This document shows positions 1 to 29,595 of a DNA stretch of 29,595 nucleotides, one piece after another. The notes below the pieces were generated by a model. That model saw only the letters and a program-made list of their open reading frames with translations, was not told where the DNA came from and did not search any database. The number at the start of each line of letters is the position of its first letter. The stretch's first letter is position 1. Origin of the DNA: a virus (taxonomy: Duplodnaviria; Heunggongvirae; Uroviricota; Caudoviricetes). Position numbers and translations under genes: made by a program. Where the stretch lies: the IMG/VR virus record IMGVR_UViG_2558860274_000007; one strand, written 5' to 3'.

Positions 1-219
1 TCACATCCACATAATTTGCTGCCCTGACGGCAACGGGTGCGGCCTTACGGCGTGGACTTCTCCCGGCTTCACGATGTATCGCTGTACCGACTCATAAGTG
101 ATGAACGTGGCACTGCAATTCACGTTCTGGCACTGATGATAACGCTCTTTTGTCGTGTCAGTGATATAGCGGCTTGTACGCGCATGTGCGGCATGCTGGC
201 ATAAAGGACAATGAAACAT
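1..219 (-). CDS. ogr: Ogr late-gene transcriptional activator, 72 aa zinc-finger protein
   Basis: Translation MFHCPLCQHAAHARTSRYITDTTKERYHQCQNVNCSATF... matches P2 Ogr with its C-x2-C...C-x4-C zinc motif. The ATG is at 217-219; the longer track ORF (1-348) is an upstream extension. Confidence 0.93.
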   Translation of the reverse strand: MFHCPLCQHAAHARTSRYITDTTKERYHQCQNVNCSATFITYESVQRYIVKPGEVHAVRPHPLPSGQQIMWM

Positions 220-298
220 CGCGAGCACCTCTTCCGGTTTTGTTGATGGTGCCATTTTAGTTAAATTACCCTTATAAAACAAACAGATAAAAAAAACT

Positions 299-1462
299 TT
301 ACTCATCACCTTCTGTTTCGTACTCCACATCAGAAAGCCTGACCTCAAGCTCTAAGGACGTCGTGAAGCCGCTATTATTGAGAAAATGTGCCACCTTAGT
401 GATTGTCCAGTCCTGCTCGTCTATGACGCGCTTAAAGCCTGATACTTTGACCGGCGTTTCCGTGTAAATATCTGCCCGACCAGTAGCCAGACTGATGGAG
501 AACTCCGCAACGCCCCGTTGCAGCTTATCCCACTTCGCCTGAGCGGCGCGCATGGCCTGCGCTTTCGTGGCATATACCGTGGTCAGGGCAAAAACGTTGT
601 CAGCCTCACCTGCCATGTATTCACCTTCGCGCGCTTCCGGTACTTTTGGCGCTTTCTTCTGCGTGACTGGTTTCGCTTTCGGGTGCTCCAGTGCGCGCAG
701 GTGTTTCTCTTTCTTTTTGCGTTTCAGTTTTACCTTCTGCTTTTGCGGCTTCGGGTCTTTGGTGTGTAACCACTTTGCCGTTACGCCGGTGTAAGCTCCA
801 CGGTCAGCAATCGCAAAATGATGACGGTCGCCGTCGCTGCGGGTGATGGTAATCTGCGGGATTTTTTTACCACTGGCCGTCACCCCCTGCCCCGCTTTGA
901 GAAACAACAGTTTTCCCATTTTTACAGAGACCTCACCGCCGTTGCGTTCTGCAAGACGGGTCAGGAATTTCGCATCAGACTCCTGCGACTGGTCGATGTG
1001 CGGGATTTTAATTCCGGCCAGTGACGGAGCGACACTGGCTTCCAGTCTGTTACGGGAGGCTATCGCCTCAACAATCGCACCGAGCGTGGTGTCATGCCAG
1101 GAGCCTTCACGGCGGGAATTGAGCGTCCCGCGGAAATCTGCACTCCGGGCGCGGATGGTGACCACATCCGGCGCGCCCCGGTGTTCAACCTCATCAACGG
1201 TGAATTTCCCTTTGCATACCAGGGCAAAACCTTTCCAGCCGATATACACCGTCAGGACAGCGCCACGAACCGGCAGCCCGACCTGCCCGTCGGCATCGTT
1301 CAGTTCAATATCAAGCTGGTCAGCCTCAAAGCCCCGGTTATCCGTCAGGGTCATGCTCATCAGACGGTCGCTGATATTGCCGGTAATATCCCTGCTGTCG
1401 AGCATCAGCATGTAATCCGGCGTCAGCGTACTGCCTGCATCAAATGTCAGCGCGTCCAGCAT
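299..1462 (-). CDS. D: Tail protein D (late gene D), 387 aa
   Basis: Start chosen at MLDALTFDAGST (ATG at 1462), giving the P2 gpD length of 387 aa. The track ORF extends to 1600 only because it runs into the inserted P-gene fragment. Confidence 0.88.
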   Translation of the reverse strand: MLDALTFDAGSTLTPDYMLMLDSRDITGNISDRLMSMTLTDNRGFEADQLDIELNDADGQVGLPVRGAVLTVYIGWKGFALVCKGKFTVDEVEHRGAPDVVTIRARSADFRGTLNSRREGSWHDTTLGAIVEAIASRNRLEASVAPSLAGIKIPHIDQSQESDAKFLTRLAERNGGEVSVKMGKLLFLKAGQGVTASGKKIPQITITRSDGDRHHFAIADRGAYTGVTAKWLHTKDPKPQKQKVKLKRKKKEKHLRALEHPKAKPVTQKKAPKVPEAREGEYMAGEADNVFALTTVYATKAQAMRAAQAKWDKLQRGVAEFSISLATGRADIYTETPVKVSGFKRVIDEQDWTITKVAHFLNNSGFTTSLELEVRLSDVEYETEGDE

Positions 1463-1489
1463 TATCCCGCCCCCGTCATACCCGTGAAT

Positions 1490-1619
1490 GAAAACCGCAA
1501 TGGTGCTCAAGGCAAAAGACGTTATTCGCCGTGGCTGTCTGGAATATGACGTCAGCGCCACCGACATCACCAGCTCGTTTATGGCTATCCGCAAGACCAT
1601 GACCAGCAGCGGACGCAGT
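1490..1619. repeat. Diverged ~130-bp direct copy of an internal segment of terminase gene P, inserted between U and D
   Basis: 1490-1619 matches 18153-18284 in the same orientation with a few mismatches (ctcaag/cttaag, attcgcc/atccgcc, tatgac/tacgac). Flanking sequence on both sides is unrelated. Confidence 0.8.
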
Positions 1620-2070
1620 TAGTCGCCATACTGCCAGCCTTACCGATGAGCGATTCCGCCTGTTTACCGATATCGCCATAAAGCGCGGCCAGTGATTCAT
1701 CAACGCGGGTGAGCGACAACGTAAAATCAATTTTCCGGGGTGTGCCGTCTGCAAAGAAAATACTCCCTGTTTCACTCACCCTGCTGATGACATACATGCC
1801 GTAAATCATGCCGGTGCCATCCAGCAACGGCCACGCCCGGCCTTCCTCTGCCATCAGCCTGAGCGTGGTCATCGTCAGCTTCCCGCCGGTCAGTTCGGGA
1901 TAAAGCACGCCGGCAAGCGTCATGTTTTCCTCACCCACACCGAGAAACTGAAAGGCATCCCGTTTACCGATACGGGAATTTGACGGCCAGCGATAATCTG
2001 ATTCGCGCTGCATGGTCTGGTGTGGCAGCGTCTGGCGCATAAAAACAAACATACCTAACGCGAGCATCAT
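1585..2070 (-). CDS. U: Tail protein U, with the C-terminal 11 residues encoded by the inserted P-fragment copy
   Basis: MMLALGMFVFMRQTLPHQTMQRESDYRWPSNSRIGKRDAF... is P2 gpU-like through ...GKAGSMAT; the tail NCVRCWSWSCG is read from the repeat at 1585-1620. Confidence 0.85.
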   Translation of the reverse strand: MMLALGMFVFMRQTLPHQTMQRESDYRWPSNSRIGKRDAFQFLGVGEENMTLAGVLYPELTGGKLTMTTLRLMAEEGRAWPLLDGTGMIYGMYVISRVSETGSIFFADGTPRKIDFTLSLTRVDESLAALYGDIGKQAESLIGKAGSMATNCVRCWSWSCG

Positions 2071-2084
2071 TTTTCGTCACCTCC

Positions 2085-4532
2085 TTAACCGTCATGCATC
2101 ATGCTGGCACGGGCGCGCGCACGTTTATCCCGCTCGTATTTTTCGAGCGCATCCTGTAACTGGCGGTCAAGCTGTGTCCCCGGCGCAGTACCACCGGTCA
2201 GGCTGATGTGATATTCGTTTTTACTCTGGTCCACATAAGAGCGGCCAGCCGGTGCCGTGACCGGCTGATAAGCCTGATAGCCTGCATAAGAGCTGGTCGC
2301 CGGAATATAACCACCGGTGCCATACGTGGCGGCATTAGTCCTTGCGGCGGTCTGGTCAAGTGTGTCTGACTCTTTGTTGATGACACCGAGTTTTTCCAGT
2401 ACCCAGTCAATACCACTGCGCAGTTTGTTGAACGCATTAAGCGGCAGCATCAACGCGTCAGCCAGTGCCTGCCCGAACATGACACCCGTGTCACGGCAAC
2501 GGTTCAGGGTGTCCTGGGTGGCTTTGACCGGGGCAATCAGGTTTTTAAACCACTGCCACGCGGCCTGTAACTTTTCGCCCAGCCAGTCAAACACCGGCTT
2601 AAGTGGCGTGAACAGTTCCCCCACCGGCGCAAATGCCGCTTTCAGCCCTTCCACCACACCGCCAAAGAATGCGCTGACAGGCTCCCAGTATTTACGAATA
2701 AGCAACGCCCCGGCGACAATGGCGGCCACCACGGCAACAACCGGCCAGCTAATCGCCCCGATGGCCGTCATAACAGCACTGCCAACCGTCGTGAAGATTG
2801 CCCCCATTGCGCCTGCTGCCGCGATGATGGCATTGATGCCGGTGATAACCGGCCAGGCTACGAGGCCAATGGCACCGATGACGCCAGTCAGCGCCAGTGC
2901 GCCACCGACAATGAGGCCGATGGTTGACGCCAGTGATTTGTTTTTCTGGATCCAGCCGTCGAGTTTTAACACATACTTTGTGGCCGTCTGTGTGAGCTTA
3001 CGCAGTGCGCCTTCCTGCTGGTCAAACAGGTCAGTCCCCACCGCCTCATAAGCGGACTGAAACTCCTTAAAGTCACCGCCGAGGTTATCCTGCATGATTT
3101 TAACCAGCTCTTCCGTTTTACCGTCCGAGGCTTTCAGCGTGGCGGTCAGCGTATCCAGTTTTCCGCTTGCTGCCGCTGCCAGTAAAACGTTCGCTGATTT
3201 CAGGGCTTCCTCACCAAAAATGGTTTTAAGGTATTCCCCCTTCTGAGACGTTCCCAGCTTGTGTTTATCAAAGCTGGCCTGAATCTCTTTCAGAATGGTG
3301 AACAACGGGCGCATATTTCCCTTTTTGTCCGAGGTTTTAACGCCAAGCTCTTTGAGTGCATCCCATGCTTTCCCTGTCGGAGCCTGTAATCGGGTGACAA
3401 CGGCACTGCTACCCGTACCCGCCATTGACCCCCTGATGTTATTGTCATGCAGCACACCTGTCATGGCTGCTGCCTGCTCAAGACTTACACCTGCCGTCTT
3501 CGCAACCGGGCCGAGATAAGTCAGTGCATCACTGAGTCCCTGAAAATCAGCCGCCGACTTATTCATCGTTGCCGACAACACGTCGCCCACATGACTGACA
3601 TCATCATTTGACAGTTGAAAGGATGCCTTAGTCCCCAGCAACAGTTGCGCGTTTTCTTCCATCGACCGCTGATTCGCCAGTGCCATATTCAGCGTGACCG
3701 GCGTTGCCGCCTGAATAGCCGCAGCATCTCCACCGGCTTTCGCAATGATAATCTGTGCACCGGCTGCATCATCCGCCGAGGCGGCAGTATTGTCACCGAG
3801 CTGGCGCGCCTGCTTGCGGAGTGCGGCCATTTCGGCGGAGTCTTTTGCCACGCCGAGCACGGCCTGCAATTCTGAGTTTTTCTGCGCAAACTCATAACCG
3901 GGCATCAGCAACTTAACACCGGCCATCGTTCCCGCCGCCGCAATCCCCACACCGGCAGCGCCCACTGAGGCCATAGTTCCGGCCAGTTCCTTTCCGGCCT
4001 GATAACGCTGTTTTACTGCGTTAAGTTTTGCCTGTTGCGCACTGACACGCGCCAGCGCGTCACGCTGCCGGTTAAGCTGCGCGGTGGTTTCACTGATACG
4101 GTTTTTCAGCCCCTGCTCATCATGTGCAAGATTGCGGGTATTAATTCCCACAGCAGCCAGTTCCCGCTGCTGGCGTTTAACGGAATCCGTCAGGCGGTTA
4201 TATTTCGCCTGTAAGTCCTCCGCTGCTCGCTTTGCGGATTCCAGCACTTTCGCCTGAGCACGGGTCGGACGCTCGGTGTTTTTAAACTGTGTGGCAAGGG
4301 CTTCGGCCTCCTGCCGTGCCTTTTCAAGTGCATGACCAGTCACGGCGAGCTGTGCACTGGTCTTGCGGAATCCCTCAATACGGGATGCCTGACCGTTCAG
4401 CTCGCGCAGTGATTTTTGTGTTTCCCGGATATCCCCCGACAGCGACTTACTCGCTGTGCGGATGGATTTAAACGGGCGGGATGCCTGGTCAACAGCCCTG
4501 AGCAATACCTGTAATTTTACATTGTTACTCAT
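2085..4532 (-). CDS. T: Tail tape measure protein T, 815 aa
   Basis: 815-aa ORF (the P2 gpT length), coiled-coil-rich N-terminal half and Gly/Ala-rich hydrophobic middle; sits between E/E' and U as in P2. Confidence 0.92.
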   Translation of the reverse strand: MSNNVKLQVLLRAVDQASRPFKSIRTASKSLSGDIRETQKSLRELNGQASRIEGFRKTSAQLAVTGHALEKARQEAEALATQFKNTERPTRAQAKVLESAKRAAEDLQAKYNRLTDSVKRQQRELAAVGINTRNLAHDEQGLKNRISETTAQLNRQRDALARVSAQQAKLNAVKQRYQAGKELAGTMASVGAAGVGIAAAGTMAGVKLLMPGYEFAQKNSELQAVLGVAKDSAEMAALRKQARQLGDNTAASADDAAGAQIIIAKAGGDAAAIQAATPVTLNMALANQRSMEENAQLLLGTKASFQLSNDDVSHVGDVLSATMNKSAADFQGLSDALTYLGPVAKTAGVSLEQAAAMTGVLHDNNIRGSMAGTGSSAVVTRLQAPTGKAWDALKELGVKTSDKKGNMRPLFTILKEIQASFDKHKLGTSQKGEYLKTIFGEEALKSANVLLAAAASGKLDTLTATLKASDGKTEELVKIMQDNLGGDFKEFQSAYEAVGTDLFDQQEGALRKLTQTATKYVLKLDGWIQKNKSLASTIGLIVGGALALTGVIGAIGLVAWPVITGINAIIAAAGAMGAIFTTVGSAVMTAIGAISWPVVAVVAAIVAGALLIRKYWEPVSAFFGGVVEGLKAAFAPVGELFTPLKPVFDWLGEKLQAAWQWFKNLIAPVKATQDTLNRCRDTGVMFGQALADALMLPLNAFNKLRSGIDWVLEKLGVINKESDTLDQTAARTNAATYGTGGYIPATSSYAGYQAYQPVTAPAGRSYVDQSKNEYHISLTGGTAPGTQLDRQLQDALEKYERDKRARARASMMHDG

Positions 4533-4952
4533 TCGTGTTTCCGCTTCGCCGGAGCGCCTTTTCGCGCCATGTGATGAGTTCGGTCAGGCTCATGGGATAC
4601 AGTTCTGATGGCGGCCAGTGAAATATCACTGCCACATCTGCCATCAGGTCATCGACCGACAGATTTTTCGGAAACGTCACTGCACCGAGTTCGGCGACAA
4701 AAAACCGACCACCTTACCGGCCAGCGCCACAAGGTCAGGCAGTTCCAGCGCGGCGACCTCCTGCTCGGTCAGCATCGGTGCCGTCATGCGCGGCAGTACC
4801 TTAATCAGTGCATCGACTTCGGAGTTTGCAACCGCAGCCAGACTGACACCGCGCAGCGTCCCGGCATTGGGTTTCATCAGCGTGACCTGTTCGATAACCT
4901 GCTCACCACGCTTGACCGGATTGTCCAGGGTAATCACATTTTCTTTGTTCAT
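4525..4952 (-). CDS. E+E': E+E' tail assembly chaperone fusion made by programmed -1 frameshift, predicted 142 aa
   Basis: Slippery TTTTTTG on the minus strand at 4698-4704, six codons before the E stop. Reading in the -1 frame from there gives a 57-codon extension ending at TAA 4525-4527, which overlaps the T start codon. 85 + 57 = 142 aa, the size I recall for P2 E+E'. Confidence 0.7.
4677..4952 (-). CDS. E: Tail assembly chaperone E, 91 aa
   Basis: 91-aa ORF MNKENVITLDNPVKRGEQVIEQ... directly upstream of T, the P2 gpE position and size. Confidence 0.9.
   Translation of the reverse strand: MNKENVITLDNPVKRGEQVIEQVTLMKPNAGTLRGVSLAAVANSEVDALIKVLPRMTAPMLTEQEVAALELPDLVALAGKVVGFLSPNSVQ
4698..4704 (-). 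other. Slippery heptamer TTTTTTG for the E/E' -1 frameshift
   Basis: Read directly from the sequence; codons GGT TTT TTG of E (G-F-L) on the minus strand. Confidence 0.65.
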
Positions 4953-5008
4953 GGTTTTCTCACTTCTGAATCGGGGTTAACCGGTCAGCCAGGCTGACCG
5001 GATGAAAA

Positions 5009-5527
5009 TCACAGGCCGATATTGCGGCGGTGTTGCTCCAGCCGGTCGACGCCGTTCACCTTCTCAATCATGTTGATGGTGTCGATTTCGACCAGCTCCT
5101 TACCGTCCATCGTCAGCCGGAAATAGGTGCAGACCACGGAGATTTTCGACTCGGTGTCTTCTCCCTGTTTGCCCTCGCCGGTGTCGATTTCTTTCTGACG
5201 TCCACGCATGACCACTTCGACGGCCACCGTTTCGCCGGTATCGTCACGCTGGTAAGAGCCTGCAAAACGAATCGGCACAGCATCCACACCGGTTGCGGCG
5301 TAAAGCTCCCAGATAACCGAATCCGGGAAGCCACCGAGCGACCACTCCATTGACAGCGCATCGTCATCAAGGCCGAGGTCTACCGGTGCGCTGCCGTTCA
5401 TCCCCGCACCGCGATAGTTTTCGAGCTTACGGGTCAGTTTTGGCAGCGTGACGGACTTTGCAACGCCCTGATAGCTGTAGCCGTTCAGAAAGACGTTCAT
5501 TAACTTGAGTTTGCGCGGCATTGCCAT
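5009..5527 (-). CDS. FII: Tail tube protein FII, 172 aa
   Basis: 172-aa ORF immediately downstream of FI; size and position match P2 gpFII. Confidence 0.92.
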   Translation of the reverse strand: MAMPRKLKLMNVFLNGYSYQGVAKSVTLPKLTRKLENYRGAGMNGSAPVDLGLDDDALSMEWSLGGFPDSVIWELYAATGVDAVPIRFAGSYQRDDTGETVAVEVVMRGRQKEIDTGEGKQGEDTESKISVVCTYFRLTMDGKELVEIDTINMIEKVNGVDRLEQHRRNIGL

Positions 5528-5539
5528 CGGTCAGGCTCC

Positions 5540-6730
5540 TTAATTGCTGTTAACCGAAGTGACCAGATTTGCCAGGTATTTATCGGTAATGCGCTGGCGC
5601 AGGGTCAGATTTTCAAGAGGAGGCACCGGGGTATAGTCGTAGTCGATATACAGTTTTCCGGCCTTGAGGGTTTCCGCATCGTTGGACTCTTCGCTGAACC
5701 AGCAGGTCGCATCCACGATATAGCCGTTTGTTTTCAGCTCACGGAATTTGGCATTGATGCCGTCAACGATGTCGCGAATCAGCGTTGCGGTGATGGGCTT
5801 GTCCACCGCCCACATGTGCGCCTCAGCCATCGTGTCGGCCAGCACCTGCGCGGTGCGGGTGTAGTTTTCAAAGAGGAACAGCGGATCATCAGAGCAGGTA
5901 CGGTTACCCCAGAAGCGGAAACCGTCACGGCGAATCAGCGTTGTGATGCCTGACTCGTTAAGCAGGTCAGCATCGGTGCCGGACTCCTGCAAATCCCAGA
6001 ATACGGACGCGCTGATGCCGGTAACACCGTTCACCCCGACGTTGGACAGCGTTTTATGCCAGCCCTGCTCCTGGTCGATTTTAGCGCGCAGACCCAGCGC
6101 ACGGGCGGTGGCATACGCGGTGGCGGTGGTACTGGCGACCGTATCCCATGCGAGGAAATCCGGCCAGATGACCATCAGCTCACGCTGGCTGAAATTCTGG
6201 CGGTAGGCTTTCACCTCGGAAATGGTTTTACAGCCCCATGCGCTGATATACCCGAAAGCGCGCAGCTTCTGACAGACTGATGCCAGTGCAACAGCCACCT
6301 CTTTGGTGTCCAGTCCCGGCACGCCGAGAATACGCGGTTTAACACCGGTTACCGACTCTGCCGCCAGCAGGGCCTTCAGTCCGGTGTACTGACCGTTTTC
6401 GTCAGTGGTGCCGATGATATTGGAAACGGTCTGCGCGAGTTTCGTTTCTTCGTCTTCGCCGGTGCCGTCTTCCACACGTACGACAACGGTGACCGGTTTT
6501 GACTGGTCGGCGATAGCCTGCAACGACGCCGCCAGCGTGCCTTTTTTACCGGCCTTTGCAATTGCACTCTGCACATTGGTAATCAGCACCGGTTTATTGA
6601 GGGGGAAGATTTCCGCATCCGCATCGCTGGCCGTGCAGACCATGCCAACAATGGCGGTGGATACGGTGGAAATGACGCGGGTGCCGTCGTTAATCTCCAG
6701 CACCTGCACGCCGTGATGATAGTCACTCAT
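5540..6730 (-). CDS. FI: Contractile tail sheath protein FI, 396 aa
   Basis: 396-aa ORF MSDYHHGVQVLEINDGTRVISTVSTAIVGMV...; GGAG ribosome-binding site about 8 nt upstream of the ATG. Confidence 0.93.
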   Translation of the reverse strand: MSDYHHGVQVLEINDGTRVISTVSTAIVGMVCTASDADAEIFPLNKPVLITNVQSAIAKAGKKGTLAASLQAIADQSKPVTVVVRVEDGTGEDEETKLAQTVSNIIGTTDENGQYTGLKALLAAESVTGVKPRILGVPGLDTKEVAVALASVCQKLRAFGYISAWGCKTISEVKAYRQNFSQRELMVIWPDFLAWDTVASTTATAYATARALGLRAKIDQEQGWHKTLSNVGVNGVTGISASVFWDLQESGTDADLLNESGITTLIRRDGFRFWGNRTCSDDPLFLFENYTRTAQVLADTMAEAHMWAVDKPITATLIRDIVDGINAKFRELKTNGYIVDATCWFSEESNDAETLKAGKLYIDYDYTPVPPLENLTLRQRITDKYLANLVTSVNSN

Positions 6731-6825
6731 CCGTTTAACTCCGTGGTTAATGGGTGCAACTATTTTCTGTTGGGCAGTGCATGAGACGCTATTTGACCTG
6801 GCTGGTCAGTGGATGAAACAACAGA

Positions 6826-6856
6826 TAAAGAAAAGGCAGGCAATTCGCCCGCCTGT
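6826..6856 (-). terminator. Putative intrinsic terminator for the cargo gene at 7050-7949
   Basis: On the minus strand: 8-bp stem AGGCGGGC/GCCTGCCT (one G-U wobble), 5-nt loop, then TTTTCTTTATCT. Confidence 0.4.
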
Positions 6857-7049
6857 CCTGATTTGTACTCACTCATTTTCCGACTGACAATTTACATAGC
6901 CAAAACGCTATCAAATCTGACAGTCTGCTTTGAGCGAGGAGCAGAGGTTAGTTTTAGTTAACCAAAATGATAAAAAGCAGTAGAAAAATCCGCTCATTAC
7001 GTTATGGTTATAAGCCGCACATAATCATCCGAGCCAAATCCTCTTGATT

Positions 7050-7949
7050 TCAAAGAATTAGCACTTGCTCTTCACTAGAAACTATGGTTCTGACTTCACG
7101 CTCAAATGTTGGATCCATTATCATTTTTCTATTTGTTGGAATAGTAAATTTACCGAGTACCATGACAATGCTACTCAACGGAAATAATTTTGGAGTAACA
7201 TTTCCTAATTGAATCGTAGGATATATATTAAAGCCCCCTTTTATCCTCATTGGCGAACCTTCAATGAAGTGTCGATAATTAAATTTCGCCATAGGGATTC
7301 TCGCCACATGCACTTTCATAATTACAGCAACCTGAGCTATTTTTACTTTCTGGAGGTAAGTTGACAATCGTTCTAACTGCGTTGTTTCATAGAAAAAATC
7401 AGACCACGTTACAGTACTTGTTCCAGTAACAATTTTTATGCTGTTTCTCTTGTTGGGGTGAGCTTTTCCATATTCATAGATCTCCCGTAAGCTATCCATG
7501 TTCTTCACATAGGGGGCTTTCCGACCTCTCTTGACATAAACGCGGTCTGTAGTATCAGAAGGTGGATTTGCCTGCATAGCTGCAGCTTTTCTGCTTAATT
7601 TAGAGATATCATCTTCATCGAGTATATGTATACGGAATATATTATTACCTGTGGCAAGCGCACGGCTGATATCATGACTGGAATCACTTGCATAAATTGT
7701 ATTCAATCCTGAAGTTCCATACTGACATAATTTGTCATGCGTGAAATTTTTTTCCAGTCTAAAGAAGGCGGGGATATGCAAGGTTTTATTAAAACTCCGA
7801 CGAATATGGCTTTTGACATACACCAAATGAGCAGAGCAATTTGGGTCAGGACATTTGAGTGGATAGGGATTAACACTATAATTAAAAGTATTTACATTTA
7901 CTAAAATCTGATTGTTATCAATAGCCTGAGTTATACGAATACCACTCAT
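7050..7949 (-). CDS. Hypothetical 299-aa protein of unknown function at the Z/fun-equivalent position (between FI and G); candidate accessory or defence gene
   Basis: Long ORF that is clearly AT-rich compared with the flanking tail genes. GGAGGAG ribosome-binding site a few nt before the ATG. N-terminal Cys/His cluster (C-PDPN-C...H...H...C). No family recognised by eye. Confidence 0.75.
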   Translation of the reverse strand: MSGIRITQAIDNNQILVNVNTFNYSVNPYPLKCPDPNCSAHLVYVKSHIRRSFNKTLHIPAFFRLEKNFTHDKLCQYGTSGLNTIYASDSSHDISRALATGNNIFRIHILDEDDISKLSRKAAAMQANPPSDTTDRVYVKRGRKAPYVKNMDSLREIYEYGKAHPNKRNSIKIVTGTSTVTWSDFFYETTQLERLSTYLQKVKIAQVAVIMKVHVARIPMAKFNYRHFIEGSPMRIKGGFNIYPTIQLGNVTPKLFPLSSIVMVLGKFTIPTNRKMIMDPTFEREVRTIVSSEEQVLIL

Positions 7950-8088
7950 TACTCCTCCATAAAGATAGGCGCAAGCATTTAGTAATAAACCATTAACATG
8001 CCGAGATCATACCCGATCATTGAAATGTAAACACTCCCCTAAGACGGCTGCTGGCATAATATTTTATGACATCAGCAATGCCCACCTC

Positions 8089-8130
8089 TGGCACAGAGTG
8101 GACTGTCAGATTAGGCTTTACTCTGTGCCA
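8089..8130. repeat. Inverted repeat with 11-bp arms (TGGCACAGAGT / ACTCTGTGCCA) and a ~20-nt spacer, between G and the cargo gene
   Basis: Perfect arms read from the sequence. No adjacent T-run on either strand, so not a canonical terminator. Confidence 0.3.
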
Positions 8131-8164
8131 TAGATATGTAAGCCCACACTAGAGCTCATACAAC

Positions 8165-8692
8165 TTATTGCGGCATTTCCGGCCATTCAGGATTTGCAGG
8201 ATCCACACGGCTGACCAGAACGCTGTAGCGTTCCCATGACTCCAGTCGTGCACGTTCCTCATCCGTCGCCATATTCAGCCTGACAGCGCGTTCCAGTGGC
8301 TGAATAACGCTTTCCGCTTCGGAAAGTAACGCGGCCTTTTGTGATTCTGCCTGTTGTTGCTGTTCATCTGCCGTATAAATCCGTTTAACCACAGCACCAT
8401 CCTTAAACATCCATTTACCTGAGTCGTCAGCACGTCGATTGGAGGTAATATCAGGAACCTCAACAACGCTAAAACCTTCAGGATTAAGCGTTGAAGCATC
8501 TCTGGTGATGGCGACAATAATATTATTTTCATCGTAAACAATCTTTATTGTGTCTGGCTGAAAGTTCTTCACTTCCTCATACCAGTTTTTTCCGTCTTCG
8601 GACCATAACCAGATAACATCAAAATTCTTTGTTAGCTGATATTGTTCTTTTGTTTTTGGATTACCTGACTTAATGTTCTTTAAATGCTGCAT
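8165..8692 (-). CDS. G: Tail fiber assembly protein G, 175 aa
   Basis: 175-aa ORF immediately downstream of H. The 5' part is noticeably more AT-rich than the 3' part, as expected for a mosaic host-range module. Confidence 0.9.
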
Positions 8693-8695
8693 AAC

Positions 8696-10705
8696 TTACA
8701 CCTGCGCAACGTTATACCATGTGCCATTGATGTACTTTTGTATCGGCCTGAAGATGGCTTCATCATCGCCATCTACTTCACCAATGATTCTTAATCCGGT
8801 AATCGTGTGTCCGGCTTTTTCATAACGACCACCTCGCGCCATCAATTGAACAACTCGCGTACCCAGGCGAACATCTTTCACATAGCGGGAATCAAAATTC
8901 CCCCAGTTGCTGGGTTGCATCTGACCATTAACAGCAAATATTACCGAGTTATCTGTATTTCGCTGGCTATAGAAATGCCATCCGGACTCATCGCCTAACT
9001 CTGCAACCACTGGACGGTTGGAAGCACCCCATAAATTAAAGGTAATATTCTTCGTGGATGTGTTAGAGCTGGATAGCGAGAACTTTTTACTATCCCCTAC
9101 CTGAATATTTTTAAAAGCAATAGCCACTCCATTCTGAAAACGGAATACACGCTGACTGTTAGCATAAACATCAAGAATACCGTCTCCATTCTGTTTAAAT
9201 CCGGTATCATTATCACCAAGGACAATAGAGCTACCACCTAGTGCATTCGTCGTACCAACTCCAAGACAGCCATTAATGACGGCATTAACAAGAATATTTA
9301 GTGCATCCCATTTCAGCGTCATCAGGTCTTTTGTTGTGGTACTCTGGCGGCTTCTCCATTTGAAATATTCATTGCCGTTATCCCCCGTTTCAAACCACAT
9401 GTATGAATCAGCGTCACCATCGGCATCATTTTTAAATCCAATCTTCGCCCATTCAGTATTTCGAATCCAGGCAAGGATTGAGTCGTTTTCAAAAGTAATC
9501 CCGCCGGACAAGATATCGCCATTCTTTTGCACCGCGTTCCTGGCCCTGTTTACCGTTTCCAGCAAACCGAGATATTCGATAACGGCGGCAACGGTCGATT
9601 TAGCCAGAATATCCCGCCCGACTTTTGTCAGGGTCGCCAGGCTGGCAACATCATTCCCCGTAAAATACGGAAACCTGTCTGCCGCAGTAGCAAGCCCCGC
9701 CAGCGCCGTCAAAGTGGCATCTTTCGGTTGCTTACTCGCAAGCGCATTAGTCATGGTGGTAGCAAAATTCGGGTCATTGCCCAGCGCCGCCGCCAGCTCG
9801 TTCAGCGTATTCAGTGCGTCAGGCGACGAGTCTACAAGGGCGGCAATCGCGGCCATAACGAAAGCCGTGTTTGCGATCTGAGTATTATTCGTTCCCTGTC
9901 GCGCAGTTGGCGTCGTTGGCGTTCCGGTCAGTGCAGGGCTGTTTAATGGCGCTTTCTTGTTCGTTTCATCCATTACCGTCTTAACGGCTTTTGGTGTTGC
10001 GGCGAGCGTTTCAGACGTGCTGTTAGTCGCACTACTGAGCTGAACAAGGCCTTTTCGCGCGGTGGTGGCGTCCTGTGCGGTATATTTCCCGTTAGCAAGG
10101 TCATATGCGGCCTTAACCGCTTTCGGCGTTGCGGCCAGTGTTTCAGACGTGCTGTTGGTCGCACTGCTTAACTGAGTAAAACCTTTGGCGGTCAGCGAGG
10201 CGTCCGGGTGACGTCGTGACTGTTCATGTTCTGCAATTTTGTCATCAACGTAATCCTGCGTTGCCATCACCGTTGTGGTGTCAATGGTCAGCGCCACTGA
10301 GGCCACACTGCTGACGATGATGACCATGCGGCAGGTCTGCGAACGCCCTGAGCCTTCGGCAAGAGCTGGCTTATAACTTTCAGCCATGTTCGCCACGGCA
10401 ATTAACGTTCCAGCATCATCGTACAGGCCAAGCTCACGCATCCAGAAACCGCCCACCTCCGGCGGAATAACCAGCTCTGCGATAATATAATTACTGTTTC
10501 GTTTGTCCTGGCTGATTTTATTCAGCGCATGTCGCCAGACTTCATGGATAAGCCCGGTCTGTCCGGCATCCGGGACAGGCAATTTACCACCGCCATCCCC
10601 GACGGCCATCGTGGTAATGTTGACCTTCCGCCCTCCCGGTGCGGTTGCTGCTGCCAGCTTTGCTGCACCGGCAGTGGTGATAACGGTTCTGAATTTTGTG
10701 CTCAT
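8696..10705 (-). CDS. H: Tail fiber protein H, 669 aa
   Basis: 669-aa ORF (the P2 gpH length) with a conserved N-terminus MSTKFRTVITTAGAAKLAAATAPGG... and an internal tandem repeat of the motif LSSATNSTSETLAATPKAVK. Confidence 0.93.
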   Translation of the reverse strand: MSTKFRTVITTAGAAKLAAATAPGGRKVNITTMAVGDGGGKLPVPDAGQTGLIHEVWRHALNKISQDKRNSNYIIAELVIPPEVGGFWMRELGLYDDAGTLIAVANMAESYKPALAEGSGRSQTCRMVIIVSSVASVALTIDTTTVMATQDYVDDKIAEHEQSRRHPDASLTAKGFTQLSSATNSTSETLAATPKAVKAAYDLANGKYTAQDATTARKGLVQLSSATNSTSETLAATPKAVKTVMDETNKKAPLNSPALTGTPTTPTARQGTNNTQIANTAFVMAAIAALVDSSPDALNTLNELAAALGNDPNFATTMTNALASKQPKDATLTALAGLATAADRFPYFTGNDVASLATLTKVGRDILAKSTVAAVIEYLGLLETVNRARNAVQKNGDILSGGITFENDSILAWIRNTEWAKIGFKNDADGDADSYMWFETGDNGNEYFKWRSRQSTTTKDLMTLKWDALNILVNAVINGCLGVGTTNALGGSSIVLGDNDTGFKQNGDGILDVYANSQRVFRFQNGVAIAFKNIQVGDSKKFSLSSSNTSTKNITFNLWGASNRPVVAELGDESGWHFYSQRNTDNSVIFAVNGQMQPSNWGNFDSRYVKDVRLGTRVVQLMARGGRYEKAGHTITGLRIIGEVDGDDEAIFRPIQKYINGTWYNVAQV

Positions 10706-10715
10706 TATTCCTCAC

Positions 10716-11246
10716 TTATCCGGGGTAAACCGTAATTACATCGCCGTCGTAAGCCACACCACCGGCGAACAGATAGCCGGGAATGTCCCGGGTAATGTTC
10801 AGGCCAATAAGGTGACGGCTTGCAGGTTTGGCATCAGCAATCAGCCGTTCCATTTCCTGATACATTGCCTCTGTGATGCCGCTTTCCAGTACACCAATAT
10901 CAAGCCGGAAGGTGCCGGGCGGGTCACTGTTTTCCCACCACTCCGTCACGTTAATGAGATAGCCGAGCGGCTCCACCACACGCCGGATTGCGCCTATAGT
11001 GCCTTTATGACAGTGGATGAAATAGGCATCGCGGATAACGGCGCGTTTTGTCGCTTCCGGCCACTTTTCATCCCACCTGTCGACCGAAAACGCCCACGCC
11101 AGCCACGGCAGCAGATTTGCCGGGCAGGTGTCCGGGTTCCACAGCTCACGAATACTGACCGGCGTTTTTTCAATTTCCGCACAGGCTTTTGCGGCAGCAA
11201 TTTCAAGCGGTGATGAGCCGGTCGGCAGCAGGCGCGAATCACTCAT
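10716..11246 (-). CDS. I: Baseplate protein I, 176 aa
   Basis: 176-aa ORF between J and H, the P2 gpI position and size. Confidence 0.9.
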   Translation of the reverse strand: MSDSRLLPTGSSPLEIAAAKACAEIEKTPVSIRELWNPDTCPANLLPWLAWAFSVDRWDEKWPEATKRAVIRDAYFIHCHKGTIGAIRRVVEPLGYLINVTEWWENSDPPGTFRLDIGVLESGITEAMYQEMERLIADAKPASRHLIGLNITRDIPGYLFAGGVAYDGDVITVYPG

Positions 11247-12147
11247 CCGAGCCTCCGGTCACGACGCGGTATTCGGTACAGAAAGACGCCTGCGTACTGT
11301 TGAGCACAATGTCGGCCAGCGGTGCAGCCAGTTCGACACGCTGCACGCCTTCCACATGCAAAGCGGCATAAATGGCAGACAGACGGATGTCGCGCCCCAG
11401 CCGGTGCTGTGCCGTGATGTACGCTTCCAGTTTTTTCACGGCAGCAGCGCGGATGGGTTCGCTTTCGGGACCAGGGTAAAGGTAAAGCGTGGCGTTTATC
11501 TGGTATTCAACGATGGCGGCAGACTGCACGGTCACGCGGTCGGCCACCGGCCTGACGTCCTCGCCATTAAGGGCGTTACGCACCACCGCCAGCAGGTCTT
11601 CGGATGCGACACCGTTATTTTCACGTGACAGCACAGAGATGGTGACGCAGGCCGGAGACGGACTGGTGACAGAGATATCCGCGACACGCCCGTCGGCACT
11701 GCGACCATGATACTGATAGGCTCCCACTGACCCGGCGACGCTTAAACCTTCAAACGCCTGCTGAATACGCAGACGATAATCGGTGTCAGATTCCATCACT
11801 GCCGGTGTCGGCGGGATAGTCGAATCATCTGCCGGGGTGATAGTCAGGCGCGTGGTGTTGTAATTGGCACCAATCACATCAAGGTCATTACCGGCGGCAC
11901 AGGCCAGCATCACCGCCCGTGCGGCCTCATTCACACGCTGACGCCAGATAAGCTCACGATAAGCATTTTCTTCCAGCAGTTTGACGAGAGGCTCAGATTC
12001 CAGTGTCAGGGTACGGGCGACCGCCTCCTGCTGGTCTTCCGGGTAAAGGGAAATCAGTGTCGCCTTGCGTTCGGCGAGAATGGTTTCAAAGTCCAGCTCC
12101 TCGACCACATCCGGTGCGGGTAGCTGGTTCAGGTCGATAATCGGCAT
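11239..12147 (-). CDS. J: Baseplate wedge protein J, 302 aa
   Basis: 302-aa ORF MPIIDLNQLPAPDVVEELDFETILAERKA...; P2 gpJ size and position. Confidence 0.93.
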   Translation of the reverse strand: MPIIDLNQLPAPDVVEELDFETILAERKATLISLYPEDQQEAVARTLTLESEPLVKLLEENAYRELIWRQRVNEAARAVMLACAAGNDLDVIGANYNTTRLTITPADDSTIPPTPAVMESDTDYRLRIQQAFEGLSVAGSVGAYQYHGRSADGRVADISVTSPSPACVTISVLSRENNGVASEDLLAVVRNALNGEDVRPVADRVTVQSAAIVEYQINATLYLYPGPESEPIRAAAVKKLEAYITAQHRLGRDIRLSAIYAALHVEGVQRVELAAPLADIVLNSTQASFCTEYRVVTGGSDE

Positions 12148-12151
12148 GGTT

Positions 12152-12499
12152 TCAACTCACAGGGATGGTTAACGAAAGTGGCTGGCCGGTGTCGTTGTGC
12201 TGACCGGTTAACGTGACCGTCATTCGCCCGTCAAAACTGCGCGCCGTGGTGACGGATGACAGGGTGACGCGGGGTTCCCATTTCAGCACTGCCATGTAAC
12301 AGGCGACCTTAATCTGCAACTCAAGCGCCGGGGTCTGCGGCTGGTCAATCATTGACGCCAGCAACGAGCCGTAATCACGACGCATCACCCGTGAGCCGAC
12401 GGGGGTACGCAGGATATCGCCGATACTCTGGCTGATATGCTCAAGGTCAGTGACAGTCAGGCCATCACTGCGATTCATTCCGAGATAACGCGCAGTCAT
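12152..12499 (-). CDS. W: Baseplate protein W (gp25-like), 115 aa
   Basis: 115-aa ORF between V and J. Confidence 0.9.
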   Translation of the reverse strand: MTARYLGMNRSDGLTVTDLEHISQSIGDILRTPVGSRVMRRDYGSLLASMIDQPQTPALELQIKVACYMAVLKWEPRVTLSSVTTARSFDGRMTVTLTGQHNDTGQPLSLTIPVS

Positions 12500-13131
12500 A
12501 GAGGTCCCCCGGTTGTGCCGCCGCTGTCGCCGGGGTGTTTATGGGTATGCAGTACCTTACCGTTTGATGAGAGCTCACCGCCGGTGTGTTCAATGTTGCC
12601 GCGCATCGTCCCGCCCTTCTGCACTTCCAGCGTGCCGGTAATCAGCCTGTTGGTGCAGACCACCTCCGGTGTGTCCAGGGTGATGCGGGTTGATGCTTTC
12701 ACCATGACCACCGGCACCGTGGCAGTAACAGAATCAGAAGCCGTCACGCTGGCCGTTTTAACTCCGCTTACCGTGAGCGCGCTGGTTTCAGGTTCATACT
12801 CAATCACCGCCCCGTCAGGGAAACGGATATGCAGGGCATCCGCCGACGCAGACGGCGCGGGGTTATCGCCGGAATAAATCCCCGGCAGAACGAACGCCGT
12901 GTCGAGTTCACCACCCACGGCCAGAATCAGCACCTGTTCCCCCACGGAAGGTGCCCACCATGTGCGCGAACGCCCGGCGCGATGGGTCAGCCACTGAAGC
13001 CAGTCGGTGCACATGCCGCCGGTCTGCACACGGCAGCGACCGGCATTAAGGTCGGTTTCGACGATAATGCCGGTGCGGATCATGTTGCGCAGTGCGCGCG
13101 CGAGTTCCTGAATATTTGCGAGAGTGTTCAT
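12496..13131 (-). CDS. V: Baseplate spike/hub protein V, 211 aa
   Basis: Start chosen at the ATG for MNTLANIQELARALRNMIRTG (13131). The track ORF begins six codons earlier at a TTG. Confidence 0.88.
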   Translation of the reverse strand: MNTLANIQELARALRNMIRTGIIVETDLNAGRCRVQTGGMCTDWLQWLTHRAGRSRTWWAPSVGEQVLILAVGGELDTAFVLPGIYSGDNPAPSASADALHIRFPDGAVIEYEPETSALTVSGVKTASVTASDSVTATVPVVMVKASTRITLDTPEVVCTNRLITGTLEVQKGGTMRGNIEHTGGELSSNGKVLHTHKHPGDSGGTTGGPL

Positions 13132-13214
13132 GCGTGTGAGATTGCACAATATATAAAAGTTATGCTATCTGGATTCATTTGTAGAACGACCATACAACAT
13201 TCGAGGAGAGCGTA

Positions 13215-14000
13215 ATGTTCAGTGATAATGTGACTAATGCGTGGTGGTTTATCTCTTTGTATCTATTTTTATTAATAGCATTAACATTTGTTACCTTTGG
13301 TAAAAGTAATCTTATGAGGTTTATTGCACATCATTTCAATCTTGAGTATTCAGACAGAAAGTTAAAAATGCTCGACAAAAAATGGCGCGACATTCAACTA
13401 TTTAAAATAATTAACGGAATCAATGTATCAGGCATCGAAGATGTGAGAATGATACAGCAGGGGCTGATTGATGGAAAACTAAAAACATCGTATTTTTTCC
13501 TTACTCGCTTCTGGGGTGACATAACAAAACCACCACACATAATTAAAACAACAATTGTAATTCTGGCCAGTATTATTTATATTCTCTTCGCATGTTATAT
13601 ACACAATGAACAATCCGCTATAGTAAGGGATGCCATAGGTATACCATATAAAAATATGATGTACTATGTTTATAGTGACAAAGTTCTTTTATCCTTCAAA
13701 AATAAAACGGTTGAATTTAATAAAACTTATAGCCTTGCCGATTGCAAGAGTCTGCAAAACGTATTTATAAAAGACACACTTCCCGAGATCGCCTGCAATA
13801 AGCTCTTACAGCTAAACAAGGAGGACTCCGAATGGTTAAGTCAGGAGATTAAAGATAATAACAGTCACAAAAAAGCATTATTAATACTATCCCTCGTCTA
13901 TTTCACTTCAGGTCTGGTTATATTCCTGTCATATACAAAATTCTTTTACGCCAATAAGAAGGTTTTAGAATACAAAGCATCAAATAAAAATCACTCATAA
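13215..14000 (+). CDS. Hypothetical 261-aa membrane protein with three predicted transmembrane helices, inserted between V and S in the opposite orientation; candidate moron (superinfection exclusion or abortive infection)
   Basis: Very AT-rich ORF with a GAGGAG ribosome-binding site 6 nt before the ATG. Hydrophobic segments AWWFISLYLFLLIALTFVTF, IIKTTIVILASIIYILFACYI and ALLILSLVYFTSGLVIFLSY. A hairpin terminator follows directly. Confidence 0.75.
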   Translation: MFSDNVTNAWWFISLYLFLLIALTFVTFGKSNLMRFIAHHFNLEYSDRKLKMLDKKWRDIQLFKIINGINVSGIEDVRMIQQGLIDGKLKTSYFFLTRFWGDITKPPHIIKTTIVILASIIYILFACYIHNEQSAIVRDAIGIPYKNMMYYVYSDKVLLSFKNKTVEFNKTYSLADCKSLQNVFIKDTLPEIACNKLLQLNKEDSEWLSQEIKDNNSHKKALLILSLVYFTSGLVIFLSYTKFFYANKKVLEYKASNKNHS

Positions 14001-14007
14001 ACCTCTA

Positions 14008-14045
14008 AACATTGAGCGACCAGCATGGCCGCTCAATGTTTAATT
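14008..14045. terminator. Hairpin terminator between the convergent cargo gene and S
   Basis: Perfect 11-bp stem AACATTGAGCG / CGCTCAATGTT with an 11-nt loop, followed by TTTAATT on the plus strand. Confidence 0.6.
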
Positions 14046-14071
14046 GCGCATCAGCCTCTGCCTGGATAAAA

Positions 14072-14524
14072 CTAACGCTCAAGGTGAGCCAGGATAATCT
14101 CTTCAATCATCTGCACATCCTCACCGGTAAAACCGAGCAGAGGACGCGCCGGATAATCAATTTTCTTACCGTCTTTCCGGTTTTCTTCCGACAGGCCGAA
14201 CTGATGCACACTGGCGATTTTCGGTGACTTCCCGCCGTAAAATTCCATTGATGCCTGCTCCGGGCTGGCGCGGATATGCAAAAAACGACTGGTGATAAGT
14301 TTCGCAAACATTTTTCGCTTAACTCGACCGGTCTTTTTTCTGGCGCTCTGCTGTTGGCGTGGTGCGTAGGGTGTGCCGTCCGGGGCTTTCTGTGCCATCA
14401 CCCGACGCTGCTGACTCTGCCGCAGGCGCTTCGCCAGTTCGGCACTCAGTCGCCGACGCCCTGACGGTGACAGCGATTCAGTCAGTCCGGTCAGCCGGTC
14501 TTCAAAACGCTTAAACTCATTCAT
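14072..14524 (-). CDS. S: Tail completion protein S, 150 aa
   Basis: 150-aa ORF MNEFKRFEDRLTGLTESL...; P2 gpS size and position downstream of R. Confidence 0.92.
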   Translation of the reverse strand: MNEFKRFEDRLTGLTESLSPSGRRRLSAELAKRLRQSQQRRVMAQKAPDGTPYAPRQQQSARKKTGRVKRKMFAKLITSRFLHIRASPEQASMEFYGGKSPKIASVHQFGLSEENRKDGKKIDYPARPLLGFTGEDVQMIEEIILAHLER

Positions 14525-14984
14525 CCCACTTGCTCACCAGTTCGCCATTGATATAAAGCTCCATCGGGCGGTTGACCGGCTCCGGCGGCGGGGGTTCCGG
14601 GATATTCTTCACATGCAGTGCGCCGTCCACCTCACTGACCAGCGTGCGCTCGGTCAGCATCAGGCTGATGCTGATATCAAAGCTGCTGTCATTGTTGATG
14701 TCTGCATAAAACGTGAAGCCCTTTTTCTGGCCTTCGTCGGTGGTCATGATGTCGGGCTGATTTTCCCGCAGCCACGCCAGTACCGGCACGATGAGCAGGT
14801 CAAAATCACCGGTAAAGTCGGCCACAATGACATTGAGCGTGTAACGCTTTTCGAATGACAGCGACGTCGCCAGTGTGGAGGCAATACTCCCGTTATCCAC
14901 GAATATCCGCAGCATCTCGGGGCTGGTTTTCAGCACCGTGACGGCATCAGTCAGCGCCCTGCGCAGGCTGTCGGGTTTGAGCAT
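14517..14984 (-). CDS. R: Tail completion protein R, 155 aa
   Basis: 155-aa ORF MLKPDSLRRALTDAVTVLK...; P2 gpR size and position. Confidence 0.92.
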   Translation of the reverse strand: MLKPDSLRRALTDAVTVLKTSPEMLRIFVDNGSIASTLATSLSFEKRYTLNVIVADFTGDFDLLIVPVLAWLRENQPDIMTTDEGQKKGFTFYADINNDSSFDISISLMLTERTLVSEVDGALHVKNIPEPPPPEPVNRPMELYINGELVSKWDE

Positions 14985-15237
14985 CGTTTTCGTCCTGACA
15001 GTGTTTAATCATTTTTACCTGGCTGGCACAGCGTGCCAGCGCGTTCTCAAGCAGCCGGATATCGGCACTTAAATCGCCGTTCTTCTGCGGTTCACTGCCC
15101 GGCATCGGGCAAAGACTCACTTTCGGGCAGGCGTTGTGGACAATCACTGGCGTCTGCGCAGGCCGGGCGCTGGTGCAACCGGCGCACAGCATCAGGCAGG
15201 TCAGCACCGTACCAGCGGCGAAAATCTTCGTTTTCAT
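14947..15237 (-). CDS. lysC: LysC, Rz1-like outer-membrane spanin lipoprotein (96 aa), embedded in the lysB 3' end and overlapping the R start
   Basis: MKTKIFAAGTVLTCLMLCAGC carries a lipobox (LCAGC). Reading frame is nested in lysB in another frame, as in P2. Confidence 0.75.
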   Translation of the reverse strand: MKTKIFAAGTVLTCLMLCAGCTSARPAQTPVIVHNACPKVSLCPMPGSEPQKNGDLSADIRLLENALARCASQVKMIKHCQDENDAQTRQPAQGAD

Positions 15238-15517
15238 TGAGTAACCTCGTGATGGTTTTCTCGCGCTGTGCTTCACGCTTCGCGGCGTTCTCCAGTTCCT
15301 GACGCAGTGCCACCTGCGCCAGCTCGTTTTTGTCTGCCCTGGTGATGGCAACATGAAGCTGATTTTTCAGCATGGTGATGGTCGTCTGCTGTTCACTGGC
15401 GACGTTATTCGCCCTGTCCAGCGAGGCGCGCAGGCTGGCATTTTTGTGTTTCACCAGAAACAGACCGGCCACCGCCAGCGATAACAACACGACCAGCACA
15501 ATCATCAGCTTTGACAT
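15092..15517 (-). CDS. lysB: LysB, Rz-like inner-membrane spanin, 141 aa
   Basis: N-terminal transmembrane segment MSKLMIVLVVLLSLAVAGLFLV followed by a coiled-coil region; P2 LysB size. Confidence 0.88.
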   Translation of the reverse strand: MSKLMIVLVVLLSLAVAGLFLVKHKNASLRASLDRANNVASEQQTTITMLKNQLHVAITRADKNELAQVALRQELENAAKREAQREKTITRLLNENEDFRRWYGADLPDAVRRLHQRPACADASDCPQRLPESESLPDAGQ

Positions 15518-15645
15518 AGTTCCCGCCCCTCAAGACGCTGACGACAGGCTTTACGTATCAGCCGGAAAAACAGCGACGCCACAAGATAAATCAGCGCGGT
15601 AAAAATCCACCCGGCAGCGACCAGCGAGATAAACGTCGCCACCAT
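15505..15645 (-). pseudogene. Possible 3' remnant of lysA (46-codon hydrophobic ORF) left by the O-to-lysA deletion
   Basis: Short ORF MVATFISLVAAGWIFTALIYLVASLFFRLIRKACRQRLEGRELCQS whose stop overlaps the lysB start, which is where the lysA 3' end lies in P2. Its start coincides with the point where O diverges from P2. Confidence 0.3.
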
Positions 15646-16477
15646 CACCACCACCGCCGGTGGCCTTGCTGCGGCGCTGCTGGGTCAGACTTTCGGTGTG
15701 GTCGAGACTGTTTTTCAGGCGGGTGAATGCCTGGCTGGTTTCATCCGCCCTGTCAGTCACCTCCTGCTTAAGTGCGGAAAAGGCGTTTTCCATCTCAGCG
15801 AGGCGCTGCTCAGTGGCGCTCAGTTTTTCCTGCACATGTTCAGCAACAGCGGTCACCGCTTCATGCACGTCATTCAGACGGGCGTCATCGCTGGCCTGTT
15901 TGCGGCCAAAAATGGATTTCACCTTTTCGGTCAGGGCGGTGAACACGGTTTCAGGCAGGTCTTCAAATTCCAGCTCAACGGGCGTTGCCACTGAAATCAG
16001 GTTTTCAGGGCTTAATTTGAAGCGGTTCAGGGGGTTGTGTTTTGCCGTGCGGCAGAATTCCAGATATTCCGTGCCGAGGCTTGCCGGGTCATCGGTGACG
16101 GCCAGCCCCACCAGATAACATTTGCCGGTGTTGGCAAAGTTCGGCTGAATCTCCATTGAGGTGTAGACCTTCTGCGCGGCCTTGTTCATCGCGATAAGGT
16201 CATCGGTCGGGGTGATTTTCGCAAACAGCGCCCATTTGCCTTTCAGCGCCGAATCATCGTCAATCTTTTCGGCCTTCAGTTCAGCCACATCACCATAACG
16301 TTTAAAAATACCGTCAGGCAGGATGCCGCGCAGATGTTCCAGGTTAATGCGGCAACCATAGACTCGCGGGTCAAAGGTTTCGGCCATTTCCTGAATATCC
16401 TGCGCGCTGATGACACGCCCGTCACAGGTGTCACCCTCAACGCCGATACGAAAGAATTTTGAGACTTTTTTTGCCAT
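15551..16477 (-). CDS. O: Capsid scaffold protein O with an altered C-terminus (about 278 native residues plus a 30-residue unrelated tail)
   Basis: MAKKVSKFFRIGVEGDTCDGRVISAQDIQEMAETFDPRVYG... is P2 gpO-like up to ...RRSKATGGGGD, then GGDVYLAGRCRVDFYRADLSCGVAVFPADT read across the deletion junction. Start at the ATG for MAKK (16477). Confidence 0.85.
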   Translation of the reverse strand: MAKKVSKFFRIGVEGDTCDGRVISAQDIQEMAETFDPRVYGCRINLEHLRGILPDGIFKRYGDVAELKAEKIDDDSALKGKWALFAKITPTDDLIAMNKAAQKVYTSMEIQPNFANTGKCYLVGLAVTDDPASLGTEYLEFCRTAKHNPLNRFKLSPENLISVATPVELEFEDLPETVFTALTEKVKSIFGRKQASDDARLNDVHEAVTAVAEHVQEKLSATEQRLAEMENAFSALKQEVTDRADETSQAFTRLKNSLDHTESLTQQRRSKATGGGGDGGDVYLAGRCRVDFYRADLSCGVAVFPADT

Positions 16478-16650
16478 TGTCAGGAGTCCTGAATAGTGAT
16501 TAGAGGAGTCACATGTCGGCATCAGTTTCCCGACGATGCGCATCCTCCGCCATCAGTCCCGGATGGCTTATCACTGACACAACAGCACCTTAGCGAATCG
16601 CGGGGCGCGACTCAGTAGCCTTGCCGTGTATTCATCACGGCGAGGTATTC
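16478..16650. promoter_or_regulatory. Divergent late-promoter region between O and P (expected Ogr-dependent promoters)
   Basis: By position only, from P2 organisation. I could not find a clean TGT-N12-ACA activator site by eye. Confidence 0.35.
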
Positions 16651-18423
16651 ATGACCATCACCACAGACACCACTCTTTTACACGACCCGCGTCGTCAGGC
16701 GGCGCTGCTGTACTGGCAGGGGTTTTCCGTGCCGCAGATTGCCGCCATGTTGCAGATGAAACGCCCGACAGTGCAGAGCTGGAAACAGCGCGACGGCTGG
16801 GACAGCGTTGCCCCCATCAGCCGTGTCGAAATGAGTCTGGAAGCGCGGCTGACCCAGCTCATCATCAAACCGCAGAAAACCGGCGGTGATTTCAAGGAAA
16901 TTGACCTGCTGGGACGCCAGATTGAACGACTGGCACGGGTCAACCGTTACAGTCAGACCGGCAACGAGGCAGACCTTAATCCGAACGTCGCTAACCGCAA
17001 CAAAGGCGGGCGTCGCAAACCGAAAAAGAATTTTTTCAGTGACGAGGCCATCGAAAAGCTGGAGCAGATTTTCTTTGAGCAGTCTTTCGACTATCAGTTG
17101 CACTGGTATCGCGCCGGGCTTGAGCACCGCATCCGCGATATCCTGAAATCCCGCCAGATTGGTGCGACGTATTATTTTTCCCGCGAGGCGCTGCTGCACG
17201 CACTGAAAACCGGCCATAACCAGATTTTTCTGTCGGCCAGTAAAACGCAGGCGTATGTGTTCCGTGAATACATCATCGCCTTTGCCCGGCTGGTTGACGT
17301 TGACCTGACCGGTGACCCGATTGTCCTGGGCAATAACGGCGCAAAACTGATTTTTCTCGGCACCAACTCCAACACCGCGCAGAGCCATAACGGCGACCTG
17401 TACGTCGACGAGATTTTCTGGATCCCGAATTTTCAGGTACTGCGTAAGGTGGCATCAGGTATGGCCTCACAGAGTCACCTGCGTTCGACCTATTTCTCCA
17501 CCCCGTCCACGCTGGCGCACGACGCCTACCCGTTCTGGTCGGGTGAACTGTTTAACCGGGGACGCGCCAGCGCCGCTGAACGCGTGGAAATCGACGTCAG
17601 TCATAACGCACTTGCCGGAGGTCTTCTCTGTGCGGACGGCCAGTGGCGGCAGATTGTCACCATTGAGGACGCCCTGAAAGGCGGCTGCACGCTGTTCGAC
17701 ATTGAGCAGCTCAAACGCGAAAACAGCGCCGACGATTTTAAAAACCTGTTCATGTGTGAATTTGTTGACGACAAGGCGTCGGTGTTCCCGTTCGAGGAGT
17801 TGCAACGCTGCATGGTCGACACGCTGGAAGAATGGGAAGACTATGCGCCGTTTGCCGCCAATCCGTTCGGCTCACGCCCGGTCTGGATTGGTTACGACCC
17901 GTCACACCGTGGCGACAGCGCCGGATGCGTGGTGCTGGCACCGCCGGTGGTTGCCGGTGGCAAATTCAGAATACTTGAGCGTCACCAGTGGAAAGGCATG
18001 GACTTTGCCACCCAGGCGGAATCCATCCGCAAACTCACCGAAAAATACAACGTCGAATACATCGGTATTGATGCCACCGGCCTCGGTGTCGGCGTGTTCC
18101 AGCTCGTGCGCTCGTTCTATCCTGCCGCGCGCGACATCCGCTACACGCCGGAAATGAAAACCGCAATGGTGCTTAAGGCAAAAGACGTTATCCGCCGTGG
18201 CTGTCTGGAATACGACGTCAGCGCCACCGACATCACCAGCTCGTTTATGGCTATCCGCAAGACCATGACCAGCAGCGGACGCAGCGCCACCTATGAGGCC
18301 AGCCGCAGCGAGGAAGCCAGCCACGCCGACCTCGCCTGGGCGACCATGCACGCCCTGTTAAATGAGCCACTCACCGCCGGTATCAGCACCCCGCTGACAT
18401 CCACCATTCTGGAGTTTTACTGA
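16651..18423 (+). CDS. P: Terminase large (ATPase/nuclease) subunit P, 590 aa
   Basis: Start at the ATG for MTITTDTTLLHDPRRQAALLYWQG, with GAGG 4-5 nt upstream. 590 aa as in P2 gpP. Stop overlaps the Q start (TGATG). Confidence 0.93.
   Translation: MTITTDTTLLHDPRRQAALLYWQGFSVPQIAAMLQMKRPTVQSWKQRDGWDSVAPISRVEMSLEARLTQLIIKPQKTGGDFKEIDLLGRQIERLARVNRYSQTGNEADLNPNVANRNKGGRRKPKKNFFSDEAIEKLEQIFFEQSFDYQLHWYRAGLEHRIRDILKSRQIGATYYFSREALLHALKTGHNQIFLSASKTQAYVFREYIIAFARLVDVDLTGDPIVLGNNGAKLIFLGTNSNTAQSHNGDLYVDEIFWIPNFQVLRKVASGMASQSHLRSTYFSTPSTLAHDAYPFWSGELFNRGRASAAERVEIDVSHNALAGGLLCADGQWRQIVTIEDALKGGCTLFDIEQLKRENSADDFKNLFMCEFVDDKASVFPFEELQRCMVDTLEEWEDYAPFAANPFGSRPVWIGYDPSHRGDSAGCVVLAPPVVAGGKFRILERHQWKGMDFATQAESIRKLTEKYNVEYIGIDATGLGVGVFQLVRSFYPAARDIRYTPEMKTAMVLKAKDVIRRGCLEYDVSATDITSSFMAIRKTMTSSGRSATYEASRSEEASHADLAWATMHALLNEPLTAGISTPLTSTILEFY
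18153..18284. repeat. Parent copy, inside P, of the segment duplicated at 1490-1619
   Basis: Near-identical to 1490-1619 over about 130 bp, same orientation. Confidence 0.8.
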
Positions 18424-19457
18424 TGAGCAAGAAAAAAGGGAAAACACCGCAACCTGCGGCAAAAACAATGACCGCCAGCGCCCCGAAAATGGAGGCATTC
18501 ACCTTTGGTGAGCCGGTGCCGGTACTCGACCGCCGTGACATTCTGGATTACGTCGAGTGCATCAGTAACGGCAGATGGTATGAGCCACCGGTCAGCTTTA
18601 CCGGTCTGGCAAAAAGCCTGCGTGCTGCCGTACATCACAGCTCACCGATTTACGTCAAACGTAATATTCTGGCCTCGACATTTATCCCGCATCCGTGGCT
18701 TTCACAACAGGATTTCAGCCGCTTTGTGCTGGATTTTCTGGTGTTCGGTAATGCGTTTCTGGAAAAGCGTTACAGCACCACCGGTAAGGTCATCAGACTG
18801 GAAACCTCACCGGCAAAATATACCCGCCGTGGGGTGGAAGAGGATGTTTACTGGTGGGTGCCGTCCTTCAACGAACCGACAGCCTTCGCGCCCGGCTCCG
18901 TGTTTCACCTGCTGGAGCCGGATATTAATCAGGAGTTGTACGGCCTGCCGGAATATCTCAGCGCCCTTAACTCTGCCTGGCTGAATGAGTCGGCCACGCT
19001 GTTCCGCCGCAAGTATTACGAAAACGGCGCACATGCCGGATACATCATGTACGTCACTGATGCCGTGCAGGATCGCAACGATATCGAAATGCTCCGCGAA
19101 AACATGGTGAAGTCGAAAGGCCGCAACAACTTTAAAAATCTGTTTCTCTATGCCCCACAGGGGAAAGCCGACGGCATTAAAATTATCCCGCTCAGTGAAG
19201 TCGCAACGAAGGACGATTTTTTTAATATCAAAAAAGCCAGCGCCGCTGACCTGCTGGACGCGCACCGCATCCCCTTTCAGTTGATGGGCGGCAAGCCGGA
19301 GAACGTCGGGTCGCTGGGTGATATTGAGAAAGTGGCAAAGGTCTTTGTCCGCAATGAGCTTATCCCGTTACAGGACAGGATTCGGGAAATAAACGGCTGG
19401 CTCGGTCAGGAGGTCATCCGCTTTAAAAACTACTCACTGGACACTGACAACGGCTGA
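18423..19457 (+). CDS. Q: Portal (capsid vertex) protein Q, 344 aa
   Basis: MSKKKGKTPQPAAKTMTASAPKMEAFTFGEP...; 344 aa as in P2 gpQ. Confidence 0.93.
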   Translation: MSKKKGKTPQPAAKTMTASAPKMEAFTFGEPVPVLDRRDILDYVECISNGRWYEPPVSFTGLAKSLRAAVHHSSPIYVKRNILASTFIPHPWLSQQDFSRFVLDFLVFGNAFLEKRYSTTGKVIRLETSPAKYTRRGVEEDVYWWVPSFNEPTAFAPGSVFHLLEPDINQELYGLPEYLSALNSAWLNESATLFRRKYYENGAHAGYIMYVTDAVQDRNDIEMLRENMVKSKGRNNFKNLFLYAPQGKADGIKIIPLSEVATKDDFFNIKKASAADLLDAHRIPFQLMGGKPENVGSLGDIEKVAKVFVRNELIPLQDRIREINGWLGQEVIRFKNYSLDTDNG

Positions 19458-19461
19458 ACAT

Positions 19462-19484
19462 CGCCGCCTGCGGGCGGCTTTTTT
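19462..19484 (+). terminator. Rho-independent terminator downstream of Q
   Basis: GCCGCC-TGCG-GGCGGC hairpin followed by TTTTTT. Confidence 0.7.
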
Positions 19485-19626
19485 ACACCCCGTCATCACA
19501 CCCTCACACGCTCACCACCGCACAAAACACCCCGCAGACACACCAACGCCCCGGCGCACACTCTAAACGCCATCACGACGTGCTCAGACGCTGAAAAAAT
19601 AAAATCAGCACCACCGCCAGCGCGCA

Positions 19627-19645
19627 GTGCTTTCCCCGCCTCGCC
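19627..19645. other. cos: cos site: 19-nt P2 cohesive-end sequence (reverse complement orientation)
   Basis: gtgctttccccgcctcgcc is the reverse complement of GGCGAGGCGGGGAAAGCAC, the P2 cohesive end as I recall it; it lies just downstream of Q as in P2. Confidence 0.8.
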
Positions 19646-19872
19646 CGCCCGCTTCATGGGTCGGTTTTGATGCAATTCCAAAAGCCGTCCAAACTCTCTT
19701 AGGCTAAATGTCCAACGAGAAAATAGTGCTTTGAATGTGAATGCATTTTAATGCAGAGTTATGCCCAGCATTTTTGTACACTTCGATGTATCAAATGCGC
19801 TGCAAACGATCAAATATGGATGTTTTATCAAGCATCCCCCAAAAGATATTTACATCATCCCATGAGGTTAAG

Positions 19873-20946
19873 ATGGATAACAAAATCGTAGAAATTGAGA
19901 CAAATAAGCTTGATTTTGACCCTAAAAACCCACGTTTCTTTCGTCTCAATGATGCCAGTAACGCTGCAACAGTCATTGAGGAAATGTTAGATGACGAAAG
20001 TGTCCACGATCTAATGCTATCAATCGGTCAGCAAGGTTACTTTCCTGGAGAACCTTTATTGGCAGTAAAAAGCAATGGAAACTACATCGTGGTTGAGGGA
20101 AACAGACGCTTAGCTGCTGTAAAGTTGCTCAATGGAGATCTGCTTCCTCCAAAAAGAAAACTTAAAGGTGTGCAAGAAATCATTGATGATACTACCAATA
20201 AACCTAAGAAGCTTCCCTGCATCATTTATGAAAACCGAGAGGATGTACTGAGATATATCGGTTATCGTCATATAACTGGGGTCAAAGAATGGGACTCATT
20301 ATCTAAAGCCAAATACCTTAAAGAGTTATGTGATACTTTTTATTCACATGAACCTAAAGAGATAGTATTAAAAAATCTGGCTCGTGAGATTGGGAGTAAA
20401 CCACATTATGTTGCAACACTTCTCACTGCACTGAACTTATATGAAGTCGCGCATGACCATGAGTTTTTTAATTTACCCATGAAGGCTTCTGACGTGGAAT
20501 TTTCATATATAACCACAGCTTTGGGATATTCAAAAATCACAAACTGGTTAGGTCTACAGGATAAAAAGGATTTTTTAGACCCAAATTTAAATGAAGAAAA
20601 CCTTAAGCGTTTATTCTCTTGGTTTTTTGTGCCTGACCAACAAGGTAGAACCATCATCGGTGAGTCTCGAAGAATAAAAGATATTGCAGCAGTGGTTGAG
20701 AAACCCGAAGCAATTGAAATTCTCATGAAAAGTTCAAACTTGGATGAAGCATATCTATATACCAGCGGAGAAAGAGAAGCATTAGATAAAGCACTAAACG
20801 CAGCTAGTGTTAAATTAAGAGTAGTTTGGGATATGCTACTTAAAGCTAAAGAATTAACATTAGAGCATGAAGAGGCTGCATCTGAAATTTTTGAGATGTC
20901 AAAAAATATTAGAAATCAGATCAGAAGCAAAAGGGAGGATGATTGA
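19873..20946 (+). CDS. ParB-like (ParB/Srx-fold N-terminal domain) protein, 357 aa; first gene of the cargo cassette after cos
   Basis: Start chosen at the ATG for MDNKIVEIE, with GAGG 5 nt upstream. ParB-like motifs DFDPKNPRF and YIVVEGNRRLAAVKLL. AT-rich. The track ORF starts 44 codons earlier with no ribosome-binding site. Confidence 0.72.
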   Translation: MDNKIVEIETNKLDFDPKNPRFFRLNDASNAATVIEEMLDDESVHDLMLSIGQQGYFPGEPLLAVKSNGNYIVVEGNRRLAAVKLLNGDLLPPKRKLKGVQEIIDDTTNKPKKLPCIIYENREDVLRYIGYRHITGVKEWDSLSKAKYLKELCDTFYSHEPKEIVLKNLAREIGSKPHYVATLLTALNLYEVAHDHEFFNLPMKASDVEFSYITTALGYSKITNWLGLQDKKDFLDPNLNEENLKRLFSWFFVPDQQGRTIIGESRRIKDIAAVVEKPEAIEILMKSSNLDEAYLYTSGEREALDKALNAASVKLRVVWDMLLKAKELTLEHEEAASEIFEMSKNIRNQIRSKREDD

Positions 20947-20950
20947 GATT

Positions 20951-21976
20951 ATGATTACAAATCTTGATTCAATGCCTTCTAATGAGCCTTATTTATGGGC
21001 TGATTATATTGAGATATTGGCCTTAACTAATATCGACAGGTCATTCAGTCGAGGAGACCTATATAGCACACTGCAAGCTCAACCCGAAGCAGTACTAGCT
21101 GAAACAGATGAAGCAGAAGAAGAGGGCGTTTATGATGTTGATGATGAAAATGATACGCCTGTACGCAAGAGAACAAAACGAAGTGTTAGTCGAGCATATA
21201 CTGACAGAAAGTGGAGCTATGCGATAGGCTTCATACGACAACGCATTGATTTATTTGGGGATAGTTACCCTTTTACTTTATCAGAAGACAACGATACTGT
21301 AGAGTTACGTGATATATCAGAAAAGCCACTGGAACATTTAGAAAGACTATATTTAGCTTTACTAATCTGTGCTAACATAAAATATGTCAACATAATGAGC
21401 AGAAGAGAGATAACGCGCAGTTTTGAACTAATTAGTTTACCTATTTTTGAAAGCCTAATGCCTAGCGGTAGCATAATAAAAGCATGCTGGGCTTCTGGTG
21501 GTCAAGCGGCCCCTTACACTGGAACTCTATATAATAAATTTAAGAGTATTGCTTCCGATATCCGTTGCACAGCGAACTTCAAAGAACGAGATTTCAGTCG
21601 AGGAAATAGTGGTGACGGAGGCCTTGACATAATTGCCTGGCATCCAATGGGAGATCAACGAGATGCCATCCCTATTTCTTTTGTTCAGTGTGGCTGTTCT
21701 CAAGAAGAGTGGGAAGCGAAGCAGCTTGAGGCCTCACCTGCGATGCTCTACAGTAAATTCCCCGTAGCTCACCGATGGGCAACTTATTATTTCTTACCTC
21801 AAGATCTACGATGGATAGATGGTGAGTGGGCACATAAAAATAAGTTAGGCGATGCTATTTTTGTTGATCGCCTAAGATTAATCAATTTAACCAGAGCATC
21901 TGATAATATTGATCACAGTCAAAATATTAGCTATCTAGATATCATCCTTGATCCTTCCAGCGCGATCGCTGCTTAG
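20951..21976 (+). CDS. Hypothetical ~340-aa protein with a putative Mrr-like / PD-(D/E)xK nuclease motif; second gene of the cassette
   Basis: C-terminal half contains GNSGDGGLDIIAW...ISFVQCG, which resembles the Mrr catalytic signature (GDGG-I/L-D ... QxK) but lacks the Lys. Acidic low-complexity N-terminal region. AAGGGAGG ribosome-binding site upstream; the start could be the ATG at 20939 or 20951. Overlaps the gene 1 stop. Confidence 0.65.
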   Translation: MITNLDSMPSNEPYLWADYIEILALTNIDRSFSRGDLYSTLQAQPEAVLAETDEAEEEGVYDVDDENDTPVRKRTKRSVSRAYTDRKWSYAIGFIRQRIDLFGDSYPFTLSEDNDTVELRDISEKPLEHLERLYLALLICANIKYVNIMSRREITRSFELISLPIFESLMPSGSIIKACWASGGQAAPYTGTLYNKFKSIASDIRCTANFKERDFSRGNSGDGGLDIIAWHPMGDQRDAIPISFVQCGCSQEEWEAKQLEASPAMLYSKFPVAHRWATYYFLPQDLRWIDGEWAHKNKLGDAIFVDRLRLINLTRASDNIDHSQNISYLDIILDPSSAIAA

Positions 21977-22911
21977 TCCCATAAATCTGGAAGGTTTCTA
22001 GCAACCGCCTCAAACAATGGAGGCGGTACTGCATTACCTACCACAGTATATTTCATATTAATAGAAGCCCGTTCAGTTTCTGGGAAAATTAAATCTCCAA
22101 AACCTTGTAAAATAGCAGCCTCTCGATAGCTAAACCTACGAGCTGGTGCATCCGAAGTAAATTGCCACTTATCAGGTCCCAATTTTTCTAATGTTGGACT
22201 TATTGGATGTAGAGGCATATGTCTAGGATTTGCAACAATTGTTTTAGATATCTGATCCCAATCTTGCCTACGGTTTCGCGATAGATAATACCAATGAAAA
22301 TCGGCGTCATAAAACTCGCCAACAGGCCAAACAGGCATATGCCCAATAGCATCACGAATTGTGGAATATGGTGTCAAACCATCACCATGTGTTGGTTTTG
22401 GAAATTTGTATGTAATACCGTAGTCCTTTCGTATTCCTACGATAAAGATTCGCTTCCTATCTTGGGATACCCCATAATGGGACGCATTCAGAATTTGCGA
22501 GCTTACTGTATAACCTGCTTCTTCGAAAACTTTGAATTGATCCTTTAATAAATGCTCAAAGTTACGCCTTACCATACCAGAGACATTCTCTACAATGAAT
22601 GCTTTTGGCTTAATTTTACTCAAAGCACGGGCAAACTCTAAATATAGTGTATTAATCTTTCTATCTGCCTTCCTTGCCCCACCTTGACTAAATCCTTGGC
22701 AAGGATAGCATCCGATGAGCAACTCAGCAGAAGGGAACGACTGGAGCCCTGAGATATCGCCCAAAATGTAGTCAGTTTCAGGATGGTTTTCTAAGTAAAC
22801 GTCCCTTGCGTAAGGCAAAATATCATTTGCCATAAGCACATTGAAACCTGCGTTCAAAACTCCCGCATCAGAACCACCACATCCAGAAAAAAGTGAAACT
22901 ACAGTTGGCAT
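21973..22911 (-). CDS. DNA (cytosine-5)-methyltransferase, 312 aa, convergent with the two-gene operon
   Basis: Canonical C5-MTase motifs in order: motif I FSGCGG, motif IV PCQGFS, motif VI ENV, motif VIII QDRKR, and C-terminal GNAVPP. Perfect AGGAGG ribosome-binding site 5 nt upstream. Its 3' end overlaps the gene 2 stop by about 4 nt. Confidence 0.9.
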   Translation of the reverse strand: MPTVVSLFSGCGGSDAGVLNAGFNVLMANDILPYARDVYLENHPETDYILGDISGLQSFPSAELLIGCYPCQGFSQGGARKADRKINTLYLEFARALSKIKPKAFIVENVSGMVRRNFEHLLKDQFKVFEEAGYTVSSQILNASHYGVSQDRKRIFIVGIRKDYGITYKFPKPTHGDGLTPYSTIRDAIGHMPVWPVGEFYDADFHWYYLSRNRRQDWDQISKTIVANPRHMPLHPISPTLEKLGPDKWQFTSDAPARRFSYREAAILQGFGDLIFPETERASINMKYTVVGNAVPPPLFEAVARNLPDLWD

Positions 22912-23153
22912 TGACCCCTCCTAAAAACCGACCGCGTATTATAGCGAAACACCCCGTTGGGAAAAGCTAGATTTTGCCAAGTCTTGATATTCTCACGTTT
23001 TAGTAGTTGTGGCCATCTTTAACGAGAAAAAGATAAAATTGACTTCTCATTAATTTTCAATAGGTTTAATTGTAAGCTCAAACTAACGCCTCGCGACACT
23101 CGTTATTCAACCCCGCCAGCCCTGAAAACAAGTTTCACGACTGGCGGCGTTCT

Positions 23154-23360
23154 CTATCGTCTGCGTTGTGGTGGCGCAACTCTGGACTGACCGATATGGT
23201 TAAACCGCCCGTAATTATCCCGGACTATTTCGGCACACCCGACCAGCTCATCGGGCGTCAGATTTTCGTTGACCATAATCCGCTGTAAACGCTGAACAAT
23301 AGCCATCAGCTTGATATTTTTAGTTTTATGGTGCGGTATCTCGCCTGGTATTCTGTGCAT
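23154..23360 (-). CDS. Hypothetical small protein, 68 aa, translationally coupled to the upstream gene
   Basis: ATG for MHRIPGEIPHHKTK overlaps the stop of the upstream gene (TAATG). No recognisable domain. Confidence 0.5.
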   Translation of the reverse strand: MHRIPGEIPHHKTKNIKLMAIVQRLQRIMVNENLTPDELVGCAEIVRDNYGRFNHIGQSRVAPPQRRR

Positions 23361-23812
23361 TATCCAAGCCACCCGTTTTGCTGTGCACGCTCCATCTGTT
23401 CATCTGAATAGTTCCATGCTCCATCCGTGGCAACCATTGCCCCGCCAGACATCCCCGTCTCTGGTTCATACATAACAGCAAGGCCGAGCTGATGCATAAT
23501 TTCATGATTAATTCTGAATACCAAGCCACGCTCACTAAGTTCTTTCCAGTTCACAATCTCATATACGCCTGTATTAAGCAGCTCAATACTTAGCAAGACA
23601 TAATCTTCCAGCCAGTCTGACAGGTCAGTAACATCTGTTATCCGGGCTTCAACCTTTCGCCCCGTAAACACACCCTGTACCCATTCATGCAAAATCAACG
23701 TGTCCCCGCGCTCATAATTACGGTCATTTTTCCGAAACTCTGCGCGTTTCTTTCCTTCCAGCACAAGGTCGAAATATTTTGCGTGCAGCTTTACCTCGTG
23801 AATTTTTGCCAT
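23360..23812 (-). CDS. Hypothetical protein with an N-terminal ASCH/DUF3850-like region and a C-terminal HExxH motif (possible metallopeptidase), about 150 aa
   Basis: MAKIHEVKLHAKYFDLVLEGKKRAEFRKNDRNYERGDTLILHEW is ASCH-like; HEIMHQLG is an HExxH motif. Start overlaps the A stop (ATGA); an alternative start is one codon upstream. Confidence 0.65.
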   Translation of the reverse strand: MAKIHEVKLHAKYFDLVLEGKKRAEFRKNDRNYERGDTLILHEWVQGVFTGRKVEARITDVTDLSDWLEDYVLLSIELLNTGVYEIVNWKELSERGLVFRINHEIMHQLGLAVMYEPETGMSGGAMVATDGAWNYSDEQMERAQQNGWLG

Positions 23813-26097
23813 CATGTCCACTCCATTACTGTTGAGAATCCCGGCCACTCATCAGCGACTGGATACGTGAATTTTTTCCCGTCATAATTTACGGTCGCGC
23901 CACGCGCCAGCGCCTCAAGCTCCCATCGCTGCGGCCTGATACCGTTCTGAGCGAGGTCAACGCGGATACGGGTAATTTGCATTCGTTCCGACCGGGTCAG
24001 TCTGGCCGACGGTGCAATTTCATGTGTTTTTAACGGGCTTCCGTTTCTCTGCTGACGATTTGGTGTTCTCAGCCCGTGTTTTAATGCGCCCCTGAGCGCC
24101 CTCACGACCTCCGGGTCATTCCATTCGATAACACCGTCATCAACCAGATTAAGCACTGCTGCGGCGTGCTCAGAAGGCGTGGGAGCCGGTAACGAATTAT
24201 CACTGCTGGCAGGCTTTCCACAGTTATTGACAGGACTCCGAGGCGCGGCGATGCCGCTTTTTAAAGTCAAAGGCTCAACGACCGGCACTTTCGGAACAAT
24301 GCGCCAGTCCGTCGTTCTGGTGATATGAATATGACGCGCGCCGAGATGCGGCGCGTAAATGCCGACCACTCTCTCGACTTCTTCCTCGTACTCGTTAACG
24401 TCATCCGACGGGCTACGGGCAACCCTGACAGTCTGACAATCGCGCGGGACATTTGCCCCGCCCTGCGCGCTGATATACAACGCAAAATCACCACTGTCTG
24501 CGGCGGCGCGTGCAGCCTCGACGCGTTCGTCAAACTCATCAGCAATGCTGACGCCGCGAGGCAATTTGCGTAGCTCACGGTAAGCCCCCATTGTCGGCAG
24601 GCCAACCGTTTTAAATTGCGGAATGCGCCACGTTGACGCCCATGCGGTAACAGCCGCGGCAGTATCTTTCAGCGGCCTGCCAGTATCGTTATCGAGCTGA
24701 CCATCCAGTGCATAGCCGTCGATGTTTTTTGAGATGTATTTCGCGATATATCCCGCAGCACCGCCCCGGTTAAGGTGTGTTGCCTGAAAACGGTTTCGCG
24801 CAGCGCCTCTTTCGTCACCATCCTCTTTGAGCGCATAGCGACGCATGATTTCGATAATCTGGTTACGCTGGCGTGGATTACAAAAAAGCATCATATGCCA
24901 GTGCGGCGTTCCGTCGTGGTGTGGCTCGACGACACGCAAACCGTAGACCTGTAAATCATTATCCTTGAATGCCGTGCGCATCAGGCTCCAGATACGGCAG
25001 AGATAACGCTGCGCATCCTTTGGATTAAATGCCTCATCGTTCCAGCCGTGATTAAGCTGAACGGTTTTACTTTCGCCTTTTCCGACCTGACGTGTCGGGT
25101 GATACTTTGACGGCGCGGTCAGCGTGATAAACATCCCCACATCACCCTCTGCGGCGGCGTAACGCTCAATACCGGCAATGGTGTTCATCAGCTCCATCCG
25201 GCGAATTTCAGGATTAGAAATACTGCCCATCACCTTACTGATAAGGTCGATACGCTCGCCGGTTTCCCTGTTTTCAAGGTCACACGATTTAAGAAATTCC
25301 AGATTTGCCTGGCGGCGCGCACGCACATCACGAATGGCATGTTTACTGGCATAAGGAGAACGGTCTTTATTGACCTCCCCGACAGCTATCAGTAACGCTT
25401 CATGCCAGCGCATACGCTGGCCTTTAAGCTGATGAGTCCACCACTCATCGTTAAACAGGCGGGCAATGGCAGAATATGCCTGCCTCGTGATCATCTGCCC
25501 TTTACGGTATTTTTTCCAGTAAAGCGGGGAAATATTGAAAGCACATGCAGCGCCAGCAACATGACCATACAGATGTGCCTGCGCCTCATCCGTAAACAGC
25601 GATTCTTTTTCGCCATGCGCATCCACCCAGGCATCGCAGAGTTCCTCATACATCATGAAAAGCTGCGATGAGATTCGGGCGGCAAACTTTTTCAGCTCCT
25701 TGTCATTCATCCCCGGCAGGCGCGCATACTGGTCGCGCTCTGCCAGAAACAGCAACGACGCGTCGGTGTTCATTTCATGGCGCTGATTCACACGCTCAAT
25801 GCGCGGCCATAAACGACGCTGAAAAGTGGATGTGAGGAAATAAAACCCGTGCACCGGGCTTTTATTGCGCCGGATGTAGTCATAGCGTGAAGTAAACAGC
25901 GAGCGCAAAAAGTAAGGCAGGCGGTTAATCGTGGATAAAACACCTTGCACCTGACGCATCTCGTCACGTGTAAGGGGTCTTTCGCGCCCGACAGCCTCGC
26001 GTGGCGCGTTCCATGCATAAGCACCGGTAAACGCCTTACCGGTGCCTGCGGCAAATGCTGACGGAGGGACAAAACGCCCGGAGGCTTTAACGGCCAT
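23812..26097 (-). CDS. A: Replication initiation protein A (rolling-circle nickase), 761 aa
   Basis: Start at the ATG for MAVKASGRFVPPSAFAAGTGKAF, giving the P2 gpA length of 761 aa. The track ORF extends 17 codons upstream. Confidence 0.93.
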   Translation of the reverse strand: MAVKASGRFVPPSAFAAGTGKAFTGAYAWNAPREAVGRERPLTRDEMRQVQGVLSTINRLPYFLRSLFTSRYDYIRRNKSPVHGFYFLTSTFQRRLWPRIERVNQRHEMNTDASLLFLAERDQYARLPGMNDKELKKFAARISSQLFMMYEELCDAWVDAHGEKESLFTDEAQAHLYGHVAGAACAFNISPLYWKKYRKGQMITRQAYSAIARLFNDEWWTHQLKGQRMRWHEALLIAVGEVNKDRSPYASKHAIRDVRARRQANLEFLKSCDLENRETGERIDLISKVMGSISNPEIRRMELMNTIAGIERYAAAEGDVGMFITLTAPSKYHPTRQVGKGESKTVQLNHGWNDEAFNPKDAQRYLCRIWSLMRTAFKDNDLQVYGLRVVEPHHDGTPHWHMMLFCNPRQRNQIIEIMRRYALKEDGDERGAARNRFQATHLNRGGAAGYIAKYISKNIDGYALDGQLDNDTGRPLKDTAAAVTAWASTWRIPQFKTVGLPTMGAYRELRKLPRGVSIADEFDERVEAARAAADSGDFALYISAQGGANVPRDCQTVRVARSPSDDVNEYEEEVERVVGIYAPHLGARHIHITRTTDWRIVPKVPVVEPLTLKSGIAAPRSPVNNCGKPASSDNSLPAPTPSEHAAAVLNLVDDGVIEWNDPEVVRALRGALKHGLRTPNRQQRNGSPLKTHEIAPSARLTRSERMQITRIRVDLAQNGIRPQRWELEALARGATVNYDGKKFTYPVADEWPGFSTVMEWT

Positions 26098-26362
26098 ATG
26101 AGCCAAAAGCCTCTGAACAACGCCTGCTGAGTTGCTCAACCTGTGCATTTAAATCAGCAAAAGACTTTGCGCTTCCGGTCAGAATATCGTGATGCATCAG
26201 GCCGGAAACGAGCTGGCTTAATTTCGGGTAATAACCAACCACTGCCAGCCATTCCTGACCGGCGTTTTTACCGCTTTCCGCTCTCTTTTTCTCGTGGAGA
26301 ATAAACTGAAAGCTGTCACTGGTAACGACATAACGTTCGCCAATTTCAATACGAATACTCAC
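26087..26362 (-). CDS. Hypothetical early protein (P2 orf83-equivalent position), 91 aa
   Basis: ORF begins with GTG overlapping the stop of the TraR-like gene (GTGA). Start is uncertain. Confidence 0.5.
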   Translation of the reverse strand: MSIRIEIGERYVVTSDSFQFILHEKKRAESGKNAGQEWLAVVGYYPKLSQLVSGLMHHDILTGSAKSFADLNAQVEQLSRRCSEAFGSYGR

Positions 26363-26583
26363 GCCGTTCTCCGGTAATGTTTGTTTTTTGCTTCAAAGAC
26401 TGACTGACAGGAAACACAACGCGTGGCTGACGGATAAGCCGCACGACGGGCAGCAGGTATTGGCGCGTCACACTCTTCGCAAACCAGCGCAGAAGCACCG
26501 CAATGTTTTACCCTTGCCGCGTTAATCTGGCGCTCCAGTAATTCAGCCTGTTGTTCCTGAATAAAATCTACGTTGTCCGGCAT
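26359..26583 (-). CDS. TraR/DksA-family C4 zinc-finger protein, 74 aa (P2 orf82-like)
   Basis: C-terminal CEECDAPIP...RCVSCQ four-cysteine motif typical of the TraR/DksA family. Confidence 0.8.
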   Translation of the reverse strand: MPDNVDFIQEQQAELLERQINAARVKHCGASALVCEECDAPIPAARRAAYPSATRCVSCQSVFEAKNKHYRRTA

Positions 26584-26585
26584 TA

Positions 26586-26888
26586 TCAGCTCCTTTTATC
26601 GTTAAGTTTCCTGGATACATCAGCGCAATAACTGGCAAGTTCTGTCGTTAATTTCGTCAGTTCATCCACGGAGGAAATTTGCTTGTGAAATACAGCGCGT
26701 TTAACAAGTAAATTGACCACATCAGACAGGAGGTTTAATTCACTCTGATAAATCGCGATAACAGATTCAGTTATTTCGCGTTTTTCTTTATCAAGACCAA
26801 GTTGAATAAGAGACAAATCGCCATTTTTCATAACGGCGATTTTTAAGGCATTGTTCAGTAAAACAACTGAACGAGAACAGGACATCAA
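26586..26888 (-). CDS. Hypothetical early protein, 100 aa (P2 orf81-equivalent position)
   Basis: ORF in an operon-like array between B and A; no domain recognised. Confidence 0.55.
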
Positions 26889-27109
26889 AGCACCTCCCCG
26901 CGAGACAATCCGATGTTGTGAAATTTTTCCGACTCCTGACTGAGCAGCTCGACTATCTCCACGCGGGATAACTCCGCCTTTGTGATGTGGCGAATCATGG
27001 CGTCAAGATGAGAAGAAAAGCGCGTCGCTGCATCGGCCTGTGCTTCGGTTCTGGCCTGTTGCAGCAGTAATGCGTATTTACCGCACTGATTTTCAGAAAC
27101 TGTATGCAT
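26885..27109 (-). CDS. Hypothetical early protein, 74 aa (P2 orf80-equivalent position)
   Basis: Start chosen at the ATG for MHTVSENQ, with GGAGAAAG upstream. The track ORF is 11 codons longer. Confidence 0.6.
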
Positions 27110-27172
27110 GACTTTCTCCAGGCAAAAAGAAGCCCCGCACAATTAAGTGCGTTAAAAACTCTGGTTAATTAC

Positions 27173-27673
27173 TTAATGCAGATATTGCTCTGGTTTTACC
27201 GACGTCAGAATTGTCGGTGCATACTCAAACAGGCTGAATAATTCACGTAATGCACGGAATAAAGCATCACGCCAGTAACATGATTCTTCATTAATTCGCC
27301 AGTATGGCTGGTTAAATTCTTTTTCTGTCAGTCGTGCGTGCATAAATAAAGTACGGCGCTGACTGACGGTTAAAAAACTAATATATGCATACTCACTTGC
27401 GCCAACCTGACGGCGTTTTGAGAATGCCCCACGCAGTTCATCAATTGCACAAACCAGCCGTTCACGTTCGACGTCGTTCATTTCTTCAAAACGCATCGTT
27501 GCGTGACGTTGTTTTAACTGCGCATGAAAGCAAACTGTTAGCCGTTCGCGCTCCATCATCTGATTATAATAATCACATGTATCCTGCCAGCGAGGGACGG
27601 CAAGATGCTTACCAATTATCCGGCGCATAGCTGCTGGCTGTTTTTCGACGAGATTGAGCGTCATCACTGTCAT
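27173..27673 (-). CDS. B: Replication protein B (helicase-loader-like), 166 aa
   Basis: 166-aa ORF MTVMTLNLVEKQPAAMRRIIGKHLAVPRWQDT...; P2 gpB size and position. Confidence 0.9.
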   Translation of the reverse strand: MTVMTLNLVEKQPAAMRRIIGKHLAVPRWQDTCDYYNQMMERERLTVCFHAQLKQRHATMRFEEMNDVERERLVCAIDELRGAFSKRRQVGASEYAYISFLTVSQRRTLFMHARLTEKEFNQPYWRINEESCYWRDALFRALRELFSLFEYAPTILTSVKPEQYLH

Positions 27674-27840
27674 TTCCAGACCCTCCGGCTTTTCAGAAAG
27701 GTCAGAGCCTTTTTTAACGGACTCTGTTTTTTGGTGCGGATAATGATTCCCTTACGCCCCTTACCGTGGGTGATGGTGAAGTCAATCGCCCTGGGGCTTT
27801 CGTTACGCAGTAACTGAGCAATACAACGCGGCTCATTCAT
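27670..27840 (-). CDS. Small early protein (P2 orf78-like), about 56 aa
   Basis: Start chosen at the internal ATG for MNEPRCIAQ, with GGATGGGG upstream. The track ORF starts 9 codons earlier inside cox without a ribosome-binding site. Confidence 0.55.
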   Translation of the reverse strand: MNEPRCIAQLLRNESPRAIDFTITHGKGRKGIIIRTKKQSPLKKALTFLKSRRVWK

Positions 27841-27842
27841 AA

Positions 27843-28115
27843 TCACAACCCCATCCACAAAAGCCATGCATCACGCTGTTCAACCGGTCGGTTATAAAAC
27901 GCCTCACGTACAGCGCGATTAAACTCAGGAATGAAAACCCATTTTTCACCGGCACGAGCCTTCGGTTTGCAAGGATCACGCAATTCAATAATTGGTAATT
28001 TATTTGCCTTCACCATTTCACTGACGGCTGTCTTTGGCTTCCCTAATAAATCAGCAAATTTATCCACATGAACCGCATCAAGCGGATACTGAATCACATA
28101 ATTTTCAGCGTCCAT
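27843..28115 (-). CDS. cox: Cox-like excisionase / early transcriptional regulator, about 90 aa
   Basis: First gene of the early operon, divergent from C. Start chosen at the ATG for MDAENYVIQ, with GAGGG 8 nt upstream. Sequence is diverged from P2 Cox but of the same size, with the WLLWMGL C-terminal motif. Confidence 0.78.
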   Translation of the reverse strand: MDAENYVIQYPLDAVHVDKFADLLGKPKTAVSEMVKANKLPIIELRDPCKPKARAGEKWVFIPEFNRAVREAFYNRPVEQRDAWLLWMGL

Positions 28116-28190
28116 ATATGGTACCCTCATAGGATCCAGCCCTTTCTAAACCACTCAAAACCGTTTAGACGCTGGTTTATTCTCAAATCA

Positions 28191-28241
28191 ATGGAACCTA
28201 TATAGGTTCCATTTTTGAGGGAATTTAGTCCCTATATAGGC
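28191..28241. promoter_or_regulatory. Immunity control region between cox and C: putative operators and divergent promoters
   Basis: Perfect 22-bp palindrome ATGGAACCTATATAGGTTCCAT, and the decamer CCTATATAGG repeated directly about 34 bp apart; TATA-containing cores suggest overlap with -10 elements. Confidence 0.45.
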
Positions 28242-28251
28242 ACCATGTCAA

Positions 28252-28545
28252 ATGAAATTAAGCGAAAAGATTAAGGCCTTGCGTGAGGCTGAAGGGCTAA
28301 GCCAATCAAAATTCTGTGAAATCATAGAGTTACCGCTAAGCACACTTAAAAAATATGAAGGAGGAAACTTTGAACCCGGTGGCACAGCTTTGCTAAAAAT
28401 CACTATGCATCCCACATTCCAAAAATATGCTCTATGGCTTATGACAGATAAAACCGCGCCGGACGCAGGACAAATCGCACCGGCTCTCGCGCACATTGGG
28501 CCAGAGTCAACAGAGTCCAACCACTCCGAGAAAAGGATTGGCTAA
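28252..28545 (+). CDS. C: C immunity repressor, 97 aa
   Basis: MKLSEKIKALREAEGLSQSKFCEIIELPLSTLKKYEGGNF... with a C-terminal QIAPALAH motif as in P2 C; helix-turn-helix-like N-terminus; divergent from cox. Confidence 0.85.
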   Translation: MKLSEKIKALREAEGLSQSKFCEIIELPLSTLKKYEGGNFEPGGTALLKITMHPTFQKYALWLMTDKTAPDAGQIAPALAHIGPESTESNHSEKRIG

Positions 28546-28614
28546 CTCTATATAAAGATTACATTTTCACCATTTGCTACCAAGATGGTGAATACAGCGC
28601 CGGAGGGCTTTCTT

Positions 28615-29595
28615 ATGGCAATTAAGAAGCTCGATGATGGTCGCTATGAAGTGGACATTAGACCTCGCGGTCGCGACGGAAAACGCATCCGCAGGAAATT
28701 CGAAAGAAAAGCTGAAGCACTAGCATTTGAGCGATACACAATCGCCAATGCCAGTCAGAAAGAATGGGGAGGCCAGCGAGCAGACCGCCGGACTTTGAGT
28801 GAGTTGCTGGACATCTGGTGGAAATATCACGGGCAAAACCACGAGCATGGAACAAAAGAGTTTAATCATCTACTCAAAACCATCAGCGGCATAGGTGATA
28901 TACCAGTGAACAGGATGAGCAAAAGGGCTTTGATGGATTATCGTTCCATGCGACTACGTGATGGTATCAGTGCCGCAACGATAAACCGTGACATGTACCG
29001 ATTATCCGGCATGTTCACAAAATTAATTCAATTGGATGAATTTTCCGGGCAACACCCAATTCACGGACTGCCGCCACTGGCGGAGACCAACCCTGAAATG
29101 ACGTTCCTGGAAAAAGCAGAAATCGAAAAACTGTTAAATGTTTTGGCTGGTGATGACTTACTTGTCGCGCTTTTATGTCTGAGCACTGGAGGAAGATGGA
29201 CGGAAGTTGCCACGCTAAAACCAGCACAGATTACAAATTGCAGGGTTACCTTCCTGAAAACCAAAAACGGTAAAAAGCGAACCGTGCCGATTTCTGAGGA
29301 ACTGGAGAAAAAAGTTAAAGAGGAGGCCAGCGCCAAATTATTCAAAGTTGATTATGAGAAATTTTGCGGGATTTTACGCAGAGTGAAACCTGATATACCA
29401 CCCAATCAGGCAACCCATATCCTGCGGCATACATTCGCAAGCCATTTCATGATGAATGGGGGCAATATAATCGCACTGCAACAGATTCTGGGACATGCGA
29501 GCATTCAGCAGACGATGGCCTATGCGCACCTTGCGCCTGACTATCTGCAAAATGCCGTCGCTCTGAATCCACTAAAAGGCGGAGTGACGTTATAA
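28615..29595 (+). CDS. int: Tyrosine integrase, 326 aa
   Basis: Start at the ATG for MAIKKLDDGRYEVDIRPRGRDGKRIRRKF (P2 Int N-terminus), with GGAGGG 7 nt upstream. C-terminal catalytic region HILRHTFASHFMMNGG...LGHASIQQTMAYAH carries the R..H-x-x-R...Y residues. Confidence 0.92.
   Translation: MAIKKLDDGRYEVDIRPRGRDGKRIRRKFERKAEALAFERYTIANASQKEWGGQRADRRTLSELLDIWWKYHGQNHEHGTKEFNHLLKTISGIGDIPVNRMSKRALMDYRSMRLRDGISAATINRDMYRLSGMFTKLIQLDEFSGQHPIHGLPPLAETNPEMTFLEKAEIEKLLNVLAGDDLLVALLCLSTGGRWTEVATLKPAQITNCRVTFLKTKNGKKRTVPISEELEKKVKEEASAKLFKVDYEKFCGILRRVKPDIPPNQATHILRHTFASHFMMNGGNIIALQQILGHASIQQTMAYAHLAPDYLQNAVALNPLKGGVTL

Follow-up and report, generated by a model that had tools for sequence, protein, structure and literature searches.

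Alternative end joining in E. coli usually proceeds with resection and loss of target bases, and filler insertions are found at the resulting break junctions. A different kind of event, SPDIR, was demonstrated in Acinetobacter baylyi in 2016 work that is described in a preprint, which states that ectopic single strands of intragenomic or extragenomic origin are integrated at microhomologies, or extended microhomologies, to give microindels of ~3-100 bp (bioRxiv 10.1101/2023.11.22.568220). The locus described here is a 129-bp piece of a P2-type terminase gene, P, that lies within the tail gene U of a prophage of Escherichia albertii KF1, upstream of gene D. SPDIR-like integration is the closest documented precedent for this insert. 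The likenesses are an identifiable ectopic donor (P codons ~502-545), (extended) microhomology at the D-side joint, and an event that is rare and presumably deleterious. However, SPDIR as described there uses microhomology at both joints, whereas the KF1 insert is without any at its U-side joint, and the KF1 patch of 129 bp is slightly above the approximate ~3-100 bp range given for SPDIR. In addition, no deletion accompanies the KF1 insert, and the SPDIR host in that account is Acinetobacter baylyi and not Escherichia. Because microhomology is present at one joint only and the patch is somewhat larger than the approximate size range, the insert was not classed as SPDIR. Break-repair filler or templated insertions are likewise short ectopic stretches with little or no microhomology at the junction. 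In this case, the difference is that end joining in E. coli normally loses target bases, while the KF1 insert lost none.

Exact protein matches assign the DNA analyzed (29,595 nucleotides, referred to here in its entirety as the window) to the KF1 chromosome (CP007025.1), where it lies between fieF and cpxP. A BLAST comparison with Wphi (NC_005056) showed it to be a Wphi-like (Peduovirus) prophage in reverse orientation, with 96-99.7% identity over collinear blocks. The gene order reads ogr-D-U-T-E-FII-FI-orf44-G-H-I-J-W-V-(cargo)-S-R-lysC/B up to a break, and from there O'-P-Q-cos-orf98-orf96-mth-...-A-...-B-cox-C-int, and this collinear late and early gene order, together with the high identity to the type phage, places the element within Peduovirus. 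The full set of essential morphogenesis and lysis genes was not found in the window, as Wphi 4001-7780 is absent and U is altered. The absent segment amounts to a 3.78-kb deletion relative to Wphi, located between 15-bp direct repeats (window 15645-15659), with which the 3' end of O, the 5' end of lysA, and the whole of N, M, L, X, Y, and K were lost. What is left is an O'-'lysA fusion ORF of 308 aa (15551-16477, minus strand), in which the scaffold gene O is joined to the 3' part of lysA. Since the deletion removed those genes, the prophage is incapable of capsid assembly, DNA packaging, and cell lysis. A first-pass annotation of this DNA had regarded the insert in U as a second rearrangement scar, and this was borne out, the O-lysA deletion being the other. 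The O'-'lysA fusion protein is recorded only in E. albertii KF1, and there is therefore no sister genome with which to date the insertion.

Non-Wphi cargo at 13132-14069 separates baseplate gene V from tail gene S, presumably where P2 has orf30; its plus strand contains an ORF of 261 aa (13215-14000) with no Pfam match on record. The immunity region (28100-28474, from cox to the start of repressor C) gave no nucleotide match to Wphi while int and the early operon match it at 96-98%, which suggests that the prophage is heteroimmune to Wphi. The variable slot adjacent to cos (19741-22911) holds Wphi-type orf98, orf96, and a cytosine methylase, with orf98 being a 401-aa ORF that has a faint ParB_N match. 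In a remnant at the fieF locus of JBANPP010000020 (L009:2711-5587), the same slot holds methylase, GmrSD, and HEPN genes, a difference typical of defence-gene turnover at this hot spot. The KF1 annotation gives ogr 84 aa (window 1-348), versus 72 aa in Wphi and E. coli.

A repeat search over the whole window returned one outstanding direct repeat, 1482-1618 against 18148-18284 (137 nt, 96%, spacing 16666), the second-longest repeat family being a 75-nt pair in the tail-fibre gene. The pairwise alignment that the first-pass annotation had proposed as a check was combined with a base-by-base comparison, and the true homology was found to pair 1487-1618 with 18153-18284 over 132 nt. The insert differs from the resident P at three positions (1508/18174, 1526/18192, and 1547/18213), giving 97.7% identity and leaving perfect blocks of 21, 17, 20, and 71 bp between the two copies. 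The earlier description of 1490-1619 as a same-orientation copy of 18153-18284 with a few substitutions therefore held, except that the copy ends at 1618 and not at 1619. The resident P (16651-18423, plus strand) begins with an ATG at 16651, encodes the terminase large subunit of 590 aa, is collinear with Wphi P 1222-2994, and carries Terminase_6N/6C domains in the KF1 annotation. Both copies lie on the plus strand, the coding direction of P, whereas the tail genes are on the minus strand, and the insert thus lies antisense within the tail operon.

The flanks of the insert are 99.5-100% identical to Wphi, and the remainder of the element follows the collinear order ogr-D-U-T...P-Q-cos...A-B-cox-C-int of Wphi and other Peduovirus members. 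In the BLAST alignment, the contiguous Wphi bases 20948 and 20947 correspond to window positions 1489 and 1619. Because the flanking bases are contiguous in Wphi, window 1490-1618 is a pure 129-bp insertion, homologous to 18156-18284, and comparison with Wphi revealed no target bases lost or duplicated at the insertion site. This ectopic copy of an internal P segment sits inside U, 28 nt ahead of the native stop codon. In Wphi and in all of the phages and E. coli prophages examined, U ends in a stop that overlaps the start of D, with no P-derived piece, whereas KF1 has 129 bp of P at this place. The suggestion that the insert had replaced a U-D intergenic region does not hold, as the insert lies inside U and P2-type phages are without such a region.

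The target joint reads CCCGTGAAT/TTAGTCGCC (short form CCCGTGAAT/TTAGTC), with the slash marking the point of joining. The corresponding string in the window is CCCGTGAAT/GAAAACC...GGACGCAG/TTAGTCGCC, and that in the donor is GCCGGAAAT/GAAAACC...GGACGCAG/CGCCACC (short form GGAAAT/GAAAACC...GACGCAG/CGCCACC). At the D-side joint there is a 3 bp microhomology, AAT at 1487-1489, that is common to the target (U) and the donor (P), and with mismatches allowed 6 of 9 positions match over CCCGTGAAT and GCCGGAAAT. At the U-side joint (1618/1619), a comparison of GCAG/TTAG with GCAG/CGCC revealed no microhomology. No inverted repeats were detected within 1440-1670, nor was a target-site duplication. 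A transposable element (IS or MITE) was considered, and transposition was excluded because neither TIR nor TSD is present; the inserted sequence is, moreover, a slice of a coding gene. Homologous conversion, or legitimate recombination of any other kind, was excluded because flanking homology is lacking, the similarity stopping at 1487 and 1618 with unrelated flanks beyond. We consider it probable, with good confidence, that the insert is a genuine but functionless scar of a single illegitimate (homology-independent) templated insertion into the 3' end of U.

The insert had been described at first as a diverged copy of the resident gene. All three differences are, however, synonymous third-position transitions (CTT/CTC Leu, ATC/ATT Ile, and TAC/TAT Tyr), and the insert region (132 nt) is 100% identical to P alleles of prophages in many complete E. 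coli genomes. Compared with the resident P, four such donor-type alleles show 16-21 differences in 932 positions, spread over the whole region. Since the changes are synonymous and the insert is identical to extant alleles, the donor was another P allele; the insert is an unmutated copy of a different natural allele, and not a decayed copy of the resident one. The presence of both copies in the same prophage, in the same orientation and at 97.7% identity, could also be taken to mean that a segment of the resident P was duplicated within the prophage and then diverged by point mutation. Random decay of a noncoding fragment would not be expected to yield a natural allele, however, let alone one in which every change is a synonymous third-position transition in the P frame and which matches extant alleles exactly, alleles from which the resident P differs region-wide, and this origin is very unlikely. 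The donor may have been a co-resident or superinfecting P2-like phage or, alternatively, the resident P itself before a later overwriting by recombination. No second P2-like element that might have served as the donor was found beside the prophage on either side.

Under the single templated insertion favoured here, 129 bp of a P2-type terminase gene would have been copied into U by one illegitimate recombination event. The patch could have been generated by a replication template switch to P and back, by an ectopic single strand that annealed at a fork in an SPDIR-like manner, or by the capture of a fragment at a break. P2 replicates by the rolling-circle mode, and single strands could plausibly have come from a P2-like phage replicating in this way. 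The scar adds one more case to a known class of events; it is ordinary and constitutes no new biological system.

KF1 was assembled in 2014 with MaSuRCA from Ion Torrent reads of 183 bp, 2x250 Illumina reads, and 454 mate pairs of 8 kb, and its gaps were filled in silico with GapFiller, with the remaining ones checked by PCR (PMC3907721). The insert is known from one genome and one assembly (CP007025.1), and because that assembly is short-read and GapFiller-closed, the caveat of an assembly artefact is stronger than first thought. One interpretation is that KF1 has a normal U-D junction and that, during assembly or gap closing, 129 bp were threaded into it from a second P allele elsewhere. Reads from a D-U'/P' remnant may have been mis-threaded in the construction of MaSuRCA super-reads or in GapFiller closure. 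In a variant that hinges on the k used by the assembler, the end of the insert, 71 nt past the last SNP, may lie at k-1. Such an artefact would be in keeping with the use of short reads only and of in-silico gap filling, with the nonresident P allele borne by the insert, as expected with a second P copy, and with the restriction of both scars, insert and 15-bp-repeat deletion alike, to this single assembly. The asymmetry of the joints, with 3 bp on one side and 0 on the other, would also fit a real remnant junction combined with an artificial abutment. However, joining by overlap or k-mer needs far more than 0-3 shared bases, and coverage was high on three platforms. The end of the insert does not coincide with an allelic branch point, given that at 18285 the four donor-type alleles do not differ from the resident and that the next donor/resident allelic differences come only at 18354 or 18466. 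The D-U'/P' remnant that an artefact requires was absent from 5,426 E. coli genomes and other collections, and the prophage is flanked by no second P2-like element from which the reads might have come. An artefact is thus unlikely, and a real event is favoured because joints of 0-3 bp would not be bridgeable by overlap-based assembly or gap filling. As GapFiller joins contig ends on short overlaps, the O-lysA deletion scar could also be an assembly artefact.

The distribution of the insert was studied in phage and bacterial sequences. None of the 139 phage records matching the U-D junction contains it, all of them matching in two pieces with a span of ~210 bp, and the same was true of the E. 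coli genomes that match the junction (0 of 1,614, with 1,612 matching in two pieces). Full-coverage matches in CP051001 and CP062203 were rejected as occurrences, as these are deletion remnants of the form D-U/P'(last 285 bp)-Q, with the P piece simply close to U. Both junction strings were absent from IMG/VR contigs, GTDB species-representative genomes, and JGI metagenome contigs. The two junctions, the exact modified U, and a 44-aa ORF made by the insert are on record only on CP007025.1, and the insertion event is unique to the KF1 genome. Nothing on the D-U insert locus was found in the literature on KF1 or E. albertii prophages.

Several short P fragments that cluster with the 44-aa ORF were tried as further occurrences and discarded. 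P0017 is an in-place frameshifted P gene; P0023 is a G'/P'-Q deletion remnant; and P0022, an E. albertii protein that has the same ...GRS end before its stop and is recorded without a contig, is probably a RefSeq re-annotation of KF1 and not an independent case. Two gpU variants, P0025 ('...SMATNSRV') and P0028 ('...GSM/GPQAV'), diverge near the same codon as the KF1 protein. P0025 is a -1 frameshift in an AAA run inside another deletion remnant and P0028 is an IS-flanked U fragment, and because these changes are unrelated to the insert, a target-site hot spot in U was rejected.

The insert and the resident P form a 132-bp direct repeat with its copies 16.7 kb apart. The minimal processing segment for RecBCD/RecA recombination in E. 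coli was reportedly put at ~25 bp by Shen and Huang in 1986. As the 71-bp perfect block exceeds this figure, a rare RecA-dependent deletion of 16,666 bp is plausible and would leave ogr-D-U'(28 nt)-P'-Q. This predicted product was found neither in E. coli genomes nor in viral, species-representative, or metagenome contigs. The remnants in CP051001 (O157:H16 98-3133) and CP062203 (K_EC180) are likewise illegitimate joins of the end of U to the 3' part of P in an ogr-D... neighbourhood, with 3-7 bp of microhomology at their joints. These are, however, 16-kb deletions (D-U/P'-Q), whereas KF1 has an insertion and retains the U-to-P span.

Three independent remnants join P at CGC/TACACG (CGC/TACACGCCGG), which corresponds to window 18138-18145, and they do so with different left partners. 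The partner is a point 8 nt upstream of U in CP051001, the middle of U in CP062203, and an unrelated tail-fibre-assembly gene in an ENA metagenome scaffold; the breakpoint loci are L002:2067-2069, L003:1959-1965, and L008:~293. Between the CGC/TACACG breakpoint and the left end of the donor segment there are 10-15 nt. A further remnant, in CP080235, breaks P elsewhere, at ~18246, where it is joined to ogrK. The CGC/TACACG site in P is a possible hot spot of breakage or recombination, and a break-prone site would fit, post hoc, an origin of the insert by fragment capture. The idea that the site mimics the origin recognized by the gpA rolling-circle nickase found no support, as gene A contains nothing similar to the motif and matches to it across the window were no more frequent than expected by chance; no description of the P2 nick site was found in the accessible literature.

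The modified tail gene U (1585-2070, minus strand; GenBank AHE59885.1) encodes 161 aa and ends in a TAG stop at 1587-1585. Translation and comparison with Wphi gpU, a protein of 159 aa with the C terminus KFTGMTGAG, showed that the altered gpU consists of native residues 1-150 followed by NCVRCWSWSCG, a tail encoded by the reverse strand of the insert. This confirmed the prediction that U now ends in residues derived from the terminase fragment, and, in a comparison with the 139 phage records, no intact P2-like phage had the NCVRCWSWSCG ending. The claim that the 3' end of U had been replaced is correct for the protein, where the 11-residue foreign tail takes the place of the conserved last 9 residues, but not for the DNA, in which the native last 9 codons are intact and only displaced. 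Among 120 gpU homologues, a C-terminal pattern of ...G-M/L-x-G-x-G/S is conserved, and the exchange for a Cys/Trp-rich tail would for this reason more likely be harmful than neutral. A structural role for the tail was sought in the only solved homologue, the pyocin ripcord PA0626 (6u5b), and was set aside, as the alignment is limited to gpU residues 8-126 and is uninformative on the tail, which it leaves uncovered.

The insert also changes the relationship between U and D. In Wphi, the stop codon of U overlaps the start codon of D in a TAATG sequence, sharing base 20975. In KF1, the displaced 3' end of U, comprising the last 9 codons and the stop (1462-1489, minus strand), is identical to Wphi 20975-20948 and, with the TAATG overlap, is intact at 1460-1489. 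It now forms an untranslated leader before D and still bears the G-rich ribosome-binding stretch of that gene. With the U stop separated from the D start by the insert, D begins 122 nt past the new U stop, and the translational coupling of U to D would be broken. The true CDS of D, the gene for the tail/baseplate hub (299-1462, minus strand), starts with the ATG at 1462 and encodes 387 aa; its length and start are as in Wphi D, and the KF1 annotation likewise gives 387 aa. A mechanically called D ORF runs from 299 to 1600 and encodes 433 aa. The additional 46 codons at its N terminus (1463-1600, minus strand) lie in a frame that is open by chance across the insert, and the first-pass annotation was right to call this extension spurious and to attribute it to the insert.

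On the plus strand, a 44-aa ORF (1488-1622; MKTAMV...SSGRS, followed by a stop) encodes a fragment of the gpP nuclease domain and is labelled 'phage large terminase subunit GpP' in GenBank (AHE59884.1). It starts with an ATG and ends right at the junction. Neither a Shine-Dalgarno sequence nor a promoter was found for it, and it is most likely not expressed. The 44-aa 'GpP' ORF and any 433-aa D are by-products of the insert and not genes.

Within 1200-2200, the counts of promoter-like and terminator-like sequences were at the level of shuffled sequence, and the lone promoter-like match sits in native sequence. For minus-strand RNA spanning the insert, the predicted fold was no more stable than that of shuffled sequences (z = +0.74), and no Rfam family match was obtained for the insert RNA. 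As the Ogr-dependent FI-D operon contains the insert in antisense, a transcript of the insert would be complementary to P mRNA, and 129 nt of the tail-operon transcript would be antisense to that mRNA. This complementarity is a consequence of orientation and not evidence of regulation, and the features by which a cis-encoded antisense RNA is recognized (its own transcript, conserved sequence or structure, and conservation) were not found.

The antisense placement of the insert inside the Ogr-dependent FI-FII-E-T-U-D operon, and the 44-aa ORF that is open from an ATG to the junction, might nevertheless be read as signs of a selected functional element, acting either as an antisense RNA against the prophage's own or a superinfecting P2-like terminase or as a 44-aa dominant-negative terminase fragment. 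Such an element is extremely unlikely, given that the insert is a singleton with no conservation, that a promoter, terminator, Shine-Dalgarno sequence, stable fold, and RNA family are all lacking, and that the host prophage is decaying; the 44 residues are, in addition, an internal slice of the nuclease domain and would probably not fold alone. A more elaborate form of this reading holds that the insert is a piece of the terminase of a superinfecting P2-like phage and that the Ogr protein of an invader induces an anti-terminase RNA, so as to provide a CRISPR-independent, sequence-specific 'memory' that hinders packaging. This is compatible with the nonresident allele and the antisense placement, but nothing else supports it, and it is scarcely credible. 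None of the consequences of the insert, whether the gpU tail, the coupling, the antisense stretch, or the repeat, appears to be selected.

The scar is of importance mainly to annotation and quality control: the record of U needs a flag for its altered C terminus, and that of the prophage one for its defective state. Were the artefact to prove true, the locus would be a cautionary case for 'complete' genomes built from short reads and in-silico gap filling. The donor allele indicates that the insert either came from a different P2-like genome or is older than a gene conversion of the resident P. As the functionless scar of a single illegitimate event, which is the reading preferred here, the KF1 insert would be a tidy natural case of clean ectopic templated insertion and a small data point on prophage decay and exchange.

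Follow-up and report, generated by a model that had tools for sequence, protein, structure and literature searches.

The gene orf44 of the P2-like Escherichia phage Wphi is an autonomous 'moron', a cargo gene that is exchanged horizontally and that occupies the Z/fun hotspot of P2-like phages. The gene is real, conserved and self-contained, and the hotspot is a known one for defence. Its product, gp44, is a candidate single-gene anti-phage factor (for superinfection exclusion or defence) that would bind nucleic acid rather than act as an enzyme, a reading that we consider evenly balanced between right and wrong. The neighbourhoods of its relatives, in defence islands, in integrons and among prophage morons, probably point by association to defence or exclusion.

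The window analysed, the whole stretch of 29,595 nucleotides, is 100% identical to Wphi (AY135739.1). In that annotation the ORF is orf44/gp44, with the sheath gene FI on one side and the tail-fibre assembly gene G on the other (Table 1). All three are on the minus strand, like the other tail genes. The RefSeq entry (WP_000014362.1) is named 'hypothetical protein', and gp44 is assigned to PHROG 7195 (E = 6e-218), a group of unknown function. In P2, the equivalent slot between G and FI is occupied by fun(Z), annotated as blocking T5, and Vassallo et al. (2022, PMC9519451) describe three validated systems from this slot, the second hotspot of P2. The GC content of orf44 is 37.1% (GC3 0.32), compared with 56.6% (GC3 0.69) for FI and 50.4% for the window. 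Values of dN/dS for six orthologues are between 0.07 and 0.22 and the gene is under purifying selection. A previous sequence-only reading of this DNA had described a strongly AT-rich ORF of 299 codons at the Z/fun-equivalent position between FI and G, with its own ribosome-binding site. All of this agrees with the Wphi annotation, the P2 fun(Z) slot, the base composition and the GGAGGA upstream of the ATG; a purine-rich block is kept at this place in the orthologues. The gene had also been called an orphan. This is correct in that it has no functional annotation, but it is a member of PHROG 7195 and of a family with 151 representative clusters.

Table 1. Features in and around the orf44 cargo segment (positions in the window)
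Feature	Position	Strand	Details
FI CDS	5540..6730	-	
Stem-loop	6834..6854	-	GC-rich, then T-run; terminator-like scan; conserved in P2 alignment
FI-side backbone inverted repeat	6856..6946	.	mapped from AJ512685.1 annotation; counterpart of the 'right inverted repeat' in the P2-EC67 Z-region record
Cargo segment enclosed by the backbone repeats	6947..8079	.	about 1.13 kb, 37% GC
Weak hairpin and T-rich tail	6963..6995	-	GAGCGG-9 nt-CTGCTT, then TTTATCATTTTG; 3' flank of cargo; read from the sequence
orf44/gp44 CDS	7050..7949	-	ATG start, stop codon included; 299 aa, 34 kDa, pI 9.8; ORF list
C-terminal OB-fold-like beta barrel	7053..7340	-	codons 204-299; ends in conserved Q295
Alpha/beta middle region	7341..7709	-	codons 81-203; conserved R106, Y147, S/T150, W182, F185, D/E188; no fold match
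Zinc-knuckle/ribbon region	7710..7865	-	codons 29-80; ligands C33, C38, H71, C75; beta hairpins at residues 41-65 (AF2 model)
Shine-Dalgarno GGAGGA	7953..7958	-	three bases 5' of the ATG; read from the sequence
Best sigma-70-like promoter match	8056..8084	-	TGGGCA-17-TATTAT, 9/12 positions; weak candidate; consensus scan
G-side backbone inverted repeat	8080..8192	.	mapped from AJ512685.1 annotation; overlaps the 3' end of G
G CDS	8165..8692	-	

On the FI side, homology with P2 stops at approximately 6946-6950. An unrelated lambdoid contig (L024) has only window positions 6936-8041 in common with Wphi. The FI-side inverted repeat includes a perfect 12-nt core, AATCTGACAGTC (6914-6925), and an inverted pair (I1; 6914-6938 and 8088-8112) extends over 25 nt with 80% complementarity. 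The G-side repeat includes a hairpin with 14-bp arms (8086-8099 and 8120-8133); the equivalent position in P2 is annotated as the putative terminator of the V operon. Rfam and tandem-repeat scans of 6650-8250 gave no matches. The best promoter match falls outside the segment common with the lambdoid contig, and the real orf44 promoter may therefore be closer to the gene. The probable terminator placed earlier at 6826-6856 does contain a real stem-loop with a T-run but, because this lies in sequence common with P2 and upstream of the pF activator site, it belongs to the P2 backbone and not to the cargo. It lies some 10 nt upstream of where the annotated activator-binding site of P2 pF aligns (approximately 6798-6823 in the window, with the transcription start at 6754-6756, both transferred from the P2 annotation by alignment) and could halt read-through from orf44 or G ahead of pF. 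The stretch with the weak hairpin, in the 3' flank of the cargo, is kept in both Wphi and the lambdoid copy. The hairpin is a possible terminator of the cassette itself, proposed with reserve because the terminator scan missed it.

Of 5426 complete E. coli genomes, 117 (approximately 2%) have orf44; among them are the industrial strain W, a natural Wphi lysogen, and strains derived from it. Among the 1674 E. coli genomes matching a FI-to-G query, only 115 carry the cargo. Since most P2-like prophages do not have it, orf44 is dispensable; it is variable cargo with a backbone inverted repeat at either end. Between these FI-G flanks other phages have cargo of a different kind, and many unrelated cargos occupy the slot. 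All E. coli copies are at one locus, with a single cassette per genome (the exception is one split copy). In the lambdoid phage, the cassette recurs at 86% nucleotide identity and sits in a nin-type region with GIY-YIG and HNH_2 genes on either side; the lambdoid allele is 88% identical. More distant members of the family are on their own in every case and have no neighbour gene in common. The ORFs upstream of two of them (contigs L003 and L014) are unrelated, so that there is no conserved partner gene. The lambdoid copy and the lone relatives bear out the earlier suggestion of an autonomous single-gene unit.

An exhaustive profile search identified about 150 sequence clusters (151 representatives) of gp44 relatives of approximately 300 aa, with a median pI of 9.1 and no transmembrane segment. 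Their hosts belong to several genera of Gammaproteobacteria and to at least one Betaproteobacterium (Paraburkholderia). Their settings include P2-like and lambdoid phages, serine-recombinase prophages, integrons and defence islands. gp44 itself has no matches in Pfam or NCBIfam, and no PADLOC-DB 2.0.0 family (5027 models) was found at E values up to 10. With 132 relatives, Pfam and NCBIfam gave scattered single matches only, and PADLOC-DB gave no consistent model (seven models with one member each; best E = 3e-4). A PADLOC REase_II match in one relative (P0082; E = 1e-5) was dropped because it did not recur across the family. None of the longer relatives (among them P0079, P0082, P0104 and P0154) has a fused domain that is informative. 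The relative P0087 seems to be a fusion with NeuB/SAF produced by the gene call. Searches of the PDB by sequence and by profile with gp44 gave nothing usable, and a genome-contig search with the close alignment gave no confirmed relative. Homology to ORF1 of P2-EC67 was rejected on comparison. gp44 is not mentioned in the literature searched by name, accession and sequence fragment (including the DefensePredictor and Vassallo supplements). From these searches, the gp44 family is previously undescribed and is absent from Pfam, NCBIfam and PADLOC.

The AlphaFold (AF2) model of gp44 (pLDDT 92.5, pTM 0.74) has three parts; a shallow alignment of 13 sequences gave a pLDDT of only 46. The N-terminal part has beta hairpins with a pair of conserved ligands on each side (CX2-4C and HX3C). 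C33 and C38 are present in 96%, and H71 and C75 in 100%, of 128 family members, and H58 is conserved among close relatives only (128-132 relatives aligned). The sequence-only reading had noticed an N-terminal Cys/His cluster and named a zinc ribbon among the folds to look for. The conserved ligands and the modelled hairpins fit both, giving a predicted metal site at which the CCHC cluster would bind zinc. The middle region has no match in PDB sequence or profile searches, nor any Foldseek match below E = 1e-3. The C-terminal part is modelled as a five-stranded closed beta barrel with OB topology and is the most divergent part of the family. gp44 is predicted to be a soluble, basic, cytoplasmic protein composed of a CCHC knuckle, an alpha/beta core with a site lined by Arg, Tyr, Trp, Phe and Gln, and a fast-evolving OB barrel. 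The basic pI of gp44 and of the family, together with the conserved Arg and aromatic residues, indirectly suggests that it may bind single-stranded DNA or RNA.

No conserved hydrolase or other catalytic residue set, whether acidic or histidine, was found in the family (D/E188 is present in 73%, S90 in 77% and H108 in 30%). Nuclease and NTPase folds had been suggested earlier, but the recognisable fold is the OB barrel. PD-(D/E)xK, HNH, GIY-YIG and P-loop folds are not supported, with no Pfam, NCBIfam or PDB-profile match or catalytic motif for any of them. Non-enzymatic action is argued from these missing motifs; the unmatched middle domain may hold a new active site.

Many relatives are found among defence genes. 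The Serratia relative has a type I restriction-modification system and an integrase nearby, and that of Morganella is at a prophage end, beside a reverse transcriptase and an AAA_15/21 ATPase. A relative in a metagenomic island is accompanied by TIR, Schlafen/AlbA_2, SymE and Fic genes, the Billgrantia relative by AbiTii, SIR2-nSTAND, protein kinases and a PLD-type nuclease, and the Limnobacter relative by PglZ (BREX), GmrSD_N, AbiEii and Peptidase_U49. Another occupies a prophage immunity-integrase slot. The Vibrio relative is a cassette in an integron, adjoining AbiH, GIY-YIG and HEPN-associated cassettes. In this contig (L029), repeats of approximately 130 nt (TAACAAAC...GCGTTA) recur between cassettes in a same-strand array, and the homologue is the single gene between the attC-type copies at 8862-8940 and 9908-9947; this copy seems to be split into two CDSs. 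About one third of the sampled neighbourhoods contain no defence gene (Kushneria, Vreelandella, a Klebsiella grimontii plasmid and Pseudoalteromonas). The association with defence is qualitative. The earlier proposal of a single-gene defence or exclusion factor stands for position, composition and autonomy; the defence role itself comes by association, and no known defence family is matched.

Comparison with known systems gives likenesses of setting and of logic. P2 Fun(Z) is also a non-essential, single-gene cargo of the lysogenic-conversion type between G and FI. However, it has 528 aa and lies on the strand opposite to the tail genes, whereas gp44 has 299 aa and is encoded on the strand of FI and G. 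Homology was rejected (hhalign probability 0.2%, 12 columns aligned, using the 132-sequence family profile). Defence candidates of a single gene, such as AbiH, PD-T4/PD-lambda and the Rousset P2/P4 hotspot systems, travel in integron cassettes or as hotspot cargo of prophages. orf44 has this lifestyle too, as a short autonomous cassette whose family is found in the P2 hotspot, in integrase-proximal slots and in an attC array. It differs in that its phenotype is putative and that none of the 5027 PADLOC models is homologous to gp44. The OB barrel can be compared with those of single-strand nucleic acid binders with zinc modules (RPA70 DBD-C, the MCM N-terminal domain and the MCM10 internal domain) and with the anticodon-binding OB domain of class IIb aminoacyl-tRNA synthetases, at identities of 5-18% and with Foldseek E values all above 1e-3. 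In RPA, MCM and MCM10 the zinc site is inserted in, or adjacent to, the barrel, whereas in gp44 the knuckle (CX2-4C...HX3C) is N-terminal and about 130 residues of unmatched alpha/beta fold precede the barrel.

P2 Tin, from the other (old/tin) hotspot, resembles gp44 as a small single prophage protein without a recognisable enzymatic domain, and is annotated 'blocks growth of T-even phages'. Tin is a non-enzymatic exclusion protein and is said to poison the T4 single-strand-binding protein gp32. Homology was rejected here too (hhalign probability 0.1%). The likeness is a functional speculation, analogous in logic and not in ancestry, and on those terms Tin may be the closest analogy for 'bind and poison replication' by gp44. 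In such a scheme, putative expression of gp44 from the prophage in a lysogen would allow it to bind single-stranded nucleic acid, or a nucleoprotein intermediate of replication or packaging, of an incoming phage. Binding would block use of the intermediate without catalysis, and the variable OB domain would set target specificity. A bolder version, which we consider unlikely, would make the family a new class of single-protein non-enzymatic immunity. The diversifying OB domain would sense phage single-stranded nucleic acid or an SSB-coated intermediate, and the conserved N-terminal core, a fold without solved counterpart, would sequester it and arrest replication.

The most serious alternative is that gp44 is an accessory nucleic acid-binding protein that serves the phage or element, in counter-defence, as a replication or recombination accessory or as a DNA or RNA regulator. 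An OB fold, a zinc knuckle, a basic pI and the absence of a catalytic motif suit a binder or regulator, several neighbourhoods are without defence genes, and hotspots carry non-defence cargo too (in the iLund4u preprint, the Z/fun hotspot is called mixed-purpose). Relatives also occur, however, in non-phage chromosomal defence islands and in an integron array, where counter-defence or replication in the service of a phage would have little point, and most P2-like genomes do without the gene. Typical anti-defence proteins are, in addition, smaller than gp44, with its fixed architecture of about 300 aa. We hold this alternative possible but somewhat unlikely. The position within the tail cluster, near G and H and on the strand of the tail genes, would also allow a virion- or tail-fibre-related chaperone or adaptor, and exchange of tail-fibre and assembly genes is described at the Z/fun hotspot (iLund4u preprint). 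Homology to a structural or virion protein, which the sequence-only reading had itself named as the result that would speak against it, was looked for and none was found (no Pfam match, a PHROG of unknown function, and BFVD matches to SSB or aminoacyl-tRNA synthetase-type OB domains). With most P2-like phages that have the same FI lacking the gene, a GC content of 37% that is foreign to the tail cluster and relatives in non-phage islands and integrons, a virion role is very improbable.

Mobility raises a different question, namely whether orf44 is a selfish gene, a homing-type or site-specific DNA enzyme in which Tyr147 and Arg106 would act on DNA together with the zinc and OB parts. In passing between unrelated phages the cassette has taken some 100 nt of flanking sequence with it, and it is placed between conserved genes in the manner of free-standing homing genes, with GIY-YIG and HNH neighbours in the lambdoid phage. 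The Tyr and Arg are near-invariant. Against this, no family of nucleases, recombinases or HUH proteins is matched, and neither an acidic nor a His-x-His set is conserved. The E. coli copies keep to one locus and, apart from the split copy, to one per genome, and the same slot holds many unrelated cargos between the backbone inverted repeats. The Vibrio homologue is bounded by attC-like repeats, so that an integrase, and not the gene itself, is what moves it. Self-mobilisation is accordingly improbable, and the anti-phage reading of orf44 remains the one that we prefer.

It is established that the Z/fun slot of P2-like prophages supplies anti-phage genes, and orf44 has remained a 'hypothetical protein' since Wphi was sequenced although about 2% of complete E. 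coli genomes have it. It now has a family of some 150 clusters, a confident three-part model, a list of residues for mutation and neighbourhoods that point to defence. If the anti-phage phenotype is true, orf44 would add a defence family without an enzymatic domain and provide a compact model of an OB-fold sensor that stops phage. If it is refuted, orf44 would be a documented case of non-defence cargo at a hotspot whose content is often taken to be purely defensive.

The stretch from 6700 to 8200 is 100% identical (BLAST) to Escherichia phage Wphi (AY135739.1), and the window is this phage. AY135739.1 labels the ATG-initiated ORF of 299 aa as orf44/gp44, with no function given. As the sequence-only reading had it, the gene lies between FI and G at the equivalent of the P2 Z/fun locus: this slot is filled in P2 by fun(Z), which according to the P2 record is non-essential, serves lysogenic conversion and blocks T5. 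The gene is indeed strongly AT-rich and its composition is foreign (GC 37.1% and GC3 0.32; FI has 56.6% and 0.69, and the window a GC of 50.4%). It also has its own ribosome-binding site. Across six orthologues (protein identity 65-88%) dN/dS is 0.07-0.22, which marks orf44 as a genuine gene kept under purifying selection.

Features of the orf44 region, of other sites in Wphi and of the predicted gp44 protein
Feature	Position	Strand	Basis or remark
FI (tail sheath)	5540-6730	minus	AY135739.1 annotation
Equivalent of P2 pF transcription start	about 6754-6756		alignment with annotated P2
Equivalent of P2 pF activator-binding site	about 6798-6823		alignment with annotated P2
Stem-loop with T-run	6834-6854	minus	terminator-like scan; within P2-conserved stretch
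P2-EC67 right-repeat equivalent, FI side	6856-6946		mapped via BLAST hit
Hairpin (8 pairs) with T-rich tail	6924-6945	plus	exactly at FI-side cargo/backbone junction
Segment shared with lambdoid contig L024	6936-8041		86% nucleotide identity
Cargo	about 6947-8079		end of P2 homology and mapped repeats
orf44/gp44	7050-7949	minus	ORF list and AY135739.1 annotation
Shine-Dalgarno GGAGGA	three bases 5' of orf44 ATG	minus	sequence reading
Best promoter match, TGGGCA-17-TATTAT	8084-8056		weak; outside L024-shared segment
P2-EC67 left-repeat equivalent, G side	8080-8192		mapped via BLAST hit
G (tail-fibre assembly)	8165-8692	minus	Caudo_TAP domain
261-aa ORF	13215-14000	plus	opposite in strand to adjacent tail/baseplate genes
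Hotspot at old/tin position	19741-22911		between Q/cos and A; three genes
162-aa ORF	23360-23848	minus	adjoins replication gene A
gp44 zinc knuckle (predicted)	residues about 29-80		beta hairpins between CX2-4C and HX3C
gp44 alpha/beta region	residues about 81-203		holds the remaining near-invariant residues
gp44 beta barrel	residues 204-299		five to six strands; ends in Q295 (94%)

The limits of the cargo were obtained from two sources. Alignment with P2 shows backbone homology from FI as far as approximately 6946-6950. In addition, the P2-EC67 Z-region entry in GenBank has an unrelated cargo bounded by annotated left and right inverted repeats; their Wphi equivalents have in common a perfect 12-nt inverted core, AATCTGACAGTC, and match at 80% over 25 nt. 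Together these define the cargo interval in the table. The unrelated 43.9-kb lambdoid viral contig L024 has only one segment in common with Wphi. There, the gene is preceded by lambda-P-type replication genes, an MT-A70 methylase, DUF968 and a GIY-YIG protein, and precedes an HNH_2 protein and lysis genes. What moves is thus a single gene together with about 90 nt of upstream and about 110 nt of downstream sequence; this single shared gene, with no conservation of its neighbours, bears out its proposed autonomy.

The probable terminator previously assigned to the gene is a true stem-loop with a T-run but does not belong to the cargo: it is a backbone feature, some 10 nt upstream of the position aligned to the pF activator-binding site. 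It may well halt read-through from orf44 ahead of pF. Region scans around orf44 gave no Rfam match and no tandem repeat. The plus-strand hairpin is partly kept in P2, and homology with L024 stops within it; the hotspot's recombination junction may lie at this hairpin.

The cargo occurs in 117 of 5426 complete E. coli genomes, always chromosomal and with at least 99% identity, and is intact in 115. The entire FI-to-G stretch with P2-type flanks is likewise held by 115 genomes; 1674 genomes match the FI-to-G query. P2-like phages can therefore do without orf44, which within E. coli appears restricted to the FI-G slot. One copy (E. coli GN03139, NZ_CP147532.1, about 4687839) is split between two places; this and a truncated 175-aa product (WP_338822120.1) suggest disruption by insertion. 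Sequenced phages with orf44 are limited to Wphi, Yersinia phage HQ103 and a single 'Peduovirus P2' record.

Wphi also carries cargo at the old/tin position. The N-terminal part of the first gene product (401 aa) matches PADLOC PD-Lambda-5_A (E 3e-24) and PDC-M38A (E 9e-25), an overlapping second gene (369 aa) has no family, and a convergent third gene encodes a C5-cytosine DNA methyltransferase (PF00145, E 1e-61; PADLOC DruM2/MTase_II). Their combination resembles a defence module of the PD-lambda-5 or RM kind. No Pfam or PADLOC family was found for the 261-aa ORF, which would correspond in position to orf30 of P2; it may represent a third small cargo site. The 162-aa ORF carries ASCH/DUF3850 and DUF7415 domains.

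A word-indexed search retrieved only 12 clusters, from Enterobacterales and all 'hypothetical', with identities of at least 65%. An exhaustive profile search raised the number to 151 representative clusters, of which 48 reach E 1e-10 or better; almost all have a length of 295-330 aa, and in distant members the matches span mostly residues 1-200. Named sources include Serratia, Morganella, Proteus, Leclercia, Kushneria, Vreelandella, Billgrantia, Limnobacter and Paraburkholderia. Plasmid matches come from Vibrio, Pseudoalteromonas, Klebsiella grimontii and Bacillus, a full-length CDS being confirmed only for the Pseudoalteromonas and K. grimontii records. No Pfam, NCBIfam or PADLOC family covers gp44 or its relatives, and the sole family match of gp44 is PHROG 7195 ('unknown function'). 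Thus the gene, initially called an orphan, is one by annotation but not by phylogeny.

An AlphaFold2 model based on a 132-sequence alignment reached a mean pLDDT of 92.5 (pTM 0.74), compared with a pLDDT of only 46 with a shallow alignment. The three parts in the table were read from secondary structure and conservation. The predicted zinc knuckle accommodates the Cys/His cluster noticed earlier, with putative ligands C33 and C38 in 96% of sequences and H71 and C75 in 100%. The alpha/beta region includes R106 (91%), Y147 (95%), S/T150 (89%), W182 (99%), F185 (95%) and D/E188 (73%), with aromatic residues at 186-187. The barrel is OB-like, and its strand pattern would place the OB match in this C-terminal part. 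For the N-terminal 200 residues no counterpart was recognised among solved structures.

The family gene stands alone in every context. The upstream ORFs show no relationship between two distant loci, and longer relatives carry no informative fused domain. In Serratia fonticola it is directly 3' of a type I RM operon and two unknown genes, with an integrase nearby. In Morganella morganii it occupies the icd-side end of a lambdoid-type prophage, adjoining a reverse transcriptase, an AAA_15/AAA_21 ATPase and int/xis. Here (loci L009, L010 and L011, 9977-13370) the gp44 orthologue is separated from the prophage integrase, at the icd-adjacent attachment site, by the RVT_1 reverse transcriptase (366 aa) and the 705-aa ATPase; these two are probably a defence pair of the retron or DRT type. 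A metagenomic island includes TIR, Schlafen/AlbA_2, SymE and Fic proteins and an IS. The Billgrantia copy has AbiTii and a SIR2_2-nSTAND NTPase on one side and two protein kinases and a PLD-type nuclease on the other; that of Limnobacter is flanked by PglZ/GmrSD_N and a serine-recombinase module, with Peptidase_U49, AbiEii and DUF6088 close by; and that of Paraburkholderia lies amid IS elements, a Tn7-like element and a PIN-TPR-GreABC protein. On Vibrio tubiashii plasmid pFP31, same-strand cassettes (HEPN-associated, 5'-nucleotidase, GIY-YIG, AbiH and others) are separated by repeats of about 130 nt (TAACAAAC...GCGTTA), and one cassette is a family homologue with an apparently split CDS. The array is of integron type with attC-like repeats (positions 299-14585 of the locus at plasmid coordinates 189433-207988).

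Other copies lie on mobile elements with no defence-type neighbours: a prophage (between XRE/ImmA-type immunity genes and a serine recombinase), an AlpA-type island in Leclercia, and a Proteus element adjoining bacteriocin clusters. No obvious defence genes surround the Kushneria, Vreelandella, K. grimontii plasmid and Pseudoalteromonas copies. Two unrelated contigs (L033, 3252-6866; L034, 8001-11643) have a common module of a gp44-family gene, a small ORF, DUF2924, a large serine recombinase and a 145-aa ORF, which suggests a serine-recombinase prophage family bearing the gene beside its integrase; the L033 copy is inside a BREX/AbiE island. Overall, roughly 9 of 16 distinct contexts, most on mobile elements, have defence-type neighbours; this is qualitative guilt by association.

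That orf44 is an anti-phage or exclusion factor, as first suggested from position, composition and autonomy, has in our estimate an even chance. The fun locus is a second defence-enriched hotspot of P2, holding three of the systems validated by Vassallo et al. 2022 (PMC9519451); the other was analysed by Rousset et al. 2022 (PMC9122126). The Z/fun hotspot has also been called mixed-purpose, a place where tail-fibre swaps and invertases occur besides defence-like genes (iLund4u preprint, 10.1101/2024.10.15.618418). A virion or tail-fibre accessory is very improbable for a gene present in so few of the FI-to-G-matching genomes. A selfish DNA enzyme would suit the spread of the cassette between unrelated phages but is improbable too: the family alignment contains no acidic, His or Ser set conserved enough for a standard hydrolase (S90 is replaced by Ala in 21% of sequences, H108 is kept in only 30%, and position 162, acidic in 76%, is Lys in gp44).

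The family is basic (median pI 9.1; gp44 9.8, with all three parts basic) and has no hydrophobic segment of membrane-spanning length. The conserved non-ligand residues (Arg, Tyr, Trp, Phe, Ser/Thr and Gln) are those of a site for base stacking or ligand binding. The OB part diverges faster (median pairwise identity 17.8% versus 24.7% for the rest; identity to gp44 11.9% versus 21.7%), a pattern expected of a conserved core with a diversifying recognition module. From these properties and the missing hydrolase set we infer that gp44 may be a non-catalytic binder of nucleic acid or nucleoprotein. Such a binder or regulator might instead serve the phage or element itself; we regard this as possible but clearly less probable than defence. 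As to how a defence factor would act, it might bind single-stranded nucleic acid of the phage, or a replication intermediate, without being an enzyme; this is a doubtful suggestion, modelled on the mode of action proposed for P2 Tin, to which gp44 is not homologous.

The literature and supplements searched make no mention of orf44, WP_000014362.1, WP_000014361.1 or the orf44 sequence, and this family of zinc-knuckle/OB-fold proteins of about 300 aa is undescribed. Its members travel as single-gene cassettes in phage hotspots, prophage ends, integrons and defence islands. orf44 joins the hotspot-borne single-gene candidates as a representative of a protein family with no described relative.

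What the first reader, a model, noticed from the sequence alone, without database searches (positions are those of the whole stretch)
15505..15660. Deletion scar: capsid and lysis genes N, M, L, X, Y, K and most of lysA are missing between O and lysB
In P2 the order is O-N-M-L-X-Y-K-lysA-lysB-R-S. Here lysB starts only about 35 bp after the O stop. O matches P2 gpO for about 278 residues, then reads 30 unrelated residues; from the breakpoint a different frame encodes a 46-aa hydrophobic peptide whose stop overlaps the lysB start, consistent with the 3' end of lysA. The prophage therefore lacks major capsid protein, small terminase, head completion protein, holin and endolysin. It cannot make particles or lyse, yet it keeps intact tail, replication, immunity and integrase genes plus all three cargo loci, which is what a domesticated cargo-carrying prophage would look like.
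Basis: partly seen in the sequence, partly recalled or inferred. Interest (0 to 1): 0.6.

Follow-up and report, generated by a model that had tools for sequence, protein, structure and literature searches.

The report
Head-and-lysis deletion in P2-like prophage
A P2-type prophage in Escherichia albertii KF1 has lost a 3.8-kb block holding its capsid, packaging, one tail and the main lysis genes through a simple microhomology deletion; this is ordinary prophage decay seen in this one genome only, not shown domestication.

Summary
Relative to P2 and to a near-identical sister prophage, exactly 3,795 bp are missing. The junction lies at window 15651-15653, a shared TGG inside a 7/9 imperfect match. 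The deletion removes the last 8-9 codons of O, all of N, M, L, X, Y and K, and lysA codons 1-92. It leaves an O' fusion (308 aa, 30 out-of-frame residues) and a 46-49 codon lysA remnant that overlaps intact lysB.

The window is the whole prophage of E. albertii KF1 (CP007025), which sits between fieF and cpxP with perfect 47-nt att repeats. The junction is absent from 5,426 complete E. coli genomes and from the GTDB species representatives. The O' protein occurs on one contig only.

Two sister isolates with the same flanks and the same prophage (0-1 SNP in 17-20 kb) carry different, non-nested late-gene deletions, also with 3-7 nt microhomologies. That pattern indicates independent random decay.

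"Intact tail genes" is overstated. X, an essential tail gene, is deleted, and U carries a 129-bp foreign insert that replaces its C-terminus. "Domesticated" is not demonstrated.

KF1 is a gap-filled short-read assembly, so an assembly artefact is not fully excluded.

This is a new instance of a well-known kind, of low interest.

The parts
15651..15653 (-). Deletion junction: the TGG shared perfectly by the O side and the lysA side. The imperfect 7/9 homology spans 15651-15659.
   Evidence: Three-way alignment of the window with the O side and lysA side of sister prophage L009, and of P2. The shift between the two alignments is 3,795 bp.
15551..16477 (-). O' fusion gene, 308 aa. It matches gpO scaffold/protease residues 1-278, followed by 30 residues read from lysA DNA in the wrong frame.
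   Evidence: ORF list. tblastn of gpO aligns residues 1-279 at 99.3%. The exact protein is found only on CP007025.1. Pfam PF05929 Phage_GPO_N.
15505..15654 (-). lysA remnant, codons 93-141. The ORF has a GTG at 15654 (49 aa) and an ATG at 15645 (46 aa), and encodes one hydrophobic helix plus a basic tail. It has probably lost its own translation start context.
   Evidence: tblastn aligns lysA residues 89-141. The ATG is native to this lysA allele, because L009 reads CTGGTGGTGATGGTG. Hydropathy.
15092..15517 (-). lysB (Rz-like spanin), intact, 141 aa. It now lies 33 nt downstream of the O' stop.
   Evidence: tblastn aligns residues 1-141. The exact protein is present in 4,184 index blocks, and in all 10 places shown it is preceded by full-length lysA.
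14947..15237 (-). lysC (Rz1-like spanin), intact.
   Evidence: tblastn aligns residues 1-96. PF23793 LysC.
14072..14984 (-). R and S (tail completion genes), intact and still downstream of the O promoter.
   Evidence: tblastn full length. P2 operon annotation.
16478..16650 (.). Divergent late promoter region between O' and P. It is retained.
   Evidence: Lies within the 97.7% match to P2 3999-1. P2 annotation of the Ogr-binding site and the pO/pP promoters.
16651..19457 (+). P (large terminase) and Q (portal), both intact. These head and packaging genes survive the deletion.
   Evidence: tblastn aligns P residues 1-590 and Q residues 1-343 of 344 at over 99.6%.
1490..1618 (.). Second lesion: a 129-bp insert in the 3' end of U. 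It is a copy of a foreign allele of gene P, and it gives a U' of 161 aa whose last 9 residues are replaced by 11 others.
   Evidence: blastn against L002 and against the window itself. The insert is 100% identical to the P gene of other E. coli P2-like prophages but has 3 mismatches to KF1's own P. The U' protein is unique to KF1.

Best explanation
This is a genuine, recent, strain-specific deletion in a P2-like (Peduovirus-type) prophage of Escherichia albertii KF1, integrated between fieF and cpxP.

Inferred mechanism: a RecA-independent illegitimate recombination event (replication slippage or microhomology-mediated end joining) joined a glycine-codon GGN run at the 3' end of O to a similar GGC/GGT run in the middle of lysA. 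The crossover used 3 perfectly shared bases within a 7/9 match and excised 3,795 bp.

Consequences read from the sequence: no major capsid protein, small terminase, head completion protein, tail protein X, holin or endolysin. O is fused to 30 nonsense residues. A promoter-distal lysA stub remains. lysB, lysC, R and S are still in the O operon.

Inferred from P2 genetics: the element cannot make heads, cannot package DNA, cannot complete tails and cannot lyse the host. It probably can still repress, excise (int, cox and the 47-nt att repeats are intact) and replicate (A, B). It still expresses its cargo genes.

It is one step in the ordinary mutational decay of a prophage, not a shown adaptation.
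For: - Breakpoints and gene loss are established.
- Both flanks come from one lineage. L009, from a sister isolate, is 100% identical on the O side and 99.95% identical on the lysA side, and it holds the full O-N-M-L-X-Y-K-lysA block between them. The junction is therefore a simple internal deletion and not a chimera of two phages.
- The source is CP007025.1, E. albertii KF1.
- It is a singleton. No place covers at least 80% of a 601-nt junction probe in 5,426 complete E. coli genomes, although 1,584 of those genomes match the flanks. There is no match in the GTDB representatives. The O' protein is on one contig only.
- Intact relatives with the same cargo are common. 56 complete E. coli genomes cover at least 80% of window 4600-29595; the best-matching records listed span about 3.8 kb more than the query, or more where they also carry an IS element.
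- Two sister E. albertii isolates with the same prophage at the same site differ by 0-1 SNP in 17-20 kb. They have different, non-nested deletions: 846 bp in Q plus 11,277 bp from J' to D' in one; 1,150 bp in P plus about 18.8 kb from N' to ogr in the other. Each junction has 3-7 nt of microhomology. This shows that such deletions really occur in this element.
- Other E. coli P2-like prophages show further deletion types: a U|P' join and a P'|S' join.
- KF1 has perfect 47-nt att repeats 29,869 bp apart.
Against: - The deletion is attested by a single assembly. That assembly was built from Ion Torrent, Illumina and 454 mate-pair reads with MaSuRCA into 5 scaffolds, and its gaps were closed in silico with GapFiller. 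No independent read-level or second-assembly confirmation exists in the collections searched.
- The same prophage carries a strange 129-bp piece of a foreign P allele inside U. This could hint at a second P2-like element in the genome and so at assembly trouble.
- The functional consequences are inferred from P2 genetics and were not tested in this strain.
Confidence: 0.8

Rival explanations
1. Domestication. Loss of the head and lysis block was selected because it locks a useful cargo-carrying prophage into the chromosome and removes its ability to kill the host. The cargo is a PD-Lambda-5-like ParB_N protein, a Dcm-type methylase, an Orf30-like protein and a 299-aa protein.
For: - All non-late functions and the three cargo loci are intact ORFs.
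- The three clonal isolates all keep int-C-cox-B-A plus the Dcm/hypothetical/ParB-like cargo while losing different late genes.
Against: - The sisters were found by an exact gpA look-up, so retention of the early region and the adjacent cargo is built into the sampling.
- The KF1 junction is a singleton.
- One sister keeps Y, K and ogr, so it may remain lysis-competent. There is no common selected loss.
- With 0-1 SNP among the sisters there has been too little time for purifying selection to be visible.
- int, cox and the att repeats are intact, so the element is not locked in.
Confidence: 0.1
2. Assembly or gap-closing artefact. The real KF1 prophage is intact, and the 3.8-kb block was dropped when a scaffold gap was closed. 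Such a gap could arise, for example, from a repeat shared with a second P2-like prophage.
For: - KF1 is a hybrid short-read assembly with in-silico gap filling.
- No second data set carries the junction.
- The 129-bp foreign P-allele fragment in U suggests that another P2-like sequence was in the read pool or in the genome.
Against: - Only 3 bases are perfectly shared at the junction. That is too few for an overlap-based merge; from my memory, GapFiller needs about 10 or more bases.
- Both flanks are from the same lineage.
- The junction has the same microhomology signature as four deletions in two independently sequenced sister isolates.
- The authors state that the remaining gaps were verified by PCR.
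Confidence: 0.1

Closest known systems
Bacteriophage P2 (Peduovirus P2, NC_001895) and intact P2-like prophages of E. coli at the fieF-cpxP site, for example strain AMSCJX02 and E. coli W
   Same: Same gene order and 92-100% protein identity for Q, P, O, lysB, lysC, R, S, V, W, J, I, H, G, FI, FII, E, T, U, D, ogr, B and A. The cos site is present.
   Different: It lacks 3,795 bp, from the 3' end of O to lysA codon 92. It has a different immunity region and integrase (C 43%, Cox 43% and Int 52% identity to P2). It carries different cargo at the old/tin and fun(Z) hotspots.
Defective or cryptic P2-like prophages. Examples are the P2 remnant of E. coli K-12 (ogrK plus a D fragment) and the defective P2-like prophage of E. 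coli B, both from my own knowledge, and the 'likely defective P2-like prophages' with conserved defence genes in doi 10.64898/2026.02.27.708500.
   Same: A P2-type prophage that has lost essential morphogenetic genes by deletion while other genes, including the cargo, remain.
   Different: This one is at an early stage. It has one 3.8-kb deletion plus one small insertion, about 89% of the genome is still present, and the att sites, int and cox are intact. This particular junction is not seen elsewhere.
Sister prophages in E. albertii GCA_012447505.1 and GCA_027565735.1
   Same: Same host clone, same integration site, same early region and same cargo, with 0-1 SNP difference.
   Different: They carry other deletions (Q and J'-D' in one; P and N'-ogr in the other), and their O gene is intact at 284 aa.
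R-type tailocins (P2-tail-derived bacteriocins such as R-pyocins; from my own knowledge)
   Same: P2-type tail genes present without a capsid gene.
   Different: Tailocins keep a complete tail set plus holin and endolysin, and they lack all head genes. Here X, Y and K are gone, U is altered, and P, Q and O' remain.

Membership tests
P2-like (Peduoviridae) prophage | Collinear gene order and sequence homology to P2 late, early and tail operons | tested here: met
   blastn shows 93-98% identity over about 25 kb. tblastn shows full-length homologues for 30 or more P2 proteins.
P2-like (Peduoviridae) prophage | Integrated form: joined cos inside the element, with integrase and ogr at the ends and flanking att repeats | tested here: met
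   cos lies at window 19627-19645. The window runs from the ogr stop to the int stop. 47-nt perfect direct repeats lie in the KF1 flanks.
Defective (non-inducible to particles) prophage | Absence of at least one gene essential for virion production | tested here: met
   N, M, L, X, Y and K are absent from the window. The P2 record annotates X as an essential tail gene and Y and K as essential for lysis, and names N the major capsid protein, M the small terminase subunit and L the head-tail adaptor / capsid completion protein. The phenotype itself was not tested.
Domesticated prophage | The defective state is conserved across diverged strains (vertical persistence) | tested here: not met
   The junction is absent from 5,426 E. 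coli genomes and from the GTDB representatives. The O' protein is on one contig. Clonal sisters have other deletions.
Domesticated prophage | Purifying selection on retained genes, or a shown host benefit | not testable with these tools
   There are only 0-1 SNP among the sisters, so no dN/dS signal is possible. No phenotype data are available.
R-type tailocin | Complete contractile-tail gene set plus a lysis cassette, with no head genes | tested here: not met
   X, Y and K are deleted and U is altered. P, Q and O' are present.
Phage satellite (P4-like) | Own replication and hijacking genes, without structural genes of its own | tested here: not met
   The element is collinear with P2 throughout and keeps nearly all the tail genes plus P and Q. 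No P4-type genes were seen in the ORF and Pfam listings.

The most novel reading that the evidence does not exclude
The late region of this prophage may be undergoing unusually fast, parallel inactivation in one E. albertii clone. Three isolates that differ by 0-1 SNP in about 20 kb each carry two independent lesions, while the early region and the defence-type cargo stay untouched.

The lesions look like double-strand-break repair by microhomology end joining, and in KF1 one of them includes a templated 129-bp filler copied from another P2-like phage. This would point to recurrent breakage of the late region, or to strong selection to disarm the phage while keeping its cargo.

The KF1 element keeps cos, P, Q, A, B, int, cox and the att repeats, and is 89% of full length. 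It might also still be mobilised by a co-infecting P2-like helper, in the manner of a satellite.
Probability: 0.2. Interest if true: 0.5.

Novelty: new member of a known kind. Interest (0 to 1): 0.2.

Why it matters
On its own it matters little. It documents, to the base pair, how one P2-type prophage became defective, and it corrects any annotation that counts this KF1 prophage as intact.

It has modest value as a dated example of prophage decay, because near-identical sister isolates carry different deletions. That gives a rare view of the first steps of degradation, in which microhomology deletions of 0.8-19 kb hit late genes. It also provides a small natural test bed for whether defence cargo in P2 hotspots outlives the phage that carries it.

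Tried and rejected
- An exact 48-nt junction search in the GTDB species representatives found nothing. KF1 is evidently not a representative genome, so this says little about E. albertii itself.
- A search for the U insertion in E. coli gave two apparent full-coverage hits. One of them (H81, the only one inspected) turned out to be a different structure, a U|P' deletion join, and not the same insertion.
- I considered a chimera of two different P2-like prophages, because window 14070-15653 is only 95.7% identical to AMSCJX02 while the rest is 99.6-99.8% identical. I rejected it because sister L009 matches both sides at 99.95-100% with the full block in between. The patch is ordinary mosaicism that predates the deletion.
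- I considered a tailocin and a satellite reading and rejected both (see the membership tests).
- I considered that the junction created the ATG of the lysA stub. It did not; the ATG is native to this lysA allele.
- A promoter and terminator scan of 15000-16700 showed nothing created at the junction.
- PADLOC found nothing meaningful for O' or the lysA stub. The weak ZorA and DruC hits at E of about 1e-3 fall on the coiled-coil part of gpO and were disregarded.
- A literature search on E. albertii prophages gave no description of this element.
- I could not check the rest of the KF1 genome for N, M, L, X, Y or K homologues. No tool gives access to the whole CP007025 record.

Full report
**What the window is.** The 29,595-bp window is one complete P2-type prophage, cut from the stop codon of ogr (position 1) to the stop codon of the integrase (position 29595). 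The late genes lie on the minus strand. blastn against P2 (NC_001895) gives collinear matches of 93-98% identity for the tail, late and replication regions. Non-P2 DNA sits at the fun(Z) site (window 6950-8088), at the old/tin site (19675-23591) and in the immunity/integrase region. An exact look-up of the fused O protein places the window on CP007025.1. That record is the chromosome of Escherichia albertii KF1. In KF1 the prophage lies between fieF-pfkA and cpxP and is flanked by perfect 47-nt direct repeats 29,869 bp apart.

**The observation.** The two P2 matches that meet in the reported interval are window 8089-15659 = P2 15349-7780 and window 15645-19645 = P2 3999-1. The 3' end of O is therefore joined directly to the middle of lysA. 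tblastn with every P2 protein finds nothing for N, M, L, X, Y or K anywhere in the window. O aligns for residues 1-279 of 284 and LysA for residues 89-141 only. LysB, LysC, R and S are full length.

- O' is 15551-16477 (minus strand), 308 aa. It is identical in sequence to gpO through residue 278 and then has 30 unrelated residues read from lysA DNA one base out of frame.
- The lysA-frame ORF is 15505-15654, with an ATG at 15645 that gives 46 aa.
- Its stop overlaps the lysB start at 15517.
- The O' stop is 33 nt from the lysB ATG.
- The stub is one hydrophobic helix plus a basic tail.

**Exact breakpoints.** An exact look-up of the KF1 LysB protein returned ten places, and every one carries the full O-N-M-L-X-Y-K-lysA array upstream. 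One of them, L009 (GCA_012447505.1), is 100% identical to the window over 2,072 bp on the O side and 99.95% identical over 3,617 bp on the lysA side, so it serves as a near-parent. Aligned to it:
- The O side reads ...CCACCGGCGGTGG|CGGAGAC.
- The lysA side reads ...GGCGGCTCTGG|TGGTGATGG.
- The window reads ...CCACCGGCGGTGGTGGTGATGG.

The perfectly shared bases are TGG (window 15651-15653), inside a 7/9 imperfect match, and the missing stretch is exactly 3,795 bp. In P2 coordinates the deletion removes about 3994-7788: the last 8-9 codons of O, N, M, L, X, Y, K and lysA codons 1-92. G276, G277 and D278 of O' are re-encoded by lysA-derived bases by coincidence, which is why the protein match runs a little past the DNA breakpoint. 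The ATG of the lysA stub is native to this lysA allele and was not created by the junction.

**How widespread the junction is.** A 601-nt probe across the junction finds flank matches in 1,584 of 5,426 complete E. coli genomes, but no place covers 80% or more of it. An exact 48-nt junction pattern is absent from the GTDB species representatives. The O' protein is recorded on one contig only. By contrast, 56 complete E. coli genomes cover at least 80% of window 4600-29595. The best-matching records listed span about 3.8 kb more than the query, or more where they also carry an IS element. H57, for example, spans 28,799 bp against the 24,996-bp query. The closest, AMSCJX02, has all the missing genes. 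The canonical order is therefore the norm for this lineage, and the KF1 arrangement is a derived singleton.

**Sister isolates.** The exact gpA protein of the window occurs on only six contigs. Two assemblies, GCA_012447505.1 (L027 and L009) and GCA_027565735.1 (L028), share KF1's host flanks and early region with 0-1 SNP in 17-20 kb. The same flanks are only about 94% identical to E. coli. These assemblies are the same E. albertii clone with the same prophage. Their lesions differ from KF1's and from each other's:

| Isolate | Lesions | Microhomology at the junctions |
|---|---|---|
| KF1 | 3,795 bp from O' to lysA'; 129-bp insert in U | TGG at the deletion junction |
| GCA_012447505.1 | 846 bp inside Q; 11,277 bp from J to D | about 4-7 nt; TTAC |
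| GCA_027565735.1 | 1,150 bp inside P; about 18.8 kb from N through ogr | TAGCG; about 3 nt |

The deletions are non-nested, so they arose independently from an intact ancestor. Other P2-like prophages in E. coli show yet other joins, U|P' in strain 98-3133 and P'|S' in GCA_964054995.1. Deletional decay of late genes is thus common in this family, and the KF1 junction has the usual signature of illegitimate, microhomology-mediated recombination. That mechanism is an inference from the junction sequences.

**Consequences.** According to the P2 record, N is the major capsid protein, M the small terminase subunit, L the head completion protein, X an essential tail gene, and Y and K the holin and endolysin essential for lysis. 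lysA is non-essential. By inference from P2 genetics, the KF1 element cannot build heads, cannot package DNA, cannot finish tails and cannot lyse. The late promoter region, O', lysB, lysC, R and S remain in one transcription unit, and no new terminator-like site is created at the junction. Int is identical to a protein seen in 543 index blocks. C, Cox, B and A are full length and the att repeats are perfect. Excision and replication are therefore plausible, and the element is not locked in.

There are two problems.
- The tail gene set is not intact. X is inside the deletion. U also carries a 129-bp insertion at window 1490-1618 that replaces its last 9 residues with 11 others. The insert is a piece of gene P. 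It is 100% identical to the P allele of many E. coli P2-like prophages but has 3 mismatches to KF1's own P, so it was copied from another P2-like genome. The U' protein is also unique to KF1.
- Domestication is not shown. The state is a singleton. The sisters lose different genes, and one of them keeps Y, K and ogr. The apparent constant retention of the early region and cargo follows from finding the sisters through gpA.

The cargo is plausibly defensive. The ParB_N-like protein matches PD-Lambda-5_A and PDC-M38A models, and the methylase matches DruM and type II methyltransferase models. P2 hotspots are known reservoirs of antiviral systems (PMC9122126, found). A 2026 preprint already reports defective P2-like elements with conserved defence genes and leaves domestication open.

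**Caveat.** KF1 was assembled from Ion Torrent, Illumina and 454 mate-pair reads with MaSuRCA into five scaffolds. Gaps were filled in silico with GapFiller and the rest checked by PCR. No independent data set confirms the junction, so an artefact cannot be excluded. I rate it unlikely, at about 0.1, for three reasons. Only 3 bases are shared at the join. Both flanks belong to one lineage. The same junction type occurs four times in two independently sequenced sisters.

**Verdict.** The deletion-scar reading is right. The claims of an intact tail and of domestication are not supported. This is a new instance of a well-known kind, a defective P2-like prophage at an early stage of decay, and its interest is low.

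Noticed in passing
window 1490-1618 (within U', 1585-2070, minus strand): A 129-bp in-frame insert sits 9 codons before the U stop. It is a copy of gene P residues about 500-545. It is 100% identical to the P allele of many E. coli P2-like prophages but has 3 mismatches to the window's own P (18153-18284). It has 2-3 nt of microhomology at one end and looks like templated filler DNA from a second P2-like genome. It is unique to KF1.
   Followed up: partly
L027 and L009 (GCA_012447505.1), L028 (GCA_027565735.1), compared with L029 and L016 (KF1): Three E. albertii isolates have identical host flanks and the same prophage (0-1 SNP in 17-20 kb). Each carries two different lesions in the late genes. 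The union of the three reconstructs a complete roughly 33.5-kb prophage.
   Followed up: yes
L028 near 17957-17959, corresponding to window gene P near 18140: The breakpoint of the 1,150-bp P deletion in sister isolate GCA_027565735.1 lies only 14 nt from the end of the P segment that was copied into U in KF1. This may be coincidence or a local break hotspot in P.
   Followed up: no
window 19741-22911: Cargo at the old/tin hotspot comprises three genes. A ParB_N-like protein matches PD-Lambda-5_A (N-terminal 150 aa, E=3e-24) and PDC-M38A. A 345-aa protein has no match. A Dcm-type cytosine methylase matches DruM and MTase_II models. Together they look like a candidate anti-phage module.
   Followed up: partly
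window 7050-7949 and 13215-14000: Two further cargo ORFs have no PADLOC match: a 299-aa protein at the fun(Z) site and an Orf30-like 261-aa protein (87% identical to P2 Orf30). The Orf30-like gene is absent from the otherwise closest E. coli relative, AMSCJX02.
   Followed up: no
window 14070-15653 versus the rest: This is a mosaic patch. The S-R-lysC-lysB-lysA' stretch is 95.7% identical to AMSCJX02, whereas the neighbouring regions are 99.6-99.8% identical. The patch is 100% identical to many other E. coli prophages. It is ordinary recombinational mosaicism that predates the deletion.
   Followed up: yes
L016 12182-12228 and L029 6340-6386 (KF1 flanks, outside the window): A perfect 47-nt direct repeat (GACACCATCCCTGTCTTCCCCCACATGATGTGGGGGTTTTTTTTATC) flanks the prophage, with the copies 29,869 bp apart. 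It contains a terminator-like hairpin and is presumably attL/attR.
   Followed up: partly
window 27842-29595: The immunity and integration module is not P2's. C is 43% identical, Cox 43% and Int 52%. The same Int protein is found in 543 index blocks, and in all the places shown it lies at the cpxP side of the fieF-cpxP site.
   Followed up: no
L004 (E. coli 98-3133) and L035 (GCA_964054995.1): Other P2-like prophages carry large internal deletions. In one, U is joined to a P fragment; in the other, a P fragment is joined to an S fragment. Head and lysis module loss therefore recurs in this phage family.
   Followed up: partly

Follow-up and report, generated by a model that had tools for sequence, protein, structure and literature searches.

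A probable three-gene restriction-modification cassette with a ParB-fold partner in the P2-like coliphage WPhi

What is the function of the small gene cassette that lies between cos and the replication genes of the P2-like coliphage WPhi? The window analysed here, 29,595 nucleotides in length, is WPhi as a whole (100% identical to AY135739, whose record ends at window position 19646). Along it, the portal gene ends at 19457 and is followed by the P2-type 19-nt cohesive end (cos; 19627-19645), the three-gene cassette and replication gene A (23812-26148). The cohesive end, gtgctttccccgcctcgcc, is the annotated cosR of P2 (L032 4076-4094). Cos is the boundary of the cargo hotspot, and the cassette occupies the P2 old/tin position, a variable cargo and defence hotspot, just where the initial annotation had placed a three-gene, AT-rich module with overlapping genes. 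GC content is 0.37-0.42 inside the cassette and ~0.55 in the flanks; the start of the second gene, gp96, overlaps the stop codon of the first, gp98 (20944-20946), by 8 nt; and the third gene, mth, is convergent with gp96 and overlaps it by 4 nt (TTAG) at its 3’ end. Strong avoidance of GATC is seen outside the cassette (15 sites against 97 expected) but not within it (12 against 16.5 expected). We found the cassette at ≥99% identity in 104 of 5,426 complete E. coli genomes, or ~2% of them (~5% with a second variant included). Because of this retention, and because each of the three ORFs has hundreds of homologues at E<1e-70, we regard the ORFs as real rather than as chance. We consider it reasonably probable that the trio is a three-gene restriction-modification (RM) system carried by WPhi as lysogenic-conversion cargo, and most likely it is an uncharacterised kind of RM system that moves as one unit through many bacteria.

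The gene on the opposite strand, mth (21973-22911, minus strand), encodes a 312-aa HaeIII-like C5-cytosine DNA methyltransferase, complete as had been proposed: PF00145 matches over the full length (1e-61), TIGR00675 matches as well, and all motifs align to M.HaeIII residues 3-320. The similarity to M.HaeIII (1.6e-48 over residues 4-307) includes the target-recognition domain, and the SRNR and PR residues of Mth align to HaeIII R225, R227 and R243, which we take to be the recognition residues. Since this recognition domain is HaeIII-like, the target of Mth is probably GGCC or similar. Site avoidance in the window told us nothing about specificity and was set aside: the depletion of GGCC is mild (0.71, which is unremarkable), and CCGG and GCGC show none.

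gp96 (20939-21976, plus strand) is a protein of 345 aa according to RefSeq, or of 341 aa if its start is at 20951, and belongs to a family with 1,462 representatives at 50% clustering, all of them unannotated. It carries GDGGLD...FVQCGCS, which the initial annotation had taken as reminiscent of an Mrr or PD-(D/E)xK core. The fold part of this proposal is borne out: a confident AlphaFold model matches the PD-(D/E)xK restriction enzymes MspJI, NgoMIV, BspD6I, SdaI and EcoT38I, with a predicted architecture of one or more N-terminal winged-helix-like domains followed by a C-terminal PD-(D/E)xK restriction-endonuclease fold. This fold and the GDGGxD...Q signature resemble a PD-QxK domain of the Mrr_cat type, but a profile match to Mrr_cat was not obtained. 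Searches of Pfam, NCBIfam and PADLOC (2.0) at default thresholds returned no match, the isolated domains matched nothing in Pfam at E 10 (Mrr_cat included), a PDB profile search at E 10 gave no assignment, and only the last strand and helix align to E. coli Mrr in hhalign (probability 10%). All sequence-level searches having failed, the assignment is by structure comparison only.

The invariant residues of gp96 are G225-D-G-G-x-D230, W234-H235, Q250-C-G-C-S254, K261, E264 and H278. Of the residues expected for catalysis, D226, D230 and Q250 are among these, but the position of the canonical catalytic Lys is occupied by Gly252 (Q250-C-G252). The invariant K261 and E264 on the next helix could stand in for it; given the absence of the canonical Lys, gp96 could alternatively be inactive or use a different mechanism.

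In 25 of 25 related loci examined, a gp98-like gene, a gp96-like gene and a C5 methylase gene are adjacent. Their order is gp98, gp96 and convergent mth in 22 loci; in the three other, distant loci the methylase is co-directional, and both partners are kept beside distant gp96 relatives. The loci are found both in P2-like prophages of enterobacteria and in chromosomal islands of Beta- and Gammaproteobacteria, with hosts including Escherichia, Raoultella, Intestinirhabdus, Methylomonas, Methylococcaceae, Dechloromonas, Gallionella, Sulfurimicrobium, Aquabacterium, Ramlibacter, Oryzomicrobium and Porticoccus. Outside the enterobacteria, the trio resides in chromosomal islands beside transposases and Vsr rather than in phages. 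Identity across the loci is 66-84% for the methylase, 51-64% for gp98 and 41-53% for gp96. The overlap of gp98 with gp96 (or a spacing of 1-4 nt) recurs, as does the 4-nt convergent overlap with mth. Three E. coli genomes have an insertion sequence here: IS5 disrupts gp96 in two, and in the other IS2 sits upstream of gp98; mth is intact in each.

This linkage bears on the two options that had been offered at the outset, and it favours the first, an RM-like system, over the second, in which Mth is an orphan methylase with which WPhi guards its own DNA against host enzymes of the GGCC type, and gp98 and gp96 constitute an unrelated two-gene modification-dependent nuclease (Type IV, Mrr/MspJI-like) that is adjacent by chance. 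The closest structural neighbours of gp96, MspJI and AspBHI, are m5C-dependent enzymes, the catalytic signature of gp96 is Mrr-like, and GmrSD and SspE use ParB-superfamily domains to sense modified DNA, all of which would suit such a nuclease. However, with an active C5 methylase fixed beside it, an m5C-dependent nuclease would be self-destructive, gp96 contains no SRA-like base-flipping domain, and linkage to the methylase in every locus, across distant taxa and in both orientations, is unexpected for unrelated neighbours. We therefore hold an orphan methylase to be highly improbable.

The remaining gene, gp98 (WP_000368931; 19873-20946, plus strand), encodes a 357-aa protein. Its ORF spans 19741-20946, with the true start at 19873 as annotated in RefSeq; the PHROG and PADLOC alignments of the ORF start at ORF residue ~44. 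The ParB/Srx-fold N-terminal domain ascribed to it, on motifs such as DFDPKNPRF and VVEGNRRLAAVKLL, is confirmed by profiles and by fold: TIGR00180 matches at 4e-07 (29.9 bits, below its cutoff of 58.45), PADLOC PD-Lambda-5_A matches residues 1-151 (best 3e-24; 24 of the 25 profiles listed are PD-Lambda-5_A), Pfam ParB_N matches weakly (E 0.026), and fold comparison returns a ParB/Srx fold with a ParB-like helical body. The protein is laid out as an N-terminal NTP-binding-type domain, a central helical ParB-like body and a long C-terminal helical hairpin (residues 300-355).

gp98 falls within the classical ParB-N branch (GxxRxxA), and both motifs of the ParB-CTPase fold are present: the NPR-type box I, NPRF (residues 19-22), is invariant in 25 sequences, and in the phosphate-binding box II, E75-G-N-R-R-L-A-A, the segment G76-N-R-R-L-A-A82 is likewise invariant in the 25 and its GxxRxxA aligns with GERRxRA of Spo0J. 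The catalytic Glu of GERR, which ParB needs for CTP hydrolysis, is absent from gp98, where this residue is the invariant Asn77 (GNRR). gp98 may bind NTP without hydrolysing it, or may bind none; nucleotide specificity is not predictable from sequence (PMC12704722).

The ParB fold is classically associated with partition, and the ParB-like proteins DpdB and DndB are helpers of DNA modification, which together could suggest a role other than defence, either in prophage maintenance or partition or in a 5-methylcytosine-based modification pathway with gp98 resembling the ATPases DndB or DpdB. We find this scarcely credible, as ParA and parS are both absent, the fold of gp96 is that of a nuclease and not of a transferase, the site is a defence hotspot, and the trio is found on chromosomes too, for which partition has no relevance. 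A ParABS partition system was rejected: neither the cassette nor the related loci contain ParA, and the TIGR00180 score is below cutoff.

ParB-like proteins can also be considered as repressors. If gp96 were the R and Mth the M of a two-gene Type II RM system, gp98 could be a KorB/ParB-like repressor that times or limits R/M expression in the manner of a C protein and takes no part in cleavage. The helical DNA-binding body of gp98 would serve this purpose, a small HTH C-protein was not found in the cassette, and gp96 is predicted to have winged-helix domains of its own for DNA recognition. We nevertheless judge it rather unlikely that gp98 is such a controller: the protein is large, better conserved than the nuclease and translationally coupled to gp96 in every locus, and the fusion of ParB-superfamily domains to effectors in PD-lambda-5 and GmrSD/SspE points to a sensor/effector role rather than a transcriptional one. 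Moreover, the loci outside P2 show no conserved operator next to the module.

One candidate for such an operator is an ATGCA-N5-ATGCA element (19741-19755, plus strand) that occurs once in the window, in what is likely the promoter region of the gp98-gp96 operon. Four diverged P2-borne variants retain it upstream of gp98, and it is not present in the non-enteric loci of the module; in P2, the motif precedes the mapped old-tin transcript starts by 26-52 nt. It was rejected as a gp98 operator or parS because P2 has it before the old-tin starts and the non-enteric loci are without it, and it is a P2 backbone element outside the cassette proper. At the other end of the cassette, a candidate -10 (TATAAT; 22938-22943, minus strand) of a dedicated mth promoter can be read upstream of the RBS GGAGGGG, though a consensus promoter scan did not call it, the -35 being weak. 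An imperfect hairpin with 19-nt arms that are 84% complementary (23109-23151, minus strand) follows directly on the last ORF of the early operon (23154-23372) and precedes the region upstream of mth. No T-run comes after the hairpin, which may be a partial terminator that separates mth from early transcription.

In the three-gene RM system that we favour, Mth would protect host and prophage DNA by C5-cytosine methylation of a short site, and gp96 would be the endonuclease, with winged-helix domains for DNA binding and the PD-(D/E)xK domain for catalysis. gp98, as a ParB-like nucleotide- and DNA-binding protein translationally coupled to gp96, would form a complex with it as the second restriction subunit. 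Its role could be that of sensor, NTP-gated loader or regulator; most likely, with NTP as the gate, it would sense unmethylated DNA or load onto it, much as ParB/KorB clamps and, in GmrSD/SspE, the DUF262 sensors do, and then license or recruit gp96 to cut. Expression of gp98-gp96 in the lysogen is expected from their place, their orientation and the cos-proximal promoter element of P2 old-tin. With mth terminal in the early (replication) transcription unit and equipped with a candidate promoter of its own, methylation could precede restriction when the phage enters a new host.

In addition to the linkage, several observations argue for the RM reading: the identity gradient from methylase to gp98 to gp96, which is typical of RM systems; the recurring overlaps and spacings; the IS decay pattern that spares mth; the location in the P2 old/tin defence hotspot together with the occurrence of RM systems in P2-like phages; and the ParB fold of gp98, the N-domain of which is close to that of the validated PD-lambda-5. 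E. coli W is without mcrBC and mrr (Archer 2011), which fits a host with an active C5 methylase. On the other side, the same study calls E. coli W ‘restriction minus’, a statement that concerns the hsd/mcr/mrr locus only. The absent Lys of gp96, Asn77 of gp98 and the modification dependence of MspJI and AspBHI also count against the RM reading, as does the fact that GGCC is assigned through M.HaeIII similarity and presumed recognition residues, with a depletion that is unremarkable.

E. coli W and phage WPhi were reportedly found in 1967 to exert a ‘W’ restriction of lambda, and we know of no characterisation of this phenotype at the molecular level. The trio probably comprises the genes behind this host-controlled restriction, a link that we draw from a reference title. 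More tentatively, gp98 may be a ParB-type nucleotide-gated clamp that loads at unmethylated sites, slides upon NTP binding and delivers or activates gp96. This would be a new class of NTP-dependent RM system, built on the ParB-CTPase fold rather than on helicase or AAA+ motors, widespread in Proteobacteria and the basis of the ‘W’ restriction.

Should the trio be an RM system, its subunit composition is new, with a ParB/Srx-fold partner and a nuclease family of >1,400 diverged, unannotated members, and the ParB-CTPase fold gains a role in discriminating self from non-self DNA beside a cognate methylase. The trio would also provide a mechanistic context in which to place PD-lambda-5 and other arrangements of ParB-superfamily protein, methylase and nuclease in P2 hotspots. 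At its frequency in E. coli, the cassette could bear, in clinical lineages, on gene flow as well as on phage therapy, and methylation by Mth would turn DNA into a McrBC/Mrr substrate, which matters for cloning from such strains.

Prophage W is also said, in a report of 1968, to block the growth of T2 and T4. Such a block would suit a hybrid of RM and abortive infection (Abi) similar to PD-lambda-5, in which the methylase marks self and, on infection, gp98 and gp96 cause indiscriminate DNA damage or growth arrest instead of clean restriction at specific sites, with replicating DNA that is unmethylated, or an anti-restriction factor of the phage, as the trigger. The homology of the gp98 N-domain to PD-Lambda-5_A fits as well. 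However, where PD-lambda-5 has a HEPN domain of the RNase type, the effector of the trio is a restriction-fold DNase, the two methylases are of different classes, and T-even exclusion could stem from other WPhi cargo genes of unknown function. Sequence does not tell Abi from direct restriction, and on balance we consider the hybrid improbable.

PD-lambda-5, the nearest validated relative, is an anti-phage system of a ParB/HEPN protein and a methylase, the latter requiring an mrr-deleted host; its authors read it as compact RM+Abi, broad and strongest against T-even phages with hypermodified DNA (Vassallo et al. 2022, PMC9519451). Like the trio, it is a small cassette with a DNA methylase and a protein with an N-terminal ParB-fold domain. 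Unlike the trio, it has two genes, its C-terminal HEPN/DUF4145-like effector is fused to the ParB domain in one protein of ~440-500 aa instead of being a separate PD-(D/E)xK protein, and its methylase is a Dam-type N6-adenine enzyme (MethyltransfD12, PF02086) rather than C5 (PF00145). In the A profiles, alignment with gp98 stops at ~residue 158, and PADLOC has no model for gp96. Membership was rejected, as the trio shares the ParB N-domain alone and has neither the HEPN/DUF4145-like region nor the Dam-type methylase. gp98 ~41-327 also aligns to positions 58-342 of the 715-position profile of PDC-M38A (9e-25), an unpublished and unvalidated PADLOC candidate, and thus shares its whole body, not the N-domain alone, with a protein that is twice as long and has a C-terminal half of unknown type; gp96 matches no PDC-M38 model. 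As far as these models reach, the trio is not a named system, in agreement with the initial annotation.

GmrSD/BrxU, SspE, Menshen NsnA and PD-T4-2 (PMC12065111) likewise join a ParB-superfamily NTPase-type domain to a DNase effector and tell DNA apart by its modification state, but they are of the DUF262 branch (DGxQR), have HNH/DUF1524 or other effectors, and usually target modified DNA without a cognate methylase. Type IV nucleases such as Mrr and MspJI stand alone, whereas the trio always has its adjacent C5 methylase. Druantia type II was rejected: DruM2 matches the methylase alone (1e-110), and the window contains no large helicase or other Dru genes (DruE, DruF, DruG). Our literature search found no paper on PDC-M38 or on a system of ParB, C5 methylase and nuclease; the gene arrangement of the trio does appear, as an untested entry, in Table S5A of Rousset 2022.

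Classical Type II RM systems of the HaeIII/BspRI type resemble the trio in their convergent R and M genes, HaeIII-like methylase, PD-(D/E)xK nuclease and occasional Vsr neighbours; the trio has the intact methylase and, in all 25 loci, the PD-(D/E)xK-fold gene adjacent to it. It differs in its obligatory ParB-fold gene and in a nuclease that is from an unannotated family and without the canonical catalytic Lys. The P2-like phage KL3 has an EcoRII-C/Vsr/Dcm Type II RM system in the P2 variable region, and EcoT38I is reportedly a Type II RM system carried by a P2-like phage. Multi-subunit, NTP-dependent RM systems with C5 methylases are represented by CglI/NgoAVII (R and N proteins) and LlaJI/BsuMI (McrBC-like), which share with the trio the combination of C5 methylase, nuclease subunit and nucleotide-dependent partner. 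Their partners are P-loop/AAA+ motors (SF2 helicase-like or the McrB GTPase) and their nucleases PLD or McrC, whereas the partner in the trio is a protein of the ParB/Srx fold.

The 3.5-kb segment between cos and replication gene A (window 19646-23153) shares 100% identity with the right end of Escherichia phage WPhi (AY135739/NC_005056), where its genes are named gp98, gp96 and mth; the prophage WPhi in E. coli W is a match as well. The full cassette occurs at ≥99% identity in 104 of 5,426 complete E. coli genomes, and the methylase part alone is matched at 90-95% nucleotide identity in ~174 more, which carry a second variant (protein identity 64% for gp98 and 49% for gp96). It is the only restriction-modification (RM)-like locus in the window. 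WPhi lysogeny reportedly confers W-specific restriction and modification. The 2011 genome paper labelled E. coli W “restriction minus” on the basis of the hsd/mcr/mrr locus alone.

The cassette follows the portal gene, which ends at 19457, and a P2-type 19-nt cos (19627-19645). gp98 (19873-20946, plus strand) encodes 357 aa; a longer ORF from 19741 is not the RefSeq choice, and homologues do not cover the extra part. gp96 (20939-21976, plus strand) overlaps the gp98 stop by 8 nt, and mth (22911-21973, minus strand) overlaps gp96 by 4 nt. Beyond mth, the minus strand carries a small ORF followed by genes for a DUF3850/ASCH protein and for replication protein A (gene A). The cassette has a GC content of 0.37-0.42, versus 0.55 elsewhere, and contains 12 GATC sites where 16.5 are expected (observed/expected 0.73), whereas the phage backbone shows extreme avoidance, with 15 observed and 97 expected (0.15). 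Near-expected GATC inside against extreme depletion outside marks the cassette as compositionally foreign, and together with its AT-richness identifies it as foreign cargo in the old/tin hotspot, the cos-proximal defence site of P2. The neighbouring DUF3850/ASCH and DUF7415 protein (23360-23848, minus strand) is a single 162-aa ORF, 150 aa in RefSeq; the 2002 WPhi record divides this region into gp92 and gp91, a split that points to a frameshift or an error in that record. Passages of the PNAS 2025 ParB survey (PMC12704722) describe phage ParB folds as frequently fused to DUF3850.

The initial annotation had assigned gp98 a ParB-like N-terminal domain. The Pfam ParB_N match is weak. Box I (NPRF) and box II (G76-N-R-R-L-A-A82) are both invariant across 25 homologues. 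The ParB GERRxRA box aligns to box II, with Asn in gp98 at the Glu that ParB requires for CTP hydrolysis. The protein ends in a long helical hairpin, for which structural comparison gave no informative match.

gp96 had been read as carrying an Mrr-like “GDGGxD ... Q” signature. The signature is indeed present and invariant, except that Gly replaces the canonical nuclease Lys. Sequence searches of Pfam, NCBIfam, PADLOC and the PDB returned no match, but the predicted model is confident (pLDDT 85.9, pTM 0.87), and in Foldseek this model matched MspJI (probability 0.99) and also EcoT38I. Invariant G225-D-G-G-x-D230 directly precedes core strand 231-234, and invariant Q250-C-G-C-S254 lies at the end of strand 246-251; the following helix bears K261 and E264, and K261 may stand in for the missing Lys. 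An exhaustive profile search returned 1,462 family representatives at 50% clustering, 424 of them at E<1e-30. Among the 150 matches listed, all are stand-alone and nearly all are 300-380 aa, with a few shorter fragments; ten of these 150 were scanned against Pfam and none gave a significant match. WPhi-type variants alone carry a ~31-aa highly acidic, low-confidence insertion at residues ~50-85 (window 21085-21190; EAVLAETDEAEEEGVYDVDDENDT...), absent from all other family members, that may act as a DNA mimic or as an autoinhibitory loop.

The product of mth is a complete C5 methyltransferase (PF00145, 1e-61), with C71 as the catalytic Cys in its PCQ motif. Its alignment with M.HaeIII spans the whole protein, the variable target-recognition region included (1.6e-48). 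Equivalents of HaeIII R225, R227 and R243, which we take to be the GGCC-contacting arginines, are kept in this alignment, and a Prokka-annotated mth copy carries the name of M.BspRI, another GGCC enzyme. Taken together, these would point to a GGCC-like target, a reasonable but unproven guess.

The strongest evidence is the linkage of the three genes. Contexts of gp96 and gp98 homologues were taken from Ramlibacter, Oryzomicrobium, Methylomonas, Dechloromonas, a divergent E. coli P2-like prophage and 13 GTDB species genomes, and in every one a gp98-like gene, a gp96-like gene and a C5 methylase stand side by side. By tblastn, the trio was present in 22/22 loci tallied, with order and orientation unchanged. 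Three far more distant gp96 relatives (profile E ~1e-43) are likewise preceded by a gp98-like gene (37-41% identity; hhalign 1e-54 to 1e-62) and followed by a C5 methylase, here co-directional. Outside enterobacteria the modules sit in chromosomal islands beside transposases, with Vsr also adjoining in two, and this setting identifies the module as an autonomous mobile unit captured by P2-like phages. In Ramlibacter (locus L002, 6915-11589), the C5 methylase is more divergent (44% identity) and is separated from the gp96 homologue by two insertions, a gene for Vsr and one for a 1,044-aa protein that carries no annotation.

Among homologues, identity is highest for the methylase, then gp98, then gp96. 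IS5 lies inside gp96 in two E. coli genomes (loci L028 and L030) and IS2 between cos and gp98 in another (L029), each with the methylase intact; several of these three have a truncated flanking portal gene, indicating that the cassette persists in prophage remnants. Three features follow usual RM behaviour: the identity gradient, translational coupling between gp98 and gp96, and the mth-sparing insertions. The features described in the initial annotation were confirmed, and its RM-like interpretation is the best supported, chiefly by the three-gene linkage. We think it fairly probable that the trio is an RM system. The main rival, which we consider unlikely, makes gp98 the regulator of an otherwise ordinary two-gene RM. 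Read as an RM system, the trio combines a nuclease of an undescribed family with a ParB-fold protein as obligatory partner; its protection, cleavage, NTP gating and target site we infer.

An ATGCA-N5-ATGCA element (19741-19755) precedes the gp98 start codon by 118-132 nt and is kept in four diverged P2-borne variants. The ATGCA repeats of P2 lie 26-52 nt upstream of the mapped transcript starts of old-tin, its own cargo genes, and the element is absent from the non-enteric loci. Its presence in P2 and this absence rule it out as a gp98 operator; it therefore belongs to the backbone's cargo promoter region. By analogy with old-tin, gp98-gp96 are probably expressed in lysogens. mth lies on the same strand as the early replication operon and after it, behind an imperfect hairpin, and inspection revealed its own perfect TATAAT. 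This arrangement would place methylation ahead of restriction on infecting a naive host. In P2, WPhi and other P2-like prophages, ATGCA repeats 10-12 bp apart are conserved beside cos irrespective of cargo; in the P2 record (L032, 3953-3979) they overlap the -35/upstream region of the old-tin promoter, and a second ATGCA palindrome lies ~70 bp nearer cos.

The window holds two further AT-rich islands. A 299-aa ORF (7050-7949, minus strand; GC ~0.37) is flanked by the genes for the tail sheath (5540-6730) and for tail-fibre assembly (8165-8692), at the P2 Z/fun position, the second P2 defence hotspot (Vassallo 2022, PMC9519451). It has no match in Pfam or PADLOC and matches only phrog_7195 (unknown function), and is a candidate cargo gene. 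A GC 0.37 island in the late region (12829-14000, plus strand) looks like another horizontally acquired insert; neither of its ORFs (128 aa and 261 aa) matches Pfam or PADLOC, and the 261-aa ORF matches phrog_2407 (unknown function).

P2-like phages with C5 methylase and Vsr RM systems are already known, and in GmrSD, SspE and Menshen the DNA is sensed by ParB domains of the DUF262 type (PMC12065111). The nearest validated relative of the trio is PD-lambda-5, which pairs a Dam-type methylase with a ParB-N protein that ends in a HEPN/DUF4145-like tail; its authors call it a compact RM+Abi system and cloned it in an mrr-deleted host (Vassallo 2022, PMC9519451). The two share only the gp98 N-domain; the trio has neither the HEPN/DUF4145-like tail nor the Dam-type methylase, and so is not a PD-lambda-5 member. 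PDC-M38A, an unpublished PADLOC candidate, shares the whole gp98 body, but its protein is twice as long and gp96 has no counterpart. Passages retrieved by keyword from the 2025 ParB-CTPase fold survey (PMC12704722) note prophage-enriched ParB-methylase fusions, show that binding of CTP, ATP or GTP by these folds is unpredictable, and do not describe the trio. “DNA_methylase + hypothetical + ParBc” is among the P2 hotspot arrangements of Rousset 2022 (Table S5A, supplement 6, PMC9122126), whose table of tested systems does not contain the term “ParB”. A further entry of Table S5A also brings together a ParB-superfamily protein, a C5 methylase and an effector of nuclease type; as the third such combination, it suggests that the design recurs.

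Follow-up and report, generated by a model that had tools for sequence, protein, structure and literature searches.

What do the two small overlapping genes immediately downstream of replication gene A in a P2-type prophage encode, and does an HExxH motif in the first of them mark a peptidase? We addressed these questions in a 29,595-nt stretch of DNA (IMG/VR record IMGVR_UViG_2558860274_000007; hereafter, the window), which corresponds to the Wphi prophage carried by E. coli W. The initial annotation had described here a protein of ∼150 aa in which an ASCH/DUF3850-like N-terminal region is followed by the motif HEIMHQLG. The features at issue are as follows:

23812..26148, minus strand: gene A, replication initiator (Phage_GPA), labeled "replication endonuclease" in RefSeq
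23360..23815, minus strand: ORF1, 151 aa, assigned as a two-domain orf91 ortholog (Pfam, PHROG)
23579..23815, minus strand: ASCH/DUF3850 PUA-like beta-barrel, ORF1 residues 1–79
23363..23548, minus strand: DUF7415 mini-domain, ORF1 residues 90–151 (Pfam PF24187 and AF2 secondary structure)
23492..23506, minus strand: HEIMH, ORF1 residues 104–108, inside helix 98–110 of DUF7415
23154..23360, minus strand: ORF2, 68 aa, predicted helical hairpin (AF2 model and homolog alignment)
23109..23151, minus strand: GC-rich hairpin (RNA fold), starting 3 nt past the ORF2 stop

ORF1 begins directly downstream of A, as first described, with its ATG overlapping the TGA stop of A (23812–23814) as ATGA (ACATGATGG) and a GGAG 8 nt upstream of the start. 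The protein (N terminus MMAKIHEV...) ends at a stop codon at 23360–23362, and one base of this TAA is shared with the ATG of ORF2 (N terminus MHRIPGE...); the sequence thereby confirms the TAATG overlap (GGATAATGCAC) through which a coupled 68-aa ORF had been proposed. Both are real genes under purifying selection, with pS of 0.68–0.94 and pN of 0.15–0.33 against their Enterobacter and Klebsiella orthologs, corresponding to a dN/dS of ∼0.15. Both are also already annotated and belong to existing families. ORF1 matched PHROG 1812 over its full length (E = 4e-82) and is 100% identical to a protein of the E. coli W genome labeled "DUF3850 domain-containing protein" in RefSeq; ORF2 matched PHROG 11386 (E = 2e-38) and is annotated as a hypothetical protein. 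The same allele was found in about one-quarter of the E. coli genomes with an A gene of this type. Beyond ORF2, the RNA fold of 23070–23165 on the minus strand reached −37.1 kcal/mol (z = −3.45), and the GC-rich hairpin within it possibly marks a boundary of the cargo or the point where the early operon ends. This hairpin has no U-tract, a scan after ORF2 found no canonical intrinsic terminator, and an Rfam scan of the window returned no RNA family.

Judging from identity and position, ORF1 is a full-length ortholog of P2 orf91, the equivalence that the initial annotation had anticipated. P2 Orf91 (NP_046796, 109 aa) shares 99% identity with ORF1 over residues 1–75, and for the orf91 product of L-413C (150 aa) identity is 91% across the whole length; in both phages, as here, the gene lies immediately downstream of A and overlaps it. 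P2 Orf91 departs from ORF1 after residue 75, where the tin/old cassette joins; its last 34 aa are unrelated, and it therefore lacks DUF7415. Homology confined to orf91, with no further domain, had been raised as grounds against the annotation; the homology holds, but the extra domain is present, and the two-domain form is the ancestral state, cut short and chimeric in reference P2 Orf91. Since reference P2 has neither DUF7415 nor ORF2, and L-413C has no ORF2, the pair is dispensable.

The Wphi genes gp91 and gp92 (GenBank AY135739) come from the same locus of the same phage type, with 99.1% DNA identity to the window, but the record, which dates from 2002, has seven extra single bases relative to it. 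These bases break the counterpart of ORF1 in two: gp91 has 93 aa, and gp92 (64 aa, frame-shifted) comprises the DUF7415 part and the start of ORF2. Over the 801 bases tested, the chromosome of E. coli W and 12 further listed genomes of this species match the window without a difference, and the gp91/gp92 split is a sequencing-error artifact. Taking either P2 Orf91 or Wphi gp91/gp92 as the reference leads to misleading comparisons. In a literature search on orf91, the 15 best-ranked of 96 papers were all unrelated.

The N-terminal region proposed for ORF1 was borne out by both profile and fold searches. Pfam DUF3850 matched residues 5–77 (E = 1e-17, 64.5 bits; gathering cut-off 22.9), and Pfam ASCH matched with E = 1.5e-10 (42.1 bits; gathering cut-off 21.2). 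The AF2 model of ORF1 (mean pLDDT 85.8) has the beta-barrel ASCH fold, and structure searches with it retrieved ASCH, PUA, and YTH folds only, with the caveat that the whole ORF1 model was used, in which the ASCH domain dominates the matches and the DUF7415 fold is not separable. A conserved motif of the ASCH family, the octapeptide GxKxxExR, is present as G21-K22-K23-R24-A25-E26-F27-R28. The E. coli protein YqfB carries its own version of this octapeptide (PMC9599836). The modeled barrel is a fold for nucleic-acid or (modified) nucleotide binding, and ORF1 may bind such ligands. A structural-genomics entry, the DUF3850/ASCH protein EF_0xxx of Enterococcus faecalis (PDB 3iuw, 83 aa), is a single domain without DUF7415, whereas ORF1 has two domains.

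The second domain, Pfam DUF7415 (PF24187), matched residues 87–129 (E = 1.8e-14, 54.1 bits; gathering cut-off 27) and is arranged in the AF2 model as helix-helix-strand-strand-helix. All family-invariant residues are present in ORF1 (G97, L98, N103, E105, H108, G111, A113, and S123), and the two share the pattern W-N-x-L-S...R-I-N-x-E-I-L-H-P-L-G-L-A...G-x-S-x-G...D-G-x-W-x-Y. Conservation was counted across 146 family representatives. Variation is almost absent at N103, E105, H108, and S123, and most members also keep D131, so that DUF7415 might be a small enzyme or a metal/ligand site and not a docking module. The motif HEIMHQLG is indeed present (residues 104–111), and its E105 and H108 belong to this conserved set, but H104 does not: the position is R in 56 of the representatives, K in 25, T in 18, and H in just 12, and the family consensus at the site is R-I-N-[RK]-E-I-L-H-P-L-G. 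The P2-like lineage is distinguished by H104, Q109, and Y116, where the family has R/K, P, and R. A Klebsiella-type P2-like protein encoded at the same position as ORF1 has YEVLH instead of HEIMH, and the representative of a related 123-aa cluster (P0043) has YEVLL. The open frames of 100 aa or more in the window (14,751 aa in total) contain HExxH two times, and 1.4% of sequences shuffled from the composition of ORF1 contain it as well. On the strength of these alignments and frequencies, HExxH is no more than chance gives and is a lineage-specific coincidence.

An exhaustive HMMER search for DUF7415 gave 197 clusters, and the domain occurs in more than 800 phage genomes; no paper in the literature library searched mentions it. 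Most DUF7415 proteins of T4-like, T5-like, and other phages are stand-alone ORFs of 60–100 aa or enzyme fusions, and the combination with DUF3850 is rare (two of 146 clusters). The enzymes to which it is fused are dATP/dGTP pyrophosphohydrolase PF04447 (three clusters), thymidylate kinase, and an Rv2179c-like exoribonuclease. In Jiaodavirus its gene is flanked by nrdD and nrdG; T5-likes have it near nrdD and primase, RB43 beside nudE, Aeh1 near td, denA, and rnlA, and a 186-like prophage ahead of dam and A. In Aeromonas P2-like prophages, DUF3850 and DUF7415 belong to different genes, both downstream of A and two positions from each other, and one Pseudomonas P2-like prophage has DUF7415 among the late genes, between L and X. 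Two architectures returned by a first homolog search, Cox+DUF7415 and DUF3850+tail-protein, were rejected as deletion chimeras from decayed prophages. Seen across these genomes, DUF7415 is a portable, phage-specific module of roughly 55 residues. It is consistently associated with dNTP-metabolism genes, DUF3850, and ORF2, the nucleotide link being drawn from five fusion clusters of 146 and from neighborhoods in early regions that are generally crowded with small ORFs.

ORF2 is modeled by AF2 as two helices (residues 10–31 and 36–59), and its alignment has an invariant core at residues 17–50. We found 179 homologs with E ≤ 0.01; among the 120 matches listed, lengths were 50–83 aa (most 67–79), and every organism-named one was from Enterobacterales. 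Only 34 phage records carry ORF2, all of them Peduoviridae. The gene is limited to enterobacterial P2-like phages and, in the loci examined, always sits directly 3′ of the DUF7415 gene. No Pfam, NCBIfam, or PADLOC family, no PDB sequence match, and no fold match was found for it, and small ORFs located after DUF7415 in two other settings, an Aeromonas prophage and an Enterobacter plasmid-like contig, bear no recognizable relation to it.

The A–Q region of P2-like phages is a defense hotspot (PMC9122126), and we considered the pair as variable cargo of the tin/old type. This was rejected: hotspot cargo varies between related prophages, has its own promoter, and matches defense models, whereas the pair is retained beside at least four different cargos, is coupled to A, and had no meaningful match to a defense model. 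In a PADLOC scan, whose models cover defense systems and not anti-defense, ORF1 had a 12.6-bit noise match only and ORF2 had none, and NCBIfam gave no match for either. The order A, DUF7415 protein, ORF2 homolog was found in an Enterobacter P2-like locus, in a Klebsiella P2-like locus in which another N-terminal region replaces ASCH, and in several phages with differing downstream cargo; each of the three enterobacterial P2-like lineages examined has the ORF2 homolog together with the DUF7415 gene. The comparison of loci places the pair in the backbone rather than in the cargo. The left edge of the hotspot falls after ORF2, and sometimes inside orf91, instead of directly after A. Papers on the hotspot contain no discussion of orf91.

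The reading we favor, which we put at about an even chance, is that the pair, encoded in a conserved early-operon tail, serves phage DNA replication or nucleotide metabolism as a dispensable, nonproteolytic accessory factor. ORF1 and ORF2 would form, and be expressed from, the tail of the early (replication) operon of this Wphi/P2-type prophage, with translation coupled from A to ORF1 through ATGA and from ORF1 to ORF2 through TAATG. The ASCH barrel would supply ligand or nucleic-acid binding, and DUF7415, which elsewhere carries dNTP-metabolizing enzymes, would probably dock onto a shared nucleotide or replication target. ORF2 may be a partner of ORF1 and perhaps takes part in this docking.

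A more specific and quite tentative proposal concerns DUF7415 itself. It may be a small phage nucleotide-metabolism module, either sensing nucleotides or phosphate or serving a host enzyme of the dNTP pool or of replication as its inhibitor or adaptor, through a conserved exposed face formed by R101-[R/K]104-E105-H108 together with R116, S123, and D131. The module would be plugged onto ASCH, a MazZ-like dNTP pyrophosphohydrolase, thymidylate kinase, or exoribonuclease, and ORF2 would be its dedicated helical partner in P2-likes.

The alternative that survives best, and still a rather unlikely one in our estimate, is counter-defense. ORF1, with or without ORF2, could be an early anti-defense factor that protects or restores the dNTP pool, inhibits a host nucleotide-degrading or modification-sensing enzyme, or masks a nucleic-acid feature via its PUA-like barrel. 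PUA-superfamily domains, ASCH among them, sense modified bases (PMC12191111), and the ASCH-like protein BapA is a 5hmC glycosylase. The early-operon position and coupling of the pair, its location at the edge of the A–Q hotspot, and its dispensability in P2 and L-413C are consistent with such a role, as are the fusions of DUF7415 to dNTP-pool enzymes and its wide occurrence in early regions of lytic T4-like and T5-like phages. Against it, ORF1 and ORF2 have no similarity to known anti-defense proteins and no meaningful match among the PADLOC defense models, the pair is conserved, not hypervariable, and about a quarter of the E. coli genomes noted above share the one allele.

A YqfB-type N4-acyl-cytosine amidohydrolase, working in pyrimidine salvage, is very improbable. 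E. coli YqfB, an N4-acetylcytidine amidohydrolase, shares the ASCH barrel with ORF1, and its K21, R26, and E74 align with K23, R28, and E70; the DUF7415 partners also have a nucleotide-metabolism flavor. However, the catalytic nucleophile of YqfB is Thr24 (PMC9599836), and the Lys-Thr-Glu triad (K21, T24, and E74, plus R26) is incomplete in ORF1, where Thr24 is replaced by Glu26 (Leu in the Enterobacter ortholog). We rejected this candidate because the nucleophile is missing; identity to YqfB is, moreover, only about 10%–22%. We give hardly any credence to a toxin–antitoxin or lysogenic-conversion (exclusion) pair by analogy to tin/old: although there are two small overlapping genes at the location where P2 carries exclusion genes, they share the orientation of A and are coupled to it, whereas tin/old are convergent with their own promoter; viable L-413C has ORF1 without ORF2, and P2 has the ASCH part alone; no toxin–antitoxin or defense model in Pfam, NCBIfam, or PADLOC matched; and the pair is retained next to several cargos. 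Finally, the small zinc metallopeptidase put forward in the initial annotation, in which HEIMH would bind Zn and hydrolyze peptides, is effectively refuted: the motif lies in an alpha-helix, as in zincins, with a conserved Glu and second His and an acidic residue at position 119 in 97 of 146 representatives, but its first His is mostly R, K, or T and it becomes YEVLH or YEVLL in relatives, it arises by chance at an appreciable rate, DUF7415 at ∼55 residues is too small for a zincin fold (mixed beta-sheet, active-site helix, and third metal ligand), which was not found, and a profile search against PDB sequences gave no match.

In its present form the finding is of little consequence: both genes are already annotated, their Pfam and PHROG families exist, and the coincidental protease motif makes it an ordinary one. 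The associations of DUF7415 do supply a concrete hypothesis from which to start on this widespread domain, and if DUF7415 is a nucleotide module, orf91–ORF2 would be a new early counter-defense or dNTP-pool control device.

The initial annotation placed the first of two small minus-strand genes, ORF1, 3' of the replication initiator gene A and coupled the second, ORF2, to it, and both points hold in the sequence, as the following layout makes clear.

23812-26148, minus strand: gene A (Phage_GPA replication initiator), coding region, TGA stop at 23812-23814
23360-23815, minus strand: ORF1, 151 aa, from ATG at 23813-23815 to TAA at 23360-23362, with an ATGA overlap with A
23154-23360, minus strand: ORF2, 68 aa, from ATG at 23358-23360 to 23154, with a TAATG overlap with ORF1
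23109-23151, minus strand: strong GC-rich hairpin, beginning 3 nt after the ORF2 stop
19741-22911: hotspot cargo, three genes (mth, gp96, and gp98) 3' of ORF2

A GGAG lies 8 nt upstream of the ORF1 ATG. Homologues do not use the upstream GTG starts returned by an ORF finder: ORF1 homologues start MMAKIHEV or MSKIHD and those of ORF2 start MH. For gene A itself, the longest ORF encodes 778 aa from the first ATG versus 761 aa (2286 nt) annotated in P2, Wphi, and L-413C; translation probably begins at the downstream start.

ORF1 and ORF2 are two real, coupled genes. In comparisons with Enterobacter and Klebsiella prophage orthologues, synonymous sites were saturated (pS 0.68-0.94) and non-synonymous changes scarce (pN 0.15-0.33), for a dN/dS of ∼0.15, and PHROG families 1812 (end to end; E=4e-82) and 11386 (E=2e-38) matched ORF1 and ORF2, respectively. 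Both are already known, annotated members of uncharacterised families, labeled in RefSeq "DUF3850 (or ASCH) domain-containing protein" and "hypothetical protein." The 801 bases around them match the E. coli W chromosome, along with several further E. coli genomes, at 100% identity, and phage Wphi at 99.1%. Relative to window 23100-23900, the GenBank/RefSeq Wphi sequence (AY135739, 3455-4262) has seven additional single bases, so that the 151-aa gene reads as two: gp91 (93 aa) and the frame-shifted gp92 (64 aa, reaching the start of ORF2). These bases are most likely sequencing errors, making gp91 and gp92 frameshift artefacts of one 151-aa gene and the ORF2 start.

ORF1 has an ASCH+DUF7415 architecture. 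The N-terminal ASCH/DUF3850 call made initially was correct: Pfam assigned DUF3850 to residues 5-77 (E=1e-17) with an overlapping ASCH match (E=1.5e-10), and the ASCH octapeptide GxKxxExR is found at G21-R28. DUF7415 (PF24187) covers residues 87-129 (E=1.8e-14). An AlphaFold2 model from 109 sequences (mean pLDDT 85.8) folds residues 1-79 into a beta-barrel and 90-146 into a small helix-helix-strand-strand-helix domain, joined by a linker of low confidence (80-89). The PUA-like barrel may bind nucleic acid or a nucleotide, given the established properties of the PUA/ASCH superfamily and the existence of CTP-binding ParB-DUF3850 fusions, in which, however, the CTP-binding part is the ParB fold (10.1101/2025.10.10.680097). 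YqfB catalysis relies on Lys21 (base), Thr24 (nucleophile), and Glu74 (acid), plus Arg26 (PMC9599836); ORF1 has K23/E26/R28/E70 aligned with YqfB K21/T24/R26/E74. A YqfB-type amidohydrolase was rejected, as the nucleophile Thr is replaced by E26 (Leu in the Enterobacter orthologue).

The suggestion that ORF1 is a small metallopeptidase proved wrong, although the motif behind it, HEIMHQLG, is present at residues 104-111, within helix 98-110 of DUF7415. The last 72 residues, used as the query in an exhaustive HMMER search, returned 197 clusters at E≤1e-3. Among 146 DUF7415 representatives, the H104 column held Arg in 56, Lys in 25, Thr in 18, Asn in 12, and His in only 12, while E105 was Glu in 119 and H108 was His in 140. 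The domain signature reads W-N-x-L-S-x-x-G-L-x-x-R-I-N-x-E-I-L-H-P-L-G-L-A...G-x-S-x-G-A-L-V-x-x-D-G-x-W-E-Y. At the motif position, the Klebsiella-type P2-like protein occupying the same genomic position as ORF1 has YEVLH, and P0043, a related 123-aa cluster representative, has YEVLL. None of the structure or sequence searches returned a metallopeptidase. HExxH arose in 1.4% of ORF1 shuffles and occurs twice in the window's open frames of at least 100 aa, the only other instance being HELEHADT (∼18094-18108, minus strand). The zincin reading was therefore rejected. The conserved polar residues E105, H108, N103, S123, and D131 may make up a surface with some other function.

Equivalence of ORF1 to P2 orf91 was borne out. 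P2 Orf91 (109 aa; NC_001895 4317-4646) is 99% identical to ORF1 over residues 1-75. Its remaining 34 residues are unrelated, the DNA homology having ended at the start of the tin/old cassette, whereas L-413C has a full-length orf91 of 150 aa (91% identical). ORF1 is therefore orf91. Two domains are the usual state of this gene, and reference P2 carries a truncated chimera whose only domain is ASCH. The tin/old recombination junction in P2 falls inside orf91. Since reference P2 lacks both DUF7415 and ORF2, and L-413C lacks ORF2, growth on laboratory hosts does not require whatever ORF1-ORF2 does. Of 5,426 complete E. coli genomes surveyed at megablast sensitivity, 1,398 had the 3' terminus of the A type found here; 380 had the ASCH part, 350 the DUF7415 part, and 371 ORF2. 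Separately, chimeras of Cox, tail, or baseplate fragments with orf91 parts (P0010, P0014, P0017, P0018, P0032, P0035, P0038, and P0040) derive from decayed, internally deleted P2-like prophages and, in precomputed Pfam lists, pass for new "domain architectures."

The order A, DUF7415 protein, ORF2 is kept next to differing cargos: 86-aa and 222-aa genes in an Enterobacter prophage (identities of 53% for ORF1 and 57% for ORF2), one 85-aa gene in Klebsiella-type prophages, one 197-aa gene in Yersinia phage vB_YpM_50, and, in further phages, mth/gp96/gp98-type cargo like that of the window. The Klebsiella-type prophages have swapped the ASCH domain for an unrelated ∼60-aa N-terminal region and kept DUF7415 and ORF2 (71% identical). 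GC content steps down from A to the cargo: 0.54 in A, 0.46 in ORF1, 0.49 in ORF2, and 0.37-0.41 in the cargo. The hairpin (z=-3.45 vs. shuffles) has no U-tract and no match in a terminator scan, and may mark an early transcript end or the cargo boundary. ORF1-ORF2 is thus backbone, probably the tail of an early operon, upstream of variable cargo. The cargo itself looks like a methyltransferase-linked defence module: mth encodes a C5 cytosine methyltransferase (DruM2-like in PADLOC), gp96 (369 aa) has no family match, and gp98 (401 aa) has a ParB_N-like N-terminus and PADLOC matches to PD-Lambda-5_A (E ∼1e-24) and PDC-M38A. The trio recurs in other Peduovirus records.

A search of 5.8 billion proteins recovered 179 ORF2 homologues; the 120 listed were 50-83 aa long (most 67-79), and every listed match with an organism name was from Enterobacterales. 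They share a near-invariant core, K17-Y50 (KLMAIVxRLQxIMVNENLTPxELVGCAEIVRDNY), and a variable Pro/Arg-rich tail. AlphaFold2 predicted a helical hairpin formed by helices 10-31 and 36-59 (core pLDDT >90), for which no PDB sequence or fold relatives were found. In the phage collection, ORF2 occurred in 34 records, only Peduoviridae of Escherichia, Salmonella, and Yersinia, including PSP3 gp37. RefSeq phage records systematically miss this small gene, leaving it unannotated in NC_070904 (locus L024, ∼3512-3715) and NC_055846 (L025, 2738-2938). Because ORF2 shows stronger conservation than the ASCH region of ORF1 and remains with DUF7415 when ASCH is swapped, its partner is likely DUF7415.

DUF7415 was found in 822 phage genomes. 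Most of the 146 representatives are stand-alone ORFs of 60-100 aa; fusions involve the dATP/dGTP pyrophosphohydrolase PF04447 (three), DUF3850 (two), thymidylate kinase, an Rv2179c-like 3'-5' exoribonuclease, DUF551, PGDYG, and a ClpX-type zinc finger. The domain lies between nrdD and nrdG in T4-like Klebsiella Jiaodavirus, adjoins nudE in RB43 and rnlA, denA, and td in Aeh1, and immediately precedes dam and A in a 186-like Pantoea prophage. A protein with DUF7415 in tandem sits between nrdD and primase in T5-like phages; that of TrudiRoth (bas30_0049, 131 aa, two copies; L006 3827-4222) is flanked by the anaerobic ribonucleotide reductase and primase genes. Aeromonas P2-like prophages have the order A, a 166-aa gene, DUF7415 (81 aa), a 76-aa gene, DUF3850 (158 aa), ogr, with the split genes two positions apart 3' of A (A. 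salmonicida, L016 3498-5269). The domains fused in ORF1 are therefore separate neighbours there, a classical sign of functional linkage. As a counter-example, DUF7415 lies between late genes L and X in a Pseudomonas P2-like prophage.

ORF1 and ORF2 would be expressed from the early promoter together with A. We infer that DUF7415, with ORF2, acts as a portable module tied to dNTP metabolism or replication; an early counter-defence role is a less probable alternative that fits the same facts. The finding as a whole is of low significance, the original observation and domain call being correct and the metallopeptidase mechanism wrong; only DUF7415, as a module common among phages and tied to nucleotide metabolism, merits further attention.
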